Positions 1-64,000 of a stretch of 64,000 bases of DNA are shown piece after piece. Origin of the DNA: an uncultured Myxococcales bacterium (GTDB lineage Bacteria > Myxococcota_A > Polyangia > JAAYKL01). Under the pieces are notes generated by a model. That model was not told where the DNA came from. It saw only the letters and a list, made by a program, of their open reading frames with translations, and ran no database searches. The first letter of the stretch is position 1; the number at the start of each line of letters is the position of its first letter. The stretch is from positions 2,895 to 66,894 of the forward strand of contig CAYWLQ010000008.1 of NCBI GenBank assembly GCA_964458775.1, given 5' to 3'. Both the position numbers and the translations under genes were made by a program.

Positions 1-3
1 CTA

Positions 4-1782
4 TTATGCCTTTTCAAGGTATCGGAAAATTGTGCGAGGATCCACGTCGAGATCTCTTGCTGTCTTGGTTCGATTTCCGTTATTTCGCTCCAGCGTTTGC
101 AGAATATAGTCTCGTTGAAATTGTTCTTTTGCATCTGCCAACGAAAGAATTTCTGTTTTGTTTTCAGGATTAATGTCCAAATCCTGAGGACCTATCATTG
201 TTCCGTCACAAAGAATTACCGCCTTCTTAATTTTGTTTTCCAGTTCTCTCACGTTTCCCTGCCAAGGGTGTTTTTTCATTGCTAAAACCGCTCCGGGAGT
301 AAAGCCCTTGGCTTTGGTGCCGTATTTTTGAGAAAATTCCTGAAGCATATACCTGGCAAGCAGAAGAATGTCGTCGCCTCTGTCTTTTAAGGCAGGCAGT
401 TCCAAATGAACTACATTCAATCTGTAGTAAAGGTCTTCTCTGAATCTTCCTTCAGAAATCTCTTTTTCCAAATCGCGATTTGTAGCTGCGATAATGCGTA
501 TATCAACTGACTCCGGTTTTACTGCTCCGACCCTTACAACTTGGTGTTCCTGAAGCACCCGGAGTAATTTTACTTGGAGCGACAGAGGCATTTCTCCTAT
601 TTCATCTAAGAACAAAGTGCCTTTGTGAGCTGCTTGAAATTTTCCGTCTTTGTTTGTAACCGCTCCGGTAAAGGCTCCTCTTATGTGGCCGAAAAATTCA
701 CTTTCCATTAAGGACTCCGGAATTGCCCCGCAGTTGACTGAAACAAACGGGCCCTTAACTCTTGGGCTTCGTCGATGAATCTCATTGGCAATAAGCTCTT
801 TACCTGTACCGGTCTCTCCGGAGATTAAAACAGAAACATCCGCTGTGGCTACCTTTGCGACCTTTCTATAGACTTCGAGCATTGACGGAGAACTGCCCAA
901 TATTTCGCCAAATCTTTGTTTATTGAGCTCTTCGGAAAGGGACATGTTTTTAAGTTTTAATACATCAACAAGCAAAGCGTTTTGTACCAAAATTGATGCT
1001 TGAGCTGCAAAGACCGTTAACAGGTCCAGGCTTTTTGCTTGAAACAGCCCTCTTATATCATCATTGCCCACATAGATTAGACCCAATAACCGTCCCCTGT
1101 CTAATAGCGGAACACACATAACAGAGGATAACCTTAAATTGATAACCGACTCTGCGCTTGCAAAGGCATCATCGTGCATTGCATCTGAAACAATTAGAGG
1201 TTTTTTGCTCTCTACCACTCTGGCAATAATGCTGTCTGACAACTGAGCGACCGCGTTTTGCATATTTTCCTGTTTGATATTTCTGGCGACCTTGATTGAA
1301 GGATGACCGTCCTCAAATAGTACCAAAAAACCTTTAGAGGCACCGGTAAGATCTACTACATAGTCCATTAGTTCTTTGAGTATGTCTGCAACATTGTCAT
1401 GGGCTAACAGCTTTTGAGAGAAGTTATGTAATTGATTAAGAATGCTCAGCGCCTGGCCGGTTTCGTCTTTTTTCTCAACAGCTGAAGAGGGGGGAGCAAG
1501 CATACTAAATATAAATTCTAGGTCTCCGAGTTGAAAACGGTGGTCATGACCAAGTTTAATTTTGCGCCTGGCTTTGCCTCCTTCAATTATGCAGTCAAGG
1601 CCGTTGTCACTGACAGCGATAAAATGCTTTTTGTCAAAGACGAGCTGGATATGACGATCGTGCAGATTGGCATTTTTAATACAAATGTCACAGGAGTTGT
1701 CTGCGCCTATAGAAGTAATGCTTTTAGATATAGGGTAGTGTTCCTTTTGACCGTTTTCAGCTCTCCATATTAAAGTCGGCAT
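4..1782 (-). CDS. Sigma-54-dependent transcriptional activator, FHA-GAF-AAA+(sigma54)-Fis HTH architecture (no receiver domain)
   Basis: N-terminal FHA-like block (SIGADNSCDICI...HAVSDNG...LGDLEFIF), central GAF-like region, Walker A GETGTGKE, GAFTGA motif (HIRGAFTGA), C-terminal Fis-type HTH (RTKTARDLDVDPRTIFRYL); complete ORF with stop at 4-6. Confidence 0.85.
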   Translation of the reverse strand: MPTLIWRAENGQKEHYPISKSITSIGADNSCDICIKNANLHDRHIQLVFDKKHFIAVSDNGLDCIIEGGKARRKIKLGHDHRFQLGDLEFIFSMLAPPSSAVEKKDETGQALSILNQLHNFSQKLLAHDNVADILKELMDYVVDLTGASKGFLVLFEDGHPSIKVARNIKQENMQNAVAQLSDSIIARVVESKKPLIVSDAMHDDAFASAESVINLRLSSVMCVPLLDRGRLLGLIYVGNDDIRGLFQAKSLDLLTVFAAQASILVQNALLVDVLKLKNMSLSEELNKQRFGEILGSSPSMLEVYRKVAKVATADVSVLISGETGTGKELIANEIHRRSPRVKGPFVSVNCGAIPESLMESEFFGHIRGAFTGAVTNKDGKFQAAHKGTLFLDEIGEMPLSLQVKLLRVLQEHQVVRVGAVKPESVDIRIIAATNRDLEKEISEGRFREDLYYRLNVVHLELPALKDRGDDILLLARYMLQEFSQKYGTKAKGFTPGAVLAMKKHPWQGNVRELENKIKKAVILCDGTMIGPQDLDINPENKTEILSLADAKEQFQRDYILQTLERNNGNRTKTARDLDVDPRTIFRYLEKA

Positions 1783-1987
1783 TTTACCTCATTTTTAGAT
1801 CTAATCGTCACGTGTTGAGCATATCCTTTTTTTTGATGAGGGTAAACGTTCTGAATATGTATATGTTAATAACATTAATAAATAAAAGATCGCAGATCGT
1901 TATAATCAATATTTAAGGTTTCACAAGTGTCTGTAAATAAAGCTTTCGGCAAATGAATCTTATGGTATTTTTATTTCTAGAAAAGGA

Positions 1988-2635
1988 TTGGACAAATATA
2001 TGTGGAGAATTTTTGTTTTTTTTCTATTTGTTTTACTGACAGGTTGTACAAAAAAGCCCGATAACAAAGCGCTCTTAACCGAAGGAAAATTGGTTTTTCA
2101 GGACTCTTTTGATGAAAATGAACTAAGTGCGCATTGGTCTGATACAGGCGGAGGATATCAAATAGTAAACGGGGAGTTGAGGGTAAAGGGAGCAAAAAAC
2201 AAACCCCTATGGCTCAAAAAGCCGATGCCCAGAAATGCTCGTGTTGAATTTACTGCTCGCTCAGAAAGTTCGGCAGTAGATATCAAAGCGGAGCTGTTCG
2301 GCGACGGTAAATCATTTGCTGTTAAAAACTCCTATACTGCAACCAGTTATGTAGTAATTTTAGGCGGTTGGAACAATACTCGTTCTATAATAGCCAGAAT
2401 GAATGAACATGGTGATGATCGAGAAGAAAGAGATAATCCTAAGGGTATTCCCGGAAAAGTTTACAGTTTTTCTGTGGTAAGAAAGGATAATGATGTGTTT
2501 TGGTTTCTTGACGGGGAGCTCTTTCTGAAAATGATAGATGACAATCCTCTCGAAGGCGAAGGTCATGAGTATTTTGCCTTTAACAATTGGGCAAGCGAAG
2601 TGTTTTTTGATGATTTGAAAATATATGAAATATAA
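1988..2635 (+). CDS. Small lipoprotein, possible concanavalin/LamG-like (DUF1080-like) jelly-roll domain
   Basis: Lipobox LLTGC after hydrophobic signal; ~190-aa domain ending in aromatic-rich FFDDLKIYEI reminiscent of DUF1080/3-keto-disaccharide hydrolase family ends. Confidence 0.4.
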   Translation: MDKYMWRIFVFFLFVLLTGCTKKPDNKALLTEGKLVFQDSFDENELSAHWSDTGGGYQIVNGELRVKGAKNKPLWLKKPMPRNARVEFTARSESSAVDIKAELFGDGKSFAVKNSYTATSYVVILGGWNNTRSIIARMNEHGDDREERDNPKGIPGKVYSFSVVRKDNDVFWFLDGELFLKMIDDNPLEGEGHEYFAFNNWASEVFFDDLKIYEI

Positions 2636-2653
2636 GCGAACGGGCTTCTATGC

Positions 2654-3571
2654 ATGAATCAAAATGAACAAGAGCAAATGATCTCTGAGTTGGAGAGCGA
2701 AATTGAGAGATTACACGCTCTTTATAACCAGTATTTTATGGGAATAGAAAAGCTGGAACCTACCGTTGTTCGCAAGAACCTTGACAGAAAAATCAATATG
2801 TTGAGGAAAGAGCAAATTAAAAATACTGCTTTGCGATTTCGCCTTCAGATGCAGATTCAGAAATACAACACTCAATCAACTTATTGGTCTAGAGTTTGCC
2901 GTCAGATTGAAGAGGGAACCTATAGCCGACAATTGTCCTTAGCCAAGAAGAGAGTTAATGCCAGGCACCAGGAAAGCAAAATCAAGGAGCGAATCAGTGA
3001 AACCGACATGCTCTTGTCTCAAATACCGCTAAGTGAATATGACCTAGGAGAAGGCAATGGTGCTTTAAACAGGCAGCAGATTGAACAAGATGCTTTCAAC
3101 ATTGATCTGGACGATCCTTTTGCAGATCTGCAAAAAGAGTTGTTTCCTAAATCAAAGATTTCTCCTCAGCTGCCTAAATCTCCTAACATTCCGTTAACTC
3201 CATCCGAACCTGTGCTTTCTAAAAAGTCACCCCCGCCTATTCCCAAGGCGGCACCTCCGGCACCTCCGCCTATTCGACCGATTTCCTCTCCTATGCAGCC
3301 TTCCCGTGCCGCTGAAGCAAAACCTCCTGCTCCTGTTCAATCAAGTAATTTGCCTTCTTTGTCGGATGAACAAGCACAGTCGATTTATCGCAGATTTTTA
3401 GCTGCGCGAAAAAAGTGTAACGAGTCGACTGAAAATATTTCGATGGAAAGTGTGAAAAAGTCACTTAATGCAAAGATAAAATCAGAAACAGGAGTTGTTG
3501 ATTTTAAGGTTGTCATCAAGGGAGGGAAAGCTGTAATCAAAACAGTAAAAGAAGACAGTAAGAGCGATTAG
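2654..3571 (+). CDS. Hypothetical coiled-coil / proline-rich protein
   Basis: N-terminal coiled-coil (ELESEIERLHALYNQYFMGIEKLEP...), central Pro-rich low-complexity segment (SPPPIPKAAPPAPPPIRPISSP), conserved-looking C-terminal ~60 aa; no recognisable catalytic motifs. Confidence 0.45.
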   Translation: MNQNEQEQMISELESEIERLHALYNQYFMGIEKLEPTVVRKNLDRKINMLRKEQIKNTALRFRLQMQIQKYNTQSTYWSRVCRQIEEGTYSRQLSLAKKRVNARHQESKIKERISETDMLLSQIPLSEYDLGEGNGALNRQQIEQDAFNIDLDDPFADLQKELFPKSKISPQLPKSPNIPLTPSEPVLSKKSPPPIPKAAPPAPPPIRPISSPMQPSRAAEAKPPAPVQSSNLPSLSDEQAQSIYRRFLAARKKCNESTENISMESVKKSLNAKIKSETGVVDFKVVIKGGKAVIKTVKEDSKSD

Positions 3572-3761
3572 TCAATAGCCTTTGCGGGTTTTTAGGCAAA
3601 TTCTCAAAACGTCGTGATAATTCGGACTGATTTTTAGCTTTTGATCTATACCTTTCAACTATTTATGGACGCCCCCCCCTAACCCCCTTTTCAATTGGAA
3701 ATTCTTTTCTTGATTCTCTTTTTATGTTTTTCGCCGATTTGAGCAGCTGCATTCTTGGAAG

Positions 3762-5393
3762 TTATCTTTTTGATTTTCCTGACTTATTCGGCTTACCTTT
3801 TCTGCTTTTTGCAGATTTTGACAAAGCCGACCGAACAGGTTTTAGGATTACAGATATTGTCTGATCTTTGTCAGGAATAAATGATTTTACAAAGACAGAA
3901 TTAGAAGAGGCTTCTACTTTGAGAAGCATCGGAAGATTTGATTTTTCAAAGTGCGCTGTCGTTGTTGTCGGTTGCCCGTCAACGGTTATCTTTGCGTTAT
4001 CAGGAGCATTTTCAATTTTTAGTGTAACCATGTCTAGAAACAGATCGGGATCATCGGTTTGCTTATATTCAGCATTTACATAATCAACAAGTTCCGGTTC
4101 GGGAGAAACAGCTGTTTCGGTAATTACAGGAGGATTTACAGATGCTCTGCGATAGGGCCACCAAGATGATTTTTCCACGAAGAATAAAACCTTTTGAGCC
4201 AGAGAGATTCCTGATTCAAAGATTGTTTGGTTTTGTTTTTTATAGTACGCAGCAGCTCCTGCAATTCCCATGGTAATGATCAAAAATATTGTAATTATTG
4301 TCTTAATTACAGAAGATTTTTTCTCAATTTTTGTACTGTTGCTAAACGACGGATTATATAGGTTATCAAGAGTCTCATCCTTGACTGTTTTATTGAGCGA
4401 GGCAAAAGATTGATACGAGGTGTTTGTGTTTGTGCCGGGAGGCGGAGGGGGAGCTAATGAATTTTTCAACGCCAATGCTGCCGAAGCACTCATATAGGTG
4501 TCTTCAGCAAAAGGCATTAAATCAGATATCATATCCGGTACCCTAAGATATCTTTTGTCCCGATCTTTCTCCATTGCTTTTTCTATTACGTGTACAAGCC
4601 CTGTAGGTAAGTCGGGAAGAATATTTGCGATGGGCTTAGGGGTTTCCAAAAGAATGTCACTCAATACTGCATTGTAGCTGGAGCCGCGGAAAGGCAGTCT
4701 GCCGGAAAGCATTTCATATAACATGACGCCTGCAGCCCATATGTCAATTCTGCCGTCAATATCCTTACCGCGAGCAGATTCGGGAGACATATAATTGGGT
4801 GTGCCCAGCACTGTACCTGTTTTGGTTAAGCCTTGATCTCCCTCTGCTTCGGTTTGCATTTTTGCTATACCGAAGTCTAAAAGCTTAACATCATGTCTGC
4901 CGCGATTGTCTATAGATAAAAATACGTTGTCAGGCTTTAAATCCCTGTGGATAATACCTTTTTCGTGGGAAACAGCCAGTGCGGAAAGTACCTGCAAAAT
5001 AATAGAAACGGCTCTCTCAGGTGCCATTCGACCTTCATCTTTTATACATGAGGACAGGCTTTGGCCTTTTAAAAGCTCCATTACTATAAAGGCTGTTCCG
5101 TCTTCCTCTCGACCGACATCAAAAATCTCAACAATATTGGGATGGCCGATGGCGCTGGCAGCTTGAGCTTCTCGAAAAAAACGATTTACAACATCTTCTG
5201 AGTCAGCAAACTCCTTATGCATTACTTTTACAGCTACACGTCTTTCGATAAGGGTGTGTTCAGCTTCATATACTGAACCCATACCGCCCTCTCCGATCAG
5301 TTTGGTCAGTCGGTATTTACGGTCGAATATTCTTCCGATAGTCTCATTCATATTCTGCTTTTCCAAGTCCGGGCCAAAAGACCGATTTTGCAA
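3762..5393 (-). CDS. Hanks-type Ser/Thr protein kinase, single-pass membrane, extracellular PEGA-like domain and Lys-rich tail
   Basis: GEGGMGSVY glycine loop, VAVK lysine, HRDLKPDN catalytic loop, DFGIAK, SPE motif; TM helix IKTIITIFLIITMGIAGAAAYY; C-terminal ITVDGQP...beta-rich segment resembling PEGA. Confidence 0.85.
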   Translation of the reverse strand: MQNRSFGPDLEKQNMNETIGRIFDRKYRLTKLIGEGGMGSVYEAEHTLIERRVAVKVMHKEFADSEDVVNRFFREAQAASAIGHPNIVEIFDVGREEDGTAFIVMELLKGQSLSSCIKDEGRMAPERAVSIILQVLSALAVSHEKGIIHRDLKPDNVFLSIDNRGRHDVKLLDFGIAKMQTEAEGDQGLTKTGTVLGTPNYMSPESARGKDIDGRIDIWAAGVMLYEMLSGRLPFRGSSYNAVLSDILLETPKPIANILPDLPTGLVHVIEKAMEKDRDKRYLRVPDMISDLMPFAEDTYMSASAALALKNSLAPPPPPGTNTNTSYQSFASLNKTVKDETLDNLYNPSFSNSTKIEKKSSVIKTIITIFLIITMGIAGAAAYYKKQNQTIFESGISLAQKVLFFVEKSSWWPYRRASVNPPVITETAVSPEPELVDYVNAEYKQTDDPDLFLDMVTLKIENAPDNAKITVDGQPTTTTAHFEKSNLPMLLKVEASSNSVFVKSFIPDKDQTISVILKPVRSALSKSAKSRKGKPNKSGKSKR

Positions 5394-5501
5394 CTATACC
5401 CCAAAAAAGTACCTTCTGCCTAATTGTCTGTTCGAAAAAATTCTATCTAGAAGCATTAGCCGACTAGCTCTTAGTCGTTAAATCTGGCATAGTTAATAAC
5501 C

Positions 5502-5735
5502 ATGGATATTAAAAATCGAAAATGGTGGATTTTAGTTGGAGATATTGAGCGCGGTCCGATATCCGAAGATGACTTTCAGGAGGAGCTGAGGTCCGGAAAA
5601 ATTTCTCTGAGATCTCAGGTGAAAAGCAATTATATGGATAATTTTGAACCGTTGCTTAAATATGTATCCACTGATGAATCATTTCGCCGTCCGTCTACGA
5701 TGCCGCCTTCTTTACCCGATAATTCAGAATCATAA
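5502..5735 (+). CDS. Small GYF-like (DUF4339-like) domain protein immediately upstream of RNase J
   Basis: 77 aa, KWWILVGDIERGPISEDDFQEELRSGKISLRSQV matches the W..G.GP.s..el..l...G.i GYF_2 pattern; 2-nt gap to next gene. Confidence 0.4.
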   Translation: MDIKNRKWWILVGDIERGPISEDDFQEELRSGKISLRSQVKSNYMDNFEPLLKYVSTDESFRRPSTMPPSLPDNSES

Positions 5736-5737
5736 TC

Positions 5738-7381
5738 GTGGAAAGGGCAAAAGGCTTTAGTGTTCTGGCATTGGGCGGGCTGGGCGAAATAGGGATGAAC
5801 TGTCTTACTGTTGAGACAGAGGGGAGACTTCTGATTATCGACTGTGGGATAATGTTCAATAATGATAATCTGGGAATCGAGGCTGCTCATCCCAAATTTG
5901 ATTATTTGGTGTCTCGACGAGAAGATATCGAAGGCGTAGTCCTTTCCCACGGACACGAAGACCATATTTCGGGGTTGCCTTTTCTGCTTAGAGAAATTGA
6001 TATTCCAATTTATGCCGGACCTTATGCGTCAAGATTGCTCAAAAACAAAGTCGATGAAGGTGATTTCGGCATAAATCCCTTAATTAAAGAGTGCAGTTCA
6101 GACGATATAATTCATCTCGGTCCGTTTAAGATTTCAATGTTTCCTATGCCGCATTCTATTGCTCAAAATATGGGTATAGTTGTGGAAATGGGACGTCGGC
6201 GTATTTTGCATACAGGTGATTTTAAACTAAACATGAAAGCCTCGGATTGCGGTGAGCCGGCGCTCAATACCCTTAAACAAATGTCACAAGAAGGCGTTGA
6301 TTTAATGCTGTGTGATTCCACTGGCGCTGAAGAAAACGATATTGCCGGAGATGAAAAAGAAGTTTTGTTTGCAATGGACCGATTGTTTAGAGAAGCTTCA
6401 CAAAGAATTTTTGTTGCTGTCTTTTCTTCCAATGTGCGTCGAATAGAAACGGTGCTGTTGTCAGCAAAACGTTACGGTCGCAAGGTTACTCTTGCGGGAA
6501 GATCCGTTCATACACATTTCCGAGCAGCTCTGTCAGCCTGCGGAATTGATGCATCTGATAACATCATTGTGTCAGCCGAGGAGGCCGCACAACTTCCGAG
6601 GAAAGATTTGGTTGTACTTATTTCAGGTACACAGGGTGAAAGTCGATCTGCGCTTTTCCGTATTGCTTCGGGAAATCATCACAAACTCAAAGTCGAACCC
6701 GGTGACTTGGTAATACTTTCCAGTCGGTTTATTCCTGGAAATGAACCGGCAATAGGACGGATGATAGATCGCCTTCTGATACAGGGAGTGCAAACGGTTC
6801 ATCGAGGTATAATGCCTTCTGTTCATGTTTCCGGACATGGAGGCAGAAAAGAAATAAGTGCCGCAATTGAAGCTGTAAATCCCAGATGTTTTATGCCTAT
6901 ACACGGTACCTATCGTCATATGACGGCATGTGCTGAACTAGCAAAGAATGCCGGCTGTCGTTCTATAAAAATTGCGTTGAACGGACAACGTGTTCAATGC
7001 TCTGATAACGGTCTTGCAATAAAAGACGAAAAGCCTTGCGGACGAGCATTTATTGATCGAGGAGGAAGACTTTCAGAACAAACAATCAAAGAAAGGCAAA
7101 TTCTCGCTGCCAACGGGGTAGTATCCGTTGCGTTTATGATTGATGATTTGTTTAGAATACAGGGTTCTATAAAGACGGTTGTTTTCGGAATAATATCTCA
7201 CGACTTGCATGATTGGTTTATTAAAATAGTAGAAGAAAAAGTTAGAAAACTAGCTGAAAGTTGTAGTGAAACCATACCTGAGTCACTCGAAAAATTCCGA
7301 GAAGATATTCGTTTTGGGTTAAGAAAATTTATTCTAAAACAGATTTCACGAGAACCAATGGTAATTGTTTCTATTTTGTAA
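5738..7381 (+). CDS. rnj: Ribonuclease J (metallo-beta-lactamase/beta-CASP RNase)
   Basis: LGGLGEIGMNC start, HGHEDHISG zinc motif, beta-CASP region, 547 aa typical length. Confidence 0.85.
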   Translation: MERAKGFSVLALGGLGEIGMNCLTVETEGRLLIIDCGIMFNNDNLGIEAAHPKFDYLVSRREDIEGVVLSHGHEDHISGLPFLLREIDIPIYAGPYASRLLKNKVDEGDFGINPLIKECSSDDIIHLGPFKISMFPMPHSIAQNMGIVVEMGRRRILHTGDFKLNMKASDCGEPALNTLKQMSQEGVDLMLCDSTGAEENDIAGDEKEVLFAMDRLFREASQRIFVAVFSSNVRRIETVLLSAKRYGRKVTLAGRSVHTHFRAALSACGIDASDNIIVSAEEAAQLPRKDLVVLISGTQGESRSALFRIASGNHHKLKVEPGDLVILSSRFIPGNEPAIGRMIDRLLIQGVQTVHRGIMPSVHVSGHGGRKEISAAIEAVNPRCFMPIHGTYRHMTACAELAKNAGCRSIKIALNGQRVQCSDNGLAIKDEKPCGRAFIDRGGRLSEQTIKERQILAANGVVSVAFMIDDLFRIQGSIKTVVFGIISHDLHDWFIKIVEEKVRKLAESCSETIPESLEKFREDIRFGLRKFILKQISREPMVIVSIL

Positions 7382-7425
7382 AAAGCGCTTGTCATTTTTG
7401 TAAGTCCCTTCATATAACCCGGCAC

Positions 7426-7845
7426 ATGAAACAGTTTATCAATGAAATTGCAGTATCCACATCCGGAAGAGGTTTTTTTAATATCTCATCACAAGTTAAA
7501 TCATGGGTAAGAGAACAAAATATTTCAATCGGTTTGCTGACAGTATTTATCAAACATACTTCTGCGTCTCTCGTAATTCAGGAAAATGCCGATCCCGATG
7601 TTCTTCATGACATGGCTGTCTTTTTTAAAGACTTGGTCAAAGACGGTGACACAAAGTATCGTCACAGTTTAGAAGGTCCGGATGATATGTCCGCTCATAT
7701 AAGAACCTCGCTGACCAGTACCCATCTTTCAATACCGGTAAATGCCGGTGTTCCTTGCCTTGGAACCTGGCAGGGAATATTCCTTTTTGAGCACAGAACT
7801 CACGCTCATAATAGAACAGTTGTTCTGCATCTTATCGGTGAGTGA
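7426..7845 (+). CDS. yjbQ: YjbQ/UPF0047 family secondary thiamine-phosphate synthase-like protein
   Basis: 139 aa; conserved TSASLVIQENADPDV...HLIGE signature of UPF0047. Confidence 0.75.
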   Translation: MKQFINEIAVSTSGRGFFNISSQVKSWVREQNISIGLLTVFIKHTSASLVIQENADPDVLHDMAVFFKDLVKDGDTKYRHSLEGPDDMSAHIRTSLTSTHLSIPVNAGVPCLGTWQGIFLFEHRTHAHNRTVVLHLIGE

Positions 7846-7887
7846 GCAGGGGAATAGTTTGCTGCGGAACTAATGCAGAGGACAATA

Positions 7888-7932
7888 TGGACACAGTGGA
7901 CAGCGTGGACATAGTAGACAGTGTGGACCGGC
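7888..7932. repeat. Five tandem 9-bp units (TGGACANNG) in convergent intergenic spacer
   Basis: TGGACACAG TGGACAGCG TGGACATAG TAGACAGTG TGGACCGGC read directly; lies between stop of yjbQ (+) and stop of the giant kinase/sigma54 gene (-). Confidence 0.7.
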
Positions 7933-7974
7933 AGAAATATATTGTCCAAACTCTAGCAAAATTGTCTTTCCGAT

Positions 7975-10900
7975 TTACCGATTTCTTTTTTTTATAACAC
8001 CCAAACTATCCAGTTTTCGGTAGAACGTTCGTCTTGGAATACCTAGGATTTCTGCGGCCTTGCTGCGATTCCATTTGACTGATTCCAAAACAGATAGAAT
8101 TTTGCTGTCTTCTTCGCTTACAGATTTGGATGTGGTCGGTTTTGAATTAGGCTTTGGGACTTCACTGGATGAAATGAAAATCTCATCGGCTCTGATGGCT
8201 TTAGAGTCGTCTCCTATTGCTAATGCTCTGCGTATTGATTGCTCAAGCTCTCGTACATTTCCCGGCCAGTTGTGTTTTAGCAGCATTGCGGCAGCATCTT
8301 TGGAAAAACTTCTTGGTATCGAAGCGAATCTTACCGCTTCTCTTTCTACTATTCTTCCTGCTAAGGGTAAAATATCTTCTTTGCGCTTTCTTAAAGGCGG
8401 CAGCTCAATTGTTACGACCTGCAATCGATAAAGAAGGTCTTTTCGCAATCCGCCTTCGTTTGCCAGTTTATCTAGGGGAATCCTGGTGGATGCTATAATG
8501 CGCACATTGACACGCAGGTTTCGCTGCGAACCCACCGGGGAAAAGGTTCCGTCTTGCAGCACGCGTAACATGACTGTTTGCATTCTTGGAGACATGTCTC
8601 CTATTTCGTCCAAATATAGGGTCCCTCCGTCAGCAGCAGACAGCAAGCCCTGTCTTTCTGTGTCTGCTCCCGAAAAGGCGCCTTTTTCGTGGCCGAACAA
8701 CATGGATTCCACCAAGGTGTCCGGCATGCTGCCGCAGGAAACAGTTACAAAAGGTTTGTCCTTTAGATTGCTCTGTTCGTGAAGAACCCGTGCAAGCAAG
8801 TCTTTGCCTACGCCGCTCTCACCGGAAAAAATTACCGGAACATTTAAGTCTTTAACTCGCTCTACCGTCGTAAAGACCTTTCGCATTTCCGGCGATGTGC
8901 CGAAAACACCATGATAATCGCCTTCGCCTTCAATTTGCCGTCTTAGTCGTTCTAATCTTTCTCTGGCGGTTTTGAGATTCAAATCCCTTTGATTCAACTC
9001 TTCCAGTCTCTTTTCATAAGCTTCTTGTAGGGTTTTCCTCGCTGTCTGAAGCTCATCGGCTCTTTGTCGAAGTTCGTTTATTAAACGATTTTGTGAAAGA
9101 GCAATGGCAACCTGATTTGCAAAAGCGGAGAGTACTCGCAGATCTCTCTTATCAAATCGACCTCTTCGCAAACGGTTTTCGAGATACAAAACTCCTAGAG
9201 GGCTGCCTCTATAGGATACGGGAAGACATGCCACTGATTTAAGCTTAAGCTCATGAATTGACATAAACTCATTGAATCGGCTGTCCTGCATAGCATCCAC
9301 AGTTACTACCGGTTCGTTATCGAGAAATACAGATTCAGCTATAGAGCAACTGAATCGGTTTTCCGGTGCACCGGTATCAGCGTATTCACAACCGAAAGCT
9401 TTTCCGTCGGATACCGCTCTGATTTCTAAAACTGTTGATTCAGAACCTTCTGCCGGAAGTAAGATCATTCCTCGTTCCGCTCCGGTCAGCTCAATTGCAG
9501 AGCTGAGAATCATTTCTAATAAACGGTTAAGGTTGCTTTCTGAAAGTAGTTGTTTGTTTAAATCTAGAACTCGATAGAGAGCTTCTGCTTCAGTATCCGA
9601 TGTCTTGTCGGGATTATCGAAAAGCTCTGTTGATGAAAATTGATTGGAAGAGGATATTTCACTGAAAAGAGTTCTAACCTCGGATCTTCGCACATCCTGC
9701 CAAAATGCTGCGCGATGCTCATGGGATAAACCTGCACATAGACTTTCGAGAATATTTTCAGCTTCTCTTAAATGTTGCCGCATCAAAAAGACAGAGCCTT
9801 TTACTGACAGTCCTTTTGCGAGTGCCAAATGAGCCTGCCATGCAAAATCCTTGGCCCCTTGATATGTTTGATTTTCGCAGAGCGCCTCTAGCTTTTTCAG
9901 TCCCAGATCCAATTGTCCCTCAGCGATGAGCAGCATTCCCTCATGAAGAGCCAGTGACTCTTCAAACATTCTGCCCTCTTCCTCTCGATTTCTGCTTGAA
10001 GCTAGTTGAATGAGTTCCCTAGCTTTTATTATATCCTCTTTTTCCCCTCTTCTTAAAAGGCAGCCTGCGGTTTCTAATTCAATTTCACACACTATCGCAT
10101 AACGAGAGAGCGATATAAATCCCTTTCTGGCTTCAGCATAAAAACGAAGCGCATCTTCTGTTTCACCTCGGGCTGATGCAGAAGCTGCTGTATGAAATTG
10201 AGACCACAATCTTTGTTCGTCATACCCCAAAGATCTTGCTTCCGCTTCGGCCTGTTCCAGTATAAGACCGGCGCGCTCAAAACAGCCCATTTTAATCAGA
10301 GCGTATCCGTAGTTGTTTCTAACGTTGATTCGCATCAAGGGATTAACCGCTGAACGGGACAGCCGAACAGCCTGTTCATAGTGACGAAGAGATTCTGACC
10401 ATTCTTCCTGCCACAATTTCAGGTCACCCAAAACCAATTTGTCACGCATCAAATGAGGAATATCACCGAATTCAAAATGAAGGGCGGCTGCTCGCTCAAG
10501 CGATAGAGTAGCTTCTTTTAAGTTGCCTGATTTTTGATAAACCCAAGCCAAAATATCGATCGACAAAGCAACGGCTCTCATGTCTCCTGCCAATGCAGCA
10601 TCAGATTCTGCTTCCTTAGCAAACATCAGCGCATCATCTCTTCTGCCCTCTTTAACAGCAGACTTGGCGAGCATACCTAACAGATCGGCTCTAACGCGAT
10701 GTGCATTTGGAGCGTCCTTCAATCCTTCTTCTGCTAAAGCGATACATGATTCAGTGTTATGTTGTTGAAAGGCAATTTTGGCCAAAAGATACAGGATGCG
10801 AGCTCGATCCAATGGATTAACGGTCAAAGACAGAGCTTCACGGAGACACTTTTCAGCTTCATGTAAAGATTCTTTGTCAATATATATTCGCCCCAATAGT

Positions 10901-13161
10901 ATTAAGGCTTCTCGTTTAACAGAAAGATCACTACATAGTGCCGGCTTTGAAAGACACTGTTCGGCAGCAGTTAAATCACCTTGAGAAGACAGCACTCTTC
11001 CAAGCTCCAAAGCTAAGAGGAGATAGGTTTGTTCATTATGAGCAACTGCCTCCATCATTGCTGTCAGCAAATGCTGAGCTGCGTGTAATGCTCCGAGTCT
11101 GTAAAGGGATATTGCTACTGCTGTCCCGCGCTCTTCGATTTTTTTTTGGTCTTTGCATTTGGCTGCGTGATACAGCTGTTTTGCTTCATCGGATTCAAGT
11201 GAAAAAGCACGCCTGTGCATTTCTATAAGTCGATTCCAGTCAGCGGCAGCCAGAATTTCTTTGGCAAGAGGAAGAGTTGCTGCGCACCAGCGCGATGCCG
11301 AGCTTTTGAGCCTACCGCTTGCTGTTAAAGACGAAAGTGCGGAATCAACCGATATTGAATCTCTGCCCGAAACAATTGTGATCTCTTCAGCTGAAGCAGG
11401 CCGGTCAAGTACAGCAGCCGCTTCGAGTACGCATCTTTCGATTTCATTGAGGGTTAACAATCTTTCGCGCCAATATGTTTCCAGCTGTTTAGGCGGCCCC
11501 AGGCTTTCCAGTTTTGTCATACCTTCCGGGTTTTTAGAAATATCGTGGAGCAAGGTAGTTACAAAAAGCGGATTTCCTCCGGTATGGGCAAAAATTCGGG
11601 TTACCGCTTCCTGGTCGGCACTTCCAAGAAAACATTCTGTAATGTGGGATGTTTGTTCGAAAGATAAAAGCGGCATTACTAAAGTTTCGGCCGATCCCAA
11701 ATGTGTTTGCCATGAAAAAGATATCTCACACGAAGCTAACACAGCAAGAGGAACATCTCTTTCAACTGCCGCCGCCAAAACCCGCAATACGGCCAGAGTT
11801 TCAAATGATGCTTGTTCCAAACCGTCAATAATAAGCAAGAGCTTTGAACGTTTGGCAATGCCGATTAACAAATCTGAAGTTGATTTGGCTAATACATCCA
11901 GATGTGCATAATTTTTTTGGGGTTCACTAAGTGCTGATATTAACTGTTTTGTCCGCTGAATCGCCTCATCATCTTTTTCTAAAAAGAATACTGCCTGTTC
12001 GATTATATCTGCAAAGGGACGAAGAAGGCTGCCGCTACCGCCTGATTCGAGAACCGGTATATGTGCCAATTGAGCCCACCACTTGATACTGCGCAAAAGT
12101 GCGCTTTTCCCGGTTCCGGATTGACCTTCTACAACAACCAGAGGAGACAAATCCGATATTTGAAATCTTTTTTGCAAAGCTTCTTGCAGTTTAAAGAACT
12201 CACGATCACGACCTAATGACTCACTAAATACAGCACAGTCTGCAAAACGATCTTCATCGACAGCAGCGGTAAAAATTGATGTGAGAGCCGCTTCCGCTTC
12301 GACAGCCGTCGGAAATCGATGGTTAGGATTTCTTGATAATAATCTTCCTATAATACTTTGTAGGGCTTCTAGTGTTGAGGATTCCTCCTGTTTGACAATT
12401 AGGCGTTTTAATACCGGTAGACTCCGCTTTTCACCCAAATGTCCCTTAACAATTTCGGAAACCGACCCTTCAAAAGGAGGTGCTCCCGAAAGAATTTCAA
12501 ACAATGTAGCACCGAGGGAATATAGATCAGCTCTGGCATCGGCTCTTTTTTTTTCGATAACTTCAGGTGCCATATAGGGAACGGTTCCTCGCAGCTTGGC
12601 GTCTTCATTGTCTGATCTGACAAAAGAAAAATCTATTAGCTTTGCCACACCGTCCGAAGAACAAATAATGTTTCCCGGTTTAAGATCACCGTGAACCAAA
12701 CCTCGTCCGTGTAGGAGTTTTAGTGAACGGCATATTTCGACAAACAACCTTATCGCATCAGGAAGCCGCATATTTTGAGTTGCTGACATGAGGTCTTCAC
12801 CGGGAATATACTCCCTGGTAAAAAAAACTCTTCCGTCGAGAGACGCCCCAAAATCGTACACTTCAGAAAGCCTGGGATGTTTCAAACCTGCCAAGGCTTC
12901 AAATTCGTGTTTAAAAACCGAACGCCAGTTCTCGTCGGCTTTGGGTCTAAGAATCTTAAACACCAACATCTTGTTGTCCAGATAACGGTCCTGTACCAAA
13001 TGAACCGTTCCCTGTCCGCCCTCTCCCAGTCTTCTCAGATGCGTGTACCGAGTTTCCAGGCTTTGAAACAACTTCTCATCTGAAACGATCTCAAAATCTT
13101 TGTTTGGTGACTCATCGTGTGCCATAATGTGCACAGTGGCACAGCTGTAGTTTGGTGACAA
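7975..13161 (-). CDS. Giant multidomain signalling protein: Ser/Thr kinase - STAND/AAA NTPase - TPR array - GAF - sigma-54 AAA+ activator - Fis HTH
   Basis: 1728 aa. Kinase: LGEGGQGTV, VFKIL Lys, HGDLKPGNI catalytic loop (non-RD), DFS, APE. Walker A GQSGTGKS ~aa 345. Long TPR-like helical region. GAF-like segment. Second Walker A GESGVGKD, GAFSGA motif, C-terminal HTH (ILGIPRRTFYRKL). Confidence 0.85.
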   Translation of the reverse strand: MSPNYSCATVHIMAHDESPNKDFEIVSDEKLFQSLETRYTHLRRLGEGGQGTVHLVQDRYLDNKMLVFKILRPKADENWRSVFKHEFEALAGLKHPRLSEVYDFGASLDGRVFFTREYIPGEDLMSATQNMRLPDAIRLFVEICRSLKLLHGRGLVHGDLKPGNIICSSDGVAKLIDFSFVRSDNEDAKLRGTVPYMAPEVIEKKRADARADLYSLGATLFEILSGAPPFEGSVSEIVKGHLGEKRSLPVLKRLIVKQEESSTLEALQSIIGRLLSRNPNHRFPTAVEAEAALTSIFTAAVDEDRFADCAVFSESLGRDREFFKLQEALQKRFQISDLSPLVVVEGQSGTGKSALLRSIKWWAQLAHIPVLESGGSGSLLRPFADIIEQAVFFLEKDDEAIQRTKQLISALSEPQKNYAHLDVLAKSTSDLLIGIAKRSKLLLIIDGLEQASFETLAVLRVLAAAVERDVPLAVLASCEISFSWQTHLGSAETLVMPLLSFEQTSHITECFLGSADQEAVTRIFAHTGGNPLFVTTLLHDISKNPEGMTKLESLGPPKQLETYWRERLLTLNEIERCVLEAAAVLDRPASAEEITIVSGRDSISVDSALSSLTASGRLKSSASRWCAATLPLAKEILAAADWNRLIEMHRRAFSLESDEAKQLYHAAKCKDQKKIEERGTAVAISLYRLGALHAAQHLLTAMMEAVAHNEQTYLLLALELGRVLSSQGDLTAAEQCLSKPALCSDLSVKREALILLGRIYIDKESLHEAEKCLREALSLTVNPLDRARILYLLAKIAFQQHNTESCIALAEEGLKDAPNAHRVRADLLGMLAKSAVKEGRRDDALMFAKEAESDAALAGDMRAVALSIDILAWVYQKSGNLKEATLSLERAAALHFEFGDIPHLMRDKLVLGDLKLWQEEWSESLRHYEQAVRLSRSAVNPLMRINVRNNYGYALIKMGCFERAGLILEQAEAEARSLGYDEQRLWSQFHTAASASARGETEDALRFYAEARKGFISLSRYAIVCEIELETAGCLLRRGEKEDIIKARELIQLASSRNREEEGRMFEESLALHEGMLLIAEGQLDLGLKKLEALCENQTYQGAKDFAWQAHLALAKGLSVKGSVFLMRQHLREAENILESLCAGLSHEHRAAFWQDVRRSEVRTLFSEISSSNQFSSTELFDNPDKTSDTEAEALYRVLDLNKQLLSESNLNRLLEMILSSAIELTGAERGMILLPAEGSESTVLEIRAVSDGKAFGCEYADTGAPENRFSCSIAESVFLDNEPVVTVDAMQDSRFNEFMSIHELKLKSVACLPVSYRGSPLGVLYLENRLRRGRFDKRDLRVLSAFANQVAIALSQNRLINELRQRADELQTARKTLQEAYEKRLEELNQRDLNLKTARERLERLRRQIEGEGDYHGVFGTSPEMRKVFTTVERVKDLNVPVIFSGESGVGKDLLARVLHEQSNLKDKPFVTVSCGSMPDTLVESMLFGHEKGAFSGADTERQGLLSAADGGTLYLDEIGDMSPRMQTVMLRVLQDGTFSPVGSQRNLRVNVRIIASTRIPLDKLANEGGLRKDLLYRLQVVTIELPPLRKRKEDILPLAGRIVEREAVRFASIPRSFSKDAAAMLLKHNWPGNVRELEQSIRRALAIGDDSKAIRADEIFISSSEVPKPNSKPTTSKSVSEEDSKILSVLESVKWNRSKAAEILGIPRRTFYRKLDSLGVIKKRNR

Positions 13162-13384
13162 GATGTTTAGGGCAATAACGAGAAAAAAGCGTTATGCCCT
13201 TTGAAAAAGAAACATGAGATTTTATCCGGTTTCCTTAGATAAAAACTATTTAGTATCCATCTCAAAAGGCCCCTTTTTGAAGGGTCGGGAGTGCCGGTTG
13301 ACGAGCGAGTATGTATGATTTTAAGATGTTACGCAGTGAGGATGCCGATGCCCCCGACCTGAAAGACTACTTCTTAGATGGATA

Positions 13385-14644
13385 CTATTTAAATTTGCCT
13401 TCGAAATTTTGAAATTTGACAGCGGCTTCATCGAGAAGTTTTTTCCCTATTCTGTCGGGACGGTCCAAGACGGTAGGAGTTATAACAATAAGGCTTTCTG
13501 TTTGTTCTTCGACATGGCGGCGTGTTCCGAAAAGCAATCCCAATATGGGTATTTTGGAGAGATACGGAAAGCCCTCTTTGGTAACGCCTTTTGATTCGGA
13601 GTTAAGCCCTGATAACATTATGGATTGCCCGATTCCGAGATGAACCAAAGTATCCACACGAGACATGGTTCTGCCCGGAACATTTTGAGTGGTTTCGGAC
13701 AGGTCTGAAACTTCAGCGATTACCTCCAAATCGAGGGTTTTATCGTCGTCAGAAAGTCTTGGAGTAACTATCAGCCTGGCACCGTAGGGAATAGTCCTCA
13801 ATTCCGCAGCTTGTGAACCGGCAACGGCTACATTTACTTCGCCTCCTGCTTCATAGGTAGATTTTCGTCCGTTTACAGTTATAAGAGCAGCCTTTTTATG
13901 AATCTTTATCCATCCGTATTGAGCGGCTACTTCTAGAGAAGGCATTGCTTGGTCCATCAGTTGATAAGCTGCGCTCAAAGTACCGGTCAGCAAGTCAATA
14001 CTACCGGAAAGCACACCCGAACCGCCGTAACTCGACGGCCAAGATATTCCGAAGCGATCATTGTCGCGTTTTTTAAGTTCGACAAAAGTCAAATCAAGCC
14101 GAATGTTGGTGCGAGGCTGAACAACATCCGGATCAATATAAATCAGAGATATTGCTTGACCGTTGTAACCCTTAACGGCTTGTTCCACACGTTTCTTCTC
14201 ACTGTCCGTGCGAACCTCTCCGTCAACAAATACACGGGCTCCCACCTTTTTGAAGGTTAAGGTTTTATCCTGTGCAAAAAGCTCTTTAAGCTCTTTTTCG
14301 ACCGTTTCAGGCATTCTAGCAAATACAGTTATAAAAACAGTCTTCCTGCTTCCTTGTTTATCAAAAAGCATTAAAGAAGTAGTTCCTGATCTAATTGCAG
14401 TAATGATCATCTTCTTGCCGTCTCGCGGAACTTTAATTTCAATAACGCCCTTGGTACTCTCCGAGAAACTGTCAATACTTTCGGCGTCAAACATATATTG
14501 TTCGCCAATCGTCATAGCCAAATCATCGGCATTATCAGATGCCGTTGATGTGCGAACCGAAAATTCCTGAGCCCTAAGCAGTTTGGCGGCAGACAGCACA
14601 ATAACTGCGAACATTATCACAACAATTATGATATGAGATTTCAT
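13385..14644 (-). CDS. Secretin-family outer-membrane protein, CpaC/RcpA-like (Tad/Flp-pilus type), orphan
   Basis: Signal peptide; C-terminal secretin motif (GQSIMLSGL...FPYLSKIPILGLLFG...ESLIVITPTVL); 419 aa matches CpaC-size secretins; no other tad/T2SS genes in window. Confidence 0.7.
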   Translation of the reverse strand: MKSHIIIVVIMFAVIVLSAAKLLRAQEFSVRTSTASDNADDLAMTIGEQYMFDAESIDSFSESTKGVIEIKVPRDGKKMIITAIRSGTTSLMLFDKQGSRKTVFITVFARMPETVEKELKELFAQDKTLTFKKVGARVFVDGEVRTDSEKKRVEQAVKGYNGQAISLIYIDPDVVQPRTNIRLDLTFVELKKRDNDRFGISWPSSYGGSGVLSGSIDLLTGTLSAAYQLMDQAMPSLEVAAQYGWIKIHKKAALITVNGRKSTYEAGGEVNVAVAGSQAAELRTIPYGARLIVTPRLSDDDKTLDLEVIAEVSDLSETTQNVPGRTMSRVDTLVHLGIGQSIMLSGLNSESKGVTKEGFPYLSKIPILGLLFGTRRHVEEQTESLIVITPTVLDRPDRIGKKLLDEAAVKFQNFEGKFK

Positions 14645-14758
14645 TTCAAATCTCCCTTCAAGAGCTACCTTCGTAAAAACGAAAAAAAAGTTTCCGATTT
14701 AACCGGTCTTTTTTTGAGAAAGGTGATTTTTTTTGAAAAATTTTTTAAAAAAGGTTTG

Positions 14759-14800
14759 TTGCGGAAAAAATTAAAACGCAACCTGCACGGCAGATTGCTA
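14759..14800 (-). terminator. Candidate weak intrinsic terminator downstream of split transketolase
   Basis: 6-bp stem GTTGCG/CGCAAC (13-nt AT loop) followed on the minus strand by AAACCTTTTTT; ~50 nt after tkt C-subunit stop. Confidence 0.25.
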
Positions 14801-14836
14801 GTGTTTTATCATCGGATGTAGGGGAATTAATGTTGT

Positions 14837-15850
14837 TTACAAAGCTTCGGGTTTGGCTTCGGAATGGACTGATTCGATTCTTACCTTTGACAGGTCATCG
14901 TCCGTATATTCTATTTTTATTCCGGCAAGGTCTGATGCCGCTGTGATTACTGCTGCTGCGTCAAATCCGTGATATTTCATCAGGTATTGTTTTGAGGCTC
15001 CGTGGCTGAAGGTATCTTTTAATCCTAGTCTTACAAGTTTTTTTGATATGCCGAAATCAGCCATTTTCTCAGCTATTATTGACCCCAGCCCTCCTATGAT
15101 GCTGTGGTTTTCTACTGTTATAACTCCTAGTCGCGGCGTTCTTAGCAAATCATATATCACAGGATTGCTAAAAGGTTTATGAGTAGATATGTGCGTGTGA
15201 CATACCGACAGACCCGCTTTCTCTAGTACGGATACGGCCCTTATCGCTTCTTCAGTGCAGATTCCTGATGAAAACAGCGTAATGTCTTTTCCCTCGGAAA
15301 GTATTCTCGGTTCGTCAAGTTTTATCGGCCGGTCCGAGGGAAAGAGTCTGGGAATTTCTCCTCTAAGTGCTCTCACGTAGACAGGGCCCGGTATGTCAAA
15401 TACCAAATCTATGGTACTCGCCGCCTCTGTCGCATCACCGACTTCGAGGACAGTCATGTTGGGAAGCGCCCTCATTACCGCTATATCCTCTATTGCCTGG
15501 TGCGTTGCTCCGCCCGGCGTCATTATTCCAGGGAGAAATCCGAACATCTTTACGGGCACATTAGGATAGGCAACAGACATGGCGACCTGGTCATATGCTC
15601 TTCTGTAAATGAATACAGCAAAAGTATGGATGAGGGGTATTATATCCTCCCGCGCTAAGCCTCCTGCCAAAGAAACCATATTCTGCTCTGCTATTCCGCA
15701 TGTATAGAGTCTATCGGGAAATGCTTCTTTAAAATGTGTTGCCTCGCATGAGTTTGTCAGGTCAGCGGTTAACACCACAAATTTACTGTTTATGCTGCCG
15801 TATTCTGCTAACCTTTTTGAGTGTACTTGGGAAAAAATTTCCATCAACAA
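14837..15850 (-). CDS. tkt: Transketolase, C-terminal (pyrimidine-binding/C-domain) subunit of split enzyme
   Basis: 337 aa with transketolase Pyr and C-terminal domain similarity; overlaps upstream N-subunit gene by 7 nt. Confidence 0.85.
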   Translation of the reverse strand: MLMEIFSQVHSKRLAEYGSINSKFVVLTADLTNSCEATHFKEAFPDRLYTCGIAEQNMVSLAGGLAREDIIPLIHTFAVFIYRRAYDQVAMSVAYPNVPVKMFGFLPGIMTPGGATHQAIEDIAVMRALPNMTVLEVGDATEAASTIDLVFDIPGPVYVRALRGEIPRLFPSDRPIKLDEPRILSEGKDITLFSSGICTEEAIRAVSVLEKAGLSVCHTHISTHKPFSNPVIYDLLRTPRLGVITVENHSIIGGLGSIIAEKMADFGISKKLVRLGLKDTFSHGASKQYLMKYHGFDAAAVITAASDLAGIKIEYTDDDLSKVRIESVHSEAKPEAL

Positions 15851-16758
15851 CTCTCCTTATTTAGCAAGTCCAGCATTTTTGCGTATCTGTTCCTTTCGTC
15901 TTCGTTTCCTAACCTTAAATAGTGCAGTTTCCCCATTTTTTCTTTAAGTTCAGGAACTCCCCTCATCGGATCCGTATTGCACAGCACCGCTAAAGGTTTG
16001 TCCTTGTGTGGTGTAGCGGCCGCCTCAAATAAGCTATTGGGATCGTGCCCGTCAGCAACAACTACTTCAGCTCCGAAATCTTTTAGTTTGTTCGCCAGCG
16101 GCCCCAATTCCATCACGGAGTTAACCATGCCGTCGCACTGTTGTCCGTTAACGTCAACGTATATTCCTACGGTATCCATTTTGTAATGGCTCATAAACTG
16201 AAACGCTTCCCAGACCATTCCGATTTGAAACTCGCCGTCCGACATAAAGACCCAGGTTTTTCCAGTCTCTTTGTTGATTCTTCTGCCTAAAGCCATACCG
16301 ATACCTTGGCTTAAGCCCTGCCCCAAAGATCCCGTCATTACTTCCATACCGGGCGAATGCTCAGCTCCGATCTGTTCCAATGTGTAGCCGTCAATATTGT
16401 AGTAGTCCATGGAGTCGGAAGACAGTCTGCCGGTCTGAATAAGAGCTGCGTATAGAACCAACGAATAATGAGTAGGCGACAGTATGAATCTGTCCAGATA
16501 GCTTTTGTGATCGCCGTTAAAAAGATATCCCGGTTTATAGTCTTTGTTATCCGCCGAAGGAACGCCAAGAAATTTACCGGCAGATATGGGCTTACTGACC
16601 TGCTCAAGATTCATTATGCCCCCGTACAGACAAGCAAAAATCTCAGCCGATGAACAGGCCTGGCTTAGGTAGCCTCCTCCATTTTTCAACACCTTTTCGA
16701 GAACACTTACTCTGATACCGTGAGCAATATCTTTTGCCTTTGATATTTTGTCTTCCAT
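15844..16758 (-). CDS. tkt: Transketolase, N-terminal thiamine-diphosphate-binding subunit of split enzyme
   Basis: 304 aa; TPP-binding GDG...motif region (FMSDGEFQIG), HxxxH-like active-site region; immediately precedes C-subunit. Confidence 0.85.
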   Translation of the reverse strand: MEDKISKAKDIAHGIRVSVLEKVLKNGGGYLSQACSSAEIFACLYGGIMNLEQVSKPISAGKFLGVPSADNKDYKPGYLFNGDHKSYLDRFILSPTHYSLVLYAALIQTGRLSSDSMDYYNIDGYTLEQIGAEHSPGMEVMTGSLGQGLSQGIGMALGRRINKETGKTWVFMSDGEFQIGMVWEAFQFMSHYKMDTVGIYVDVNGQQCDGMVNSVMELGPLANKLKDFGAEVVVADGHDPNSLFEAAATPHKDKPLAVLCNTDPMRGVPELKEKMGKLHYLRLGNEDERNRYAKMLDLLNKESC

Positions 16759-16861
16759 TGAGCCTCCATCGACCGAGTTGAAAGCAATTTATTTCTGCAA
16801 TACTTTCATCACGTCATCAAGAGATATCTCAATTTCTTTAATATGCTCTATATTGTGGTTT

Positions 16862-18406
16862 TTAAGGACCTCCAGGTATCGGCCATCCGTCTTCATCAAA
16901 GGGCATTTCTGTTATTCTAAGCACCGAGGCGCCGTTGCTCTGTCTGTATGCGTGATAAAAGTGATAAATTTTTTCATCTACTATAATGACCTCACTGTGG
17001 CCGGCTGCTGCATAGTTTACTCCGTCTCCTTGAACCATGAGAGTTCCTCCTCCGTTGAGCATCGGAGTTCCGCTTTTGTCATGATACGGACCCAATATAT
17101 TTTCGGAGCGACCTACCCTGACATTGTAGGTGCTGTTTGCACCTTGACAGCAGGTGCCCCACGAAACAAAGAGATAGTAATAACCGCATCGACGAAACAA
17201 CACAGGAGCCTCAATAGATGAGTTCCAGGCTAGACGAGTTAACTCATTCCCTACCCGATTTCCGTCTTGATCTAGCTCAAACGCCATTATTCCATCCCAA
17301 AAGCTGCCGAAAGCCAACCACGGAGTCCCGTCCTCATCGAGTTCCGCATCCGCATCTATTGCGTTGTATCGTTCATTACCCTGTGTGCAAATTACCGGTC
17401 CGTGATCTGTCCATGGGCCTGTTATGTATTCGGCCGTTAGATGTGTTATACACGAAATATTGTCTCCAAAAACTGCAGAAAAAGAAGAGTAAATATGATA
17501 TTTGCCGCCGAAAAAGATAATGTCCGGAGCCCACGGAAAATTAAACTCCTGTCCCTGAATACCGGCTAACCATTCGGTTGACCATGAGGGGTATCTGTTG
17601 CCGTAGATATTGCCTGCATTGGTCCAGTTTAACAGGTTGGTAGAACGTGCCATGGGAATATAGTTTCCCGTCCAAAGAACATAGAACGTATCTCCTTCTT
17701 GTATCATAGAGGGATCGTGAACTCCGAAATTGGCAACATTGAGAGGCTGAGGAGCTGTACCTTGATAAATGCCGATCTCGCAACGGTCATCCGCATCAGT
17801 GTCTGAGTCACTGTCAGTATCAGTATCTGTATCTGTATCTGCGTCAGCGTCGGTATCTGCATCGGTATCAGCGTCGGTATCTGCATCGGTATCTGCATCG
17901 GTATCCGCGTCGGTGTCTGCGTCGGTATCTGCATCGGTATCTGCATCGGTATCTGCATCGGTATCTGCATCGGTATCAGTGTCGGTATCAATGTCAGTAT
18001 CGGAATCTGTATCTGTATCGGTATCTGCGTCAGTGTCCGAATCCGCATCATTATCCGAGTCTGAGTCAGCATCGGCATCAGCATCGGCATCAGCATCGGC
18101 ATCAGTATCGGCATCAGCATCAGCGTCTGCATCGGTGTCAGCGTCAGTATCTGTGTCAGCATCTGAATCTGAATCTGCGTCCGTATCTGCGTCCGTATCT
18201 GCGTCCGTATCTGTGTCAGCATCATTATCCGAATCCGAGTCAGCATCAGCATCAGAGTCAGCGTCAGCGTCACTGTCCGCATCACTTTGACCGTTAGAGC
18301 TATCTGTGTCTATAAATTCATCTTGATTATTCTTGTCGGAAGAGCAAGCGGCAACAAGCACAAAAAAACATACAGGCATAGGCAATTTCATTATCGACTC
18401 CTTCAT
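16862..18406 (-). CDS. Lipoprotein glycoside hydrolase family 43 (arabinanase-like) with ~170-aa Asp-Thr/Asp-Ala/Asp-Ser repeat stalk
   Basis: Signal + lipobox (LVAACS); pure D-X dipeptide run; catalytic domain starts [16 protein letters not shown] (GH43 N-terminal Asp motif), 5-bladed propeller-like remainder. Confidence 0.7.
17790..18295. repeat. Tandem 6/12-bp DNA repeats (GATACC/GATGC-type) encoding D-T/D-A/D-S stalk
   Basis: Visible as gtcggtatctgcatcggtatc... iterations; generates spurious ORFs in all other frames. Confidence 0.85.
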
Positions 18407-18494
18407 TTCTTAGAGAAAATACTCTCTACCGGTAGTTTGGGTTGAAGTTAACTAATCCGTCATAGAAAAACATAAAAATAAAAAAAAATACTGA

Positions 18495-20057
18495 CTACTC
18501 GCCGGATGGCGATTCTATATCTGTAGAAAGAGCCATAGGAATGCCGAAATTAGGTGTGCCGTCTTCGTTCCACATTATTTTTTGTATGCGAGTGGTTCGA
18601 TCTGTCCAACAGCTTCCTCTGGGATTAGTTGTGGCATGATAGGCTATCCAGTGTTCAGTTCCGTCCGGCGACATAAAAAATCCGTTATGACCTGTGCCGT
18701 AAGCACCGTTTGCCTGGGAAAACACCGGTGTGGGGTGCTTGGTCCAAGAGGATGACATTGCAGGATTAAAACCGGTAAGCTCCAACATGCCCAGTTTATA
18801 TCCGGGATCGGCACACTGGCTTGCAGAGTAGATAACAAAAATGCGACCGTTTCTATAAAGAGGTTCGGGTCCTTCGTTAACCGAGTCGCTTCCCTCCATT
18901 TCCCATGGATATTCAGGCATTGAAAGAAGTGTTCCCGCTTGAGGATTTTTATTAGTCGTCGCGGTAGGCCCGGACATGGGAACAAGCCATATACGCTGTG
19001 TAGCTCCTGACCAAGCCGAATACATAAAATAGCGATTGCCTTCTACTTCCAACACACTTCCGTCAATAGCCCAGCCATTCATCATGGTTCCGACATAGGT
19101 ATAAGTTCCCATCGGACCGTCCGGATCGTCTTCCGAAGCTCCGCTCAACACATGTGTTTGCTGGGTACCGAGATCCTTTCCGTCTCCGGCAGTGTAGTAC
19201 ATATACCAGCGACCGTCCAGAAGATGAAATTCCGGTGCCCACATGTTGCAGCATCGAGAAGGTGTACTGTCAGACCAAATAATATCAGGACGTGCATCTT
19301 TGAGTTCTTGAATTGTTCGTCCCTTTTTCATGGTAAGAGTCGTGCCCCAGGTTGTCGCAGCCAAATAGTAATACCCCTTATAATAAAGCATCCAAGGATC
19401 AGATCCGTGTGATGCATTTAGAGGGTTGTTAAAGTAAGAGGGAGGCTTGGTTTCTGAATCAGTTTCAATATCAGAGTCAGTGTCGCTGTTTGTATCTGAA
19501 TCGCCGGCCGTGTCGGTATCCGTGTCTGTGTCGGTATCCGTGTCTGTGTCGGTATCTGTGTCCGTATCCGTGTCGGTATCCGTGTCGGTATCCGTATCTG
19601 TGTCCGTATCGGTATCTGTGTCCGTATCGGTATCTGTGTCCGTATCGGTATCCGTGTCGGTATCCGTATCCGTATCGGTGTCAATGTCCGTATCTGTATC
19701 GGAATCCGAGTCGCTATCTGCATCTGAGTCACTATCTGCATCCGAATCGCTGTCTGAATCTGTATCAGCATCACTATCTGAATCCGAATCTGTATCCGTA
19801 TCTGAATCTGAGTCCGTATCACTGTCTGCATCCGTGTCACTATCGGAATCCAAGTCGCTATCTGCATCTGCATCTGCATCAGTATCAGTATCAGTACTGC
19901 TAAAACCGCTGTCCGTATCATGGTTCATTTCATTGTCGACATTGTCAGAAGCACAAGAAGAGACAAAGACAACCATAACAGTGCAAAAACAAAACTCTTT
20001 AAAAAGCACACGAGAAACTGAAGTTTTCTTCAATACCAATTCTTCAGAAAAAAACAT
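18495..20057 (-). CDS. Secreted GH43-family glycoside hydrolase with ~150-aa Asp-Thr/Asp-Ser repeat stalk
   Basis: Signal peptide; DTDTDT... run (>40 consecutive DT); catalytic region begins [21 protein letters not shown], beta-propeller-like; second paralogous architecture to 16862-18406. Confidence 0.6.
19455..19905. repeat. Tandem 6-bp DNA repeats (GTATCC/GACAC-type) encoding D-T/D-S stalk
   Basis: gtgtcggtatccgtgtctgtgtcggtatc... iterations. Confidence 0.85.
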
Positions 20058-20266
20058 ATAAAATCTCCTTTAAATAATTTCAGCGAAATATGACGGTCAC
20101 AGTATTTCGAAAAAGAACCGCTTCAGTTGTTATTGGGATTAAACCTTAAAATTGTGTTTAAAAAAAAATTATGTGCTTGTACAACCACCCCCCCAAACGG
20201 ATCATGCTGATATAACTGATAATTGGGACCTTGAGACGATTGGCTTATTGAGGTTTTCTTAAGATA

Positions 20267-21481
20267 TTAGATAACCGATATAAGAGAACAGTCATAGTCA
20301 CCTATAAGAGAATCCTGTCGTAGAATTACGTAATTGGCTGCTTGCTCACATACAAAGTACATCGCATCTACTACATTCCCTTCTATTTGTTGGGGATTGA
20401 TACAAGATGCTGTCAGTATATCATTTTCAGCGATACCTCTAACTATGTATCCGTCGGAAGTAACTCCCTGAAAGTAGTATTCATACCAACTGAGGGATAA
20501 AATATCTTTGCCTTCTGCGATTGTAGAAGCTTTAGCGGATTCGGCATTTCCGACAACCACGGTACCGTTGTTGCCTGCTGCCACAAACTTTCCTTGGCGA
20601 TCTGATACAGCAACTAGGTCTTCAACCGTATCTACAGGAATGCGTTTCCACTCATTTTGTCGGTGAATATATAGTCCTCCCTTAGGCCCAACCGCCAGAT
20701 AACACCAGCCTTCTTCGCAACTCATAACCGTCATACGATTAACAGTTATATTTGCTTGAGGCGACAGCTCTTCTTTCCATTGTGTCCATTGAGAGCTTTT
20801 TGAGGAGCATTTTATTCCGTTTCCGTAAGCACAAATTTCATCTATTGAAGGCGTTTCCGTTCTTAGCAATCTGGCCAATCCGGTTAGTTTTGAATCTCTA
20901 TGTATTTCTTCAAATAGGCCTATATCATCTGTCAGTTTGTATATTGCGCTTTCAGTTCCGTCTGTTGCTAAAATAAAGGCCGAGTTGATCTTCTCAACCG
21001 GATCATAACGACAAATAATTGATTTCGGAGGCAGCGGAATACTAGCTTCAAATGACGATAGAATATTATTGTCTGCAAACGGACTCGTAAAAACAGCCGC
21101 AGCTCTATAACCGTTTTCCTCCTGGAGAGACAGCAGCAAACAATTTCCGCTCATAGCAACAAAACGGCTGTTTTCGAGAAGATTGTTTGCAAAAAAAACC
21201 GAATACGTTGAAACATCAGAACATTCCAAAGAAGTTAAAGTATCAACTAAATCTGAATTTGTATCAGCGTCTTCAACTGAGTCGGGCGCAGAATCTGTAT
21301 TTGTGTCGGAATCAAAGTGGGTTTGTGACTCAAAATCAGAACCGGTATCTGAATCCAAAGTTTTTTCTTCTGTACTTATATCAACGGGCAAAAAACCTTC
21401 TTGTAATCCCGGACCGCAGGACGGCAAAAAAATCAAGATTAGGCATACAATCGATACACATGATTTAAAAATGCACATCAT
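20267..21481 (-). CDS. Hypothetical acidic lipoprotein, last gene of ECF/caspase cassette
   Basis: Start moved to internal ATG overlapping the caspase-gene stop (AAATGATG); lipobox FLPSCG; Asp/Ser/Thr-rich linker then ~330-aa beta-rich domain with no recognisable motif. Confidence 0.5.
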   Translation of the reverse strand: MMCIFKSCVSIVCLILIFLPSCGPGLQEGFLPVDISTEEKTLDSDTGSDFESQTHFDSDTNTDSAPDSVEDADTNSDLVDTLTSLECSDVSTYSVFFANNLLENSRFVAMSGNCLLLSLQEENGYRAAAVFTSPFADNNILSSFEASIPLPPKSIICRYDPVEKINSAFILATDGTESAIYKLTDDIGLFEEIHRDSKLTGLARLLRTETPSIDEICAYGNGIKCSSKSSQWTQWKEELSPQANITVNRMTVMSCEEGWCYLAVGPKGGLYIHRQNEWKRIPVDTVEDLVAVSDRQGKFVAAGNNGTVVVGNAESAKASTIAEGKDILSLSWYEYYFQGVTSDGYIVRGIAENDILTASCINPQQIEGNVVDAMYFVCEQAANYVILRQDSLIGDYDCSLISVI

Positions 21482-23034
21482 TTGGACCAACGTCCTCCAA
21501 GGCTTAAAATTGCCATTGCATCCAATCTGTGTACCCAACCTTTTTCTTGTACTTGAAAAGTTCTTGCTCCTACTCCGCCGTCAATGCCTATAACAATTCC
21601 TCCAGTCGAAAACGAAATACCCAACATTCCTACATAGTCAAAACCTGAGGTATGTCGTCTTTTTCCTTCTCGTCTAGATTGAAACATATGCTCATATCCG
21701 GCTGCAATTTCAGCAATAAATGCCAGCTTTCTTACGGGCAAGTGATAACCTCCCCCGACCAGAAAACCGACATCGTTGTAACCGTCGGAAATACCTACAT
21801 CCTTTCCTGTTGACCAGTTTATGCGTGAAGATACATACCATTTGGAAGAAAATAGAGCACGATAAGCAGTTGATGCTCCGTAACCGGAAACAGCTCCTGC
21901 AAGAGGAAATTTGCGCCACATACCTCCTACTGAAACGGTGTGAACGAGGGACTTGGGCTCAAAGAAAATGCCGCCTTTATCTATTCCTGTTTCTAATTCT
22001 ATCGGATGAAAATCCAAGGCTTCTAACACTGCACTTTGTCGGTTTTCCAAATTCACGGTTGCGGATTTTACCCCTCCGTCATCGGATGTTAAAAAAATCC
22101 AATATTTTCCTGCGGTCAGGGTTACTTGAATTGTCTCCTCTGCAACAACGTCAGCTTCGGCAAACATCATATTTCGAGCTTCATCGACAACCATGATACG
22201 TCCCGATTCAGGAAGCTTTATAACCAAACGCGAATTAGTTTCGCCTGTTTTTGTAAGAACAATGTCACCCTTGCCCGCCAATTTAAATTCGTACATGGGA
22301 TGCTGAGCTCCGCCGACTGTCACACTGGTTCTGGCTAGAGTTCGACGAAAAGCATAATCATATGCCTCCGAAAGAGTAACCTTCCCATCATTAGAAACGT
22401 CACCGGCTCCCCTTAATGCTGAGATCAGATAGTGGGTAAAAAAAGCACCTCTAATTTCTTTTGATTCCTGAGAAAGTTCACTTTCTGAACTTGAAGTAAC
22501 AATTGCATAACCGCTTGAGGAAATTTCATCTTTTACGAGAATATCAAATCCGCGTCCTTTACTACCGCCTTTCATTGATACAAGCTTGCCGCTTCTGCAT
22601 GAATCCATAAATGCAAGCCTCACATCTGCAGAAGATGAACGCATATAATTGAGCACCTCAGCCATCGGCAAAGAAGAATCGCCCAGCTCCAAAACATCGC
22701 CGTCAGCATGTCCGGAATAATACACAATAAAAAGAGTCTTTACAGAAGCATCTCGCGCATGAGCCTTAACTCTTTTTTCCATGCGTGATAATTCAGAAGA
22801 AACCTCAGGTGCGCTTCTACCCAGCAATAGAGCGGCATTTTCGGGTTTAATACCGCCGAGTTCTATCATGGTTTGATAAAATTTTTCTGCGTCCTTCTCG
22901 GCAAAATTAAGCCCTCTTGTCGGTTCATGACCTATATTATTGCCGATAACAAGGGCATACTTTAAGGTTTCCGCAAAACCTATTGCAGGACTAAACAGCA
23001 GAGAAGTAACCACAATAGAGTATATTATTCTCAT
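21478..23034 (-). CDS. Secreted caspase-like peptidase C14 domain protein with C-terminal beta-rich (putative outer-membrane beta-barrel) domain
   Basis: Sec signal (AIGFA/ET). YALVIGNN start of caspase fold, His region YYSGHADGD, Cys region AFMDSCRSG, p10-like GAFFTHYLISALRGAGD...DGKVTLSEAYDY. C-terminal ~200 aa of alternating-hydrophobic strands rich in Gly/aromatic residues. Confidence 0.7.
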   Translation of the reverse strand: MRIIYSIVVTSLLFSPAIGFAETLKYALVIGNNIGHEPTRGLNFAEKDAEKFYQTMIELGGIKPENAALLLGRSAPEVSSELSRMEKRVKAHARDASVKTLFIVYYSGHADGDVLELGDSSLPMAEVLNYMRSSSADVRLAFMDSCRSGKLVSMKGGSKGRGFDILVKDEISSSGYAIVTSSSESELSQESKEIRGAFFTHYLISALRGAGDVSNDGKVTLSEAYDYAFRRTLARTSVTVGGAQHPMYEFKLAGKGDIVLTKTGETNSRLVIKLPESGRIMVVDEARNMMFAEADVVAEETIQVTLTAGKYWIFLTSDDGGVKSATVNLENRQSAVLEALDFHPIELETGIDKGGIFFEPKSLVHTVSVGGMWRKFPLAGAVSGYGASTAYRALFSSKWYVSSRINWSTGKDVGISDGYNDVGFLVGGGYHLPVRKLAFIAEIAAGYEHMFQSRREGKRRHTSGFDYVGMLGISFSTGGIVIGIDGGVGARTFQVQEKGWVHRLDAMAILSLGGRWSK

Positions 23035-23780
23035 TGAGTCGGATTGCTCTCCTTCATCACAGTAATGGAGCGCACGATAAGTTCCTTCCCTTGCTTTGGA
23101 ATAAAAGCATCTTTTCTATTAAACGGCTTTGAAGAAAAGACACCTGTGTAGGTCTCTTCACCAAGAACATCATCCAATAAAATGCTTCCGTCCATTATAT
23201 GAATACCGGCAGCTTCTATTCTTAAAGGTTCAACGTCCTGTTCAGGTGAGTTATCAGGATAAAACGGTGACAGTTTTCCGCTTTTATCCTTTGAAAAGAT
23301 TGTCAAGTATCCGGGTTCTCCAACTGTCACTATAAACATAATAGAATCGCCTTCTTTTAGTGAGGTTCCGTCCTTTACTTCAAACTGCTTGCCTTGTCGA
23401 TTTCCTATGATCTTCATAGAAAATTCGCCTTTAAAAGCTATTCGGTCGCTGTCTTGTGAATTCTCAGTTCTATCTATACCGAAAAATAAGAATAAGAGGG
23501 CAGCTGCTGCTGCGGCAAATAGACCTGCCAATGCAAAGGATTTAAAAGCCGTACTTCGTGTTTTGCTTTGACCAAATTTTTGATCAATCTCAGAGTTAAG
23601 TCTTCTGATTCGATTGTCTTCGTCTTTTGAAAACTCTCTAATATTTGTATCCATCTCTTCGGACAACTTGGTACAAGCAGCACACAATTCTAAATGACAT
23701 CTAATATTCTCTGCATCTAATTGCTCCAAATCATTTGCCTTGTAACGTGACATCAGTAGGTGCGAAGGACAATCTGTCAT
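23031..23780 (-). CDS. Zinc-finger (Hx3Cx2C) anti-sigma factor, single TM, periplasmic beta-rich sensor domain
   Basis: CHLELCAAC motif in N-terminal cytoplasmic part, TM AFKSFALAGLFAAAAAALLFLFFGI, ~130-aa C-terminal extracytoplasmic domain; sits directly after ECF sigma gene; 4-nt overlap with caspase gene. Confidence 0.7.
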   Translation of the reverse strand: MTDCPSHLLMSRYKANDLEQLDAENIRCHLELCAACTKLSEEMDTNIREFSKDEDNRIRRLNSEIDQKFGQSKTRSTAFKSFALAGLFAAAAAALLFLFFGIDRTENSQDSDRIAFKGEFSMKIIGNRQGKQFEVKDGTSLKEGDSIMFIVTVGEPGYLTIFSKDKSGKLSPFYPDNSPEQDVEPLRIEAAGIHIMDGSILLDDVLGEETYTGVFSSKPFNRKDAFIPKQGKELIVRSITVMKESNPTQ

Positions 23781-23783
23781 GTT

Positions 23784-24320
23784 TCAATTCTCCTCAAAAT
23801 GATGTCCGACCTGCTTTCTAAGTGCAGTCAAACGTTTTACAACAGCTCTTCTCGATATACCGAGCATTGAAGCCATTTCTTCCTGGCTCATTCGCGACAA
23901 ATAATGCCCCACAAGGATTTCAAAGCTGCGCTCGTCCATATCCTTAACCAAGCTTTCCAGTACACGCCGAGCGTGGAGCACTTCGGTCGGATGCGTTAAG
24001 TCAGTCGGAACCATGCTTATATCTTGAGAAAGTACAAACCCTTTACGTCTTCTCGTTCGCATGATTTTAAAACAGATATTTGAAGCGATTCGATAAAGCC
24101 ACGGCAAGCGGCTGTCGCCGTAAGTAAATGAATCATATGCTCCGTAGGCGCTCAAAAAAACCTCCTGAACAGCGTCCTCTGCCTCTGCTTTGTCTCCCAA
24201 GAGCCTGAGGCAATGGTCATAAAGCACGCCGGAAAACTTGCGGTGAAGGGCAGTTATCTCCCGCTTTTTGATTTCCGACCTCGCCATCTGTTCAATCCCG
24301 GATAAAACCATCTTGAGCAC
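23784..24320 (-). CDS. ECF-type RNA polymerase sigma-70 factor
   Basis: Region 2 (AEDAVQEVFLSAY...) and region 4 HTH (LSRMSQEEMASMLGISRRAVVKRL); true start may be an internal Met (annotated 5' end overlaps prmC). Confidence 0.8.
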   Translation of the reverse strand: MLKMVLSGIEQMARSEIKKREITALHRKFSGVLYDHCLRLLGDKAEAEDAVQEVFLSAYGAYDSFTYGDSRLPWLYRIASNICFKIMRTRRRKGFVLSQDISMVPTDLTHPTEVLHARRVLESLVKDMDERSFEILVGHYLSRMSQEEMASMLGISRRAVVKRLTALRKQVGHHFEEN

Positions 24321-25203
24321 CTTGTTCTGACGGTAGGCTATCTTTTTTTAAAACCGCTACTCGCAGACTTCCGCTTAAGTCAGATAATCCAATTCCCTTG
24401 ATAGTGAAAAAGCGAGGAGCAATATTGTCCAACAAATCGCTAAATTGAAAAGGATCCAGTTCCATCAATAAAAAGCCTCCCGGATTTAAAAAGTCAGATG
24501 CCTGTTCTATAATGCGACGCGCCAAATCCAAACCGTCTTTTCCTCCTGACAGGGCAAGTTGAGGTTCAAAAAGAACTTCTTTTTGCAAATTAGGTATGTC
24601 TTCGTCAGGTATATATGGGGGATTGGCAGTAATTATGTCATAATGCATAGATGCCACAGGTTCAAACAAATCTCCTTTAAACACGTTTACTCTTTCTTTC
24701 ATGCCGAGTCTTTCGATATTTCTTTTTGCAACCAAAACAGCATCGTGAGAAATATCGACGGCGTCTACTTTCCATTTCGTTTTTTCTGATGCCAGAGCTG
24801 CCGCAACACATCCGGTGCCGGTACACAAATCAAGAGCCGTGCCATAATCTCCCATCCTGGAAATGGCTGCTTCCACAAGAGTTTCCGTATCCGGTCTTGG
24901 AATTAATACACTTGGGGAAACCTCAAAAGACATAGACCAGAACTCTTTAGTTCCGGTAATATAAGCCAAAGGTTCCCCTTTTCTCCTTCTTATAATTGTT
25001 TGCCTAAAAGATGCCAGTTCGGCCTCTTCGAGCGGCCTATCAAAATTGGTATAGAGAAAGATTCTCTCTGTATTTAACAAATAAGCCAGCAGAAGTTCAG
25101 CATCCAATCTGGCCGAAGCAATTCCCCTACTTTTGAAATCTTCCGTCGCCCAGTTTAGTACCTTCCCAATTGTCCAATCAGTCATGTTCAGAACATTAGG
25201 CAA
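24292..25203 (-). CDS. prmC: Release factor glutamine N5-methyltransferase PrmC (HemK)
   Basis: Class I MTase GxGxG (LDLCTGTGC), NPPY motif (ITANPPYIP), 303 aa. Confidence 0.85.
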   Translation of the reverse strand: MPNVLNMTDWTIGKVLNWATEDFKSRGIASARLDAELLLAYLLNTERIFLYTNFDRPLEEAELASFRQTIIRRRKGEPLAYITGTKEFWSMSFEVSPSVLIPRPDTETLVEAAISRMGDYGTALDLCTGTGCVAAALASEKTKWKVDAVDISHDAVLVAKRNIERLGMKERVNVFKGDLFEPVASMHYDIITANPPYIPDEDIPNLQKEVLFEPQLALSGGKDGLDLARRIIEQASDFLNPGGFLLMELDPFQFSDLLDNIAPRFFTIKGIGLSDLSGSLRVAVLKKDSLPSEQGAQDGFIRD

Positions 25204-25319
25204 GTGACTTTATCGGGTCAAGAACGATACAAAAGATAATAATTATTCTCTATATGAAAACAATATGTTTATATAAATATATATACCCCCTACCCCCAAA
25301 AGCTTGACGAGAGGTTTGT

Positions 25320-26360
25320 TTGTGGTCCATTTACACAAGTCTTGCTTGGGAACAAACCCAAAATAGAGTGCAAATTATGACGTATTTTGAAAAAAACACA
25401 ATAAATACAGTGATAAGGCATCAGTTCGGTTATCCGACAGCTCTAGAAAAGCTTAGTTCTCCGCCTGAAATGCTTCGCATTCGCGGTTGTTTGGGAAACG
25501 GTCCCTGTGTCGGAATAGTAGGATCAAGAAAAGCTGACAATGCCTCGATAAGATTTGCATTTTCCCTTTCTGAAGAGCTTGCCGGAATGGGATTTTGTAT
25601 TGTTTCAGGAGGCGCGCTCGGTATTGATACTGCTGCTCACAAAGGAGCATTGCAAGCAAAAGGCATTACTGTCTCAGTGATCGGCTCAGGATTTAACTAT
25701 CTATATCCTGTTGAAAATAAAGATCTCTTCGAAGAAATTGCTGTGTCCGGAGCATTGGTTTCCGAATTTGACGACGAACAGCCGCCCGCAAAATGGACTT
25801 TTCCCAAAAGAAACCGAATTGTTGCAGCCTTATCTGATGCCTTAATAGTAGTGCAAGCGCCTGAACGATCAGGTGCCTTGATAACTGCTGAAATAGCAAA
25901 AGATATTGGCATACCTATCGGCGCAGTGCCTTCATTTCCCCAAGATTTAAAAAACCGCGGAGCACATAACCTAATTAGACAAGGTGCTGCATTAATTGAA
26001 AATATCGACGATGTTCTGAAGCTGGTTGCTTCAAAGAAGATTAGCCCTCAACTGTCTTTGCCCGGTATCGGAGTACAAAAGTCTGTTTTTCAAACTGTAA
26101 ATGACGGAGTAAAATCTTCTGCGTCTCCCCTTGAAAAAAGGGCTATGGGGGACACATTTTCCTCCCCCTCAACAGCAGCAGCGCTGTCTAAAACAGAAAA
26201 AGAAATACTAAATTATTTATGCACTGAACCCCTACATATCGACGAAATTACTTCCGGACTTAAAATTCTGCCAAGTCAGACTGCTACTGCTATTTTGACT
26301 TTGGAGCTTCAAGGATTGATAGAGGATAGAGGCGGAAGAAATTTTGTGAGAGTTGGTTAA
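25320..26360 (+). CDS. dprA: DNA processing protein DprA (Smf)
   Basis: Rossmann-like core IVGSRKA...GFCIVSGGALGIDTAAH, C-terminal winged-helix; precedes topA as in smf-topA-gid synteny. Confidence 0.85.
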   Translation: MWSIYTSLAWEQTQNRVQIMTYFEKNTINTVIRHQFGYPTALEKLSSPPEMLRIRGCLGNGPCVGIVGSRKADNASIRFAFSLSEELAGMGFCIVSGGALGIDTAAHKGALQAKGITVSVIGSGFNYLYPVENKDLFEEIAVSGALVSEFDDEQPPAKWTFPKRNRIVAALSDALIVVQAPERSGALITAEIAKDIGIPIGAVPSFPQDLKNRGAHNLIRQGAALIENIDDVLKLVASKKISPQLSLPGIGVQKSVFQTVNDGVKSSASPLEKRAMGDTFSSPSTAAALSKTEKEILNYLCTEPLHIDEITSGLKILPSQTATAILTLELQGLIEDRGGRNFVRVG

Positions 26361-26381
26361 CAGAGGAGGATATTTTTTTTC

Positions 26382-28670
26382 ATGTCAAAATCGCTCGTAA
26401 TCGTTGAATCGCCTACAAAGGCTAAAACAATTCGTAAATATTTAGGCTCTTCCTATACAGTTAAAGCTTCGCTGGGACATATAAAGGATTTGCCCAAAGC
26501 AAAAATGGGAGTAAGCGTAGACAAAGATTTTCATCCGGAATACCGCATAATTACCGGAAAGAAAAAAGTAATATCAGAACTTAAAAAGGCGGCCGGCCAA
26601 GTAGATTCGATATATCTCGCACTCGACCCTGATCGCGAAGGAGAAGCCATTGCATGGCATATCGCCGAAGAACTGGGAATCGAACCTGATCGAGTGGCTA
26701 GAGTTCTGTTCAATGAAATTACGAAAAAGGGAATTACAGAGGGTTTGGAACATCCTCAACCGCTCAATGTGCGAAGATACGAATCCCAACAGGCCAGACG
26801 CATTTTAGACAGATTGGTAGGATATGAAATATCACCCATTTTGTGGAAAAAAGTAAGACGAGGTCTGTCTGCAGGTCGAGTTCAATCTGTTTCGCTCAGA
26901 CTTATCGTCGATCGCGAGCAGGAAATAGATGCTTTTGTTGCAGAAGAGTACTGGAAAATTGGAGCCGAGCTTCTCGGTGATAATCCTCCGCCTTTCATAG
27001 CACGATATATAGGAAAAGACGGAAAGAAGCTGGAGGTTACGGATGGCGTAACCGCTGAGAGTATCAAAAATGATCTCAGCACTGCTCAATATAAAGTTAC
27101 GAAAGTAGACCGAAAGGAAAGGCGCCGCAATCCTCAGCCGCCTTTCATTACCAGCCGACTTCAGCAGGAAGCGGCAAGAAAATTTAAGTTTACACCTAAA
27201 AGAACGATGATGGTTGCCCAGCAGCTCTATGAAGGTATTGATTTGGGAGAACTAGGCGCTACCGGCCTAATAACCTACATGAGAACGGACTCTGTCCGAC
27301 TCTCCGATGATGCAGTTGCCGAAATGAGAGACCATATAGAATCTGTTTACGGTAAAGAATACCTTCCCCCCAAACCTATTGTGTACAAAAGCAGAAAGAC
27401 TGCACAAGATGCCCACGAAGCTATAAGACCTGCATCTGTACAGCTTCCGCCCGAAAAAATTTCCAAATACCTAACTCCGGATCAGAGAAAACTATATGCG
27501 CTAATTTGGAAACGATTTGCTGCATGTCAGATGAAGCCGGCTGTTTATGACCGTACAGCAGTCGATATTTCTGCCGGAGCACATCAGCTTAGAGCTAACG
27601 GCTCGGTGTTAAAGTTCAAGGGATGGATGGAAATATACGATTACAAAGAAACTACAACATTCAGCGATAAACCTAGCGATGCAGATTTGGATACAGATAA
27701 CGGTGACACAGATGACGAAATATGTGATCTCCCGGTTCTGCACGAAGGTGATTTGCTCAATTTGACTTCAATCGGTATTACTGCAGAACAAAAATTTACC
27801 CAGCCGCCATCCCGATTTACTGAAGGCACTTTGATAAGAGAGCTAGAAGAGCGAGGCATAGGACGACCGAGCACGTACGCCACTATCATATCGACTATTC
27901 AAAGCCGTAGATATGTAGAAAAAATTGACGGTAAGCTTGCGCCTTCCGAGCTTGGACGACTTGTTACCTCAAGATTGGTACTTCATTTTCCAAGAATTCT
28001 TGATGTTAACTTTACTGCAAAAATGGAAGAATCCCTCGATAAAATTGAAGAGGGCAGCGGTGATTGGGTTGAGCTTTTGTCTTCATTCTATAAGCCGTTT
28101 CACCTTGAGGTTGAGCAGGCACTTAAGGAGATGAAGGATGTCAGGGATCTAGTTGAAGAAACCGATGAAGTATGTGAGCAATGCGGCAAAAAAATGGTTG
28201 TGAAATGGGGACGCAACGGTCGATTTGTAGCATGTTCCAGTTATCCGGCATGTCGCAATACAAAAGAATTGGGGGATGACCAACCAAAGGCAGAAGATAC
28301 ACCGCTGGATATCGTTTGTGAATTGTGCGGAGCACAAATGGTTCGCAAAAGAGGCCGATATGGTGACTTTATTGCCTGTTCGACTTACCCAAAATGTAAG
28401 GCCACACGTTCAATGCCCACTGACATTCCGTGCCCAAAACCCGGATGTAAAGGAGAGCTTTCTCAAAGGAGAACCAAAACCGGTCGTGTTTTTTACGGAT
28501 GCTCTGAATTTAAAAACACCGGTTGTGATTTTGTGATTTGGGGAGTACCGGAAAAACAAACTTGCCCTGATTGCGGTGCTGCTTTCCTTATTGTTGCCAA
28601 TAGGAAGAAGGGGGGACGTACCCTAAAATGCGTAACTGACGGCTGCAAATTTACCAAGACCGAAATGTAG
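26382..28670 (+). CDS. topA: DNA topoisomerase I with C-terminal zinc-ribbon repeats
   Basis: TOPRIM start (LVIVESPTKAKTI), catalytic Tyr region (LITYMRTDS), three Cys4 ribbons at C-terminus. Confidence 0.95.
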   Translation: MSKSLVIVESPTKAKTIRKYLGSSYTVKASLGHIKDLPKAKMGVSVDKDFHPEYRIITGKKKVISELKKAAGQVDSIYLALDPDREGEAIAWHIAEELGIEPDRVARVLFNEITKKGITEGLEHPQPLNVRRYESQQARRILDRLVGYEISPILWKKVRRGLSAGRVQSVSLRLIVDREQEIDAFVAEEYWKIGAELLGDNPPPFIARYIGKDGKKLEVTDGVTAESIKNDLSTAQYKVTKVDRKERRRNPQPPFITSRLQQEAARKFKFTPKRTMMVAQQLYEGIDLGELGATGLITYMRTDSVRLSDDAVAEMRDHIESVYGKEYLPPKPIVYKSRKTAQDAHEAIRPASVQLPPEKISKYLTPDQRKLYALIWKRFAACQMKPAVYDRTAVDISAGAHQLRANGSVLKFKGWMEIYDYKETTTFSDKPSDADLDTDNGDTDDEICDLPVLHEGDLLNLTSIGITAEQKFTQPPSRFTEGTLIRELEERGIGRPSTYATIISTIQSRRYVEKIDGKLAPSELGRLVTSRLVLHFPRILDVNFTAKMEESLDKIEEGSGDWVELLSSFYKPFHLEVEQALKEMKDVRDLVEETDEVCEQCGKKMVVKWGRNGRFVACSSYPACRNTKELGDDQPKAEDTPLDIVCELCGAQMVRKRGRYGDFIACSTYPKCKATRSMPTDIPCPKPGCKGELSQRRTKTGRVFYGCSEFKNTGCDFVIWGVPEKQTCPDCGAAFLIVANRKKGGRTLKCVTDGCKFTKTEM

Positions 28671-28675
28671 TTTTT

Positions 28676-30037
28676 ATGAATCTCGACATATCTCCAAAAC
28701 ACTCGAAAAATGCGAAAAGAGAAAACACTGACCTGCACATTACAATAGTGGGAGCCGGACTGGCAGGGTGTGAAGCAGCTTGGCAAATGGCCAAAAGAGG
28801 TATTGCCGTTACCTTGATCGAAATGAAACCGCACAATAGGTTGCCTGCATACTCCTCCGCAGAAATGGGTGAGTTGGTATGTTCAAACTCACTTAGAGCA
28901 GCCGGTCGCACTACCGCTGTGGGTCTGCTAAAAGAAGAACTGAGAATTATGGGTTCGCTATTGATCAGCATAGCCGATCGAACCGCTGTTCCGGCCGGTA
29001 GAGCTCTCGCAGTTGACCGAATACTTTTCTCTAAGTTGGTAGAAGAAGCGATTGCTGCCCATCCGTTAATAAAAATTGAGCGACAATTTTGCGAGCAAAT
29101 ACCGGAAGGCCCAGTCATTATAGCAACAGGACCGCTTACCGAAGGAAAACTGGCCGAAAGCTTGAGCGAATACGGAGCGCTTCTTGCCTATCATGATGCC
29201 ATCGCTCCGTTGGTTTCCGCTGATAGTATAGACATGACTCGTGTTTTTACCGCTTCCAGATATGACACTTCCGAAGATGAAGGAGACTATCTTAACTGCC
29301 CGTTTGACAAGGAACAATACAGCGCTTTTATTGAAGCGTTAATTTCATCAGAACGAACAACTCTGCGCAATTTTGAGTCGGCTCCATTCTTTGAAGGATG
29401 TCTTCCCGTAGAAGAATTGGCGGACAGGGGATTTAAGACCTTGGCTTTCGGTCCGATGAAACCGGTAGGGCTTACGGATCCTGCGACAGGAAGGCGCCCG
29501 TATGCTGTTGTTCAGTTGAGAAGAGAAAACCTTAGCGGCAGTGCATTCAATATTGTGGGTTTTCAAACACGCCTTACAAGGTCTGAACAACGTCGCGTAT
29601 TTCGAATGATTCCGGGTTTGGAAAATGTTCAATTTGAGCGATACGGACAGGTTCACAGAAATAGCTTTATCGATGCGCCGAAGGTCTTGGATAATCGTTT
29701 AAGAATGAAGGAAAATTCAAGAATATTTATAGCAGGACAACTTTCAGGTGTAGAAGGCTATGTGGAATCTATATCGTCCGGTATGATAAGCGCATTGTTT
29801 GCAGCAGCTCAACTCCTTGACCTTCCTATCGAACCGCCTCCGCTAACCACCGCAACAGGCGGTTTAATGCACTACTTAACTGTCCCGCAAAAAAACTTTC
29901 AGCCGTCAAATGTGGTATGGTCAATGATCAACACTCCTTCAAGAGAACGAAAAGAAGGGAAACAGGCTCACAGAGAAACAGCAGCTGAGAAAGCCGTTGC
30001 TGATCTCAATGCTTGGTTATCTGTCCTACCTATTTAG
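28676..30037 (+). CDS. trmFO: Methylenetetrahydrofolate--tRNA-(uracil54-C5)-methyltransferase TrmFO (Gid)
   Basis: FAD-binding IVGAGLAGCEAAW, conserved GQLSGVEGYVES region; 453 aa. Confidence 0.9.
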   Translation: MNLDISPKHSKNAKRENTDLHITIVGAGLAGCEAAWQMAKRGIAVTLIEMKPHNRLPAYSSAEMGELVCSNSLRAAGRTTAVGLLKEELRIMGSLLISIADRTAVPAGRALAVDRILFSKLVEEAIAAHPLIKIERQFCEQIPEGPVIIATGPLTEGKLAESLSEYGALLAYHDAIAPLVSADSIDMTRVFTASRYDTSEDEGDYLNCPFDKEQYSAFIEALISSERTTLRNFESAPFFEGCLPVEELADRGFKTLAFGPMKPVGLTDPATGRRPYAVVQLRRENLSGSAFNIVGFQTRLTRSEQRRVFRMIPGLENVQFERYGQVHRNSFIDAPKVLDNRLRMKENSRIFIAGQLSGVEGYVESISSGMISALFAAAQLLDLPIEPPPLTTATGGLMHYLTVPQKNFQPSNVVWSMINTPSRERKEGKQAHRETAAEKAVADLNAWLSVLPI

Positions 30038-30075
30038 TTTCCAATAAATTTTAGGAAAGAACTTGTGGAACCACT

Positions 30076-32103
30076 TTATGTCTTTTTTCCATCTAAAACT
30101 TTTCGCAATACACGTGATAATTGTTCAATTCCATATGGCTTGGCAATTCGTTCTGAAAACCCGTATTTCTTATATTCGCTCATAATCGGATCATTAAAAT
30201 AGCCGCTGGATACGATGACTTTGGCTTTTGGATCAATTTTCTTTAAAAGAGGCAAAACCTCCTTTCCTCCAATATCTCCGGGCACGGTTAAATCCACGAT
30301 AACTGCACAGAATGGGTTGTTATTGTTATAGCGCTTTCGGTAGAGTTCTAGAGCTTCTTGTCCTCCGGCTGTCCATTCAGTAGAAAAGCCGAGACTTTGA
30401 ATCATGCTGCATACAACATCTCTTACAGTTTTCTCATCATCCATCACCAGAATACATCCTGTACCCTCCAAAGGCGGATATGCTGAAGAAAACTCAGTGG
30501 AAGGTCGGTCCTCTGTTGCAGGCAAAAATAGTGAGAATGTTGTACCGACCCCTTCTGTTGAATCAACTGTGATATGACCGCCGTGTCGTCTGACAATGGA
30601 ATGAACGGTTGCAAGTCCCAATCCTGTCCCGTTTTCTTTTGTGGTGAAATACGGATCAAACACTCTATCTAGATTGCAGGTCGGAATACCGATGCCCTCA
30701 TCTTTTACATAAATAACAACATATTGTCCCGGTTTTAGAGGCAAAGAACTTTCATCTTCTATTTGCCTGTTTTCTGCAGAAATATATACCGTTCCGCCGT
30801 CAGGCATTGCCTGCTCAGAGTTGATTACCAAATTCTGGATTACCTGTGATATCTGTCCTTCATCTACTTCGACCCTCCAAAGGTCGTCGGGTATTTGAAC
30901 TGTGCGTCTAACCGAAGACCCAATCAGTGAAAAAGCCGCTGAATCATCAATAATCCTGTCGACGGATGCAAGGGTTTTAATTGGAGCGCCGCCTTTTGAA
31001 AAGGTAAGCAATTGGCTTGTCAAACCCTGTGCTCTTAAAACTGCTTTTTCTGCATCTTTTAGCCTTGCAGCAATAAAAGCTTCATCTCGTTTTATTTGAG
31101 CAAGACTAATGTTTCCTGAAATAGAAGTTAATATATTGTTGAAATCGTGTGCTATTCCACCGGCCAAAATACCTACTGCTTCAAGCTTTTGAACCCGATG
31201 CATTTCTTCTTCGGCTGCTCGTTGTTTTGACATATCTCTCAATACCAATACCGCTCCCAAACATTCATTGTTGCTGTTAATGATGAGGGTTGTGGTACCG
31301 GAAACAGGAATATTCGAACCGTCAATTGTCTGAAGCACTGCATCGAGATCTTCTCGATAACAAGACGGACCGAATAATTGCTTGTCTAACAACGAAACAA
31401 TAGGGTTGTTGACAATGGTTCTGTTGTTTTCGCTACAAAATGATAGCACATCATTGACATGAAGACCTGAAACATCATTCTTGTTTCTGCCTGTCAGTTT
31501 TTCTGCAGCATCGTTGAAGCTTACTACTTGACCGTGAATGTTGGCGGTTACTACTGCATCCGCAACAGAAGATAGGGTAACAGCAAGTCTTTCTTTTTCG
31601 GCGGCAAGAGCTGCCTGAATATTCTTCTGTTCGGTAATATTTCGTGCTATTCCTGCCACTGCAAGAACTCTCCCTGTGTATTCTCGTACAGGAATAAGCC
31701 ATAGACCAAGCCACACAAGACTTTCCTTGTAGATCACATTGCTTTCTAAATACATTGATTTTGGATCTGAAAACAAATTTGTTATAATTTTGAATTTTCT
31801 TTTGGCAAAGTCACTACCCAGCATAGCCGGGCTTTCTGCAATATCAATAAGACTGCGATGGATGAATTCTTCAGCGGAACAATCCATTGCTGTTGAACCG
31901 AAATGAATAGTTTGTGGGTTTGCGTACACAAAACGAAGATTTTCATCCACTGCAAAGATTAAGTCCTGCGATGAGTTCAAAATGAGTTCGGCAGTTTGAA
32001 GACCGTGTAATTTGGTTTCGAGTTGATCTAATCGTTCTTTTAGTTTCCGATTTTCAGAAACTATGATGTCGATGTCATTAATGTTATCTGTCTGATTAGA
32101 CAT
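30076..32103 (-). CDS. Hybrid sensor histidine kinase: coiled-coil, multiple PAS, HisKA/HATPase, C-terminal receiver
   Basis: H-box AHDFNNILTSISG, G-boxes (GTGLGLAT), receiver ILVMDDE...D at C-terminus. Confidence 0.85.
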   Translation of the reverse strand: MSNQTDNINDIDIIVSENRKLKERLDQLETKLHGLQTAELILNSSQDLIFAVDENLRFVYANPQTIHFGSTAMDCSAEEFIHRSLIDIAESPAMLGSDFAKRKFKIITNLFSDPKSMYLESNVIYKESLVWLGLWLIPVREYTGRVLAVAGIARNITEQKNIQAALAAEKERLAVTLSSVADAVVTANIHGQVVSFNDAAEKLTGRNKNDVSGLHVNDVLSFCSENNRTIVNNPIVSLLDKQLFGPSCYREDLDAVLQTIDGSNIPVSGTTTLIINSNNECLGAVLVLRDMSKQRAAEEEMHRVQKLEAVGILAGGIAHDFNNILTSISGNISLAQIKRDEAFIAARLKDAEKAVLRAQGLTSQLLTFSKGGAPIKTLASVDRIIDDSAAFSLIGSSVRRTVQIPDDLWRVEVDEGQISQVIQNLVINSEQAMPDGGTVYISAENRQIEDESSLPLKPGQYVVIYVKDEGIGIPTCNLDRVFDPYFTTKENGTGLGLATVHSIVRRHGGHITVDSTEGVGTTFSLFLPATEDRPSTEFSSAYPPLEGTGCILVMDDEKTVRDVVCSMIQSLGFSTEWTAGGQEALELYRKRYNNNNPFCAVIVDLTVPGDIGGKEVLPLLKKIDPKAKVIVSSGYFNDPIMSEYKKYGFSERIAKPYGIEQLSRVLRKVLDGKKT

Positions 32104-32107
32104 GGTA

Positions 32108-33001
32108 TCAAGAGTGTCGATTGCTTGTTTTGGGTTTATTACTATCTAGGTCATTAGAAACCTCTAAAGTTTCGGCTGCTTTCTTGCCTAGTAATTTTGA
32201 CTTTTGATATGCCGCCCAAACAGCTTTGGATAAAACCGTTCTCATTCCGCCTTTCTCCATTTGATAAACTGCCTCAGCAGTGGTTCCTCCGGGAGAGGTT
32301 ACCATGTTTCTCAATTCCGCCGGATGCTTATCTGATTGCATAGCAAGTTTGGCAGAGCCGAGAACGGTTTGAATTACAAGAGTTCGAGCGTCAGCTCTGG
32401 GCAGTCCCATGTGAACGGCTGCATCAATTAGTGCTTCTATAAGCAAAAAAGCGTAAGTAGGTCCTGTTCCGCATATTGCAGTTGCCATATCCAATGCATC
32501 TTCATGCAATACATACAACTCTAGCCCCATTCCTTGCAAAATAGCAGCAGCAGAAGCTCTTTGTTCGTCATTAACCTCTTTTGATGCTGTCCATACTGTC
32601 ATTGCTTCGCCGATTTGAGCAGGAGTGTTGGACATGGTACGGACAACTGCATTGTGTAAGAGTCCGTTTTGAATTGCGGCAATGGGAATACCTGCCATAA
32701 TCGAGATAATCAGAGCATTTTGGGGAATACATCCTCTCAATTCGCTTGTTACGGCTGATAATATTTGAGGTTTGATTGCCAATAAAATGATATCAGCATC
32801 TACAATGACTGACAAATTATCACATGTGCTTTTTATGCCATATTTAGAGCTAAGAAAATTTCTGTGCTGAGAATTTGGATCGCTTATTTGAATGTCTTGT
32901 GCATTGAGATTAAGATTTTCCAAAAGCGAATGTACAATTGCACCGCCCATTGCGCCGCAGCCGATAAAGGCAATTTTTTTTTCTTTCAAGCTTTCATTCA
33001 T
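32108..33001 (-). CDS. proC: Pyrroline-5-carboxylate reductase
   Basis: NADP-binding IAFIGCGAMGGAI, conserved C-terminal dimerisation domain; 297 aa. Confidence 0.9.
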   Translation of the reverse strand: MNESLKEKKIAFIGCGAMGGAIVHSLLENLNLNAQDIQISDPNSQHRNFLSSKYGIKSTCDNLSVIVDADIILLAIKPQILSAVTSELRGCIPQNALIISIMAGIPIAAIQNGLLHNAVVRTMSNTPAQIGEAMTVWTASKEVNDEQRASAAAILQGMGLELYVLHEDALDMATAICGTGPTYAFLLIEALIDAAVHMGLPRADARTLVIQTVLGSAKLAMQSDKHPAELRNMVTSPGGTTAEAVYQMEKGGMRTVLSKAVWAAYQKSKLLGKKAAETLEVSNDLDSNKPKTSNRHS

Positions 33002-33204
33002 ATCAGTTTACTGCCCTGTCTATTTGCTGAATTATTTATCGGACAAATATATTTGAAGTATTCCATTTGTACAACAATTAAAGAATAATAACAGATTTTG
33101 AAGAACTCCCAATACCCTGATTTTAATAATAGACACTATATTAGAATCATTATTCTTATCAATACTTGTTGCGATAGTAAAAGCGCTGTGCTAAGAAGCC
33201 CTTC

Positions 33205-33257
33205 GTCCGGGCTGTATGGAGAGAGGTGGACCCATGGCAGGGCCCGCCTTTTTTTAT
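33205..33257 (+). promoter_or_regulatory. GC-rich imperfect hairpin plus T7 tract immediately upstream of rimP (candidate leader attenuator / autoregulatory terminator)
   Basis: CGGGC(33208-12)...GCCCG(33242-46) with inner ATGG/CCAT pairing, followed by CCTTTTTTT (33247-56); located 11 nt before rimP ATG; upstream gene is divergent so it does not terminate a plus-strand CDS. Confidence 0.4.
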
Positions 33258-33267
33258 GGCTTAAAAA

Positions 33268-33753
33268 ATGAATTTGATGACTAACATTGAAAAAGCAATT
33301 TTGCCTGTTTTAGAACAAATGGAAGTCGAGCTTGTACTTGCAACCTTTGTGAAAGAACACGGCGATAAGGTGCTCCGCCTCATGATTGAGAGAAAAGGCT
33401 CAACGCCTGAAGGCGGTTCCGGAGTAGATCTTGCTTTGTGCGCTGATGTGAGCCGAAAAGTAAGTGCTGTGTTAGATGTCAGCGACGTTATTGTCGCGGA
33501 TTCATATCGTTTAGAGGTTTCATCTCCGGGAATAGAAAGACCGCTTGTCAATCTAAAGGATTTTGAGCGATTTGTCGGTATGAAAGCGGTTGTTGTTACA
33601 AAAGGCCCGGTAGATGGATGTCGGAAATTTAGAGGAACTCTGTGCGGTATTAGGGATAATACTGTAAAATTGGAGATTTCATCCGACAAGCATGTAGCGA
33701 TACCAAACGAGTTGATCAAGAAAGCAAACCTCGTTTTTGATGCAAAGGTGTAA
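33268..33753 (+). CDS. rimP: Ribosome maturation factor RimP
   Basis: 161 aa, conserved N-terminal (LEQMEVELV) and position at head of nusA-infB operon. Confidence 0.85.
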   Translation: MNLMTNIEKAILPVLEQMEVELVLATFVKEHGDKVLRLMIERKGSTPEGGSGVDLALCADVSRKVSAVLDVSDVIVADSYRLEVSSPGIERPLVNLKDFERFVGMKAVVVTKGPVDGCRKFRGTLCGIRDNTVKLEISSDKHVAIPNELIKKANLVFDAKV

Positions 33754-33777
33754 AACCTTGCCGCAAGGAGATTTGAG

Positions 33778-35541
33778 ATGCAGGATGAAGCATTACCGCT
33801 CAATATGATTCTCGAACAAGTCGGTCGAGACAAGGGAATCGAAAAGCAGGTGCTCATCGAGGCCATTGAGGCAGCCATCCTCAGTGCAGCCAAGCGCACT
33901 TTCGGACAAGACCGAGATTTAGAGGCAAGGTTTAATGAAGAAACCGGAATAATTGATTTGTATCAATATCTTACAGTGGTGGATGATACTGAGTTAGCAG
34001 AAAACGAGGTTTCCCTTGAGGCTGTTCGACGTGCAAAACTCGATGCCGAATTGGGAGAGGAGCTTGGATTTCAAATTTTCTATAGAGAAGAGGATGAAAA
34101 GAAGGCCAAGAAGCAGGACAAGGATTTCGGCAATATTTTGGGTTTAACTACTTATGGCAGAGGATTCGGTCGTATTGCTGCCCAAACCGCCAAACAAGTT
34201 ATTATTCAAAGGGTTAGGGATGCTGAACGAGAAAACATTTTTAATGAGTATAAGGATCGTAAAAATGAGGTTATTGCAGGCATCGTAAGACGATTTGAAC
34301 GCAATAATGATATAATAGTTGACCTTGGACGCGCTGAAGGAATTATTCCATATCGAGAACAGACACCTCGTGAATCCTACAGATTGGGTGATCGGGTAAT
34401 GGCTTTCGTAAAAGATATTGATCGTGAAGCTCGAGGACCCCAGATTATATTGTCAAGAACCGACCAAGGTTTGCTAAAGAAGCTCTTTGAGATGGAAGTG
34501 CCTGAGATTTATGAAGGCATAGTTAAAATTGTCAATGTGGCGAGAGAACCCGGTGCGCGTTCAAAAATAGCTGTTACTTCAAGAGATTCCGATGTAGATC
34601 CTGTCGGCGCTTGTGTGGGAATGAGAGGGGCAAGAGTGCAGTCGGTGGTTCAGGAACTCCGCGGAGAGAAAATCGACATAGTTCCGTGGGATAGAGATCC
34701 TGCACGTTTTGTATGCAACGCTATTCAACCGGCTGAAGTTTCCCGTGTAATCATTGACGAAGCAAACGGTTCGATGGAATTGGTTGTTCCGGATGACAAG
34801 CTTTCTTTGGCAATTGGACGTCGAGGACAAAATGTTAGACTGGCTTCAAGATTGACTGCGTGGCGACTTGATGTGATCAGCGAAACCAAGTTTGAAGAGC
34901 GGGAAAAACACGCAATTGAAAGTCTTGCGTTAATAGACGGAATTAATGATGGATTGGCGAAATCCCTTTATAAACTCGGTTTTAGAACAATCGAAGAGAT
35001 TGCGGAGGCAGATACTTCTGAATTGGCCGGTATTCCCGGTTTTGGAAATTCAGAGGTTGTGCAAAAAGTACAAGAATCTGCAGAAATTGCAATGGAGCAT
35101 CAGAGACTTGCTCGAATTAGAGCTCTGTCAAAAAGCAAAGATGCAATTACCGAGCGGGATCGAATGTTACTTGTTCCGGGACTCGGAGAACGTACCATAG
35201 AGTTGTTGATGGAAGCCGGGTATAAAACCCTGGCATCTCTTTCCGGTGATGTTGATGTAGATAGACTTGCCTTGAATACAGGTTTGGGTATACGTAAAGC
35301 GAAACAGATAATTATTAATGTTAAGCAGTTTCACCTGAACGAAGAAAAGGTTTTTGAAGAAATGCGCGAGCAGGCAAAACTGGAGAGAGAGCTTGAGGAA
35401 GATATTACTGCTGAGGAAGTGGGACTGATAGGAGATTTTTCAACTGATACAGCCGATTCTGATATGGAGGAAACGGAAGATATGGATTTATCTTCTTCTG
35501 ATTTTGATGAAGAATCGGATGAAGAACCGACTGAGGAATAA
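33778..35541 (+). CDS. nusA: Transcription termination/antitermination factor NusA with two AR (HhH) repeats and long acidic tail
   Basis: NTD, S1, KH1/KH2 (GACVGMRGARVQ), two HhH AR domains, Asp/Glu-rich C-terminus; 587 aa. Confidence 0.95.
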   Translation: MQDEALPLNMILEQVGRDKGIEKQVLIEAIEAAILSAAKRTFGQDRDLEARFNEETGIIDLYQYLTVVDDTELAENEVSLEAVRRAKLDAELGEELGFQIFYREEDEKKAKKQDKDFGNILGLTTYGRGFGRIAAQTAKQVIIQRVRDAERENIFNEYKDRKNEVIAGIVRRFERNNDIIVDLGRAEGIIPYREQTPRESYRLGDRVMAFVKDIDREARGPQIILSRTDQGLLKKLFEMEVPEIYEGIVKIVNVAREPGARSKIAVTSRDSDVDPVGACVGMRGARVQSVVQELRGEKIDIVPWDRDPARFVCNAIQPAEVSRVIIDEANGSMELVVPDDKLSLAIGRRGQNVRLASRLTAWRLDVISETKFEEREKHAIESLALIDGINDGLAKSLYKLGFRTIEEIAEADTSELAGIPGFGNSEVVQKVQESAEIAMEHQRLARIRALSKSKDAITERDRMLLVPGLGERTIELLMEAGYKTLASLSGDVDVDRLALNTGLGIRKAKQIIINVKQFHLNEEKVFEEMREQAKLERELEEDITAEEVGLIGDFSTDTADSDMEETEDMDLSSSDFDEESDEEPTEE

Positions 35542-35858
35542 TGGATTATTTTTGTACACCTTCTGATTCTGTGACTGCAACCAAACCCTTGGGACCGGTG
35601 CGCACTTGTATTTCGTGCGGTACAAAGTTTGGTATTTCCAGATTGATGCGTTTTGCCGTAAATCAGGAAGGCGTGCAATTTGACTTAGAAAGAGTATTGC
35701 CCGGACGAGGAGCATATGTTTGTAAGAATGACATGTGTCTTAAAAAAGCTTTTGCGAAAAATCTTTTTTGCCGGGCCTTTAGAACAAATGTAAAATTTCA
35801 AACTTCTATGACAGCACATATTAATGTGTGTGCTTTGAAATTTGGCGGTATTAAATAG
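35541..35858 (+). CDS. ylxR: YlxR/RnpM (DUF448) RNA-binding protein
   Basis: GPVRTCISCG...RFAV...PGRGAYVC signature; classical position between nusA and infB. Confidence 0.8.
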   Translation: MDYFCTPSDSVTATKPLGPVRTCISCGTKFGISRLMRFAVNQEGVQFDLERVLPGRGAYVCKNDMCLKKAFAKNLFCRAFRTNVKFQTSMTAHINVCALKFGGIK

Positions 35859-35960
35859 CTTCGGCAGGACTATGCTTTTTTAGCCGGTCGAGCGAAAAGA
35901 AATTTAGGTGCTTTGATATTGGATCGCGAAAACTAGAAAAAGTAGCGATTCGGAGGACAG

Positions 35961-38900
35961 ATGGCTCAGAAGATTCGGGTTTTCACACTGGCCAGAGAGG
36001 TCGGTCTCGACAATGAGGCTATGGTGGCCAAGATTCAAGAAATGGGAATCGAGGTTCACAACTATATGAGCGGACTGGAGGCGGAGACCGCACAGCGTAT
36101 TAAACGTGCTATTCAAAAAGAAAGAACGGAAAATACGGTAGAAGAGCATATTCGACCGACAGTAGTACGCCGCCGAACCAAAGACGGTGCGCCGACTAAG
36201 ATTCGTACACCGAAGCCGATAAAGGAGGAGGAAGAGCCGACACCCAAGTTGAAGCCCAAATTGTCATCTTCGCCTCCTCGTAAAAAAGCTATCGCAGCGG
36301 CTTTACCTCAGTTGTCAGATTCTGTCGAATCTATAAAGACTGCCGTTTCTGTTGAATTTGATGTGGTATCAAGTAGCAAACCATCGCTAGAGAAGCCTCC
36401 GGTAGAGAAGCTTCCGGTAGAGAAGCCTCCGGTAGAGAAGCCTCCGGTAGAGAAGCCTCCGGTAGAGAAGCTTCCGCTAGAGAAGCCTCCGGTAGAGAAG
36501 CCGATTGCCGTTGCATTAGAACCTGAGCATCAAGCCAAAAAACTTGAAGTAAAGGCAGAATCATCAGATGAACCCAAAGCTGAGCATAAGACTGAACCGG
36601 CGGATGAGCCGTCTGTTAAAGCAGAGCCGATAACAGAAACACCCTCAATTGTACAATCGGTGCAAAAAGAAAGAGAAAGAAAGTCGGTTTGGTCTGAAAA
36701 TCAACAACCTGTTGAACAGACTATGGAGCTACAGCAACCTGCTGTTACCAAAAAGACTGCTCCTTCGGAACCGACGGAGCCTATGTATACAGCAGAAGAA
36801 CAAGATAAAGACAAACGTCCAAGAGGAATAGAAATTGCTACCGGACCTATGGTTCGACGTCCTGCTGCCGAGGCTCCTGTTATTCGAAGAAGAATAACGG
36901 TATCACAACCGGGTACCAGACCTCCAAGACCGACAGGAGGAGGAAGGCCCAGTTCACCTCCCGGAATGGACAGAGGAAGACCTGGCGGCGGCCCGCCTTC
37001 GGGAATGGGTGACAGAAGGCCAAGTTCACCCCACGGCTCAGGAGATCGAATGTCTTCCGGTTCGAGGACAAGTCGTATGCCGGATATTGCAGCCATGGAC
37101 AGCATGGCTCCGGCTCCTCCCAAAGACGGACAATTGCCAAATCGTCGCGCACGAGCTGTTCCTCCAAGAAGACGAGAAGTTCAGAGCAGAGAAATGGTAA
37201 CCCAAGGACGTTTTTCGGGTGTAGGGCCGGCTGCTGCTACCGGAAAGTTCGGCGCTGTTCAGCCTTTGGGAAGAAAGCGTCGCATGGCCCCCGGAAAAAA
37301 GGGTAAAAAGACTGAAATAACTACACCAAAGGCCAGCAAGCGTGTTATCAGAATTGAAGAACAAGTAACTCTTCAGGAGCTTGCCAAAAGAATGGGCGTT
37401 AAGGCTACAGAGCTGATGACCCATTTGATGGGTATGGGAGTCGGCACTATCAATATCAATTCTACTTTGGACATAGATACTGCCAAAATTGTGGCCTCTG
37501 ACTTTGGTTACGATGTAGAAAACGTCGCTCTTGATGAAGAAAACCTTTTAGCATCGACAAGAGTCGAAGTTGAAGATGATAAAGGACGAATTCAAAGACC
37601 TCCCATCGTTACAATGATGGGACATGTTGATCACGGCAAAACTTCGCTTCTTGATGCGCTTCGCAAAACCAGCATTGTAAGCACTGAAGCAGGCGGCATT
37701 ACGCAACATATAGGAGCTTATCGAGTCAAGACAAGCGGCGGCATTGTTGCCTTTATTGACACTCCGGGACACGAAGCCTTTACCGCTATGCGAGCTAGAG
37801 GTGCCAATGCAACAGATATTGTTGTTTTGGTGGTGGCTGCGGATGACGGGGTTATGCCTCAGACAATTGAGGCTATCAATCACTCACGTTTAGCCAAAGT
37901 TCCAATCATTGTTGCTATAAACAAATGTGACAAACCGTCCGCTGATCCGGCGAAGACTCGAAATATGATGATGGAGCACGGACTAATACCGGAAGATCTC
38001 GGCGGTGACACCATTATGGTCGAAGTCTCTGCACATACAGGAGCCGGTCTCGATAAGTTAATTGAGATGATTATGGTTCAAGCCGAAGTAATGGAGCTTA
38101 CCGCTAATCCTAATCGTCCAAGTAACGGTATTGTATTGGAAGCATATCTCGATCGAGGACGCGGTCCGGTTGCAAATATTCTTGTTCAAAACGGAACTTT
38201 GCGTGTCGGCGAAGTAGTAGTTGCCGGTCCCGCATACGGCAAAATCCGAGCGCTTACAGATGAAATGGGGCGTACGGTAAAAGAAGCAGGTCCTTCAACG
38301 CCTGTAGAGGTATTGGGACTGGATTCGGTTCCGTCTGCGGGTGATATGTTTGATACAGCTCCTGACTTAAAGGTCGCAGAGAAAGTAGCTAAGACGAGAA
38401 CAGAAAAAACCAGAGCTTCTATGGTCGGAATGAGTAAACCGACGCTTGACAGTTTGTATGAGCAAATGCAAACGTCGCATACTCAGGTTGAACAAAAAAT
38501 TATTATAAAGGGTGATGTTCAAGGTTCCGTCGAGGCACTTAAAGATTCTTTAGAAAAATTGACCACTCCTAAAGTTAAACTGTCGGTGGTACATGCAGCT
38601 GTCGGAGGAATAACCGAATCAGACGTGTTGTTGGCTTCTACAGCATCTGCAATTATTATTGGTTTCAACGTAAGACCTGCCGGAAAAGCCAGGCACGTAG
38701 CTGAAGAACAAGGAGTGGAGATTCGCCTGTTCAGCATTATCTATGAAGTAATAGATTCCGTAAAGCAGGCCATGGTCGGGTTATTATCACCAGACATCAA
38801 AGAAGAATCTCTCGGTCAAGTCGAAGTTAGAGACGTGTTCAGTATCCCCAAAATCGGTGCCATTGCCGGTTCTTATGTAACTGAAGGCAAGGTGGTAAGA

Positions 38901-39101
38901 AACTCGCGCGCTCGCCTTATTAGAGATTCTGTTCAGATATGGGAGGGGCGATTGGGGTCTCTTCGTAGATTCAAGGATGATGTCAAGGAAGTACAAAGCG
39001 GATATGAATGCGGTATTTCCTTGGAGGGATATAATGATATAAAGGTTGGCGATATCATTGAGATCTATACTGAGAAAAAGATTGCCGCCACTTTAAACTA
39101 G
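35961..39101 (+). CDS. infB: Translation initiation factor IF-2 with repetitive N-terminal region
   Basis: G-domain [20 protein letters not shown]; 1046 aa; N-terminal (K/E)PPVEK x8 repeat. Confidence 0.95.
36388..36502 (+). repeat. Eight tandem 15-bp repeats (GAGAAGCCTCCGGTA) encoding PPVEK units inside infB
   Basis: Read directly; two copies carry C>T (Pro>Leu) variants. Confidence 0.85.
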
Positions 39102-39131
39102 TCATTCATATAGTCCAATGGAGCATTAGTC

Positions 39132-39545
39132 ATGTTTGTCGGTGTTTGCCGATTGACTTTTCATTTACACGGCGTCTCTTCTTTGAAAGAGAAACGCGGA
39201 GTAATGCGCAGAATAATTGAGAGAACAAAGGTAAAATTCAATGCTTCTGTTGCAGAAACCGAAGACAATGATAAACATCAGCGCGGTGTTGTAGGTGTAG
39301 CTGTAGTAGGAAATACATCAGCCCACGTCAACGCAATGATGTCTTCTATTGTCAGATTTGTTGAACACCTAGGTTTTGCAGAAATTTTAAATGTGGCAAC
39401 AGAAGTTATACCTATGAAAGATGACATAGGAGAAATTTCGAACAAATCTATGTCCTATTTGGCTCAAGGAGGTTCTTTTTCAGAAGACCTTTTCAATGAT
39501 GAGTTTTATTCTAATGAATCTGAAGAAGAAGAGGAGGATTTATGA
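39132..39545 (+). CDS. DUF503 (YlxP-like) protein
   Basis: 137 aa; CRLTFHLHGVSSLKEKR... family signature; typical infB-rbfA intergenic resident. Confidence 0.7.
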   Translation: MFVGVCRLTFHLHGVSSLKEKRGVMRRIIERTKVKFNASVAETEDNDKHQRGVVGVAVVGNTSAHVNAMMSSIVRFVEHLGFAEILNVATEVIPMKDDIGEISNKSMSYLAQGGSFSEDLFNDEFYSNESEEEEEDL

Positions 39546-40879
39546 CGACGGTAAAAGGTGATAATCGGCGGCTTGCCAGAGTCGGTGATGCTATTCGAGA
39601 GGAGCTCTCGTCCATGCTAATAAAGTCGGCGGCAGATCCTCGATTGCGTTGGGTTACTATTACCGGAGTGGATATGTCTCCTGATTTGCGTAATGCAAGG
39701 GTATTTTATGTTGTTACCGGAAACATGCAACCCAATGACGAAGCAGCTCGCGGCCTTTCAAAAGCAGCTTCTTTTTTGCAAAGCGAACTGGCAGGAAAGC
39801 TAAAACTCAGATATGTGCCGAAGCTTTCTTTTCATTTTGATAAAAGCTTTGACGAAGCTGTTCATATAGATGCGCTGATAGAAGAGGTTAAAGTGGAACG
39901 CGAAGCCAAACCGAAACTGTCACCCGAGAAAGAGCTGGCAAAACTGATCGCTGAGGCTGAGAAAATACTTGTTATTACTCATCGCAATCCGGACGGAGAT
40001 GCTGTCGGTTCTCTTTTGGGCTTTTCAAGAATACTGTCTTTGATGGGAAAAAAGCCTACTGTTTATTGTCCTGACAAAATCCCAAAGGTTTTGTCTTTTT
40101 TAAGCGGAGCGAACGATGCAGTTTTAGAATTGGAAGAAGATGCGTCTTTTGAATTAACAGTTTCTTTGGATACCGCCGAACAAGGTTTGTTGCCTCCTGG
40201 ACTTCCGCCCAAAGACAAAATGGGAACATTTGCCGTGATCGATCATCACAGCTCTCACAAAGAAATGGGGGACTTGGTTATTCGATATGAAGCTTCCTCT
40301 GTAGGCGAAATGATTTTTGATCTTCAGAAACGACTTGTTTGGCCCATTGATAAAGAAGCAGCCGAGTGCCTTTATACCTCTATTGTTTCAGATACGGGAT
40401 CATTCCAATACTCCAATACCAAGGCCGACACACATCGTGCAGCAGCCGAGCTAATTCAACTGGGGGCGAGAAGCTGGCAAGTTGCAACAGCTCTGTTTGA
40501 ATCCTATCCTCTGAAAAGACAAAAGCTCTTGGCCGAGGTATTAACAACGCTTTTTGTAAACAAAGACGGTCGTTACGCAAGACTTATATGCACTGTTGAT
40601 ATGTTGAAGAAAACCGGCGCATCAAAAGAAGATCTCGACAGTATAATCAATTATGCTCGTTCCATAGATACTGTTCAAATTGCTGCAATGTTTAGGGAGG
40701 AGTCGAACGGAGACGTAAAGGTTAGTTTTCGCTCAAAAGGAGAAGCTGATGTTGCCGCTATCTGCGAGGAATTCGGCGGCGGCGGGCATAAAAACGCTGC
40801 CGGCTGCACTATTAAACAAACCTCGATCGAAAAAGCAATTGAACTTGTTGATCCGGTAGCGACCAAGCGCCTCTTATAG
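39542..40879 (+). CDS. rbfA: Fusion protein: ribosome-binding factor A (N-terminal ~115 aa) + DHH/DHHA1 NrnA-like nanoRNase/pAp phosphatase
   Basis: RbfA signature (RVGDAIREELSSML...RWVTITGVDMSPDLRNARVFY) continuous in frame with DHH motifs (ITHRNPDGDAVGS, AVIDHH) and DHHA1 (GGGGH); no stop or internal start between modules. Confidence 0.8.
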   Translation: MTTVKGDNRRLARVGDAIREELSSMLIKSAADPRLRWVTITGVDMSPDLRNARVFYVVTGNMQPNDEAARGLSKAASFLQSELAGKLKLRYVPKLSFHFDKSFDEAVHIDALIEEVKVEREAKPKLSPEKELAKLIAEAEKILVITHRNPDGDAVGSLLGFSRILSLMGKKPTVYCPDKIPKVLSFLSGANDAVLELEEDASFELTVSLDTAEQGLLPPGLPPKDKMGTFAVIDHHSSHKEMGDLVIRYEASSVGEMIFDLQKRLVWPIDKEAAECLYTSIVSDTGSFQYSNTKADTHRAAAELIQLGARSWQVATALFESYPLKRQKLLAEVLTTLFVNKDGRYARLICTVDMLKKTGASKEDLDSIINYARSIDTVQIAAMFREESNGDVKVSFRSKGEADVAAICEEFGGGGHKNAAGCTIKQTSIEKAIELVDPVATKRLL

Positions 40880-40891
40880 ATTGAGTATATT

Positions 40892-41803
40892 GTGTCTCCT
40901 TCTATAATTCATGGAGTCTTGCTGATCAATAAACCTGAGGGACCTTCTTCATTTGAAGCAGTTCGACTTGTCAGAAAAGCCGCAGGAATGAGTCGCGTAG
41001 GGCATGCGGGGACATTGGACCCACTTGCAGAGGGACTTTTAACAGTATGTCTTGGAGAAGCCTGCAAATTTGTTCCTTTTTTACAAGATAGTATAAAACG
41101 ATATGAAGTTAATATTGTTCTCGGAGTTGAAACAAATACGTTAGATCGAGAAGGAGAAATAACAAACAAGCAGAAGGTACCGTCTCTTGATAGAGATACT
41201 ATCGAAGAGGCACTCAAACATTTCACCGGTCATATCAGTCAAATACCTCCGGTTTATTCGGCAATAAAAAAAAACGGAGTAAAACTCTACAATCATGCAA
41301 GGAAGGGTGAGCATATTTCTCCTGAGCCCCGTGACGTGGTTATTGAGGCTCTTAAACTGACGGATTTTTCTGAAAACATATTAACTATAACTGTGGACTG
41401 TCGAAAGGGCACGTACATCCGCTCTCTCGCCAGAGATATTGCGATAAGGCTTGGTACGGTCGGAATGGTAGATCGCCTAAAACGTGTTGCCTGTTCCGGG
41501 TTTGAACTATCTTCTGCGTTGTACTTGGATTCTCTCACCAAAGGAGCATCGGTAACGGATTATCTCATTCCAATGGCTGAGGCATTACCCGATATGCCGA
41601 AAGTTATTCTAGATGAAAAAATGGAAGCCGATGTTCGAAACGGAAGAGCTGTTGAAGTTCCAAATTATCCTGAGAATGCTTCACACATAGCAATGCTGTC
41701 GCAGGACAGACGTTTTATTGCGATAGCCGTACCGGCAAACACTCTCCTTAGGCCGATTAGAGTTATACTGGAAGATAACCAACAGTTTCACAATATGTGT
41801 TAA
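40892..41803 (+). CDS. truB: tRNA pseudouridine-55 synthase TruB
   Basis: GVLLINKPEGPSSF, catalytic Asp motif HAGTLDPLAEGLL; 303 aa. Confidence 0.9.
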   Translation: MSPSIIHGVLLINKPEGPSSFEAVRLVRKAAGMSRVGHAGTLDPLAEGLLTVCLGEACKFVPFLQDSIKRYEVNIVLGVETNTLDREGEITNKQKVPSLDRDTIEEALKHFTGHISQIPPVYSAIKKNGVKLYNHARKGEHISPEPRDVVIEALKLTDFSENILTITVDCRKGTYIRSLARDIAIRLGTVGMVDRLKRVACSGFELSSALYLDSLTKGASVTDYLIPMAEALPDMPKVILDEKMEADVRNGRAVEVPNYPENASHIAMLSQDRRFIAIAVPANTLLRPIRVILEDNQQFHNMC

Positions 41804-41924
41804 CGACACATATACAAAAGAAACATCTGTCAATTTCGACGTTTGTAGAGATATATTACCATATCTATACTAAAGTGACTGCAGATAGGGTAATATAAGT
41901 AAATTTATTTAGGGAGGCTTGCCA

Positions 41925-44504
41925 ATGGGTAATGTTCGAAAAAATAGTTCTCGTTGGAGCGAAACAGAAAAATCAGAATGCAGTCGAAGAGTTTATCCCC
42001 TATGGAAACTCAAAGCAGGGGCTGGTTTGCGGCATGGAATTAACCGCTGCTCTGCATTAATTCCTATAATTTGCTGCATTTTTGCCTCCTATGCTTCTGC
42101 CCAATCTTATCCTAAGGGAGAGGTGACTATTCCGTTGGACGAATGGGATTCGGTTGCAGCCGAGCTCAGAGTGGACCCCCTCATAGGGGCGGCACCAATT
42201 TCGGTCGCACATATTGACCGTCGCATTGAGGGGCGATTTCAAAAAGGGCTGTTTCGCGGCACGATGATTGATCGGTTTGAAGTCCAAGACGCAAGCGGTT
42301 ATGTGCAGGTTCCTCTTCTTGATGGAAGTGTTTCATTAGGTGCAGTGTCTATTTCAGGTAAAGGAACTTCGCTATTTAAAGAAAATGAAATGTATACACT
42401 GGGTGTGGAGCAACCGGGAATCTATGAGGTGAAAGCGGAGTTCTTTTGGGGGCAGGACAATGATCGTTTTGCACGAGGGCTCAGATTTCGTCTTCCTGAA
42501 GGCTCCGTCACTGCTCTTTCGGCATGGGTTCCCGAAACGGATATCGAGCCTGTGCTTTCATCCGGCGTTATTACCAAAACTGAAATGCGGGGCAAGGAAA
42601 CTTTGGTGGAGGGAAGACTTGATTCCTCCGGAATTGTGGATCTGTCGTGGACTCGTAAGGTAACACATCGCGCTGATAGGGAGGTTTCTCTGGAGGCAGC
42701 GTTGAGCACTGTGTTCACATTTCAAGAAGCTACGGTTACAGGCGTATCAGTATTTAATTATTTGGTAAAGGACGGTGAAACCGATTTTGTGGAACTCTCT
42801 CTTCCTGAGGGCGTCGAAGTGGTCAAGGTTGAAGGCGATTCAGTGCTTCAGTGGGCACAGGAATCCAAGGCAGACGGTCGTCTCACTGTCTTGCTTCGCC
42901 ATTTAGTTTCTGATGCGGTGCGAATTTATGTTTATTTTCAAATGCCGCTTGATATTGAGAAACCTGTCTTACTGAAGATGCCTCTTCCTAAAAAATTGAT
43001 ACCGTTCACCGCTTACGCCGGTGTCCAGGGACCGCTCGGTTTCAAGATCAAAGTAGCCGACATGACCTCTGCAATCGATATTCCGTTACAAAACCTACCC
43101 CGCGAGCTGACTGAGCTGACCGATAGTCCGCTGCTGTTCGGATTCAGCTGTACTGCTGTTCCTAACGTTACGGTACAGGTCACCAGGCACGCGCAGATCG
43201 AGCTCACCTTCACGCTCGTTGAGGAAATTCAAGCATCCACCGTGCAAATGGCCGACGGAATGCGCATTACGAAAATGAGATTTCGTATTCGAAACAATAC
43301 TCGTGAAACGATGCAGGTAACTCTTCCTGACGGTGCGATTTTAACTCATGCATTTCTTGAAGGAAGTGCTGTAAGACCATTTTTGCCTCCTTTTAAAACC
43401 GCATCGCCTAATCGAAAGGTGTTGCTCTTTCCTCTGAGACAGAGCGAACGCCTCGTGGATGGGGAGCAGAGAATTCACATGGTTCGTCCCGGCGAAACCC
43501 TAAGCGACATCGCTAACTTTTACTATTCTAACCCTACTAAAACCGACGGAATTCAAAACGCTAATCCCGGCATCAATCCTCAAAACCTCATTGTCGGTCA
43601 AGCACTGGAAGTCCCTTTAATATCAGCATCCAAGTTCGAGGAAAGCACATTTGTGATCGAGATAGCCTACAAAGAAAAAGTTCGCCCCTTGGGGATGTTT
43701 GGAGAAGTAAAACTCTCATTGCCTGAATTGGACGTCGATGTCATGGAAGCGGTGTGGCATGTATATCTCCCAAACGCCGTTGACCCTTTGTCGGTGACCG
43801 GTAACCTTGTACAGTATTCATCTATCCGATATGATCCTTTTCGCCGTGTTAGAGACTACTTGATGCAGGCAATGTTCATTCGAAACGCCTGGGCAGGAGG
43901 GGACTACCAAAACATTTTAAAGAGTAGAAAAGCAATTTTTCAAAATGAAAACATCGAGCAATCGGTCAATCAAACCGTGCGCAGTGCTTTTCCGCTGGTC
44001 GGTCGACTATATAAATTTAAACGTATCTTGCTTCAAAAAGATATTCCGACTTTATCAATGGTTTATGCGGACCGCATCTTTGCAACTTTTGGAAAGGTCT
44101 CCGCACTCATAATCGGTTTTGTTCTGACCCTGCTTATGGTTAAACGGAGTCGAGATTGGAAAGTGTTTGCATTATCAATAGTAGTGCTCGGCGTAACACT
44201 GGTCATCGCCCATTATTTTCTTGGCATGCATAGGCGACTCCTATGGGGGGCAGATTTGGCGCTTCTTTTTATGCTTATTACAAACCGAGGCGCTTACGTC
44301 TTTGAAAAAATAAGAGAACATTTGTTTTCGCCGTGGCAAATTATTCCTATGTTGACGCTCAGAAATCTCTTTCGATTAATCGGTCTGCTGTTCATTTTGG
44401 CAGTCACACTTCTCTTTCCGCTCCTTTTATCTGCTGTTCTGTTTATTGTGCTTTTACGGAAATTGCGAAGAGAGAGCTGCGGACAGGAGGTGACCAATGG
44501 ATAG
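41925..44504 (+). CDS. Large envelope protein, N-terminal signal, internal LysM domain, C-terminal 4-TM anchor (paralog A)
   Basis: Start set at ATG 41925 with AGGGAGG RBS 7 nt upstream; LysM (HMVRPGETLSDIANFYYS...LIVGQALEVP); four hydrophobic helices in last ~150 aa. Confidence 0.6.
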   Translation: MGNVRKNSSRWSETEKSECSRRVYPLWKLKAGAGLRHGINRCSALIPIICCIFASYASAQSYPKGEVTIPLDEWDSVAAELRVDPLIGAAPISVAHIDRRIEGRFQKGLFRGTMIDRFEVQDASGYVQVPLLDGSVSLGAVSISGKGTSLFKENEMYTLGVEQPGIYEVKAEFFWGQDNDRFARGLRFRLPEGSVTALSAWVPETDIEPVLSSGVITKTEMRGKETLVEGRLDSSGIVDLSWTRKVTHRADREVSLEAALSTVFTFQEATVTGVSVFNYLVKDGETDFVELSLPEGVEVVKVEGDSVLQWAQESKADGRLTVLLRHLVSDAVRIYVYFQMPLDIEKPVLLKMPLPKKLIPFTAYAGVQGPLGFKIKVADMTSAIDIPLQNLPRELTELTDSPLLFGFSCTAVPNVTVQVTRHAQIELTFTLVEEIQASTVQMADGMRITKMRFRIRNNTRETMQVTLPDGAILTHAFLEGSAVRPFLPPFKTASPNRKVLLFPLRQSERLVDGEQRIHMVRPGETLSDIANFYYSNPTKTDGIQNANPGINPQNLIVGQALEVPLISASKFEESTFVIEIAYKEKVRPLGMFGEVKLSLPELDVDVMEAVWHVYLPNAVDPLSVTGNLVQYSSIRYDPFRRVRDYLMQAMFIRNAWAGGDYQNILKSRKAIFQNENIEQSVNQTVRSAFPLVGRLYKFKRILLQKDIPTLSMVYADRIFATFGKVSALIIGFVLTLLMVKRSRDWKVFALSIVVLGVTLVIAHYFLGMHRRLLWGADLALLFMLITNRGAYVFEKIREHLFSPWQIIPMLTLRNLFRLIGLLFILAVTLLFPLLLSAVLFIVLLRKLRRESCGQEVTNG

Positions 44505-46980
44505 AAGAACCGGCTTTGTCCTAGGTATTGCTTCATTCTTCGTAACCTTTGCAGCCATCGCTCAAGAGGAATCCTTTGTTTCCCCTACCCAGAGTGCAGA
44601 GGAGAGCGCTGCTAGAAGACAAAATGCGGAGAACAGTTTTCAAAACATCATTGCTCCGCAGAATATGGAATATGACAGAGCTCTTAGATCAAAACCGAAA
44701 ATGCCCCAGTCAATGAATGCCGGTCAGTGGGAATCAGCACATGCAGAAACGGCGGACGGTCTCCACATAAGTGACCTCAAGGCACCGTCGTCAGTTGTCG
44801 GAACACTCTCCACAGTCAATGGAAACAATGAACGCAAGGTAACGATGTCTTTAGAGGCATATCAACAACTGCAAGACAGGTTGAATGCACAAAGGGAGCG
44901 GAATGTGTTACGCGAAGGACCTGCCGTGATTTTAGGTGCTTCGGAATACACCGGAAAAGCTCTTTCAAAAGCGCTCTCATTAAACCTAAAGTTAAAAATC
45001 ATACTTGGGGCAGGTGATAAGTGGAAGACAGTTCCGCTTATCGGTGAAGACGTGATCCTCGTCAGCGCAAAGGTGAACAATAATCCCATCTCAATAACCA
45101 AGCAGAACGGGTTTCTGGTGTGGACCACTCAGAAGACAGGGGAAATAACAGTGGATCTTGACTTGCTCGTTCCTTCGCGCGGACCCAAGGGTTCTATTGA
45201 ATATGACTTTTTCGCACCGAAGACGCCTGTGACACGTTTTTCGTGTTTCTTTCCTGTCGCCGGTCTTGAACCCCAAATCGCAGACGCACAGCAATCTGCG
45301 GTTACAGAAAAGGATGGGGGAACATTTGTTGAGGCGGTACTCCGACCTACTTCGAGAATTCACTTTGTTGGCTATAAAGACATCAAATCCGATGAGGAAA
45401 CTCAAGCCGGCCTGTTCACTGAAACCATGAATCTTGTCTCCATAGAGGAAGGGTCAATCGACCTGTTTTCGGTCTTTCGCTACACCATTCTGTATGCAGG
45501 AGCCAAAGAGTTCATTATCGAAATTCCGACGGACATGACAGTTGTATCCGCAGAAGGTGAAAGCGCTTTTAGCTTTGAGCTGGAGGAAGAGGGAAACAAA
45601 AGGCTGATGCGCGGAGAAACGGCTTTTCCTATTCGTAATAACTTTGAAATATCGCTCAGACTGAAAAAGAACCGAAAACCGGAAGAGACCGTTGACATTC
45701 CCCTGCCCCGCGCAATCAACGCCGAACGGGAACACGGATGGATCGCTGTTGAGGTTCCTGGGAAGCTTCAGATTGAAGAGAAAAGTAAGGAAGAGGTTAC
45801 CTCTCTTGATGTAAGGCAATTACCGGAAGAGATGGTGCGAAGCGCAGTCAGTTCTATTGTAAAAGCATATCGATTCCATACTCCAAAGGCTAGAGTTACG
45901 TTGACTGCGAAGAAACTGCCGGAAGAAGAGCCGATGTCTGATTCGGTGGATCGAATCCGAGTGTTTTCGATTATCTCTAAAGACGGCAAAATGATGACTG
46001 ATATGCGAATCCGGATGCGAAACCGACTTCGTCCCACACTTTCATTAAAGCTGAAACCGGGACAGAAACTGCTCTCCGCCCATCTCGACGGTGAAGCGGT
46101 TCGGCCTAGTCAAGAAGGAGATAACAACATTATCCTTCCTCTAAAACGGTCTGATGGAGATGACAGTCCGGCACCTTTCACCCTTCAAATTGTCATGGAA
46201 GGAAAGGTTTCTTCTTTGGGATTGTTCGGCAAGGAGAAACTCGATCTTCCCTCTGTAGAATTACCGGTGTCATCCGTTGAATGGACTGTTTTCCTTCCAT
46301 CGGATCGTGTTTATTCTGAATTAAAGAGCGAATGGGAAACGGAAGTTTCCGTCAGGGAATCAGTTTGGTATGCGCCGCCCTTTTCAGTTGCCCCTCTTCG
46401 GACTTTTAGAAGTGCAGACAACACAGCTGAAGGCACGGGGGGACATGCATCCGACAACACCGGTGTGGTTGCTGTCAGGATTGAGCTTCCCAAAACAGGA
46501 ACCAGGCTCAATTATGCCGGATATTGGGTAGACGGGCATCAGACAGTTTCTGTTTATTTCATGTACGCAAAAAGTTATCTGTTGATTCCGGCAGGGATCA
46601 TCTTCATGCTCATCACAGCTTTAGGCGCAGTACTGCTCATCGTCGGCTGGAAAGATAACAAAATCTCCCGCATTTTCGGATTGGTAGTGTTGGCAGCTGC
46701 CTATATGCTGACTGTTAAGACGATCGGCTTGTTAGGCTTGTTCGGTGCGCTCATTCTTGCAACTGCACTCGTTTTCCATCGTCAAAAATGGTTTTCTCGA
46801 CTCAAGAGATGGACCTCAGATTGGGCTGCTACAATAGGTTCTCGATTCAAAGATCGCAACAAGGATGAAACCAGGCTCCGTGCAACACGAATTGTCATAG
46901 CCGGGCTTATGGTTATCGTCTTATTTATTCTTCTCGGTGTCGGAGTTAGCGTCATTGAGCTGCTGTTCTCACCGCTGTAG
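44497..46980 (+). CDS. Large envelope protein, signal peptide, C-terminal multi-TM anchor (paralog B of 41925-44504, no LysM)
   Basis: Signal MDRRTGFVLGIASFFVTFAAIAQ; shares blocks with upstream gene (GEAVRP...ILPLKRS...KLDLPSVELPV..W.VFLP); 3-4 TM helices at C-terminus; 8-nt overlap with paralog A. Confidence 0.6.
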   Translation: MDRRTGFVLGIASFFVTFAAIAQEESFVSPTQSAEESAARRQNAENSFQNIIAPQNMEYDRALRSKPKMPQSMNAGQWESAHAETADGLHISDLKAPSSVVGTLSTVNGNNERKVTMSLEAYQQLQDRLNAQRERNVLREGPAVILGASEYTGKALSKALSLNLKLKIILGAGDKWKTVPLIGEDVILVSAKVNNNPISITKQNGFLVWTTQKTGEITVDLDLLVPSRGPKGSIEYDFFAPKTPVTRFSCFFPVAGLEPQIADAQQSAVTEKDGGTFVEAVLRPTSRIHFVGYKDIKSDEETQAGLFTETMNLVSIEEGSIDLFSVFRYTILYAGAKEFIIEIPTDMTVVSAEGESAFSFELEEEGNKRLMRGETAFPIRNNFEISLRLKKNRKPEETVDIPLPRAINAEREHGWIAVEVPGKLQIEEKSKEEVTSLDVRQLPEEMVRSAVSSIVKAYRFHTPKARVTLTAKKLPEEEPMSDSVDRIRVFSIISKDGKMMTDMRIRMRNRLRPTLSLKLKPGQKLLSAHLDGEAVRPSQEGDNNIILPLKRSDGDDSPAPFTLQIVMEGKVSSLGLFGKEKLDLPSVELPVSSVEWTVFLPSDRVYSELKSEWETEVSVRESVWYAPPFSVAPLRTFRSADNTAEGTGGHASDNTGVVAVRIELPKTGTRLNYAGYWVDGHQTVSVYFMYAKSYLLIPAGIIFMLITALGAVLLIVGWKDNKISRIFGLVVLAAAYMLTVKTIGLLGLFGALILATALVFHRQKWFSRLKRWTSDWAATIGSRFKDRNKDETRLRATRIVIAGLMVIVLFILLGVGVSVIELLFSPL

Positions 46981-47028
46981 TAATGACCGAAGAAAGAACT
47001 GTAGATAATTTTATTAATCCTTATTTTT

Positions 47029-47937
47029 TTATATTCGAGAGAGACTTTTAAAGAAATCCCACATTCCCTGAGGACCAAAGCTGGGCCAGTTGTGTCCGTC
47101 TTGATATACGCACCAGCGTACAGGATAAGCAGCATTGCATTCAGCGTAATCCACACACTCGGCCGGTGAGGACGGAGAAGAAGAGGATAGGTTGCAGCTG
47201 TTGGATTCGCCCCAATGATCCCTGCTGCCTTCTCCGCTTGTGATAGCTACCGTTTCATCATTTTCGCCGTGGGCTATCCAAGCCGCAACTTGTCCGGTAC
47301 ATCCGTTGCCTCCCCATACCATAGGACCTCCGCCGGATACCGGAGCTATGCCTCGCAATATATCGCCTCTTAGACATCCAAGCATATTTGTAAAGAAACC
47401 GCCGGAGCTGTGTCCGGTTGCAAATATTCTTGAGGAGTCAATGCATAGTACAGTCTGCAAATAGGTTAGGAGTTCGTCAAAAAAAGGAACATCAACTTCA
47501 GTATTCCATGCTGTAGGATCTCCGATTGCATCAGGGTGTACTACAATAACTTCATCCCCCATTGCGGAAAGCAAATTGCCGTAAAATGCGCTTCTAAAAA
47601 GCGATCCGCTTGTACCCATCCCGTGAAATCCAAATATTATGGGATAAGGCGTGTCAGGATTGTAGTTACTAGGAACATCCAATACATAGGTTCGCGTTCC
47701 TTGTGACGCTTCGAGACTGTAAGCTCCGTTTGAGGGAGGTACAAGACCGCATCCCGGTGACAAGTCAGCATCTGCGTCGGTATCTGTATCAGAATCCGCA
47801 TCGGTATCAGTGTCAGCATCAGTGCCTTTGTCAGTGTTTGAATCCGTATTTATCAAATCATTATCTTTTTCCCCACCAGAGCACGATGTGCTCAGAAACG
47901 AACACATCAACAGGCTAAATAAAACAAACTGTTTCAT
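47029..47937 (-). CDS. Secreted lipoprotein alpha/beta-hydrolase esterase (PHB-depolymerase/feruloyl-esterase family) with short D-T/D-A repeat linker
   Basis: Lipobox [27 protein letters not shown] linker, nucleophile elbow GHSSGG, HG oxyanion region (FGFHGMG). Confidence 0.7.
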   Translation of the reverse strand: MKQFVLFSLLMCSFLSTSCSGGEKDNDLINTDSNTDKGTDADTDTDADSDTDTDADADLSPGCGLVPPSNGAYSLEASQGTRTYVLDVPSNYNPDTPYPIIFGFHGMGTSGSLFRSAFYGNLLSAMGDEVIVVHPDAIGDPTAWNTEVDVPFFDELLTYLQTVLCIDSSRIFATGHSSGGFFTNMLGCLRGDILRGIAPVSGGGPMVWGGNGCTGQVAAWIAHGENDETVAITSGEGSRDHWGESNSCNLSSSSPSSPAECVDYAECNAAYPVRWCVYQDGHNWPSFGPQGMWDFFKSLSRI

Positions 47938-48041
47938 TACCTTATACCTCCTTGTAAGAGAGAAACTTCTCTAAACATAATAAACTGTAAAAAAGATGTG
48001 TAAAGACGATGATACTATTTGAATATAAATTTGTATTTTAG

Positions 48042-48077
48042 GTGTGGGATTAAGGCAGAGTGTGGGATTAAGGCAGA
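48042..48077. repeat. Perfect 18-bp tandem direct repeat (GTGTGGGATTAAGGCAGA x2) in divergent promoter region
   Basis: Read directly; ~95 bp upstream of phoB-like start and ~105 bp upstream of esterase start. Confidence 0.8.
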
Positions 48078-48170
48078 ATAAACAAATGTTTTTCCAATCG
48101 TGTTACGAAAACTTCACCAAATTGTCACAGTTTTAAGGTACAAATAAATTCGGTAACAAAGGAAAAGTTC

Positions 48171-48863
48171 GTGGTACAAACAATTGCAATAATAGAAGAT
48201 GAACGAGATTTGGCAGATGTTCTGTCATATAATTTAAAACGTGAGGGTTATACTGTGAAAGTTGCCCATACAGGAGAGGCCGGTCTGAAGCTGATAACTG
48301 AAGATCCTGTACCCGATTTGCTTTTGTTAGATTTAATGCTTCCTGACATGCAGGGAACTGAAATATGTAAACGTCTTAGATTGGATAAACGTACTTTACG
48401 ATTGCCTGTAATAATGCTTACAGCAAAAGGCGAAGAGATAGATCGAGTTGTAGGTTTTGAGGTAGGAGCTGATGATTATGTGGTTAAGCCTTTTAGCGTC
48501 AGGGAGCTTTTATTGCGTATTAAGGCTCTGCTCAGACGCTCTGATGATGTTGAAAATTCCGACGGCCATTTAACATTCGGATGCTTAAACATAGATGTCC
48601 CTGCACATAGAGTAACGGTTGAAGAACAAGAAGTACCGCTGACTGCGTTGGAGTTTAGACTTTTGGTTACCTTTTTTGAAAGACGAGGACGAGTTCAGTC
48701 AAGAGAGGTTCTTCTCGAAGATGTTTGGGATATACACGCTGACGTAACTACCAGAACAGTGGATACTCATGTAAAAAGGCTGAGGGAAAAATTGGAAAAG
48801 GCCGGGGCCTACATAGAGACTATTAGAGGTGTCGGATATAGATTTCGTTCTGCATCAGATTAA
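48171..48863 (+). CDS. phoB: OmpR/PhoB-family response regulator
   Basis: Receiver with D in LLLLDLMLP, LTAKGEEIDRVVGFEVGADDYVVKPF highly PhoB-like, winged-helix C-terminus. Confidence 0.75.
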   Translation: MVQTIAIIEDERDLADVLSYNLKREGYTVKVAHTGEAGLKLITEDPVPDLLLLDLMLPDMQGTEICKRLRLDKRTLRLPVIMLTAKGEEIDRVVGFEVGADDYVVKPFSVRELLLRIKALLRRSDDVENSDGHLTFGCLNIDVPAHRVTVEEQEVPLTALEFRLLVTFFERRGRVQSREVLLEDVWDIHADVTTRTVDTHVKRLREKLEKAGAYIETIRGVGYRFRSASD

Positions 48864-48875
48864 TACGGTGATATT

Positions 48876-50627
48876 TTGAAATTTGGAATTCGCGCAAAAC
48901 TCTTTTTGGCTTTTTTTTCTTTCATTTTAACAGCCTTAGGCATAACCGGATTGGTTTTGTCTCATTATATACGAAAAGATATTGTAAATCGGACCGAAAA
49001 CGAACTGTTGAGTTATGTTAAGTCTGCTCGTCTTTTGTTTGAACATACAATTTCAGACCTGAATGAACAGGAAATAATACATCTAGCTGATGAGATCAGC
49101 TCAGCACTTTCTCAGAGAGTTACTATAATCCAAGCAGACGGTAAGGTTGTAGGTGATTCTGACTTAACAGAACAACAGCTGTATTCTGTGGATAATCATG
49201 AAAATAGGGTGGAGGTAAAAGCTGCATTGTTGTCTGAATTTGGAACTGCCACCAGGTACAGCACAACAATCGGCAGTGATCTTATGTATGCGGCGGCTTC
49301 CTTTAAGATTAAAGATGAAGTTTTTGTAATACGTATATCCAAGTCACTCACAGCTGTTTCTGATGCAGTTCACAGTCTGATGCGAATTCTGTTTTTTGCA
49401 TCGGTAATAGGATTGTTTATAGCAGCTCTTATGAGTGTTGTAATTTCTCATTTTTTCTCTCGTCGACTACGTAGTTTGGTTTTTTCTGCCAAGCAGTTGG
49501 TTATAGGTGAAGGTCGGCATCGCATCAAAGATGATGTGCAGGATGAAATCGGAGGTTTGGCAGGCTCACTCAATGCGTTGTCGGATAAATTGGAAGAATA
49601 TGTGGCACAGCTGGCTGAAAAAAGAGATCAGTTTGAAGCTGTCTTGGACGGTATGAGTGAAGCTGTAATTGCTACAGATGAAAAAGGTCAGGTAACCCTT
49701 ATAAATCGAGCAGGTGCCGTGCTTTTGGGTTTAACTGACTGTCCCTCTGGCAGAATGTTATTGGAAACAGTGCGCATTCCGGCGCTATATGAGTTGGTTT
49801 CATCTGTACAAGAACCTCATGGAGCTCACACCAGAGAATTTGATCTCCCCATTGAATCTCCTAGACGAATTCTTGCAAGAGCTACAAGACTTTTAAACGG
49901 AGGAGTTGTTATTGTTTTATTGGATGTAACGGATCTTCGCAAATTGGAGAGAATTAGGCGCGATTTCGTCTCCAATGTTTCTCACGAATTGAGAACACCT
50001 ATAAGTATTATTAAAGCCAATGCCGAAACTCTTAGAGACGGCGCTTTGGCCGACCAAGAAGTTGCTGAGCGTTTTCTGGACGCAATGATAAACAACGCGG
50101 AACGTCTTTCATGTCTAATATCTGACTTGCTTGATATATCTCGCATAGAAGAAGGTAAGTTAGAATTTGTTACTAATCCAGTTTCAATAGAAAAAGTTTT
50201 AAACAGTGCCGCTTCTGCCTTAAAAACCAAAGCATCTGAAAGACAGTTCACAATAGAAATTGAACCGTGTTCTCGAATATTTGTTTTGGCGGATGAGCGG
50301 ACCTTGGAGCAAATACTGTTCAATTTAATAGACAACGCAGTGAAGTATTCGGGAATAGGCGGCAGAGTAGTAATGAGAGCAATAGATAATGAAGATAATG
50401 TACTGATAGAAGTTGAAGACAACGGGCCGGGAATTGATTCCAGATACCGCGATAGACTTTTTGAACGATTTTTTCGAATCGACAAAGGACGATCAAGAGA
50501 CATGGGCGGTACCGGATTGGGTCTTGCAATCGTCAAACACCTCGTCATCGCCATGAAGGGAGAAGTCGGTATGAAACCGGCAAAGCCGAACGGATCAATT
50601 TTTTGGGTATTACTTCCGAAGCCTTAA
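48876..50627 (+). CDS. phoR: Membrane sensor histidine kinase (PhoR-like: TM-HAMP-PAS-HisKA-HATPase)
   Basis: Two TM segments, PAS, H-box SHELRTPISII, N/G boxes (DNAVKYS, GTGLGLAIV). Confidence 0.7.
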   Translation: MKFGIRAKLFLAFFSFILTALGITGLVLSHYIRKDIVNRTENELLSYVKSARLLFEHTISDLNEQEIIHLADEISSALSQRVTIIQADGKVVGDSDLTEQQLYSVDNHENRVEVKAALLSEFGTATRYSTTIGSDLMYAAASFKIKDEVFVIRISKSLTAVSDAVHSLMRILFFASVIGLFIAALMSVVISHFFSRRLRSLVFSAKQLVIGEGRHRIKDDVQDEIGGLAGSLNALSDKLEEYVAQLAEKRDQFEAVLDGMSEAVIATDEKGQVTLINRAGAVLLGLTDCPSGRMLLETVRIPALYELVSSVQEPHGAHTREFDLPIESPRRILARATRLLNGGVVIVLLDVTDLRKLERIRRDFVSNVSHELRTPISIIKANAETLRDGALADQEVAERFLDAMINNAERLSCLISDLLDISRIEEGKLEFVTNPVSIEKVLNSAASALKTKASERQFTIEIEPCSRIFVLADERTLEQILFNLIDNAVKYSGIGGRVVMRAIDNEDNVLIEVEDNGPGIDSRYRDRLFERFFRIDKGRSRDMGGTGLGLAIVKHLVIAMKGEVGMKPAKPNGSIFWVLLPKP

Positions 50628-50641
50628 TAGTAACTTGAAAT

Positions 50642-51220
50642 TTACCAGTTCTCGCCGAGGATTTCGAAATGCGCTTGAGGATGTGCACATGCTGCGCACA
50701 TTGCGGGAGCCTCGGTTCCCTCGTGGAGATATCCGCAGTTTCGACATTTCCATACAGTGGTTGCTTCATCGCGTCTAAATACTTGGCCCTTTTCAATATT
50801 CTCTGCTAGATCTTTATATCGTTTTTCGTGTTGCTTTTCTGCTACTGAAATAGCATCAAATAAGACAGCTACGGCCGTAAAACCTTCTTCTCTGGCTGTT
50901 TTTGCAAAAGACGGATAAAGCTCAGTGTGTTCGTGATTTTCACCGCAAGCGGCGGCTCTCAGATTTTCCAAGGTTGTACCGATAACTCCGGCCGGATATG
51001 CGGCGACTATTTCAACATCGCCTCCTTCAAGAAACTTAAAAAATCTTTTGGCATGCTCTTTCTCATGGTTGGCGGTTTCTTCAAAGATATCTGCAATTTG
51101 CACATAGCCTTCCTTTTTGGCTTGTCCTGCAAAATATGTGTAGCGATTTCTGGCCTGAGATTCGCCTGCAAATGCTGCCAATAAATTTTTTTCGGTTTGG
51201 GTTCCCTTGATACTAGCCAT
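50642..51220 (-). CDS. rbr: Rubrerythrin
   Basis: Ferritin-like di-iron ExxH motifs plus C-terminal rubredoxin-like CxxC...CxxC (CRNCGY...CAAC). Confidence 0.9.
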   Translation of the reverse strand: MASIKGTQTEKNLLAAFAGESQARNRYTYFAGQAKKEGYVQIADIFEETANHEKEHAKRFFKFLEGGDVEIVAAYPAGVIGTTLENLRAAACGENHEHTELYPSFAKTAREEGFTAVAVLFDAISVAEKQHEKRYKDLAENIEKGQVFRRDEATTVWKCRNCGYLHEGTEAPAMCAACAHPQAHFEILGENW

Positions 51221-51358
51221 GGTGTTTTCTCCTTATTGTATTAAAAAGTAAAATTTTTCCGCGCTAGGATAACGCACCTTTTGATAGCGGTCACTTTAGA
51301 ATTCAAATTTTTTTGTAAAATCTTGACGTAAAACAGCTCTTCACGGTACCGAATACAA

Positions 51359-52159
51359 ATGTTGATGACTCCTCATATAGATGCTGATTCAGAAGACTTT
51401 CCGGGAGACCCCACTCCGCAGCCTCCGTTTGGATTTATAGATACCGTTCGATCTGCAGCCATATGGTCGATCGGATTGCCTCATTTGGCATCCTGGGTAA
51501 TAGCGGTCAAAGCCATATCAAAGTACGGCGATTTTAAACAATCCGATTGGCTGCTGAAGCTTATGGCAAGGGCTGTACCGGCTGTGAGCGGTGTTTCAAT
51601 TGAGGTTATAGGAGGCAAATCTATTGATCCTAAAAAAGCCTATGTTTATGTCGTCAACCATGTCAATATTTTCGATATGTTTGCTATTTACCAGGCCGTT
51701 CCACAATATACGCGATCTCTGGAACATATAGATCATTTTTCCTGGCCCTTAATAGGAACTATTATTACAAAAGCAGGTCAGATTCCGGTGGACCCCAATG
51801 ATGCCAGGGTTACAGCCGGCGCTGTAAAAAAAGCGGTTGAAATGCTTACAAACGGGGAATCAGTAACTGTACTTCCCGAAGGTTCTCGCACTCTAGACGG
51901 AACAGTCGGCAAGTTCTATCCCGGTGCTTTCCGAATGGCAATTAAAGCAAAGGTTCCTATTATTCCTATGGCAATAAGAGGAGGTCGCGCAATTTCAAGA
52001 AGAGGTGACTGGAGAATTAGACCTGGTGTCGAACAGATTTTGATCGGGAACCCCATATCCACAGAAGGTTTAACCGTACGAGATGCTGATGAGCTTGCTT
52101 TGCAATCGAGAAAGGTAATTATAGATCTGCTTCAGCAGCGCGTTAATCCTGATGTGTAA
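51359..52159 (+). CDS. plsC: 1-acyl-sn-glycerol-3-phosphate (lysophospholipid) acyltransferase family protein
   Basis: HxxxxD-type motif (NHVNIFD), PEGSRT motif, 266 aa. Confidence 0.75.
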   Translation: MLMTPHIDADSEDFPGDPTPQPPFGFIDTVRSAAIWSIGLPHLASWVIAVKAISKYGDFKQSDWLLKLMARAVPAVSGVSIEVIGGKSIDPKKAYVYVVNHVNIFDMFAIYQAVPQYTRSLEHIDHFSWPLIGTIITKAGQIPVDPNDARVTAGAVKKAVEMLTNGESVTVLPEGSRTLDGTVGKFYPGAFRMAIKAKVPIIPMAIRGGRAISRRGDWRIRPGVEQILIGNPISTEGLTVRDADELALQSRKVIIDLLQQRVNPDV

Positions 52160-52256
52160 ACAGAACAAGTGTGCAAATAGGAAAAGGCAGAGCCTTATTT
52201 ATCCATGTTGCTAAATGGGTTTCTATTGTAGAAAGCATAGACATAAAATATTTTTG

Positions 52257-53915
52257 TTATGCCGAACAACGACAACCGGGTACGGTACCTGGAGCAAATA
52301 GGGCGTCTTCGATGAATAGTTTTAAGGTTCCGTCATTTTGAACATTGTAAATATCTCCGGACTCGCCTGCTTTACGCTCAGCGCTTATACGAACCGTGCC
52401 GTCTTTGAACTTGCGTAAATCTACTATTCCGTATTGTGAAAACGGCACTACTTTCAGCTCTTTGGTTTTTAGCTCCGCTGCCATAACAGGGAAATTGGTT
52501 TCATCGCACATATCGTTTGCTAGGTAGATTGTCAGCTCTTCAGATACTGTGCATTTTTCCCACTTCATATGCTCCGATACGGTTTGTTTACCCCGAAGGG
52601 CGACATTAATCTTTTTGGCAATATCAGAAGGTTGTTGTATTACACGACACGGTCTGGCTTCGCCGTATATTTCTGACGGAACACTCATCCACGAAACGAC
52701 ATCGTTATCAAACCCCAGGTTTTTTATTCTTTGTCTAAAACCTTTATCTTGGATGTCATGGTCAATATCTTGCAATTTCAGTCTGTTGTCCTGAAATGAG
52801 AGTACCTTTGCTTTTTCATTATCAAAGTTCTTGGTATAGCCCTTAATAAAAAAGCCTTCTCCGCTTTCGGCAGGAGCTATTTGTTTCATAACAAAAGGTA
52901 TTGACGCCGAATAGAACATTCGATTGTGAGTATCCACAAAAGTATATCGACTTTCAAACAGATGCATTGCTCCGGGACATGTGTTGTTGACAAATCGTTC
53001 TGCAATTAGAAAACGTCTTTTTGCACGTCCGTGTACAATAGCTCCTCTAAACAATCTCTGTCGATTTCCCTGTGTATCGATTTGCTCAATCCAACTGTCT
53101 TGGAAATTGCTATCTTTCCAAAAAACGCCATCGGCTTTCGCAAATAACCGCTGCCAATCGATATCTATCGATGCACGCGGAACCCCTGTTTCTCCAAGTA
53201 TGTCGAGTTCGGGAATATAAATTGTTTTGTCTTTCTTCCCTTTATATACGCTTAGGATATCCAAACGAATAGAGCGAGTCTTTTGGGGGAGGTCAAACTG
53301 AATTGATGCAAAATCTAAATGATCCTGCAAAACTGTTTCCCCCTCAGCCTCATCCACACGAATTCGAATATTCTTGACGCGTCCTGAGGCAAAAAAAGAC
53401 TTTCGCGAATCACCGTAACCCGGGAATAGACGTATACCGGTTACAGAAGCAGCCTTTGGCAACGTAATTTCAACGGTACAAACTCCGCTTGTATCAGGCA
53501 AGCATTCCGCACCGGTCAGAAGATTATCGTCTTGCAAAAACACAGCGTTTGCAGCGTCTCTTCCATGCATATGTATTCGTTCGACTAAGAGGGCATAGTT
53601 TCGAAGTCGATCATCCAAGGGAACATGGGTAGAGGCTTTCATTGCTAAAGACTGTCTCACACTGACGTTTGACGAAACCGGAACCTCTGAATCCGATACA
53701 AGCTTTATTTTTGAAGCAGATTGATCGGAATCAGAATCGGTACAGGGAGAGGAAATCGCAGCGGGTACGTTTTCTGATTGTTTAAAGGTGATGTTATCTG
53801 ATGGTGATCGGTTGCAGCCCGACGTGGTATGAATTAGGACTACGGCGATAAGAATTTGTTTTAATTTAATTGTGCAAAGATCTTTAGTTCGATTTGATTT
53901 ATCTGTCTTGTCCAT
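52257..53915 (-). CDS. Hypothetical secreted/lipoprotein (552 aa)
   Basis: N-terminal hydrophobic segment with Cys (HTTSGCN); no recognisable motifs. Confidence 0.4.
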   Translation of the reverse strand: MDKTDKSNRTKDLCTIKLKQILIAVVLIHTTSGCNRSPSDNITFKQSENVPAAISSPCTDSDSDQSASKIKLVSDSEVPVSSNVSVRQSLAMKASTHVPLDDRLRNYALLVERIHMHGRDAANAVFLQDDNLLTGAECLPDTSGVCTVEITLPKAASVTGIRLFPGYGDSRKSFFASGRVKNIRIRVDEAEGETVLQDHLDFASIQFDLPQKTRSIRLDILSVYKGKKDKTIYIPELDILGETGVPRASIDIDWQRLFAKADGVFWKDSNFQDSWIEQIDTQGNRQRLFRGAIVHGRAKRRFLIAERFVNNTCPGAMHLFESRYTFVDTHNRMFYSASIPFVMKQIAPAESGEGFFIKGYTKNFDNEKAKVLSFQDNRLKLQDIDHDIQDKGFRQRIKNLGFDNDVVSWMSVPSEIYGEARPCRVIQQPSDIAKKINVALRGKQTVSEHMKWEKCTVSEELTIYLANDMCDETNFPVMAAELKTKELKVVPFSQYGIVDLRKFKDGTVRISAERKAGESGDIYNVQNDGTLKLFIEDALFAPGTVPGCRCSA

Positions 53916-54008
53916 TAACGTATCCTTAGGATTGATCGGCCGATGTTAATTTAGACCATAAAGAAGGCAACTTTGGGAAATACCGATACAACAGTTATTT
54001 TTCACAAA

Positions 54009-54923
54009 TCACTGTTTGACACTATCAATCAACGCCTTAAAGGCCTTTTCATATTCGGATCTCATATCTGGAATTTCTGTTTCTGCCTTAACAACGAGAC
54101 TTTCGGCTTCAGCGATATAAATATCTATAGCGTTTCTCGCTTCCTCTAACTCTTGAATTCTTTTCTTTGTATCTTTCTTTTCCGGTTTGGAAAGTGCCGG
54201 ATCCGATTCTCTTGTTTTTTCGTCTTCAATGGTGCGGTCCAGGGTTTTCTTTACATTTTTTGCTTCAGACAGCATGCGGGAAATGTTTTCGTATAGAGTA
54301 GGTAGTGAAACGAAGACGATGTGAGCAGTAAGCACAATTGTATCTGCTTGGGAAGTGATCTTATCTGTGTTCTTTTTACCAAGAGCCTTTTCATTTCGTT
54401 CAATAAGCAGCGCTGTCTCGCCGGCTTCCTGAAGGTATTTCTCAAGACGCTTGTCAACGCTGTCTTTTAGTGCGTAACTGACTGCTCCGTATGTATCAAA
54501 AGAACAGTTGCACTCGGCCTTTTCTTTGGCAGAGATAACACCTCCGTTGACGCGACGAGTTATGTCATCTTTTTCTCTGTCAAAAAAGGCTTTTACCGCA
54601 ACGACCTCAGCGTTTTTTTCCGCAAATGCTTGACCGCGGCCTGTTCGATCAGCTTCGATATAAACGGATTTTAGCACTGCCGGGTCGGCACCGGGCACTT
54701 CAGCAACATAGCCTGAAAAAGCATTATCAGCCTCTTTTGCTTTGGAAATCTGTTCCTTATAGGCTGTAGTTGCTGTATTGAGAGCCCATGGATAGGCCGT
54801 AGCATAAGGCGATGAATCAGCTGAAGAAACGGTTTCCGGCACAGGTTTCTTGCTTGCGCAGGCTGCTGCGCAAAACGCAAGAATAGAATAAATTGTAATT
54901 TTTATAATTTGTTTATTTCCCAT
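54009..54923 (-). CDS. Hypothetical coiled-coil lipoprotein
   Basis: Start trimmed to Met of MGNKQIIKITIYSILAFCAAACAS (lipobox); the longer upstream extension would run through the cobalamin-riboswitch region. Confidence 0.45.
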   Translation of the reverse strand: MGNKQIIKITIYSILAFCAAACASKKPVPETVSSADSSPYATAYPWALNTATTAYKEQISKAKEADNAFSGYVAEVPGADPAVLKSVYIEADRTGRGQAFAEKNAEVVAVKAFFDREKDDITRRVNGGVISAKEKAECNCSFDTYGAVSYALKDSVDKRLEKYLQEAGETALLIERNEKALGKKNTDKITSQADTIVLTAHIVFVSLPTLYENISRMLSEAKNVKKTLDRTIEDEKTRESDPALSKPEKKDTKKRIQELEEARNAIDIYIAEAESLVVKAETEIPDMRSEYEKAFKALIDSVKQ

Positions 54924-55009
54924 AGGTTTAATCAAATCGAAAAACCGACAAATCGTCAAGAGTTCAATCAATGTTGTTTTTTGAATGTGTCTTGACTGAG
55001 AAGACAAGG

Positions 55010-55228
55010 AGGATATAGGGTGCTTCCGTGAGCGGCGATAAATCGCCTTGTTTTGAGTCCTATCGGGGCCTAACAAAAGGGAAAACGGTTGCAAGCCGTT
55101 GCGGACCCGCCGCCGTAACCGGATACAATGACCGCGAAGTGCCACTGCGACATAATCATCTCGCGGGAAGGCGCGGTCGGAGAATGACCCGGGAGCCGGA
55201 AGACCTGCTCACAAGCTTATAAGATATA
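55010..55228 (+). promoter_or_regulatory. Cobalamin (B12) riboswitch
   Basis: AAAAGGGAAAACGGTTGCAAGCCGTTGCGGACCCGCCGCCGTAACCGG core, GCCACTG, and B12-box GAGCCGGAAGACCTGC; P1 GTGAGC/GCTCAC; upstream of cobalamin-type ABC transporter genes. Confidence 0.8.
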
Positions 55229-55265
55229 CGATTCGTCCGCGGTAAAGGCGCATCGTATCTTACGG

Positions 55266-56084
55266 GTGAAAAACGGCATCCGAACAGCACAGACTGACAG
55301 AGGAATAGATATGCCGCACCCAAGAATTGTATGTATATCTCATGACGCAGTTTCGATGTTATCTGAGCTCGATGCTTTGAGTTATTTAGTGGGAAGACCT
55401 TCCGGAATTTGCGACGAAAAATTAAAAAGTGTTCCTTCTATCGGAGGATACGGTTGTCCTGACCTTGCAAAGATAACTTCCCTGTCGCCTGACTATGTTA
55501 TCGGCTATTCAGATTTTCACGCGTCGCTGATCGCTGAATTGGTTTCTAAACATATATCAACAATTGCTCTTAATCATAGCAACATCGAGGGAATATATTC
55601 GGCTTTGCGTTTGATAGGAGGCTTGGTTTCTAAATATAGAGAGGCAGAAGAACTAATTGACCGGATACAAAGTCGGGTGTCTGCTGTTGAAACAGATAAA
55701 CTCACCAATTGCCCTTCAGTGTATTTTGAGGAATGGCCGAATCCCGTTGCTTGTGCGCCTGAATGGGTTTCTCAAATGATTGAGTCGGCTGGAGGTAAAG
55801 ATATTTTTGCACAAAAAGCTAAAGAGTCAGCTTTTAAAAACCGGTTTATATGTATTGAAGAAGTTGTTCAGCAAAACCCCGACCTAATTTTTGTATCTTG
55901 GTGCGGCAAGCCTTTTATACCTGAAACCCTAATCGACAGGCCGGGCTGGAAAGATCTTAGAGCAGTAAAAAACAAATGCGTATTTGAACTGCAAGGAGAT
56001 ATTGTTCTGCAACCCGGACCGCGTTTTGTAGAAGGCTTGGAGTTTATGCATCAAATTATCAAACAAGAAACTGGGAGAATGTGA
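55266..56084 (+). CDS. BtuF/FecB-like class III substrate-binding protein lacking a signal peptide
   Basis: PRIVCISHDAVSMLSELDAL...PDYVIGYS pattern of cobalamin/siderophore SBPs; N-terminus hydrophilic (no signal/lipobox); alternative start at MPHPRIV (55311). Confidence 0.6.
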   Translation: MKNGIRTAQTDRGIDMPHPRIVCISHDAVSMLSELDALSYLVGRPSGICDEKLKSVPSIGGYGCPDLAKITSLSPDYVIGYSDFHASLIAELVSKHISTIALNHSNIEGIYSALRLIGGLVSKYREAEELIDRIQSRVSAVETDKLTNCPSVYFEEWPNPVACAPEWVSQMIESAGGKDIFAQKAKESAFKNRFICIEEVVQQNPDLIFVSWCGKPFIPETLIDRPGWKDLRAVKNKCVFELQGDIVLQPGPRFVEGLEFMHQIIKQETGRM

Positions 56085-57031
56085 TGAGCCGTAAAAACTT
56101 CTTGTTTCTTATTCTATTAGTAACAGCATCAATTGGGTCCTGCTCAATAACCGGAGACAAAGCCGCCTTAAAAGATACAACCTTCGATAACAATATGTCA
56201 GAATCAAATGATGCCAATACTCGACAAGAAGAAAAGATATCTTGCGAAAGAATAATATCTTTGGCTCCAAGTATTACCGAAACTCTTTTTGCTCTTGGCT
56301 TAGGCGACCGCGTGGTCGGCGTTACCAAATACTGCAAATATCCGAAAGAAGCGAGTTTAAAACCTATTGTGGGCGGTTATGTAGATCCGGCCATTGAGAC
56401 AATGCTAACTCTTAACCCTTCTGTGGTAATGCTGCTTCCCGAACACGAAGGCATTGCAAAGCATATAAAAACATTGGGTATTCCCACTGTTTCATTGCGT
56501 CATCACAGCACTTTGGAAATACTAGAAAGCATATCAACGATAGGAAAAATTTGCGGCACTAAAACAGAAGCTGAAAGCCTGCTGTTTAATCTCCAGGCAC
56601 AAATAGAGCTTGTAAAAAATGCAACGCGGAAGCTACCCCCGGTACGTACCATGATTACCATGGGCCGCAACATGGGCACAGAAGGTATTAACGACGTTTT
56701 TCTTGCAGGAAAAACAACCTACTACAATGACCTAATTGAAATGGCCGGCGGTGTTAATGCCTATACAGGCGAGGTTCCGGTTCCGATGGTTTCAAGAGAA
56801 GGTATTATCGGCATGAATCCGGAACTGATAGTCGACATGGTTCCCAAAACAGATCAAGAAAGTACATTGCCTGCTAGTATTGTTGCTGCTGATTGGGGCG
56901 AACTTCCTGTTGACGCAGTTAAAAACGGTCGTGTGTTCATTATAGAAGAATCATACGCAGTCGTTCCCGGACCTCGTTTTGTAGAAATCCTAAAAGATCT
57001 TGCTCGAATGATGCACGGACTGGAGTTCTAA
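56081..57031 (+). CDS. btuF: BtuF-like periplasmic cobalamin-binding lipoprotein
   Basis: Lipobox (ASIGSCS), RIISLAPSITETLFALGLGDRVVGVT signature. Confidence 0.7.
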   Translation: MMSRKNFLFLILLVTASIGSCSITGDKAALKDTTFDNNMSESNDANTRQEEKISCERIISLAPSITETLFALGLGDRVVGVTKYCKYPKEASLKPIVGGYVDPAIETMLTLNPSVVMLLPEHEGIAKHIKTLGIPTVSLRHHSTLEILESISTIGKICGTKTEAESLLFNLQAQIELVKNATRKLPPVRTMITMGRNMGTEGINDVFLAGKTTYYNDLIEMAGGVNAYTGEVPVPMVSREGIIGMNPELIVDMVPKTDQESTLPASIVAADWGELPVDAVKNGRVFIIEESYAVVPGPRFVEILKDLARMMHGLEF

Positions 57032-57033
57032 TT

Positions 57034-57825
57034 GTGACAGAAACTGCAGTAAACATTGACGGACTGTCGCATTTTTTTGGAAGTGTAAAAGTACTGAAGG
57101 ACATAACTCTTTCGGTCAAAACCGGAGAGTTTGTATCTGTTGTTGGGCGTAACGGATCGGGAAAGTCTACATTGCTTCGTTGTATAACAGGCCTTATGAG
57201 AGAAGGAAAAAGCACAGGGAGTGTCAGTCTTTTCGGCAAACATGTTTCCAAAATGTCACGATTAGAAATAGCCAAAACAGCGGCCTACGCTCCCCAATCG
57301 CTGTCCGGAACACTTCCGTTTACTGTGTTGGATTTTTTGCGGCTTTCCAGGTACCCGTACGAATCGAGTTTCGGATGGACCAAAGTTGATGACTCACCGG
57401 TGCTCGCAGCTTTATCCGAAGTCAAAATGAGAGACGCCGCAAATCGCTTAATGAGCACCTTGAGCGGAGGTGAATGCCAAAAAATAATAATAGCATCCGT
57501 CTTGGCTCAGGAAACGCCTATTGTGCTGCTTGATGAACCGTCAGCATTTTTAGATTATCGGCATGCTTCTGAGATAGGACGTACACTTAGAACGATAAAT
57601 AGGCGAAATAAGCGAACGGTTATAATGATAACTCATGACATCAATAGAGCTTTTTGCCATAGCGACAGAATAGTTGCCCTCAAAAAAGGAGAATGCATTT
57701 TTGACAGCACTCCTAATGATTTTATGAACGAAGAAGTTCTTTACAGAATATTCGAAGAACATTTTGTTTTGGCTGCCCACCCAAAAAACGGTTTGCCCAT
57801 AGCTGCACCTTTGGAAACAGAATGA
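57034..57825 (+). CDS. btuD: ABC transporter ATP-binding protein (BtuD/FecE type)
   Basis: Walker A GRNGSGKST, signature LSGGECQK, Walker B LLDEP. Confidence 0.85.
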   Translation: MTETAVNIDGLSHFFGSVKVLKDITLSVKTGEFVSVVGRNGSGKSTLLRCITGLMREGKSTGSVSLFGKHVSKMSRLEIAKTAAYAPQSLSGTLPFTVLDFLRLSRYPYESSFGWTKVDDSPVLAALSEVKMRDAANRLMSTLSGGECQKIIIASVLAQETPIVLLDEPSAFLDYRHASEIGRTLRTINRRNKRTVIMITHDINRAFCHSDRIVALKKGECIFDSTPNDFMNEEVLYRIFEEHFVLAAHPKNGLPIAAPLETE

Positions 57826-58823
57826 AGAATAGTGTTTTAATCACAATTTTTACTTGGCTTCTTGCTGCAATGCTGTGCGTTGTCGTTGTGGGTTTATTAT
57901 CAACATTGGGCGGCAACAGCGGTTTTATTATTCCGTTTTTGTCAGATATTACCGATACATCTCACAAGGTGTTTTGGCAAATAAGATTGCCTCGAAACAC
58001 AGCAGCTTTTTTGGCAGGTGCCGGCTTATCGATTTCGGGTGCTGTGTTTCAGGCGTTATTTCGCAATTCCTTGGCCACCCCATACACTTTGGGAGTAGCA
58101 AGCGGAGCAGCTTTCGGGGCTGCTTTGTATATTCAAACAGGTCTTATGTCCTTTGCCTTTTTCGGTATGGGTATAAGAGCGGCAGCAATAGCCGGAGCGC
58201 TTGTCTCCATGATTTTGGTATACGGAATTGCTAGACGAAAACAAACCCTTGAACCTGCGAAAATGCTGCTGGCAGGTGTGGCGGTTAGCTTTACCTTTTC
58301 AGGGCTAATGCTTTTTGTTCACTACCTGTCAGATTTTGCAGGTTCTTTTAGAATTGTAAGATGGATGATGGGAAGTCTTGATGTAGTCGGTTTTGATCCT
58401 GTAATTGAGCTTGCCGTTGTCCTGGCAATATGTACAGGTGTAATGCTTTTTCACGCTCGGGCATTGGACCTTTTCTGTGTGGGTGAAACTCAGGCAATGT
58501 CGCGAGGTCTCAATGTAACGCGAGTTCGAGTAGTCCTGTTCGCTGTAACTTCGATCTTGGTCGGACAAATTGTATCAATAACCGGTCCCGTCGGTTTTGT
58601 GGGAATGATGGTACCCCATGTTTGTAGGAGAATTATTTCTCCTAAACACAGAATACTTTTGCCGTCTTCATTTTTAGCAGGGGGAGTGTTTTTGTCACTG
58701 GCCGACACCTTCGCTCGAACGGTAATTGCCCCCTCTGAAATACCCGTGGGGGTAATAACTTCTCTTGTAGGCGGCCCGTTTTTTTTGGCTTTGCTAATAA
58801 AAAATGACCGATGGGAAATGTAG
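57822..58823 (+). CDS. btuC: ABC transporter permease, FecCD/BtuC family
   Basis: ~9 TM helices, conserved FecCD core; 4-nt overlap with ATPase gene. Confidence 0.85.
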   Translation: MKNSVLITIFTWLLAAMLCVVVVGLLSTLGGNSGFIIPFLSDITDTSHKVFWQIRLPRNTAAFLAGAGLSISGAVFQALFRNSLATPYTLGVASGAAFGAALYIQTGLMSFAFFGMGIRAAAIAGALVSMILVYGIARRKQTLEPAKMLLAGVAVSFTFSGLMLFVHYLSDFAGSFRIVRWMMGSLDVVGFDPVIELAVVLAICTGVMLFHARALDLFCVGETQAMSRGLNVTRVRVVLFAVTSILVGQIVSITGPVGFVGMMVPHVCRRIISPKHRILLPSSFLAGGVFLSLADTFARTVIAPSEIPVGVITSLVGGPFFLALLIKNDRWEM

Positions 58824-58836
58824 CAGTATCATATAT

Positions 58837-59799
58837 TCACGATGACCTTTGGTAGAATATAGAGTTGTCCGTATGTACTTCTATTGCGCGGTCTGTTGCA
58901 ACGAGATGTCTTAAGTAGGCCATTGTTTGTGTAAAAGCAAACCATTGAGGAAAAAACCTCGGTCTTTTTTCTGCTATATGTGTGCTTAGAGAGAACGCCG
59001 ATTGCGGAATATCGCTTAGTCTTTCAAATACCAATTGAAGCTCTTTTTGTAGATGGACTTCTATTTTTGAAGCAGAGATATGTAAACACTTTTGATGTGC
59101 ACCGTGCCCTGACAGCGGCAACATATCAGAGTAGTTTCGCAGACGTCGCAATGATACGATAAACTCTCCAAACAAATCCGGAGTATCATCACTCAACCCT
59201 CCGGATATGTAGGTTGCGCGAGGAGATATAACGCAATCACCGGTAAAGGCGATCTTAAGGTGTTCACAGACCAGACAAAGATGTCCCTCTGTATGCCCCG
59301 GCGATAGTACGGTATTAAAGGAGAGTCCCCCCAGTGATATACATTCTCCATCATTAACTGTTATGTCAGGAGTTACTGCTTCACCCAAATTTCTAAAATA
59401 ATTGTATGCAGCTAATGATGCTCTTGAGATGTCATCAGGTACACCGTGACGACGACTGAGAAGAAGACGTTCATTATCAGTCTCAGGATGCAAATAATAG
59501 TCTCTAAGACTCTCTGCGTCTGCAGCAGACATCATAACCTTTGCGCCTTGCTGTTGAAGAAAACGGGCAAGTCCTGCGTGATCTGCATGATGGTGAGTTA
59601 AAAATAACGTTTCTATATCACTAAAGCTCAAACCGAAATTATGAAGAGTCTGTGACAATATTTTTATTCCGGCTTCATCTTTGACTCCGCAATCAACCAT
59701 CGCAACTCCTTTGGAACCGCGGATAATGTATGCATTGACTGCACCGAGCATTGCGTGCATAGGAAGCGATACTGTTTCTATATAATTAGAATATGACAT
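58837..59799 (-). CDS. MBL-fold metallo-hydrolase
   Basis: THHHADHAG zinc motif; 320 aa. Confidence 0.7.
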   Translation of the reverse strand: MSYSNYIETVSLPMHAMLGAVNAYIIRGSKGVAMVDCGVKDEAGIKILSQTLHNFGLSFSDIETLFLTHHHADHAGLARFLQQQGAKVMMSAADAESLRDYYLHPETDNERLLLSRRHGVPDDISRASLAAYNYFRNLGEAVTPDITVNDGECISLGGLSFNTVLSPGHTEGHLCLVCEHLKIAFTGDCVISPRATYISGGLSDDTPDLFGEFIVSLRRLRNYSDMLPLSGHGAHQKCLHISASKIEVHLQKELQLVFERLSDIPQSAFSLSTHIAEKRPRFFPQWFAFTQTMAYLRHLVATDRAIEVHTDNSIFYQRSS

Positions 59800-59800
59800 G

Positions 59801-60781
59801 TTATTGATTTTGAGGAAGAGGTACGATTAACAGCATTTCTTTCTCGGATAAGTTTTTAATGTTTAAAAAATGTGAATATGGAATATCTGTTATTCGATAA
59901 ACAATTCGTTCTTTATCAACACCCAAAGAAATCATTTTCTCAGACAAGTCCGACGCTCTTTTCTCTGCTTTTTGCAAAGCTGACGCGGACGGCTTATTAG
60001 AAAAGGAAAGCAAAACGACAAAAGCACAGGAGTTCAATTTGCCCAGCATGTTGCGGTTTATCAGAAGATCATTCAGTTGTGTTAAAAATCCAATTTCGTA
60101 ATATGAATACACAATACCCTCTTTGTCCAAAACTGAAGAAATATCGGCTTCTATATCCGTGCGTTTTGACTTTTCAGAAAAATTCCATGCCTCCGAAATT
60201 AACCGGTAAACTGTTGCTCCAATGCGTTCTGCATATTCTTGAACCGCAGCCGGGTCTGCCGACTGCTGAGCTTGCCGTGCCGATGCTATGTCGTTCAACA
60301 CCTTGGACATTGAGTCTTCTGATATAAAACCTGTATTAATAAAAAGTTTTAACAAATCACACAAAAGCTCAGCTCTTTCTAAGATATGCTTACCGACTGA
60401 CAAACGAGCTTCTTTGACTTTTGAGTTTTTGAATCGAGCTGTGTGTTCTTCTGAAGCGGCTGCTTTCCTTTTGGTTTCTTCTACTACTGAGAGCAGGTGT
60501 TTGCGCAGTCGTTCTCGCTCTAGGAGTTGTTCTTCTTGAGAAATCGTGTTGTCAAGCAATGTCAGCTCTTTTGTTAATAACTCATATTCGCTTTGAGCCG
60601 ATTGGTAACGACTGAGCAAAGCTTGATTCTCTAAAATGCTTCGGTTCAGATCATCTTTGAGAATTTCCAGGTTTGAGTTGTTTTGTTCTTTTGCAATAGT
60701 CGTCAAAGACTGACCGCACGCCGCCTGAAACAATAAGAAAGCAGGCAACGTAAAGGAATAAATAGATGCCGAAACTCTCAA
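59801..60781 (-). CDS. Coiled-coil lipoprotein with degenerate OmpA/MotB-like C-terminal domain
   Basis: Lipobox (FQAACG); C-terminal ...FSNKPSASALQKAEKRASDLSEKMISLGVDKERIV resembles OmpA_C peptidoglycan-binding block. Confidence 0.4.
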   Translation of the reverse strand: MRVSASIYSFTLPAFLLFQAACGQSLTTIAKEQNNSNLEILKDDLNRSILENQALLSRYQSAQSEYELLTKELTLLDNTISQEEQLLERERLRKHLLSVVEETKRKAAASEEHTARFKNSKVKEARLSVGKHILERAELLCDLLKLFINTGFISEDSMSKVLNDIASARQAQQSADPAAVQEYAERIGATVYRLISEAWNFSEKSKRTDIEADISSVLDKEGIVYSYYEIGFLTQLNDLLINRNMLGKLNSCAFVVLLSFSNKPSASALQKAEKRASDLSEKMISLGVDKERIVYRITDIPYSHFLNIKNLSEKEMLLIVPLPQNQ

Positions 60782-61266
60782 GGCGCATCCCCGTTTGATA
60801 TTATCGGTTCATTAGAAGTAGGTTCTGCACCTGATGTTTCTAGATCATTTTGATTTTTAGGCGCATTCAGCTGTTCCGATTGTTCTTTTTTTGCCTTGAT
60901 TTGCAAACGTATTTCTTCTGACCGTTTTTTTAGGTTGTCTATATCAAAAGACAATCTAGCGTTTTCTATACGAATGTTGATTATCTGCAGCAACAACTCC
61001 AAAGTTTCTAAAATTCTTCCTGCATCTTTTAATCGGTATGTTGCAAGATTCATTGAACCTTCAACTATGAGACGCTCAACCGATAATATTTCTTTTTTAA
61101 CAAATTTTGAAAACGGAGAAGCTTTTAATGTTTGGAGTTCACGACTATGTTTCTCAAACGTATTTTCTCCCGGAAGTCTTATGCTCTTAGACGACACAGC
61201 TGTCTCGTCTGTTGCTCCTGTTAAAGGAATAAAACTAAGGAAAATAACGACTATTGCAGAGAACAT
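60778..61266 (-). CDS. Small secreted coiled-coil protein
   Basis: Signal peptide, helical heptads; 4-nt overlap with downstream gene. Confidence 0.4.
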   Translation of the reverse strand: MFSAIVVIFLSFIPLTGATDETAVSSKSIRLPGENTFEKHSRELQTLKASPFSKFVKKEILSVERLIVEGSMNLATYRLKDAGRILETLELLLQIINIRIENARLSFDIDNLKKRSEEIRLQIKAKKEQSEQLNAPKNQNDLETSGAEPTSNEPIISNGDAP

Positions 61267-61347
61267 ATCGGTTGAATTTTACTTTATCTGCTTGAGAGCT
61301 TGCATGCTTTTGACTCTACAAATCCGGGTGTTTTTTTTCGCGAAGCC

Positions 61348-64000
61348 TTAGTTCTTCTCATCGTCTTCGATCAAGAAATCATCATCATCTAACAGTAAAT
61401 CAGAATCTTCTGCTCCGTCGTTATTATCATCAACCTGTTCGCCGCCCATTACAGGCCAAGGAGCATCGTCTTCGGCAATTGAAGTATCTTCTATCGGAAG
61501 TTCGTCCGATGAACTCAAAGTGTCATTCTCACTGTCTTCGTCCGCCTCGACCGATTCGTCCTCTTGGTCCATTTCATCTGCTGTGTCCGTTTCGCCCTCT
61601 TCGTCCGTTTCGCTCTCTTCGTCCGTTTCGTCCTCTTCTTCCTCTCCGTCTGCTTCGGCCAATGCCTTCTCTTCAGCTTCATTGGAGTTATCCGATGATG
61701 AATTGTTTTCTTCTGACATAGGTTCTTCTTCAACAGGATTGTCAGGAGGAGGAGGCATTGAAATCAAAGCTTGTATATCTTCATCATCATCTTCAGCGGA
61801 ATTATCATCCTCTGTTTCCTGTTTTCGTACATCTCCCTTTGTAAGTCTATCGATCGCAGCAACCGCATCTTTGTCATTTGGCCAAATGGTAAGAGCCTGT
61901 TCATACCAATCTTTGGCTTCGTATCGGTTGCCGATTTCATTCTCCCATACTGAGCCGATACGAAGTAAGATGTTTTTCTTAGCCTCATCATCAGAGGTGT
62001 TGTCTAGTTGTCGCTCAAGGATGTTGACCAAATCATTCCATTTGCGTGAGATTTCATAGTGTGAAACCAAAGCCTCATATGCCCGCGTATCCGAAGAGTC
62101 GAGTTGGATAATCTGCCAATAATGTTCTGCTGCTTCTTCCGGCTGTTGTAGATGCTCTTGAAGTATTCTGCCTCGCCGTCTATGAAGGGCGACTGCAACT
62201 TCCATATCAAAAGTTTCATCCAGCACATCTTGATAATGATCGACAAGCCCTCTCCAATTATTGTCTCTGCCTGCCAACTCCTCTAGTTTGTCGAGAGTTC
62301 GATCATCCTTGGGATTAACCGAGAGGTTTTCTTTTAACACCTCAAAAGCAGCATTGAGATTTTTTAGCTTGTCCAGGTATATTTCGCTGATTTGACACAA
62401 ACACATAAAAAGCTTGTCTGTATCTTTTTTATATTCATCTGACAAAGCACGATATGTCTCAATAAGGCGATTCCAGTATGTTCCCGACTCAGACGGCACA
62501 AGGTCAGCCTCCAAAGAGGCTATTTCGGCCCAAAGCTTTTCGGTGTTTTCTTTTTCAAACGGATCCAGTCTAAGTGCATCTAAAATCATTACCAGAGCAG
62601 CATCTGTGTCACCCTTTTTATCTTTCAGCATCGCGGCGGCGCGAAGCTTCAAGGCAACTTTCTTTTCCATTTCAGATGTCAAATTGGCACATCCGTTATA
62701 AATACGAACCAAATCATCCCATCTCTGTGATATTTGGCCTAATTCTTCGACTTTTTGAAGCAGTTCGTCGCTATCAGGATCCAACTCAAACGCTCTAATG
62801 CTAATTTCGAAAGCGTCTGACGGTCTATTAGCTTTATCTTTTAACACATTAGCATAGCGAACCAGTAGATCGATTTTTTTGGTTTTATCTTCTATTCTAT
62901 TTGCCAGCACACCGTAAACAGTAGACAATCGCTGCCAATTTTGAACATTAACAGCAAGTCTGTCCACCATATCCAAAAGTGTTTCGTTATCAGGTTCTAA
63001 ACCGAACGCGCGTAAAACAGCCTCAAGTGCTTGAGCCGGATTATTTAGATTATTTTCTAGAATATCAGCAGCCTTGAGCCACCATTCAACTTGTACTGCA
63101 GGAACGGTTGACTTTTTGGTCATCAATCCGGCCAAATCAATCAGCTCTTTCCAAAGTTCCATTCGACGGGCAGCCTGCTCAACTTGGCTGACAGCTTCTT
63201 CTAGATGGCCTAGTTTGTCGAGTATCTCAACATACCAAGTCCAAGCTTTTTTCTTATCGGCCAGATTGTTTTCGCAGATTGTAGCGCCTTTTGTAAGAAA
63301 ACCAAAACGTACCTGATCATCTGATGCGGATTTGGCTCTGGCATATAACAATTTAAGGAGCTTGTCCCATTGGCCGAGTTTTGTATAAACGTCTTCGAGC
63401 GCTTCAAGAATTGCGACATCCTCTTTATCAATCTGTACTGCTTTCTCGTAAGCATCCATCGCTCGTTCTATGTCTTTGAGTTCTTGTGTACACCAGGAAC
63501 CCAAAGTAAGAAGCATTGACTTTGACAATGTAGGATTCTGTGAGTAGGAGATGCGTTGGTCCAGCAAATCAGCTGCTTCTGAGAATCGGTTTTCCGCTAC
63601 TAGAATTTCTGTCAATAGATTCAAAGTAGCATCGTGAGACGGGTCTACCTCTTTTAAAATTCTTTCAAGTTCGGATATTGCTGACGGCCTGTTTGAAAGT
63701 TTACTGTCAATTGTTACTGCTCGATTGTAAAGAATATCTGCGCGTTGTTTATGATCTTCGGCATAGGATGCTTGCTGTTCCAATACGTTGACGAATGAAT
63801 CCCATTGCTCGTTGCGCTCATAATATCTACTAAGAGCACCGAGAGATTCGGCATCAGGTTGAATTTCCAGCACAGCCTTCCACGATTCCATAGCATCGCT
63901 TTCTCTGTGCAGCGGTCCTTCCAATACTCTGGCGCACTCTCTGTACAATTCGGCCTGTTCTGCTCGATCCGCAGAGGCTTCGATGCGCTTTTTTAGAGAT
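61348..64000 (-). CDS. TPR-repeat protein with ~150-aa polyacidic C-terminal tail (5' end truncated by window edge)
   Basis: Frame stays open upstream of the listed TTG at 63946-48 (…KKRIEASADRAEQAELYRECARVLE…), so the gene continues past 64000; >15 TPR-like helical hairpins; Asp/Glu-rich tail. Confidence 0.7.
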   Translation of the reverse strand, partial: SLKKRIEASADRAEQAELYRECARVLEGPLHRESDAMESWKAVLEIQPDAESLGALSRYYERNEQWDSFVNVLEQQASYAEDHKQRADILYNRAVTIDSKLSNRPSAISELERILKEVDPSHDATLNLLTEILVAENRFSEAADLLDQRISYSQNPTLSKSMLLTLGSWCTQELKDIERAMDAYEKAVQIDKEDVAILEALEDVYTKLGQWDKLLKLLYARAKSASDDQVRFGFLTKGATICENNLADKKKAWTWYVEILDKLGHLEEAVSQVEQAARRMELWKELIDLAGLMTKKSTVPAVQVEWWLKAADILENNLNNPAQALEAVLRAFGLEPDNETLLDMVDRLAVNVQNWQRLSTVYGVLANRIEDKTKKIDLLVRYANVLKDKANRPSDAFEISIRAFELDPDSDELLQKVEELGQISQRWDDLVRIYNGCANLTSEMEKKVALKLRAAAMLKDKKGDTDAALVMILDALRLDPFEKENTEKLWAEIASLEADLVPSESGTYWNRLIETYRALSDEYKKDTDKLFMCLCQISEIYLDKLKNLNAAFEVLKENLSVNPKDDRTLDKLEELAGRDNNWRGLVDHYQDVLDETFDMEVAVALHRRRGRILQEHLQQPEEAAEHYWQIIQLDSSDTRAYEALVSHYEISRKWNDLVNILERQLDNTSDDEAKKNILLRIGSVWENEIGNRYEAKDWYEQALTIWPNDKDAVAAIDRLTKGDVRKQETEDDNSAEDDDEDIQALISMPPPPDNPVEEEPMSEENNSSSDNSNEAEEKALAEADGEEEEDETDEESETDEEGETDTADEMDQEDESVEADEDSENDTLSSSDELPIEDTSIAEDDAPWPVMGGEQVDDNNDGAEDSDLLLDDDDFLIEDDEKN

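Follow-up and report, generated by a model that had tools for sequence, protein, structure and literature searches.

A polypeptide predicted to join a Hanks-type kinase, a STAND NTPase with a TPR sensor and a sigma-54 activator module, and its full-length homologues

A model for the resting state and activation of STAND NTPases, with effector domains found at either end of the STAND core, has been described (PMC6468293). STAND proteins with a TPR sensor, such as E. coli MalT and P. horikoshii PH0952 (PDB 6mfv), consist of a P-loop nucleotide-binding domain (NBD), a helical domain with a GxP motif, a winged helix and TPRs, and the same elements recur in the protein encoded on the reverse strand at 7975..13161 of the window, i.e., the whole 64-kb stretch of DNA that was analysed. 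However, the effector of MalT and PH0952 is a single small DNA-binding domain, whereas in our case there are two effectors, an N-terminal kinase and a C-terminal GAF-bEBP-HTH part that is itself an AAA+ machine, and the Walker B motif reads DG..E instead of the DD of MalT/PH0952-type STANDs. M. tuberculosis PknK, another STAND NTPase with a TPR sensor, presumably resembles our protein as well; several of the homologues found here are annotated 'PknK' by JGI.

On the side of the sigma-54 activators, NifA, NorR and FhlA have the order GAF, AAA+ and Fis-HTH in common with our protein, which differs from them in an extra 74-residue presumed coiled-coil linker and ~1190 more N-terminal residues. 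In NorR, the GAF domain is described as repressing the AAA+ domain (PMC2941729). NtrC1/DctD-type bEBPs, in which a coiled-coil linker holds the off-state dimer, also have a helical linker before the AAA+ core, but here a GAF domain takes the place of the receiver ahead of the core, the helix has about three times the length, and there is no histidine kinase input. The same seven-module order occurs in proteins of ~1450–1800 aa from Sorangium and from uncultured Myxococcota, Planctomycetota and Acidobacteriota, which are automatically annotated as 'sigma 54-interacting transcriptional regulator / PknK-like protein kinase'; P0076, P0081 and P0098, of Sorangium sp. So ce216, So ce321 and So ce590, are examples. 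A non-RD HGD kinase, a nucleotide-binding oligomerisation domain (NOD) with GxP, TPRs, a GAF domain, a heptad-quantised helix, a bEBP core and an HTH_8 domain recur in them, and our protein stands apart by its sequence (25–63% identity), by belonging to a DFS/GAFSGA/GKD subclade and by coming from a low-GC (~43%) lineage. Published accounts of the Sorangium genome and of the myxobacterial kinome reportedly discuss unusual kinase fusions. The literature searched contained no experimental study describing or testing this architecture or any of its members; the architecture is well represented in databases but experimentally uncharacterised.

Reading frame and module order

In the ORF listing, 7975..13161 (-) is a single uninterrupted ORF of 1728 aa counted from a TTG. 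The ATG at 13125 is the likely start in preference to this TTG at 13161, because the N-termini of the closest homologues align there (MAHDES in the query, MAHNES, MAQNTS and MTHNEP in the homologues) and because the resulting 1716-aa product has an identical entry recorded at NCBI. The original prediction had described one polypeptide running from a kinase to an HTH, and this was confirmed, with the ORF intact from its preferred start; its domain calls (kinase, STAND/TPR, GAF, sigma-54 AAA+ and HTH) all proved right, as profiles and fold comparison agree, and the motifs that it named (HGD, DFS, GQSGTGKS, GESGVGKD and GAFSGA) were all recovered in place by translation. The modules follow one another as Hanks kinase, STAND NTPase, ~530 aa of TPRs, GAF domain, 74-residue helix, sigma-54 AAA+ core and Fis-type HTH. 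This order rests on profile searches and on two confident AlphaFold (AF2) models, of the N-terminal 1190 residues (pLDDT 87.3, pTM 0.83) and of the C-terminal 567 residues (pLDDT 85.3), and the protein is predicted from its sequence to be without a transmembrane segment. The features are listed below, with residue numbers referring to the 1716-aa protein.

7975..13125 (-), complete coding sequence of 1716 aa with its stop codon, beginning at the ATG at 13125; as called mechanically, the ORF reaches the TTG at 13161
12313..13047 (-), Hanks-type Ser/Thr kinase domain, residues 27-271 (Pfam Pkinase, E 7.5e-39)
12955-12957 (-), codon of the catalytic K57
12685-12693 (-), HGD motif (non-RD), from the translation
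12625-12633 (-), DFS motif, from the translation
11251..12216 (-), STAND NOD, residues ~304-625 (Pfam AAA_16 and fold match)
12103-12126 (-), STAND Walker A GQSGTGKS, residues 334-341, from the translation
11815-11841 (-), STAND Walker B LLLIIDGLE
9658..11238 (-), TPR / alpha-solenoid sensor array, residues ~630-1156, ~26 helices (Pfam and AF2 model)
9598..9657 (-), disordered Ser-rich TPR-GAF linker, residues 1157-1176, ISSSNQFSSTELFDNPDKTS (pLDDT <50 at 1161-1176)
9097..9534 (-), GAF domain, residues 1198-1343 (Pfam GAF, E 4e-17; GAF_2, E 1e-15)
8929..9150 (-), single 74-residue helix from the GAF domain to the AAA+ core, residues 1326-1399 (AF2 helix, fragment residues 177-250)
8179..8904 (-), sigma-54 interaction AAA+ core and lid, residues 1408-1649 (Pfam Sigma54_activat and AAA_lid_14)
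8800-8823 (-), bEBP Walker A GESGVGKD
8665-8682 (-), L1 loop GAFSGA
8605-8619 (-), bEBP Walker B LYLDE
8008..8100 (-), Fis-type HTH DNA-binding domain, residues 1676-1706 (Pfam HTH_8, E 5e-11)

The kinase domain scored 134 bits with the Pkinase profile (cutoff 31.7), and its AF2 model was matched by Foldseek to PknB 5u94 with a TMt of 0.80, an rmsd of 3.1 and 30% identity. The NOD, modelled at a pLDDT of 87 and matched by Pfam AAA_16 at residues 304–462 (E 6e-12), is made up of a P-loop NBD, a helical domain with GGNP as its GxP motif and a winged-helix-like region. The TPR array is all-helical in the model, with pLDDT mostly >90; Pfam TPR_12/TPR_8 matched within residues 739–1001, and TPR_MalT matched below its gathering threshold. 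Searching PDB sequences with the STAND-TPR part yielded kinesin light chain TPRs only and no match to MalT, so that the STAND relationship became visible by fold comparison, in which the top PDB match of the N-terminal 1190 residues was 6mfv_A ('STAND protein with a TPR sensor'; Foldseek E 2.4e-14 over 666 columns).

In the C-terminal part, Sigma54_activat covered residues 1408–1574 (E 1.5e-62, 210.7 bits against a cutoff of 20.2) and AAA_lid_14 covered residues 1579–1649 (E 7e-16). The AAA+ core resembles that of NtrC1 1ny6 (Foldseek TMt 0.92, rmsd 1.6), and the fold matches of the C-terminal model were NtrC1, FleQ and NifA, with 1ny5, NtrC1 'in the inactive state', at the top. At the sequence level, this part found its best PDB match in A. 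vinelandii NifA 9qq6 (E 1.5e-76) and its best NCBIfam match in TIGR01817 nifA (E 4.8e-97, residues 1183–1660 only). The identity as NifA was rejected, because the TIGR01817 score of 325.9 bits is well under the equivalog cutoff of 528.85.

Family-wide conservation and alternative readings

A database protein search returned at least 120 full-length colinear homologues with 25–63% identity to the query, among them proteins encoded in complete Sorangium genomes and in MAGs of Myxococcota, Planctomycetota and Acidobacteriota. Since this large family is already in public databases, the protein is interesting but not unique, and the uniqueness implied by the original prediction has to be given up. 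The best 120 homologues are 1420–2250 aa long and contain the same Pfam set, save for P0028 (1236 aa, apparently truncated); many align across 97–100% of the query, and ~45 clusters at the 50% identity level, of 1640–1760 aa, have the STAND-TPR module at the same position. A scan of genome contigs, dominated by the generic bEBP peptide KHNWPGNV, found only ordinary sigma-54 activators (30–44% identity over the C-terminus) and no close relatives. DFS, GAFSGA and GKD mark the subclade of 28 members to which the query belongs, and HGD, DFS and GAFSGA co-occur in these 28 closest homologues, down to 39% identity. Thus DFS and GAFSGA, odd as they may look, form a subfamily signature, and GAFSGA is a natural functional variant that occurs in functional activators, namely V. 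cholerae VasH and the D. vulgaris bEBPs DVU2827 and DVU3305. Within the clade, the GAF and HTH domains tie as the most conserved (65% mean identity each), followed by the AAA+ core (58%) and the kinase domain (57%), and the NOD and the TPRs are the least conserved modules (41–44%).

Four other readings of the gene have to be weighed against a working fusion regulator. The DNA comes from a metagenome-assembled contig, and kinase-STAND-TPR proteins of 1000–1300 aa without a bEBP also exist, so two separate genes, one for a PknK-like kinase/STAND protein and one for a NifA-like bEBP, could be imagined to have been joined by a sequencing or assembly error. However, the full-length homologues are independent, come from many assemblies and keep the same order and length, colinear homologues are encoded on complete Sorangium chromosomes (11.8–16 Mb), and the junction (linker, GAF and helix) is conserved among them. 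Such an error is effectively refuted by these homologues and the conserved junction, and it almost certainly did not occur; given the length, the shared Pfam set and the alignment coverage of the best 120 homologues, the fusion is, on this comparison, no assembly or frameshift artefact. The kinase was correctly called non-RD, with HGD where HRD is expected and hence without the Arg of RD kinases. It had further been suspected of being a pseudokinase, which would make the N-terminal domain a catalytically dead scaffold or dimerisation module regulating only the rest of the protein. Pseudokinases often carry non-canonical motifs, and here neither the Arg of HRD nor the Gly of DFG is retained. 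On the other hand, the query retains GEGGQG, K57, E74, D147, N152, D165 and the APE at 186–188, and K57, E74, D147, N152, D165 and the Pro and Glu of APE are kept in 119–121 of the 121 family members (112–121 of 121 when all phosphotransfer residues, including the G-loop and K149, are counted). Directly before the catalytic Asp, 97 of the 121 have Gly and just 4 have Arg, which makes HGD a trait of the family rather than a sign of decay; DFS is fixed throughout a clade that has diverged to 39% identity, in which the kinase is as conserved as the AAA+ core. With its catalytic residues near-invariant across the family, a dead kinase is improbable. The bEBP Walker A and B motifs, GAF[T/S]GA, both R-fingers (R1561 and R1567) and the sensor II Arg (R1625) of the AAA+ core are conserved in ~120 of 120. 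Judged by these alignments, the catalytic sets of the kinase and of the bEBP are each intact and under strong family-wide constraint.

Of the three nucleotide sites, the STAND site is, by the same measure, the one least well kept across the family. Its Walker A Lys, kept in the query, is replaced by Arg in 46 of the 121 family sequences; the Walker B motif of the query keeps D434 but has Gly next to it, where 102 of 121 sequences have Asp, and an acidic residue, E437, three positions on, and close relatives have degenerate Walker B motifs, e.g., FGGLE in P0002. Given this poor conservation, the canonical ADP/ATP switch may not operate in every member, and of the two ATPase engines that had been proposed, the bEBP is upheld by its invariant site and the STAND remains in doubt. 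The STAND-TPR part could therefore be mainly a nucleotide-independent scaffold or docking platform, with ATP turned over only by the kinase and the bEBP and the gate formed by the kinase phosphorylating the Ser-rich linker, together with the GAF domain. Such a platform would accord with the low conservation of the NOD and TPRs and with the conserved Ser patch of the TPR-GAF linker, where 26 of the 28 members of the closest clade have Ser/Thr at the position of S1160 and 22 have it at position 1161. Nevertheless, the P-loop GxxGxGKS of the query is intact and accompanied by the Walker B Asp and the nearby Glu, the Pro of GGNP (P519) is almost invariant (118 of 121), and the fold resembles an ADP-bound STAND (E 2.4e-14), which together make a nucleotide-independent platform unlikely. 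STAND activation depends more on ATP binding than on hydrolysis, as in MalT. STAND NTPases and Ser/Thr kinases are both known in defence systems, the PADLOC kinase models PD-T4-6 and mad6 match the kinase domain (E ~1e-50), and a caspase-like protease gene is found ~8 kb off, so that an anti-phage or conflict STAND (Avs-like) with the kinase as toxic effector, rather than a transcription regulator, might be considered. Yet the 25 best PADLOC matches all fall on the kinase and bEBP domains and none in the STAND region, the complete, conserved bEBP and HTH output points to transcription, and the gene is surrounded by housekeeping genes rather than by a defence island; a defence role is highly improbable.

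Proposed mode of activation

We regard the gene product as probably a soluble cytoplasmic one-component signal integrator of a conserved, mainly myxobacterial family. It may reasonably be viewed as a phosphorylation-gated, ligand-gated switch to sigma-54 transcription, as had been proposed; the original prediction thus holds in what it observed and is partly supported in what it made of it. The connection between the GAF domain and the AAA+ core is informative in this respect, as in 115 of 120 family sequences the GAF-to-Walker-A spacing takes one of the values 86, 93, 114, 121 or 128 residues, which all leave a remainder of 2 when divided by 7. Variation only in seven-residue steps suggests that the helix is a coiled-coil signalling helix, as presumed above. 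The Ser-rich TPR-GAF linker is a candidate phospho-acceptor patch.

In the resting state, the STAND core would be closed and held by its own TPR sensor, as in MalT and PH0952, and the bEBP module would be an inactive coiled-coil dimer kept so by the GAF domain and the signalling helix, as it is by the receiver-linker in NtrC1/DctD. On the one hand, a ligand or partner protein binding to the TPR array would cause the NOD to open and oligomerise. On the other hand, a second input at the GAF domain would alter the register or packing of the helix. Both inputs would gather the AAA+ domains into a hexameric or heptameric ring, which would hydrolyse ATP and remodel sigma-54 RNA polymerase at promoters close to the enhancer sites that the HTH recognises. 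Because the kinase is non-RD, it is proposed to need no activation-loop phosphorylation and would be activated by the same proximity; its targets could be the Ser-rich TPR-GAF linker, which is conserved and could be modified in cis or in trans for feedback or gating, or else other proteins, for instance FHA-domain regulators, and its phosphorylation would be a second, post-translational output. The target genes would not be adjacent to the fusion gene.

Taken jointly, these steps would constitute a distinct way to switch on a sigma-54 activator, in which inducer-driven STAND/TPR oligomerisation assembles the AAA+ ring, the heptad-registered GAF helix acts as a second checkpoint, and the non-RD kinase is fired by proximity as a parallel output or feedback (on the Ser-rich linker or FHA-domain bEBPs), and this route would replace receiver phosphorylation or simple ligand de-repression. 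We put this combined scheme forward tentatively, as possible and somewhat short of an even chance; the stoichiometries of the STAND oligomer and the bEBP ring may mismatch, which counts against it. If the mechanism is true, three nucleotide-dependent modules are coupled in one chain and form a compact multi-input AND-gate, in which a STAND "signalling hub" makes a second AAA+ machine assemble at sigma-54 promoters; this would be relevant to the kinase and bEBP networks of Myxococcota, which are very dense, and possibly to synthetic biology. The value of the window's gene itself is modest, as it adds a divergent low-GC member to the family, and testable handles exist at the family level, including the non-RD signatures, the degenerate STAND P-loop, the heptad-quantised GAF-to-AAA+ helix and the linker Ser patch.

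Genomic context

A search for sigma-54 promoters near candidate targets had been suggested, and no credible promoter was found in the window, where the counts are at or below chance. The strict TGGCAC-N5-TTGC pattern with at most one mismatch gave 2 matches (3.3 expected), both inside long ORFs, and a relaxed scan (GG and GC fixed, at least 9 of 12 matches) gave 4 (13.4 expected); a scan for sigma-70 promoters and terminators in the surroundings of the gene gave no useful information. The neighbourhoods of five homologues (P0001, P0004, P0006, P0010 and P0011) had no adjacent gene in common with the window, and the context therefore yields no functional hint or target, although dprA-topA-trmFO, which occurs near P0011, is present in the window 12 kb from the gene.

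No rpoN was found among the scanned ORFs of the 64-kb window (ORFs of at least 180 aa beyond 18 kb). The window contains a second bEBP at 4..1782, with an FHA-like domain, which suggests that the organism uses sigma-54, and also a separate Ser/Thr kinase gene; both are consistent with a kinase/sigma-54 signalling lifestyle.

Domain architecture of the fused regulator

A single unbroken minus-strand ORF runs through positions 7975-13161 (1728 codons counted from a TTG), in keeping with the one long polypeptide originally predicted, except that its start is more likely the ATG at 13125 than the TTG at 13161, giving 1716 rather than the claimed 1728 aa. The ATG is preferred because it coincides with the N-termini of the closest homologues (query MAHDES; homologues MAHNES, MAQNTS and MTHNEP) and because an identical 1716-aa protein is recorded at NCBI; residue numbering throughout follows this protein. 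Translation recovered every motif quoted in the original prediction in its place.

Pfam matches of the 1716-aa protein (window 7975..13125, minus strand)
Residues 27-271: Pkinase
Residues 304-462: AAA_16
Within residues 739-1001: TPR repeats, with an additional sub-threshold TPR_MalT match
Residues 1198-1343: GAF
Residues 1408-1574: Sigma54_activat
Residues 1579-1649: AAA_lid_14
Residues 1676-1706: HTH_8

Two AlphaFold2 models, each from a 52-sequence alignment and both of good confidence, covered residues 1-1190 (pLDDT 87.3, pTM 0.83) and 1150-1716 (pLDDT 85.3). For the former, the top PDB fold match was the "STAND protein with a tetratricopeptide repeat sensor" of P. horikoshii (6mfv; 666 columns aligned, E 2.4e-14), followed by PknB-type kinases (TM about 0.80). 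The latter was predicted to contain, in order, the GAF domain, an unbroken 74-residue helix (1326-1399), the AAA+ core and the HTH; its top fold match was 1ny5, titled "inactive state" NtrC1, its AAA+ core superposed on those of NtrC1, FleQ and NifA (TM 0.87-0.92), and its closest solved structure by sequence was A. vinelandii NifA (E 1.5e-76). These matches establish the C-terminal module as a complete bacterial enhancer-binding protein (bEBP) and the central one as a genuine STAND nucleotide-binding oligomerisation domain (NOD) with a TPR sensor. Pfam and the fold matches thus agree on the predicted order of Ser/Thr kinase, STAND, TPR, GAF, sigma-54 AAA+ and Fis-type HTH, and we hold the domain and family assignment with very high confidence. 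Nowhere in the protein is there a hydrophobic stretch of sufficient length for a membrane helix.

The protein resembles a STAND of the MalT/PknK type joined to a bEBP of the NifA/NorR type. In NCBIfam, its N-terminus is PknB-like and its C-terminal third NifA-, NorR- or NtrC-like, under every equivalog cutoff; a NifA equivalog was ruled out by score (325.9 against a cutoff of 528.85). Nor does the central module look like an Avs-type defence STAND, since none of the 25 best PADLOC matches fall on it.

Family extent and constraint on the nucleotide sites

Searching 5.8 billion proteins gave 1744 matches, and the family figures come from the best 120 of these. With the exception of P0028, a homologue of 1236 aa that is apparently truncated and marked partial by its source, these 120 are 1420-2250 aa long and carry the same Pfam domain set as the query; many span 97-100% of it, at 25-63% identity. 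Named members come from the complete Sorangium genomes So ce216, So ce321 and So ce590, and others from MAGs of Polyangia, Myxococcales, "Deltaproteobacteria", Planctomycetota and Acidobacteriota, under the labels "sigma 54-interacting transcriptional regulator", "protein kinase" or "PknK". Scanning 1.84 billion 50%-identity representatives by HMMER with the STAND-TPR part alone (residues 291-1190) gave 79 matches at E up to 1e-10; among the best of these, about 45 have a length of 1640-1760 aa and the module in the equivalent place; kinase-STAND-TPR proteins of 1000-1300 aa without a bEBP also exist. The query belongs to a family that already exists in databases under automatic annotation. 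A full-text search, of partial coverage, found no experimental or descriptive paper on this family, and an earlier description is possible. Some members of 2160-2246 aa (P0061, P0066) have an extra GGDEF domain (PF00990) between the TPR and bEBP parts, possibly a c-di-GMP output or input added to a shared chassis.

An assembly artefact, or a split of the ORF by a frameshift or stop, can be dismissed: at least 120 homologues, full-length bar P0028 and including those of complete Sorangium genomes, carry the same fused domain set, and with colinear homologues from so many sources, the kinase-STAND-bEBP fusion is genuine and old. The predicted order was borne out, and it is that of a whole family. 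The suggestion of a pseudokinase started from the non-RD HGD and DFS motifs, which are indeed present, but in the alignment of the query with its 120 homologues (n=121) the catalytic residues are near-invariant: H145, D147, D165 and the Pro and Glu of APE in 121/121, N152 in 120/121, K57 and E74 in 119/121 each, and K149 in 112/121. At the HRD Arg position, 97 sequences have Gly and only 4 have Arg, so that HGD is the family norm, and the DFG Gly position is Ser in 34. The bEBP shows essentially no variation in Walker A, in Walker B (Asp and then Glu in 104, Asp in 16), in either arginine finger or in the sensor II Arg. The same holds for the L1 loop, which is GAFTGA in 92 sequences and GAFSGA in 28; the query's GAFSGA was read correctly but is not unusual, being also the L1 loop of VasH of V. 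cholerae and V. fluvialis, a working T6SS activator, and of DVU2827 and DVU3305, two D. vulgaris bEBPs with assigned regulons. HGD, DFS, GAFSGA and a "GKD" Walker A ending occur together in the 28 closest homologues, down to 39% identity, and by this alignment they are ordinary, conserved subfamily signatures rather than decay. Because catalytic sites are kept, the motifs are clade-wide and GAFSGA serves working activators, a pseudokinase or dead activator seems unlikely.

Among the nucleotide sites, that of the STAND is the least constrained, in contrast to the near-invariant catalytic residues of the kinase and bEBP. In its Walker A (query residues 334-341; window 12103-12126), 46/121 sequences have Arg for Lys. 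The query Walker B lacks the second acid (IIDGLE, residues 429-437; window 11815-11841), and this motif is degenerate in some close relatives; P0002, a homologue 61% identical overall, has lost it altogether (FGGLE). Despite the weak P-loop conservation, the GxP proline is kept in 118/121. Mean identity within the clade of 28 is 65% for GAF and HTH, 58% for AAA+, 57% for the kinase, 44% for TPR and 41% for the NOD. The STAND site thus appears, from residue conservation, to be under relaxed or different constraint.

A predicted heptad-spaced helix and a proposed two-checkpoint switch

The spacing from the GAF end (YLENRL, residue 1314) to the bEBP Walker A (residue 1435), in the stretch of residues 1314-1442 (window 8800-9186), was counted in 120 sequences, and is 121 residues in 72, 114 in 34, 86 in 5, 128 in 3 and 93 in 1. 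All these values equal 2 mod 7, so that in 115/120 the length has changed solely by whole heptads; the five exceptions are three singletons and two proteins with a GGDEF insertion. Combined with the predicted single 74-residue helix, this heptad-quantised spacing looks like the signature of a register-sensitive coiled-coil signalling helix. In NtrC1-type activators, a coiled coil holds the off-state dimer. Disorder is predicted for the connector between TPR and GAF (pLDDT < 50 at 1161-1176), which contains a conserved [P/S]-S-S...S-S-S patch, with Ser/Thr at S1160 in 26/28 and at position 1161 in 22/28 of the clade; this patch is a candidate acceptor for the in-chain kinase.

STANDs at rest are closed and ADP-bound, with the sensor imposing autoinhibition; once an inducer binds, they open, exchange nucleotide and multimerise, and effector domains lie at either end (PMC6468293). 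In GAF-bEBPs such as NorR, the GAF domain represses the AAA+ domain (PMC2941729). From the established domain identities and site intactness, and by analogy with STAND, GAF-bEBP and NtrC1-type behaviours, we infer every causal step of a two-checkpoint switch, the best-supported model and a reasonably probable one. TPR-sensed input would drive NOD oligomerisation at checkpoint one, and GAF-sensed input would re-register the helix at checkpoint two; with both inputs together, the AAA+ ring would form and act on the sigma-54 holoenzyme at HTH-chosen sites. As a non-RD enzyme, the kinase would not require activation-loop phosphorylation and could most simply be switched on by the shared induced proximity; its substrates would then be the Ser-rich linker or external partners. 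The step in which the STAND drives ring assembly is proposed only tentatively, and that STAND oligomerisation is a separate way of switching on sigma-54 activators, with the kinase as an integrated output, is a possibility we would rate somewhat below even.

Gene neighbourhood and the search for targets

Genes of the window referred to here
4..1782 (-): second bEBP, 592 aa, with an FHA-like N-terminal domain, GAF, Sigma54_activat and HTH_8
3762..5393 (-): separate Hanks kinase, 543 aa, Pkinase E 1e-53
Within 13385..20057 (-): 419-aa CpaC/RcpA-like secretin, immediately upstream of the big gene
14837..15850 and 15844..16758 (-): split transketolase, beyond the secretin
16862..18406 and 18495..20057 (-): two tandem GH43 glycoside hydrolases
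20267..21538 (-): ORF with no Pfam match
21478..23034 (-): 518-aa protein with a Peptidase_C14 caspase-like domain (E 1e-10)
23031..23780 (-): ORF with no Pfam match
25320..30037, strand opposite to the big gene: dprA-topA-trmFO
39542..40879 (+): one ORF of 445 aa that joins RBFA (ribosome-binding factor A) and a DHH/DHHA1 phosphoesterase (NrnA-like), within a nusA-infB-rbfA-truB cluster
52257..53915 (-): 552-aa protein whose sole Pfam match is an NADase_transloc F5/8 type C domain (E 7e-9)

The big gene is flanked on one side by a convergent UPF0047/YjbQ gene and RNase J, and on the other by the CpaC-like secretin and then a terminator-like hairpin. Strict and relaxed scans for sigma-54 promoters, as suggested originally but run within the window only, gave counts at or below chance, with the strict matches inside long ORFs, and yielded no candidate target; rpoN was absent from the window's scanned ORFs (those of at least 180 aa beyond 18 kb). 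At the loci of five homologues, no adjacent genes were shared with the window. The sole regional echo among them is that the orthologue P0011 lies directly upstream of dprA-topA-trmFO on the same strand (985-10966 of its MAG locus L086), and in the window these genes are 12 kb from the big gene; this is regional synteny with rearrangement. The window stems from an uncultured, Myxococcota-like organism of about 43% GC, and its TopA is 68-71% identical to those of Myxococcota, Myxococcales and Deltaproteobacteria MAGs.

The second bEBP, whose FHA-like domain matches Yop-YscD_cpl below the gathering score (E 8.5e-7), and the separate kinase 2 kb away form a candidate kinase/FHA-bEBP signalling pair, which fits the kinase/FHA/bEBP signalling style of myxobacteria. 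The caspase-like gene and its overlapping or adjacent ORFs (20267..23780) may constitute a small operon. An imperfect inverted repeat (GGGCATAACG ... CGTTATTGCCC; window ~13172-13200, minus strand), which lies ~50-75 nt upstream of the ATG of the big gene and immediately 5' of the TTG at 13161, could serve as an operator or form a hairpin in the 5'-UTR.

Follow-up and report, generated by a model that had tools for sequence, protein, structure and literature searches.

Adjacent putative GH43 lipoproteins of an uncultured Myxococcales bacterium carry long Asp-X stalks, a probable polyanionic variant of a disordered lipoprotein tether

Introduction

[quoted passage not shown] Lipid anchoring and low-complexity linkers also occur in Saccharophagus degradans, which has 31 lipobox-anchored carbohydrases and makes use of polyserine linkers (PMC2386152). 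The SD repeats of staphylococci are GlcNAc-modified substrates of SdgA and SdgB (PMC3794999, PMC8561734). In Bacteroidota, the export signal of surface lipoproteins is a short acidic run beside Cys+1, such as K-(D/E)2, SDDDD or SDDFE; it spans about 5 residues and is position-critical at +2 to +6 (PMC5080379).

Here we describe two GH43 genes, GH43_A and GH43_B, within a stretch of 64,000 nucleotides from an uncultured Myxococcales bacterium (the window). The encoded proteins carry long runs of alternating Asp and a small residue between a putative lipid anchor and the catalytic domain. A literature search found no paper on Asp-X lipoprotein tethers. We conclude that the Asp-X stalk is best seen as the polyanionic form that one lineage gives to its disordered lipoprotein tethers, and not as a new kind of system.

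Results

An earlier note on this DNA had proposed an adjacent pair of GH43 genes, and open reading frames with exactly the boundaries it gave were found, both on the minus strand (Table 1). Pfam profile PF04616 (Glyco_hydro_43) was matched over almost its full length by GH43_A (162.3 bits, E 2e-47) and GH43_B (177 bits, E 6.7e-52), against a cut-off of 32.2. For GH43_A, the best PDB sequence matches were the endo-arabinanases 6b7k, 1wl7 and 3cu9 (E ~1e-57), and its motifs HDPS, NAIDAD and IEAP aligned with D27, D147 and E201 of AbnB/ABN-TS. An AlphaFold2 model, made for GH43_A only, had the five-bladed beta-propeller fold of GH43 with pLDDT 86-98 across residues 210-514, and Foldseek placed GH43 arabinanases at the top (target-normalised TM-score 0.82-0.89). 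The NCBIfam equivalog NF053747 (AbnA) was the best-scoring model at 250.5 bits, yet under its cut-off of 480. Since this model scored highest and the top PDB matches were all arabinanases, the activity class of GH43_A is likely endo-1,5-alpha-L-arabinanase, although the equivalog cut-off was missed.

The PDB sequence matches of GH43_B were 9nxj, 3k1u and 3akf (SaAraf43A), with E values of 1e-46 to 1e-50. Its motifs SDPW, IDGS and NEGP lined up with conserved acidic positions in 3akf, 3k1u and 9nxj, which we take to be the catalytic base (Asp), the pKa modulator (Asp) and the acid (Glu) of GH43. Remoter homologs of GH43_B bear the AbfB domain PF05270, presumably equivalent to CBM42, and the best-matching structures 3akf, 3k1u and 5m8b belong, we assume, to GH43 subfamily 26 of the SaAraf43A type. 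The PDB matches and PF05270 thus lend indirect support to GH43_B being an exo-1,5-alpha-L-arabinofuranosidase of the subfamily 26 type. The endo and exo genes adjoin each other in two related contigs (L121 and L122) as well.

Table 1. Features of the stalked GH43 pair and of two further proteins in the window
Feature	Position	Strand	Remarks
GH43_A, endo-1,5-alpha-L-arabinanase-like lipoprotein precursor	16862..18406	(-)	ORF, 514 aa
GH43_A catalytic five-bladed beta-propeller	16865..17785	(-)	aa 208-514; pLDDT 86-98
GH43_A (Asp-X)83 array	17786..18283	(-)	aa 42-207, 166 aa, unbroken; net charge ~-84
GH43_A pre-stalk spacer, 20 residues	18284..18343	(-)	read from sequence
GH43_A signal peptide and lipobox, Cys21, 21 residues	18344..18406	(-)	PS51257-type core; predicted lipidation
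GH43_B, exo-1,5-alpha-L-arabinofuranosidase-like GH43 lipoprotein precursor	18495..20057	(-)	ORF, 520 aa
GH43_B catalytic domain	18498..19460	(-)	aa 200-520; motifs SDPW, IDGS, NEGP
GH43_B degenerate stalk tail, 16 residues	19461..19508	(-)	read from sequence
GH43_B (Asp-X)64 array	19509..19892	(-)	aa 56-183, 128 aa; 29 unbroken Asp-Thr units
GH43_B signal peptide and lipobox, Cys35	19953..20057	(-)	PS51257-type core; predicted lipidation
Secreted protein, loose D/S/T-rich acidic N-terminal region (21251-21355)	20267..21481	(-)	aa 62-96
Feruloyl-esterase-like lipoprotein, (Asp-X)10 stalk	47029..47937, array 47761-47820	(-)	stalk aa 40-59

N-termini were searched for a lipobox of the form [LVI..][ASTVI..][GAS]C at residues 15-35, a PS51257-type pattern. 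This core was matched by GH43_A (Cys21), GH43_B (Cys35) and the esterase (Cys19), so that the lipoboxes assigned earlier to both GH43 proteins held at the level of sequence. GH43_A has a hydrophobic N-terminus up to a lipobox-like ...VAAC, with a Lys among its first 7 residues. The N-terminus of GH43_B is likewise hydrophobic up to ...VSSC; with the ATG start, which has AAAGGAG located 7 nt on its 5′ side, the first 7 residues contain no Lys or Arg, and the other possible starts are TTG or GTG. The mature proteins would begin with CSSDKNN, CASDNVD and CSGGEKD in the three stalked proteins of the window, and position +2 is Ser or Ala in each; Lys occupied +2 in 1 of 53 similar lipoproteins among the matches listed. 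A secretin encoded in the window and the relatives of its TopA place these proteins in a diderm Myxococcota setting. All three stalked lipoproteins share a 20-residue spacer ahead of the stalk and a similar DTDS motif.

The esterase had been credited with a shorter version of the stalk, and 10 Asp-X units were indeed present at residues 40-59. Its nearest PDB match was the feruloyl esterase 8jh8 (E 1.1e-38), and its score against the NCBIfam PHA-depolymerase/esterase family was under the cut-off. The protein at 20267-21481 had likewise been listed as a stalked lipoprotein, a reading that we abandoned: it has no strict D-X run of at least 4 units, and its candidate lipobox, with Pro at -2, failed the pattern. 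This protein had no Pfam or NCBIfam match. The endo/exo pair together with the feruloyl-esterase-like protein would suggest pectic-arabinan feeding with cell-attached enzymes; of the plant-cell-wall (arabinan/xylan) theme suggested previously, the arabinan and esterase parts were retained, and nothing pointed to xylan in particular. The host is probably anaerobic, because rubrerythrin is carried.

The two stalks were then characterized as assembled, which is the basis of all unit counts. Pure stalks of 150-170 residues had been claimed for both enzymes. This was correct for GH43_A (166 residues), whereas the strict array of GH43_B comprises 128 residues; the whole segment from Cys to catalytic domain is 186 residues in GH43_A and 164 in GH43_B, with net charges of about -88 and -75, respectively. 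The longest unbroken DT run has 29 units (GH43_B residues 126-183) and not more than 40 as had been stated. A relative with an 83% identical TopA encodes a lipoprotein whose 154-residue stalk includes 41 unbroken DT units. The X residues are A36/T31/S12/N2/I1 in GH43_A and T38/S17/A7/L1/I1 in GH43_B. Residues 1-207 of the GH43_A model had pLDDT 41-53 and no secondary structure, and the Asp-X stalk is accordingly predicted to be disordered. Each of 20 shuffles of the window gave 0-1 runs of 4 or more D-X units, so that the observed arrays are far above chance. The window proteome is not acidic overall (median pI 6.1).

At the DNA level, the arrays had been described as 6/12-bp tandem repeats. 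We found that they are not clean repeats: TRF reported period 12 with 32.6 copies and 78% matches for GH43_A, period 18 with 9.4 copies and 88% matches for GH43_B, and 77-88% matches over both arrays, with longest perfect tandem stretches of 56 and 59 nt. All 147 Asp-X units of the two arrays start with GA, and position 3 of the unit is exclusively T or C, so that Asp was never changed to Glu (0/147), whereas the four bases are used about equally at position 6 of the unit. Of the 29 different hexamer types, moreover, 25 specify D-[T/A/S]; one-step mutants arising neutrally would be expected to do so in 32% of cases (P ~5e-9, with hexamer types counted as independent events). From these data we conclude that the Asp-small alternation is kept by selection at the peptide level.

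These results also bear on whether the stalks are assembly errors, or recent functionless slippage expansions tolerated in a dispensable linker. Such an origin would fit the perfect repeats present in places within the arrays (a 12-bp unit in 4.7 copies and an 18-bp unit in 3.3 copies), and also the stalks of the closest orthologs, P0003 and P0121, which failed to align with those of the window. Arrays of this kind do cause difficulty elsewhere: of 117 similar arrays among the matches listed in public genomes, 24 are no more than 150 nt from the end of a contig, and one independent assembly ends within the DT array of a relative. However, both arrays of the window are in frame and well inside its 64 kb, every 55-mer across them is unique, and repeated 31-mers amount to just 6-7%. 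Asp is fixed throughout while synonymous sites are scrambled, and the same architecture was found in dozens of independent assemblies. We therefore regard an artefactual or neutral origin as scarcely credible. The suggestion that the arrays are hypervariable and prone to collapse is only partly borne out: similar arrays listed elsewhere often lie near contig ends, but in the window collapse is unlikely, because synonymous scrambling leaves every 55-mer unique. As Asp-X arrays are frequent contig break points that gene callers may drop or mis-call, stalked lipoproteins are probably under-counted in MAG-based CAZyme surveys.

GTDB species genomes were scanned for (GAYNCN)12, and the counts below refer to the matches listed, a sample in unknown order. 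Of the 117 loci among these, 49 lay in MAGs labelled Myxococcota, Polyangia or 'Deltaproteobacteria', the label 'Deltaproteobacteria bacterium' being imprecise taxonomy. Of the 53 listed open reading frames that had both a lipobox and an N-terminal Asp-X stalk, 43 were from such Myxococcota/Polyangia/'Deltaproteobacteria' MAG loci, and several stalked open reading frames often shared one locus (L041, L086 and L108). The passenger domains included CBM6, VWA, PL11, pectinesterase, GH2, GH43, GDSL and others. Judging by these predicted proteins, Asp-X tethers recur in Myxococcota MAGs on a wide range of lipoproteins that are not related to one another.

Orthologs of the two enzymes were examined for what lies between lipobox and catalytic domain. 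Linkers in 72 lipobox-bearing homologs of GH43_A were 44-195 residues long (median 107); 51 were Gly-rich, 15 were S/T/A/P-rich and 1 was Asp-rich (P0003). Among the 26 lipobox-bearing homologs of GH43_B that were scored, linkers spanned 54-228 residues, 20 being Gly-rich and 1 Asp-rich (P0121). The catalytic domain of P0121 is 77% identical to that of GH43_B, and its stalk is unalignable. Distant non-myxobacterial homologs were without such a linker. Judging by these alignments, a lipobox followed by a low-complexity tether of 44-228 residues, usually Gly-rich, is a trait of nearly all Polyangia-type orthologs. The tether as such is then not special to the window; its lineage-specific part is the strict polyanionic alternation.

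We therefore consider it probable that GH43_A and GH43_B are partners in arabinan degradation, lipid-anchored through a long, flexible polyanionic tether that is the local variant of one that is usually Gly-rich in related bacteria. The two enzymes would cooperate on arabinan by combining an endo cut with an exo-type cut. As the predicted signal peptides end in a lipobox, each mature enzyme would start with a lipidated Cys in a membrane of the diderm cell. The Asp-X segment most likely serves as a flexible tether that repels itself and has a contour length as great as ~60-67 nm; it would keep the enzyme off the membrane and give it reach to a polymeric substrate. By analogy with E. coli, a disordered N-terminal linker may fit the lipoprotein for outer-membrane transport, and the polymeric nature of the substrate suggests that the enzymes are exposed on the surface or on vesicles.

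The Gly-rich orthologs suggest that any disordered spacer suffices, which leaves the strict Asp-small selection unexplained and points to a charge-dependent role. Thus we considered the possibility that the Asp-small segment is a selected, lineage-wide display module for lipoproteins of uncultured Myxococcota, with a function set by its charge pattern. It could be a polyelectrolyte spring, tuned by divalent cations, that pushes enzymes through LPS or exopolysaccharide or towards vesicles; it could instead mark the protein for passage across the outer membrane, or offer sites for O-glycosylation in the periplasm. We view this proposal as rather doubtful; it is kept alive by the invariance of Asp, never Glu, in 147 units despite scrambled synonymous sites, by recurrence on dozens of unrelated passengers and by the constant 20-residue spacer ahead of the stalk.

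One specific form of a charge-dependent role is a cation device, in which the Asp array binds Ca2+ or Mg2+, bridging LPS, pectate or minerals or serving as a tuned spring, with charge pattern rather than length being selected. The earlier note had pointed to calcium binding by staphylococcal stalks; in Sdr proteins it is the B repeats, and not the SD repeats, that bind Ca2+. A cation device would call for two features seen here, strong selection on the peptide for Asp, never Glu, in alternation with small residues and a net charge between -75 and -88, and the stalks are borne by pectic side-chain enzymes in the window and by PL11 and pectinesterase in relatives. Most orthologs, however, use uncharged Gly-rich linkers, the passenger domains are very diverse, and no Ca-binding motif was recognisable: TSP_3 had no match at E <= 0.01 in GH43_A or GH43_B, and similar Pfam families were unmatched in the window proteins. 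We consider a cation device unlikely.

The composition of the stalks also raised the possibility that their Thr and Ser residues are O-glycosylated as by SdgA and SdgB, giving a stiff, protease-resistant polyanion. The stalks matched NCBIfam SdrC, SdrD, ClfA and ClfB with E values of 1e-20 to 1e-29, Thr and Ser together occupy 43 of 83 X positions in GH43_A and 55 of 64 in GH43_B, and SdgA and SdgB are known to act on SD repeats (PMC3794999, PMC8561734). However, these matches reflect composition alone; they fell in the SD-repeat region only, at 73-101 bits against cut-offs of 999-2500 (10-30-fold below). The architecture is inverted, with the stalk N-terminal behind a lipobox and with neither an A domain nor an LPXTG motif, and Ala, which is not O-glycosylatable, fills 36 of 83 X positions in GH43_A, many related stalks also being DA-rich. 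No glycosyltransferase Pfam match was found among the scanned window open reading frames of at least 150 aa, the modification would need to happen in the periplasm, and Gly-rich linkers serve the same job in orthologs. Glycosylation of this kind is, in our estimation, quite unlikely. We also examined whether the stalked proteins might be Clf/Sdr MSCRAMMs and rejected this assignment: the HMM cut-offs were missed, and there was no A domain, no C-terminal SD region and no LPXTG in the window enzymes, whose C-termini read ...DGWPIPGGP and ...DIESPSGE. The resemblance to staphylococcal stalks noted previously is therefore one of composition and does not extend to architecture or family membership.

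Finally, an acidic stretch after the lipidated Cys could send a lipoprotein across the outer membrane, as does the short acidic run beside Cys+1 in Bacteroidota (PMC5080379). The stalked proteins begin C-S-S-D, C-A-S-D and C-S-G-G-E, and in the window the stalks are found on enzymes that require access to polymers outside the cell; its three further candidate lipoproteins (1988, 52257 and 56081) have none. However, the Bacteroidota signal comprises ~5 residues and is position-critical at +2 to +6 (PMC5080379), whereas the strict array begins 20 residues past Cys in the window (median 15 in the 53 listed relatives) with no consensus after Cys. A 5-residue signal would leave 128-166 residues unaccounted for, and the Gly-rich orthologs have no acidic residues close to Cys. 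We know of no Bacteroidota-type lipoprotein export machinery in Myxococcota, which also counts against such a signal, and we judge this explanation to be very unlikely. The motif itself was looked for and discarded as a candidate in the window, as CSSDKNN, CASDNVD and CSGGEKD do not fit it at +2 to +6.

Discussion

A single orthologous family in which tethers of similar length differ in chemistry, being Gly-rich, S/T/A/P-rich or Asp-X, constitutes a natural experiment on what such a tether requires, and strict Asp-small selection in one lineage implies that composition matters there. If it is true that the polyanion governs surface exposure or extension, the stalks would provide a handle on lipoprotein display in diderms other than Bacteroidota.

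Each of the described systems shares some features with the Asp-X stalks. Bacteroidota surface lipoproteins are likewise glycan degraders with acidic residues after the lipidated Cys, but their signal is ~5 residues long whereas the array in the window extends over 128-166 residues from +21. The staphylococcal Clf/Sdr stalks are also long dipeptide repeats, with Asp at every second residue, between an anchor and a functional domain; they differ in lying C-terminally by an LPXTG wall anchor in Gram-positive cells and in having Ser almost throughout, whereas the stalks of the window are N-terminal behind a lipobox, with Thr and Ala exceeding Ser. Saccharophagus degradans and Cellvibrio resemble the window in combining lipid-anchored hydrolases of plant or algal polysaccharides at the outer membrane with homopolymer-like flexible linkers (PMC2386152). 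Their linkers are poly-Ser, mostly inter-module and gammaproteobacterial, in contrast to Asp-X segments between anchor and catalytic domain in a member of the Myxococcota.

The linkers of E. coli RcsF, Pal and NlpD share with the stalks a disordered stretch that follows immediately on the lipidated Cys and the residues used in sorting. Linkers of E. coli lipoproteins are tens of residues long and non-repetitive, whereas those in the window comprise 164-186 residues and are dipeptide-periodic and polyanionic. The Gly-rich or S/T/A/P-rich GH43 orthologs of Polyangia and other Myxococcota agree with the window proteins in enzyme families, in catalytic domains (57-77% identical), in the lipobox, in the position and similar length (44-228 residues) of the tether and in the pairing of endo and exo genes. 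What sets them apart is their uncharged tether (GGxTGG-like), as opposed to the strict Asp-small alternation of the window with its charge of -75 to -88.

Two neighboring GH43 genes encode putative lipoproteins with alternating Asp-X stalks

The earlier note had called two adjacent GH43 genes, each with a lipobox ahead of a stalk of alternating Asp-X residues, and both calls stood. GH43_A and GH43_B are neighboring minus-strand ORFs of 514 and 520 aa, respectively, separated by 88 bp, and the Pfam Glyco_hydro_43 model matched both over nearly its full profile (E values of 2e-47 and 6.7e-52). Each protein begins with a hydrophobic N-terminal signal ending in a putative lipobox, VAAC (Cys21) in GH43_A and VSSC (Cys35) in GH43_B, and both fit a PS51257-type core pattern. 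The anticipated stalk length of 150-170 residues held for the GH43_A array but not for the strict array of GH43_B (128 residues; 164 when counted from the Cys to the catalytic domain), and the longest unbroken DT run was 29 units rather than more than 40. Asp-X runs of at least four units occurred 0-1 times per shuffle in 20 shuffles of the window.

A shorter, 10-unit stalk was present on the esterase as claimed. The second short stalk was not borne out; the protein at 20267 contains only a loose Asp/Ser/Thr-rich stretch, and its putative lipobox, with Pro at -2, failed the pattern. The window has three more candidate lipoproteins, all stalkless; stalks within it accompany polymer-acting enzymes. 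ORFs encoding S-V/S-A repeats overlie both arrays on the plus strand; rather than as genes, these were treated as mirror-frame by-products of the Asp-X arrays.

Coordinates and properties of features in the window (contour lengths assume 0.36 nm per residue)
Feature	Position (nt)	Strand	Residues	Description
GH43_A	16862-18406	-		Endo-1,5-alpha-L-arabinanase-like lipoprotein precursor
GH43_A Asp-X array	17786-18283	-	aa 42-207	83 units; X = A36 T31 S12 N2 I1
GH43_A, Cys+1 to catalytic domain			186	Asp 88, Glu 1, Lys 1; net charge -88; contour ~67 nm
GH43_A spacer	18284-18343	-	20	Cys to first strict unit
GH43_B	18495-20057	-		Exo-1,5-alpha-L-arabinofuranosidase-like lipoprotein precursor
GH43_B Asp-X array	19509-19892	-	aa 56-183	64 units; X = T38 S17 A7 L1 I1
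GH43_B, Cys+1 to catalytic domain			164	Asp 73, Glu 2, Lys 0; net charge -75; contour ~59 nm
GH43_B spacer	19893-19952	-	20	Cys to first strict unit
Esterase	47029-47937	-		10-unit stalk
Esterase spacer	47821-47880	-	20	Cys to first strict unit
20267 protein (acidic secreted)	20267-21481	-
Mirror-frame ORF	17769-18290	+		S-V/S-A repeats
Mirror-frame ORF	19447-20061	+		S-V/S-A repeats
Stalkless candidate lipoprotein	1988-2635
Stalkless candidate lipoprotein	52257-53915
Stalkless candidate lipoprotein	56081-57031			Periplasmic binding protein
Kinase fusion	7975-13161	-	1728 aa
ECF sigma factor, DUF4384 and Peptidase_C14 genes	21478-24320	-
TopA	26382-28670
infB tandem repeat	36388-36502	+		15-bp unit, 7.7 copies, 94% matches
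TPR protein	61348-63948	-
TPR protein repeats	61536-61657			9/18/36-bp repeats

The spacer between the Cys and the first strict unit is exactly 20 residues in all three strictly stalked lipoproteins, which also share an x-[D/N]-T-D-S motif 11-15 residues past the Cys; similar T-[D/E]-[S/T]-G strings were seen in relatives. This may be a degenerate stalk start or a sorting motif.

Immediately upstream of the GH43 pair and of the gene for the acidic secreted protein are genes encoding an ECF sigma factor, a DUF4384 protein and a caspase-like Peptidase_C14 protein, all oriented like the GH43 pair and overlapping at their ends. Together with the GH43 enzymes, these genes may make up a single cluster for regulation or secretion. 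A promoter and terminator scan of 16500-24600 gave counts not above those of shuffles.

The catalytic domains match arabinan-degrading enzymes

The catalytic domain of GH43_A matched endo-1,5-alpha-L-arabinanase structures 6b7k, 1wl7, 3cu9, 1uv4 and 1gyd (E values of 1e-45 to 1e-58), and its HDPS, NAIDAD and IEAP motifs align with catalytic residues D27, D147 and E201 of AbnB/ABN-TS, which were confirmed by mutant names. An AlphaFold2 model built from a 45-sequence alignment had pLDDT values of 86-98 over aa 210-514, and Foldseek aligned it with GH43 arabinanases at target-normalised TM-scores of 0.82-0.89. The NCBIfam AbnA equivalog was the best model for GH43_A, yet the match fell below its cut-off (250 vs 480 bits). 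GH43_B matched the Streptomyces exo-1,5-alpha-L-arabinofuranosidase SaAraf43A (3akf) as well as 3k1u, 5m8b and 9nxj (E values of 1e-41 to 1e-50), with the acidic motifs conserved. More distant GH43_B homologs carry, as does SaAraf43A, the AbfB domain PF05270, which corresponds to CBM42.

The closest solved structure to the esterase is feruloyl esterase 8jh8 (E value of 1.1e-38). On the strength of these matches, GH43_A, GH43_B and the esterase look like a set of enzymes directed at pectic arabinan that is feruloylated. Thus the plant-cell-wall theme of the earlier note was upheld for arabinan and the esterase but not for xylan, to which none of the matches to the three proteins pointed. Orthologs of GH43_A and GH43_B neighbor each other on two other contigs, L121 (700-3284) and L122 (1711-4295), and for four further pairs, adjacency of both orthologs is suggested by the equal lengths of their contigs. 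In L121 and L122 the gene order is opposite to that in the window and both proteins have Gly-rich tethers.

Selection acts on the stalk peptide

In the two arrays, positions 1-2 of the six-nucleotide unit were GA in 147 of 147 units and position 3 was only T or C (GAT 98, GAC 49), so that Asp never changed to Glu, whereas the four bases were about equally used at position 6 and Thr, Ala and Ser were spread over all of their codons. D-[T/A/S] was encoded by 25 of the 29 distinct hexamer types, compared with 32% of neutral one-step mutants (P ~5e-9, treating types as independent). Selection therefore acts on the arrays at the peptide level. This pattern of codon positions and hexamer types also indicates that the arrays consist of some recent local duplications together with old, synonymously diverged units kept as Asp-small. 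We conclude that the Asp-X tether is a real feature that is under selection.

Repeat DNA and assembly

The arrays had been described as 6/12-bp tandem repeats and as a classic site of assembly collapse. They are no simple microsatellite: TRF gave periods of 12 and 18 with just 77-88% matches, and perfect tandem stretches did not exceed 56 nt in GH43_A (12-bp unit) and 59 nt in GH43_B (18-bp unit). Because no 55-mer of either array recurs in the window, and just 6-7% of the 31-mers do, collapse by a modern assembler is unlikely here; the copy numbers given are those of the assembly. The general concern was justified, as in 24 of the 117 loci listed from GTDB species genomes the Asp-X-coding array lay 150 nt or less from the end of its contig. 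One independent short-read contig (L124), 100% identical over 14.8 kb to the contig L123 of a relative, ends 87 nt into a DT array. This array (L123 20849-21310) encodes the stalk of an FG-GAP lipoprotein.

Searches of a large protein collection with the catalytic domains did not return the two GH43 proteins of the window among the best hits. TopA of the window, in contrast, was present in the collection with 100% identity. Gene calling or filtering may discard proteins whose repeats are very pure.

Two further repeats were observed in the window. The infB repeat gives rise to (PVEKP)n-like units near the N terminus of IF-2, and the 9/18/36-bp repeats encode a long acidic tail, rich in Glu and Asp, at the end of the TPR protein.

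Tether length and disorder are conserved within the family, tether chemistry is not

The closest relatives of GH43_A and GH43_B are 76-77% identical. A recognisable lipobox was present in 72 of the best 120 GH43_A homologs, and all 72 had a low-complexity linker, with lengths of 44-195 residues and a median of 107. These linkers were Gly-rich (51), S/T/A/P-rich (15), mixed (5) or, in a single protein 73% identical to GH43_A (P0003), Asp-rich. Another homolog (P0002), with a 75% identical catalytic domain, has a 165-residue Gly-rich linker in place of the Asp-X stalk. Polyangia-type GH43_B homologs likewise have a lipobox and linkers that are mostly Gly-rich and span 54-228 residues; P0121, the closest (77% identical), has an imperfect Asp-rich linker of 129 residues that cannot be aligned with that of the window. 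Linkers are missing from GH43_B homologs of less than about 55% identity, which come from Chloroflexota and other groups and start with a plain signal peptide. Thus, across the family the length and disorder of the tether are conserved and its chemistry is not.

Asp-X tethers in other genomes

Asp-X tethers are widespread in Myxococcota MAGs. A scan of one genome per GTDB species with the pattern (GAYNCN)12 returned at least 117 loci; 49 of the 117 listed were from genomes labelled Myxococcota, Myxococcales, Polyangia, Kofleriaceae, Sandaracinaceae or 'Deltaproteobacteria bacterium'. Among the matches listed, 53 ORFs, 43 of them from those myxobacterial or 'Deltaproteobacteria' loci, encode a signal peptide, lipobox Cys, short spacer and Asp-X array in this order. 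Their passenger domains include CBM6, VWA, PL11 rhamnogalacturonan lyase, pectinesterase, GH2, GH43, PETase-like, GDSL, cyclophilin, amidohydrolase and nuclease/phosphatase. Several stalked genes lie side by side in loci L041, L086, L108 and L089, and in L001 an Asp-rich GH43_A ortholog adjoins a lipoprotein in which two Asp-X stalks accompany a GDSL esterase domain. Asp-X lipoprotein stalks among the matches listed ranged from 24 to 130 residues and the GC content of their loci from 41 to 74%, a spread that rules out GC content as the cause of Asp-X rather than Gly-rich linkers. In other phyla the same DNA pattern marked large internal DA arrays of adhesin-like proteins (Phyllobacterium, 1052 residues; Sphingomonas; Variovorax) and, in Firmicutes, C-terminal SD/DA/DT regions that include a staphylococcal Sdr-type protein (L110).

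The window (GC ~43%) also encodes Ser/Thr kinases, sigma-54 activators, a secretin, an ECF sigma factor, rubrerythrin and a nusA-infB-rbfA-truB block. Its TopA matched an NCBI protein on a 68.6-kb contig at 100% identity and a JGI metagenome protein at 83%, and it shared 66-71% identity with proteins labelled as from Myxococcota, Myxococcales, Proteobacteria or Deltaproteobacteria MAGs. The window thus comes from an uncultured diderm member of the Myxococcota. The relative with 83% TopA identity (contig L123) keeps the dprA-topA-trmFO order and lacks the GH43 pair around topA; its 1172-residue FG-GAP lipoprotein has a 154-residue stalk with 41 unbroken DT units. The GC content of its contig is 55.6%, a large gap for this level of TopA amino-acid identity.

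A generally acidic, halophile-like proteome was ruled out by the median pI of 6.1 in the window and by Asp plus Glu about equal to Lys plus Arg in cytoplasmic proteins. The kinase fusion combines a Ser/Thr protein kinase with a STAND-like AAA ATPase, TPR, GAF, a sigma-54 activator and HTH_8.

The stalk as a proposed flexible tether

AlphaFold2 gave residues 1-207 of GH43_A pLDDT values of 41-53 and no secondary structure. By our own estimate from standard scaling, the stalk would span about 10 nm end to end as a neutral random coil, and charge repulsion should widen it further. In Myxococcus, Lys at +2 is an inner-membrane retention signal for lipoproteins. Position +2 is Ser or Ala in GH43_A and GH43_B, and Lys at +2 is nearly absent among the 53 listed Asp-X lipoproteins. 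The two enzymes would be lipidated and then sent to the outer membrane. The stalk would then act as a long, expanded, flexible tether that extends the range of the propeller into polymeric arabinan; the site would presumably be the cell surface or vesicles.

Such a tether leaves the strict Asp-small alternation of this lineage unexplained. A specific role for the charge pattern, whether in cation response, in export or in glycosylation, seems unlikely to us. Staphylococcal SD repeats undergo SdgA/SdgB-type glycosylation (PMC3794999), and the scanned ORFs of the window include no glycosyltransferase. The Bacteroidota export signal is a position-critical motif of five residues beside the Cys (PMC5080379); the stalked lipoproteins of the window did not match it, and the 53 listed Asp-X lipoproteins had no conserved sorting motif directly after the Cys, only a preference for small or polar residues. 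Pfam TSP_3 did not match the GH43 proteins of the window.

Our literature searches found nothing relevant on Asp-Thr or DT repeats or on low-complexity lipoproteins of Myxococcota, and matches to strings of the DTDTDT type were deoxynucleotide notation. The main components, GH43 arabinan enzymes and a lipoprotein tether, are ordinary; a polyanionic tether in which Asp strictly alternates with Thr, Ala or Ser appears to be undescribed, as does its broad use among uncultured Myxococcota, and we found no paper on either. The proposed likeness to staphylococcal SD-repeat stalks holds for composition but not for architecture, which in the window is inverted, lacks LPXTG and has Ser as a minority partner; NCBIfam Sdr/Clf models matched in the repeat region only, 10-30 times below their cut-offs. 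Published precedents make a flexible tether the economical reading. In E. coli, Lol-dependent sorting of outer-membrane lipoproteins needs N-terminal disordered linkers whose length and disorder count and whose sequence does not (bioRxiv 10.1101/2021.01.05.425367), and in Saccharophagus degradans 31 carbohydrases are lipobox-anchored, with polyserine linkers (PMC2386152).

Follow-up and report, generated by a model that had tools for sequence, protein, structure and literature searches.

An ECF sigma factor, anti-sigma factor, caspase-like protease and lipoprotein cassette belonging to a mainly myxobacterial family of envelope-signalling modules

Gene layout of the cassette and its upstream context

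The window (the whole 64,000-nt stretch of DNA that was analysed) carries four tightly abutted open reading frames (ORFs) on its minus strand, encoding in order an ECF sigma factor (23784..24320), a single-pass anti-sigma factor (23031..23780), a caspase-like protease (21478..23034) and an acidic lipoprotein (20267..21481); all features described below lie on the same strand. The sigma stop codon TGA (23786-23784) is followed 3 nt later by the anti-sigma ATG at 23780, which is preceded by GAGGAG, and the anti-sigma/caspase (23034/23031) and caspase/lipoprotein (21481/21478) junctions are both ATGA overlaps, in full agreement with the four abutting genes of the original prediction. Profile matches to Sigma70_r2 (9.7e-13), Sigma70_r4_2 (1.1e-6), Sigma70_ECF (8.4e-6) and TIGR02937 (76 bits, cut-off 43) bear out the identity of the first gene as an ECF sigma factor. 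Translation from GTG 24320, the start first assigned to it, gives 178 aa and from ATG 24311 gives 175 aa, and comparison with the homologues in relatives (175-176 aa) makes ATG 24311 the more likely true start.

Immediately upstream lies prmC, encoding the release-factor glutamine methyltransferase (24292..25203; Pfam PrmC_N 1.1e-22, MTS 6e-18), the 3′ end of which overlaps the sigma gene for either candidate start, so that the block in this clade consists of five colinear genes with prmC first. In the closest relatives (L001, L084 and L085) prmC likewise directly precedes the sigma gene, other genes take this position in more distant loci (L002), and prmC is counted as upstream colinear context outside the core module.

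Predicted architecture of the encoded proteins

The anti-sigma factor (249 aa; AF2 model pLDDT 86.7), which is matched by 2,169 cluster representatives at E<=1e-30, is predicted to consist of a cytoplasmic zinc-motif domain, a transmembrane (TM) helix, a disordered linker and a periplasmic DUF4384 beta-sandwich. The anti-sigma domain (aa 1-73, 23562..23780; AF2 helices 7-14, 20-32 and 34-73) contains the putative zinc ligands C4, H29, C33 and C36. This motif, C4...H29-x3-C33-x2-C36, is kept family-wide, with H or C at position 4 in 62 and H29, C33 and C36 each present in 65 of 73 sequences, and all four residues are invariant among the seven closest sequences. These conserved ligands, the AF2 model and the DUF4384 match uphold the earlier description of a ZAS-type, single-TM anti-sigma factor with a beta-rich periplasmic domain; at the level of Pfam profiles, DUF4384 (1.2e-5, 25.8 bits) fell slightly below the 27-bit cut-off and zf-HC2 gave only a weak match (0.027), while PF14326 is assigned to the protein by the collection's precomputed table.

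Within the TM helix (aa 81-100, SFALAGLFAAAAAALLFLFF, 23481..23540), A90 is invariant and A91 and A92 are at least 90% conserved, an Ala run that we take to resemble the cryptic Ala-rich degrons of RseA and RsiW. The helix is followed by a membrane-adjacent, disordered periplasmic linker (aa 101-120, GIDRTENSQDSDRIAFKGEF, 23421..23480; pLDDT <50 at 103-113), which is 7-26 aa long in 72 of 73 sequences. At its end, K117-G118 (nt 23427-23432) exceeds every other position of the protein in conservation: residue 117 is basic in all 73 sequences (K in 71, R in 2) and residue 118 is G in 70. This pair is proposed from its conservation as a site-1 cleavage site. K117-G118 also sits immediately before the first strand of the sandwich and may be conserved for folding, a point against a role in cleavage. 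The DUF4384 beta-sandwich itself (aa 121-244, 23049..23420) has a fold that resembles Ig-like and macroglobulin-type binding domains.

The third gene encodes an exported, metacaspase-like (C14) protease of 518 aa (AF2 pLDDT 86.4). Its homologues number over 1,100, and the best 120 of them are mostly about 500-560 aa in length. The Peptidase_C14 profile matches residues 25-252 (9.8e-11, 42 bits against a cut-off of 21), and a Foldseek search with the model returned both caspase/metacaspase and OmpA-type chains. A predicted Sec signal peptide (aa 1-21, MRIIYSIVVTSLLFSPAIGFA, 22972..23034) was read from the sequence on the basis of its basic n-region, hydrophobic core and GFA c-region, and the caspase family keeps a hydrophobic N-terminus ending A-x-A, in line with the proposed Sec export. 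In the caspase-fold domain (aa 22-255, 22270..22971), the two dyad positions that had been recognised, His109 (YYSGHADG; nt 22708-22710) and Cys146 (MDSCRSG; nt 22597-22599), are invariant in 90 homologues, as are D48 and D144. In the profile alignment to Arabidopsis metacaspase-4 (6w8s, E 6e-10), D48 coincides with the Asp of 'CVND' and D144-S-C146 with 'DSCHSG'. The positions of D48 and D144 line a basic-specific S1 pocket in metacaspase structures, which makes the two residues candidates for an acidic S1 pocket here. Autoprocessing may take place in a disordered basic loop (residues 153-168, SMKGGSKGRGFDILVK, 22531..22578; pLDDT <50), where K155 and G156 reach at least 90% conservation.

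The C-terminal half of the protease had been described as an outer-membrane barrel. A barrel is indeed predicted, but it occupies only the last third and is preceded by a separate beta-sandwich spacer (aa 259-338, 22021..22260; strands in the AF2 model), for which hhalign detected no kinship to DUF4384 (probability 3%). The AF2 model places eight strands at residues 364-517 (21484..21945; model pLDDT 86) in an OmpA/OmpX/Ail-like arrangement, with Foldseek matches to OmpA (6e-8), Ail (8e-8) and OmpX (4.7e-7) at TM-scores of 0.66-0.77 on the target. The homologue P0060 carries Pfam OMP_b-brl PF13505, and the family profile extends to at least position 490 in 45 of 84 related ORFs. Eight-stranded barrels have both termini in the periplasm, and the longer loops of the model (376-383 and 411-418) lie at the expected extracellular positions if the N-terminus is periplasmic. 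The protease is accordingly modelled as tethered to the outer membrane, with its caspase domain predicted to face the periplasm. The outer-membrane localisation rests on the predicted model together with a signal peptide read by eye.

The lipoprotein (404 aa, start ATG 21481) has the lipobox FLPS-C22, the sequence CGPGLQEG, an Asp/Ser/Thr-rich linker (aa 23-100; 19 D/E vs 1 K/R) and a Cys-containing globular domain. Six homologues keep C22-G-P-G unchanged and the mature protein has a pI of 4.2, matching the acidic lipoprotein originally described; a search for a Pfam family found none. Homology over its body is confined to the closest loci (L001, L004, L009, L013, L084 and L085).

Conservation of the gene set and a promoter-like motif

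The sigma/anti-sigma/caspase trio was found in the same order and on the same strand at 68 of 80 related loci, or 69 counting L070 with its divergent anti-sigma factor, in a survey covering 69 assemblies, with up to three copies per assembly and with hosts nearly all labelled Myxococcota or Deltaproteobacteria. It is seen at 35-60% protein identity and is kept down to approximately 35-40% caspase identity, and the adjacency is therefore not unique to this genome. Five of the exceptions are truncated at contig ends. No adjacent sigma/anti-sigma pair was detected at about six caspase loci with enough upstream sequence (L007, L017, L048, L057, L073 and L082), of which L007 retains only a weak anti-sigma-like match and L017 has the pair downstream of the caspase gene, with a lipoprotein gene directly 3′ of the anti-sigma gene. 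Fortuitous adjacency of four functionally unrelated genes is ruled out by this synteny, and the four copies in M. xanthus (PMC3501461) likewise leave it a negligible probability. The window holds one copy of this widespread gene set, and the cassette belongs to a large family of envelope-signalling modules, mainly from myxobacteria, in which three genes are constant.

The fourth gene is less constant. A lipobox ORF lies 3′ of the caspase gene in 42-43 of approximately 75 loci with enough sequence, the remaining 40% or so having none by the simple rule used. The first mature residues (Cys-Gly-x-Gly-Val) are common to 25 of 43 post-caspase lipobox ORFs vs 16 of 181 others, an enrichment that is soft due to the many spurious ORFs from GC-rich DNA in the control set.

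In a related subclade, the promoter-like motif TGCGCA-N15-18-GGGTT(A/G/T) lies 5-36 nt upstream of 16 sigma starts. It recurs 3′ of the caspase gene at about 12 loci. In most of these it lies 6-8 nt past the stop codon, in L056, L041 and L042 the distance is 44-297 nt, and the next ORF, which usually encodes a lipoprotein, begins 7-50 nt downstream of the motif. No copy lies between the anti-sigma and caspase genes of this subclade, and motif matches in total numbered 37 vs 16.5 +/- 4.2 in shuffles. The presence of the motif upstream of the sigma and lipoprotein genes, with none before the caspase gene, places the caspase in the regulatory operon and the lipoprotein as a separate target; on this evidence, the output with a promoter of its own in this subclade is more likely to be the downstream lipoprotein than the caspase. 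A search of the window and its closest relatives gave no copy of the motif; in these, the lipoprotein gene overlaps the caspase gene instead.

Possible roles of the protease and relation to known systems

Our preferred reading, to which we give a probability of roughly 45%, is a regulated-intramembrane-proteolysis switch with the caspase as its site-1 protease and the lipoprotein as an output. In the pathway that we infer, the cytoplasmic zinc-motif domain of the anti-sigma factor would hold the sigma factor until a cue, probably from the envelope or outer membrane, activates the protease, possibly via self-cleavage in the basic loop 153-168. The activated protease would dock on the DUF4384 domain and cut the tether after Lys117 (K117|G118), removing the bulky periplasmic domain and leaving a stump with ~16 periplasmic residues on which the site-2 protease RseP could act; Clp-type proteases would then degrade the Ala-rich end that the RseP cut exposes, and the freed sigma factor would transcribe its own operon together with the lipoprotein gene next to it. 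The trio synteny, the invariant dyad and S1 residues, the conserved basic linker residue, the barrel topology and the place of the caspase in the regulatory operon of the related subclade lean towards this reading, and the DUF4384-caspase fusions seen elsewhere, the DdvA precedent and the Ala run of the TM helix are consistent with it by analogy. Caspase and anti-sigma factor would be anchored in different membranes by short tethers, and whether they meet across the periplasm is uncertain, which counts against it, as do the lack of a promoter-motif match in the window and its closest relatives and the caspase loci at which no adjacent pair was detected.

It is conceivable, if somewhat unlikely, that the caspase is instead an output, with the DUF4384 anti-sigma factor sensing the signal itself and losing its activity through a generic site-1 protease or through oxidation of the zinc site, a redox route that the complete ZAS motif could allow. 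Caspase and lipoprotein would then be envelope effectors, for example in envelope remodelling, developmental lysis or prey-protein processing, and a role in cell death has been speculated on by Asplund-Samuelsson et al. (PMC3501461). ECF operons often carry members of their regulon, and the level of the caspase, co-transcribed with an apparently autoregulated sigma gene, would rise on induction; a place in such an operon fits the caspase as output just as well. However, the rigid order, with the caspase gene right after and mostly overlapping the anti-sigma gene, is the pattern of a signalling component and not of cargo, whereas it is the downstream lipoprotein that is variable and has its own promoter copy in one subclade. 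The recurrent fusion of DUF4384 to caspase-fold proteases elsewhere, or its targeting by them, and the fit of the near-invariant basic linker residue to the predicted P1 preference also argue against the caspase as output.

An improbable alternative is a trans-envelope contact sensor, in which the caspase domain and sandwich bind DUF4384 and shield the anti-sigma factor from a housekeeping site-1 protease, until loss of contact (through outer-membrane damage, a change in periplasmic width or barrel misassembly) exposes it. The predicted placement of the partners in opposite membranes on short tethers, a geometry that recalls FecA-FecR and RcsF-type trans-envelope sensors, would suit such a sensor, as would the likeness of DUF4384 to binding domains. 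The catalytic site would then act elsewhere, for example on the caspase itself or on the lipoprotein, but pure shielding would not require invariant dyad and S1 residues or a matching basic residue in the linker. There is also a slim chance that the lipoprotein is a substrate or regulator of the caspase and that it, or a fragment of it, is a ligand on DUF4384 in a feedback loop. The recurrence of lipobox ORFs with variable bodies and shared first mature residues, the sigma-type promoter motif of one subclade and the position of the L017 lipoprotein gene would be explained in this way, although the shared N-terminal motif contains no conserved Lys/Arg for a metacaspase-type cut, its enrichment is soft, and many loci show no such ORF. 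Should the site-1 reading hold, an outer-membrane caspase-like protease may cut an inhibitor in order to switch on a stress-type sigma factor.

The original prediction knew of no described pairing of a C14 protease with an ECF sigma/anti-sigma pair, but operons of an ECF sigma factor, a one-TM protein and a metacaspase were already listed in 2012 (PMC3501461). In that study, Asplund-Samuelsson et al. placed four of the five metacaspases of M. xanthus DK1622 in operons with an ECF sigma factor, tabulated a one-TM hypothetical protein in those operons and a lipoprotein in two cases, and listed the same arrangement in Anaeromyxobacter, Haliangium, Sorangium, Ralstonia and Fibrobacter (PMC3501461). 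No functional study of these sigma/anti-sigma/metacaspase operons was found in the literature. A published link of a caspase-fold protein with an ECF sigma factor is the Csx29/Csx30/RpoE craspase system, in which DUF4384 is one C-terminal domain type of Csx30, the ECF-sigma partner and substrate of the caspase-like Csx29 (bioRxiv 10.1101/2022.08.17.504292). EACC2-caspase systems include an ECF sigma factor (PMC8195603), CHAT proteins occur in the genetic context of ECF54 (PMC8999054), and 23 cyanobacterial proteins have DUF4384 fused to orthocaspases (PMC8283722 Table 1). In M. xanthus DdvA, a periplasmic caspase-fold CHAT domain has been proposed as the protein's own site-1 protease, and truncated DdvA is degraded in an RseP-dependent manner (PMC11506125). 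To these systems the present analysis adds a predicted outer-membrane anchor of the caspase, the recognition of DUF4384 and a zinc motif in the product of the middle gene, a Lys-Gly pair in the membrane-adjacent linker that fits a metacaspase-type acidic S1 pocket, and a promoter-like motif common to the sigma and lipoprotein genes of one subclade.

Organisation, conservation and prior record of the cassette

Open reading frame (ORF) calling in the window identified four tightly packed genes on the minus strand, encoding a sigma factor (23784-24320), an anti-sigma factor (23031-23780), a 518 aa caspase-like C14 protease (21478-23034) and an acidic lipoprotein (gene 4; 20267-21538). Reading of the junctions placed the sigma stop codon (TGA) at 23786-23784 and the anti-sigma start codon (ATG) at 23780 with GAGGAG in front, and showed ATGA overlaps at the remaining two junctions (23034/23031 and 21481/21478), in agreement with the tight abutment, by a sigma/anti-sigma gap and two overlaps, claimed in the original prediction. 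The sigma gene most likely starts at ATG 24311, which would give a protein of 175 aa, the same length as the gene calls in the closest relatives. From either candidate start the gene overlaps the prmC stop codon at 24292-24294, and the colinear block therefore begins with prmC in the window clade. The overlap of the sigma start with the 3′ end of this housekeeping gene is ~20 nt (24292-24311), and the prmC-sigma linkage is retained in the three loci closest to the window (L001, L084 and L085), which suggests basal read-through of the module from the housekeeping promoter in this clade. ECF (group 4) sigma factors were defined as proteins of about 170-200 aa with regions sigma-2 and sigma-4 only and a family HMM match. 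The window protein (175-178 aa) contains sigma-2 and sigma-4 regions and scored above the cut-offs of Sigma70_r2 (48 bits, cut-off 24), Sigma70_r4_2 (28.6, cut-off 25.7), Sigma70_ECF (26.2, cut-off 21.1) and TIGR02937 (76 bits, cut-off 43), bearing out the ECF assignment. No NCBIfam equivalog or subfamily model scored above its cut-off for the sigma protein in the NCBIfam scan.

A neighbourhood survey for a recurrent ECF/anti-sigma partner had been set beforehand as a test of the association. A pattern scan of one genome per species returned 563 loci with caspase relatives, and the best 80 of these 563 were examined by searching six-frame ORFs with the window proteins; they represent 69 assemblies, none of which contributes more than three of the 80 loci. 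The taxa represented include Polyangia, Kofleriaceae, Nannocystaceae, Myxococcaceae, Pyxidicoccus, Archangium, Haliangium and Bradymonadales. Sigma, anti-sigma and caspase genes were adjacent, in this order and on one strand, in 68 of the 80 loci, so the adjacency is not unique to this genome and the recurrent partner that the test looked for was found. The 12 exceptions include five loci cut by contig ends, one (L070) with a sigma gene and a divergent anti-sigma-like ORF, and one (L017) with a sigma/anti-sigma pair 1.5 kb downstream of the caspase gene. ORF calling in the GC-rich loci is crude, as use of the longest ORF leads to spurious N-terminal extensions; independent gene calls with precomputed Pfam labels gave a concordant result for L001, L002, L084, L085 and one further contig. 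The host of the window is a low-GC (about 43%) relative of Polyangia-type Myxococcota. Identity between the window and its three nearest relatives is 62-64% for prmC, 64-68% for the sigma factor, 60-63% for the caspase, 42-45% for the anti-sigma factor and 33-36% for the lipoprotein, marking the anti-sigma factor and the lipoprotein as the fast-evolving parts. One contig (L004) also encodes another caspase homologue, in which the C-terminal 177 aa differ (9322-10983), and another ECF sigma factor (11587-12060), a second set that lies about 2 kb downstream of the first module in a different arrangement.

The pairing of a caspase-like protease with an ECF/anti-sigma pair had been believed undescribed. 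This proved incorrect, as the gene order was already recorded by Asplund-Samuelsson et al. 2012 (PMC3501461), who noted that, of the five metacaspases of M. xanthus DK1622, four are encoded in operons that have a sigma factor in common, and who named the same arrangement in Anaeromyxobacter, Haliangium, Sorangium, Ralstonia and Fibrobacter. The supplementary table of that paper lists MXAN_4949-4952 and MXAN_6681-6684 as 'ECF subfamily sigma factor / hypothetical protein with one TM helix / metacaspase / lipoprotein', and shorter versions as MXAN_7214-7216 and MXAN_7454-7456. A search of open-access full texts, in which subscription papers on M. xanthus ECF factors may have been missed, found no functional studies of the MXAN operon genes, and no paper in which 'anti-sigma' occurs together with 'Peptidase_C14'; the main text of the 2021 ECF reclassification has no mention of caspase, C14 or DUF4384. 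As the gene order is listed and papers on function were not found, the cassette is a new member of a catalogued operon family for which no functional study was found.

The anti-sigma factor and the caspase-like protease

ZAS-type anti-sigma factors were defined by the motif H/C-x(23-26)-H-x3-C-x2-C within an N-terminal helical anti-sigma domain. The window anti-sigma protein (P0121) carries C4-x24-H29-x3-C33-x2-C36 and three N-terminal helices, so that its predicted ZAS type stands, with a zf-HC2 (PF13490) score that is itself below the Pfam cut-off (15 bits vs 22.2, E 0.027, hmmscan); precomputed PF13490 matches are present in the homologues P0128, P0135, P0140 and P0141. When 73 proteins encoded beside related caspases were aligned, 62 of the 73 had H or C at position 4, and H29, C33 and C36 were each conserved in 65. 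Gene adjacency and the motif support the prediction that this protein binds zinc and sequesters the sigma factor. The anti-sigma family is large, with 2,169 cluster representatives matching its profile at E<=1e-30 and similar lengths (230-285 aa for almost every one of the top 150 in the list). P0154 (758 aa) is an anti-sigma-like, multi-domain variant of this family, with a duplicated N-terminal segment without H-x3-C-x2-C and four tandem DUF4384-like periplasmic repeats.

The DUF4384 (PF14326) score of the window anti-sigma protein in hmmscan was 25.8 bits against a gathering cut-off of 27, and the precomputed table assigns PF14326 to P0121, its closest relatives, and the neighbours in L001, L084 and L085. 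The AlphaFold2 model (pLDDT 86.7) contains the three N-terminal helices, a TM helix at 81-100, a disordered linker after it (pLDDT below 50 at 103-113) and a confident beta-sandwich at 121-244, a modelled architecture that upholds the single TM and beta-rich periplasmic domain of the original prediction. Structure searches with the DUF4384 sandwich returned only generic Ig-like, carbohydrate-binding and macroglobulin-type sandwiches, and the likeness to macroglobulin was not taken as functional. The best-conserved site of the protein is K117-G118 (basic in 73/73 sequences, Gly in 70/73), which exceeds the zinc ligands in conservation and ends the disordered linker, 7-26 residues past the TM helix in 72 of 73 sequences. 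An Ala run (A90-A92) is conserved within the TM helix.

Relatives of the window caspase, which gave more than 1,100 search matches, form a family of ~520 aa proteins encoded in metagenome-assembled genomes (MAGs) of Myxococcota and 'Deltaproteobacteria'; the nearest named relative, from a Polyangia MAG, shares 56% identity with the window protein. Peptidase_C14 (PF00656) was matched at residues 25-252 with 42.2 bits (cut-off 21.4), and H109 (YSGH), C146 (DSC), D48 and D144 are invariant across 90 sequences, in keeping with the C14 domain and His-Cys dyad originally predicted. Among proteins of solved structure, metacaspases of plants and yeast are closest by sequence profile, and alignment to metacaspase-4 placed D48 under the Asp of 'CVND' and D144-S-C146 under 'DSCHSG', with the YSGH motif also matched. 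In metacaspase structures the D48 and D144 positions presumably form the S1 pocket that selects Arg or Lys, making a metacaspase-type acidic S1 pocket a candidate feature of the window caspase, which is predicted from its sequence to be proteolytically active. Its AlphaFold2 model (pLDDT 86.4) consists of a hydrophobic helix (1-21) that is read as a predicted signal peptide, a caspase domain (22-255), a beta-sandwich (259-338) and eight long strands (364-517). The middle beta-sandwich was considered as a second DUF4384 and rejected (hhalign probability 3%). Just past the catalytic Cys is a disordered, basic loop (153-168) with KGGSKGRG, for which the family consensus is KGGRRGP.

Foldseek comparison of the N-terminal part of the model with the PDB matched Yca1 (9.5e-7), and caspase-7, -6, -3 and -9 and legumain (probability 1.0), indicating a predicted caspase-hemoglobinase fold. 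The C-terminal part matched OmpA (6e-8), Ail (8e-8), OmpX (4.7e-7), NspA, OprF and OmpW, with TM-scores of 0.66-0.77 on the target, and the block pLDDT of strands 364-517 was mostly 86-97, with two 10-residue blocks at 70 and 80; the outer-membrane beta-barrel proposed for the C-terminal half is thus supported by the model. In an 8-stranded (even-numbered) barrel both ends face the periplasm. This rule, together with longer inter-strand loops where external loops are expected, leads to the prediction that the protease domain hangs from the outer membrane into the periplasm, and an outer-membrane location with periplasmic termini is accordingly suggested by the fold and the even number of strands. 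Membership of the cassette in a defence system was considered and rejected: the sole match of PADLOC defence models to the four cassette proteins was a weak, generic 'caspase' (E 0.0015, 15.8 bits), and the NCBIfam model NF047832 ('caspase_w_EACC1') scored 59.4 bits against the window caspase, far under its cut-off of 140.

Lipoproteins downstream of the caspase and a promoter-like motif

Translation of gene 4 from its start codon (ATG 21481) gives the N-terminus MMCIFKSCVSIVCLILIFLPS-C22-GPG, with the lipobox IFLPS-C22, in which Pro at -2 is unusual; C22-G-P-G is invariant in six homologues. The product, predicted from this N-terminal lipobox to be a bacterial lipoprotein, has an Asp/Ser/Thr-rich linker and an overall pI of 4.2, and the invariant lipobox Cys and low pI agree with the acidic lipoprotein first proposed. 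No Pfam or NCBIfam family was matched by the gene 4 protein or five homologues, the only indication being a beta-propeller hint at 0.045, and homologues of its body are restricted, among the examined loci, to the closest ones. The gene-4-type lipoprotein is tandemly duplicated downstream of the caspase in L009 (7512-8717 and 8748-9974). Directly downstream of the cassette are two adjacent minus-strand genes for GH43 glycoside hydrolases (16862-18406 and 18495-20057; Pfam 2e-47 and 6.7e-52), both with a signal or lipobox-like N-terminus and a very long Asp/Ser/Thr/Ala dipeptide-repeat linker (DSDTDAD..., about 150-180 aa); the acidic linker of gene 4 is of the same kind and shorter. Elsewhere in the window (7975-13161, minus strand), a 1,728 aa fusion of Ser/Thr kinase, AAA_16, TPR, GAF, sigma-54 activator and HTH_8 domains is, by its domain content, a predicted kinase and enhancer-binding protein in one chain.

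A lipobox ORF of 150-1,000 aa lies directly 3′ of the caspase gene in 42-43 of about 75 loci with enough downstream sequence. BLAST clustering showed that these ORFs in distant loci are unrelated to each other or to gene 4, save for an N-terminal motif: the mature start Cys-Gly-Pro-Gly-(Val/Leu) is common to otherwise unrelated post-caspase lipoproteins, often followed by x-Glu-Gly or x-x-Asp-Pro, and is found in the window (21404-21430) and in ORFs downstream in L004, L007, L009, L013, L024, L027, L032, L034, L075, L084 and L085. A mature start of C-G-x-G-(V/L/I) or C-(D/N)-G-V is present in 25 of 43 post-caspase lipobox ORFs vs 16 of 181 other lipobox ORFs in the same loci, the latter being a noisy control set of lipobox-matching ORFs. 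The shared start could serve in sorting or docking, or may be widespread among myxobacterial lipoproteins in general. A gene for a rhomboid intramembrane protease follows the lipoprotein gene in two of the loci closest to the window (L001 8692-9312 and L085 5234-5854), and genes other than rhomboid follow it in the window and L084; the rhomboid might offer another route to intramembrane cleavage of the anti-sigma factor.

A classical ECF promoter, (G/T)GAAC-N15-19-(C/G)GT, was sought upstream of the sigma genes and rejected, being present in 5 of 75 sequences at scattered positions. An unbiased dyad count yielded TGCGCA-N15-18-(C)GGGTT(A/G/T), with 37 occurrences in 957 kb of loci vs 16.5 ± 4.2 in shuffles. 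In 16 loci (e.g. L025 4757 and L029 4715) a copy precedes the sigma start by 5-36 nt, and about twelve copies are located past the caspase stop codon, at 6-8 nt in nine loci and at 44-297 nt in L056, L041 and L042; copies of TGCGCA-N15-18-CGGGTT(A/G/T) are found at L027 7470, L029 7458, L034 7577, L039 7517, L043 7463, L047 7497 and L049 7553. Where the next ORF is callable, the post-caspase copies sit 7-50 nt upstream of it, and it usually encodes a lipoprotein, the exceptions being L056 (a non-lipobox, secreted-looking product) and L025 (no ORF). Two further copies precede other nearby lipoproteins with the same N-terminal type, and no copy was found between the anti-sigma and caspase genes in the scan of the same loci. 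Loci of one subclade (Kofleriaceae and Myxococcaceae types) have two copies of the motif each, one ahead of the sigma gene and one ahead of the lipoprotein gene after the caspase, as would be expected for an autoregulated sigma/anti-sigma/caspase operon and a directly controlled lipoprotein gene. Near the cassette in the window or its closest relatives, TGCGCA-N-CGGGTTA gave no match with up to 2 mismatches, and a scan of 19900-25500 for sigma-70 promoters and terminators gave counts not above shuffles. In the window clade the lipoprotein gene would be co-transcribed, as it overlaps the caspase gene.

Proposed mechanism and comparison with known systems

The main reading, to which a probability of roughly 45% is given, is that the caspase makes the site-1 cut of the anti-sigma factor in a regulated-intramembrane-proteolysis scheme. 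The cut would fall at the candidate site K117-G118 and precede intramembrane cleavage by RseP and release of the sigma factor. The scheme is suggested by three features that fit together, namely an exposed basic residue close to the membrane, a partner protease that combines an invariant dyad with a predicted metacaspase-type acidic pocket, and the Ala run of the TM helix, which recalls the cryptic degrons of RseA and RsiW. The single pass, the short disordered linker with its invariant K-G and the TM Ala run are all compatible with such proteolysis, and under this scheme the caspase and the anti-sigma factor would have to meet across the periplasm. A fuller version of the main reading, held slightly more tentatively, is that the outer-membrane caspase would be a dedicated, operon-encoded site-1 protease of an ECF anti-sigma factor, recognising DUF4384 and cutting after the invariant lysine, in a two-membrane relay multiplied in myxobacteria in which each copy drives its own fast-evolving lipoprotein. 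The variable lipoprotein is the probable output.

The conservation of K117-G118 could instead be structural, and three other assignments of roles were weighed. It is less likely that the caspase is itself the output of the circuit, a reading under which the cassette would be an ordinary ECF operon with an unusual envelope protease. The invariant dyad and predicted acidic pocket are part of the case for a cut by the caspase; a contact sensor working without cleavage is given a distinctly smaller chance than the output reading. The smallest of the three is given to the lipoprotein as substrate or ligand.

Bacterial caspase homologues are abundant and, to our knowledge, almost none has a known substrate or role; those of myxobacteria, the metacaspases, are tied to developmental cell death by speculation only. 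A cognate anti-sigma factor with a predicted cut site would be a testable caspase substrate and would make of a genomic curiosity an experiment for which M. xanthus, with four copies, is a feasible host. If site-1 cleavage by the caspase is correct, it would define a new class of site-1 protease for ECF signalling (cysteine type, caspase fold, outer-membrane anchored), give myxobacterial metacaspases a signalling role instead of a cell-death role, and give DUF4384 its first general function, as a docking or substrate module for caspase-fold proteases. The two-membrane relay would then exist in several copies per myxobacterial genome and in thousands of variants in metagenomes.

In the Sigma-E/RseA/DegS/RseP pathway of E. 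coli and the SigW/RsiW/PrsW/RasP pathway of B. subtilis, a site-1 cut is followed by a site-2 cut and by degradation via an Ala-rich end. These pathways share with the proposed logic of the cassette a periplasmic site-1 cut of a single-pass anti-sigma factor, and the TM Ala run is conserved in the cassette. Their site-1 proteases are the serine protease DegS or the metalloprotease PrsW, at the inner membrane, whereas the candidate in the cassette is a caspase-fold cysteine protease with a predicted outer-membrane tether, encoded in the same operon. FecI, FecR and FecA are an ECF sigma factor, a single-pass inner-membrane anti-sigma factor and an outer-membrane barrel that are encoded together and signal across the periplasm. 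The cassette likewise combines a predicted barrel protein, a single-pass anti-sigma factor and an ECF sigma factor in one gene set; however, FecA, a TonB-dependent transporter of 22 strands with a signalling domain at its N-terminus, has no protease, and the periplasmic domain of FecR differs.

DdvA of M. xanthus is an anti-sigma factor with a fused periplasmic CHAT domain that is proposed to cut itself before RseP acts (PMC11506125). It comes from the same phylum as the cassette and likewise pairs an ECF sigma factor with a single-pass anti-sigma factor whose zinc-bound N-terminal domain is of the CHCC type (zinc binding being predicted for the cassette), and its periplasmic caspase-fold His-Cys module is, like the predicted one of the cassette, proposed as the site-1 protease ahead of RseP (PMC11506125). 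In DdvA, the CHAT domain is fused to the anti-sigma factor in a dimeric protein of about 900 aa that would act on itself in trans (PMC11506125), whereas the cassette has a separate C14/metacaspase-type protein with a predicted outer-membrane anchor, and its anti-sigma factor carries a small, probably DUF4384-type, sandwich on the periplasmic side. A CBASS/CRISPR island is under the control of DdvA (PMC11506125), and the cassette is without a defence signature in PADLOC. If confirmed, the cassette would add to DdvA a second, independent example in which caspase-fold modules control ECF sigma factors. In craspase, the TPR-CHAT protein Csx29 cleaves Csx30, a binding partner of the ECF sigma factor RpoE, and DUF4384 is found among the C-terminal domains of Csx30 (bioRxiv 10.1101/2022.08.17.504292). 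As in the logic proposed here, an ECF sigma factor is controlled by a caspase-fold protease that cuts the flexible linker of the protein bound to it; unlike the cassette, craspase is cytoplasmic, RNA-guided, part of a CRISPR locus and based on a CHAT-type protease, without membrane anchors. Cyanobacterial orthocaspases also combine a C14 p20-type domain with DUF4384, which at the C-terminus of 23 proteins is the fifth most frequent accessory domain (PMC8283722), but in one polypeptide and without a sigma or anti-sigma partner, where the cassette has two proteins in, as predicted, two membranes. A partnership of DUF4384 with caspase-fold proteases is independently supported in the literature by the orthocaspase fusions, the Csx30 domains and DdvA, and one DUF4384-caspase principle would, if this partnership holds, join the cyanobacterial fusions, craspase substrates and these anti-sigma factors. 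The EACC1/EACC2 conflict systems (Kaur et al.; PMC8195603) encode caspase domains beside ECF sigma factors, and the window caspase has this adjacency and a sub-threshold match to 'caspase_w_EACC1'; they differ in being cytoplasmic, with EACC modules, DUF1822/TPR and STAND NTPases, whereas the window caspase is predicted to be exported.

The closest described counterparts are the M. xanthus metacaspase operons, which in the PMC3501461 record comprise, in the order seen in the window, genes for an ECF sigma factor, a one-TM protein and a metacaspase (about 515-577 aa), followed in two operons by a lipoprotein gene. The trio was seen in the Myxococcaceae and Pyxidicoccus loci L024, L027, L032 and L083, and from such related genomes we infer that the window cassette is orthologous to the MXAN operons. 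The operon record in PMC3501461 names 'sigma-70' as the common denominator and suggests cell death, without an anti-sigma factor, DUF4384, barrel, cleavage site or promoter. Beyond that record, the present analysis recognises the product of the middle gene as a probable ZAS/DUF4384 anti-sigma factor, predicts that the protease is anchored in the outer membrane, proposes a candidate cleavage site and points to the variable lipoprotein as the probable output; as a system, the cassette fits best among variants of protease-controlled ECF signalling.
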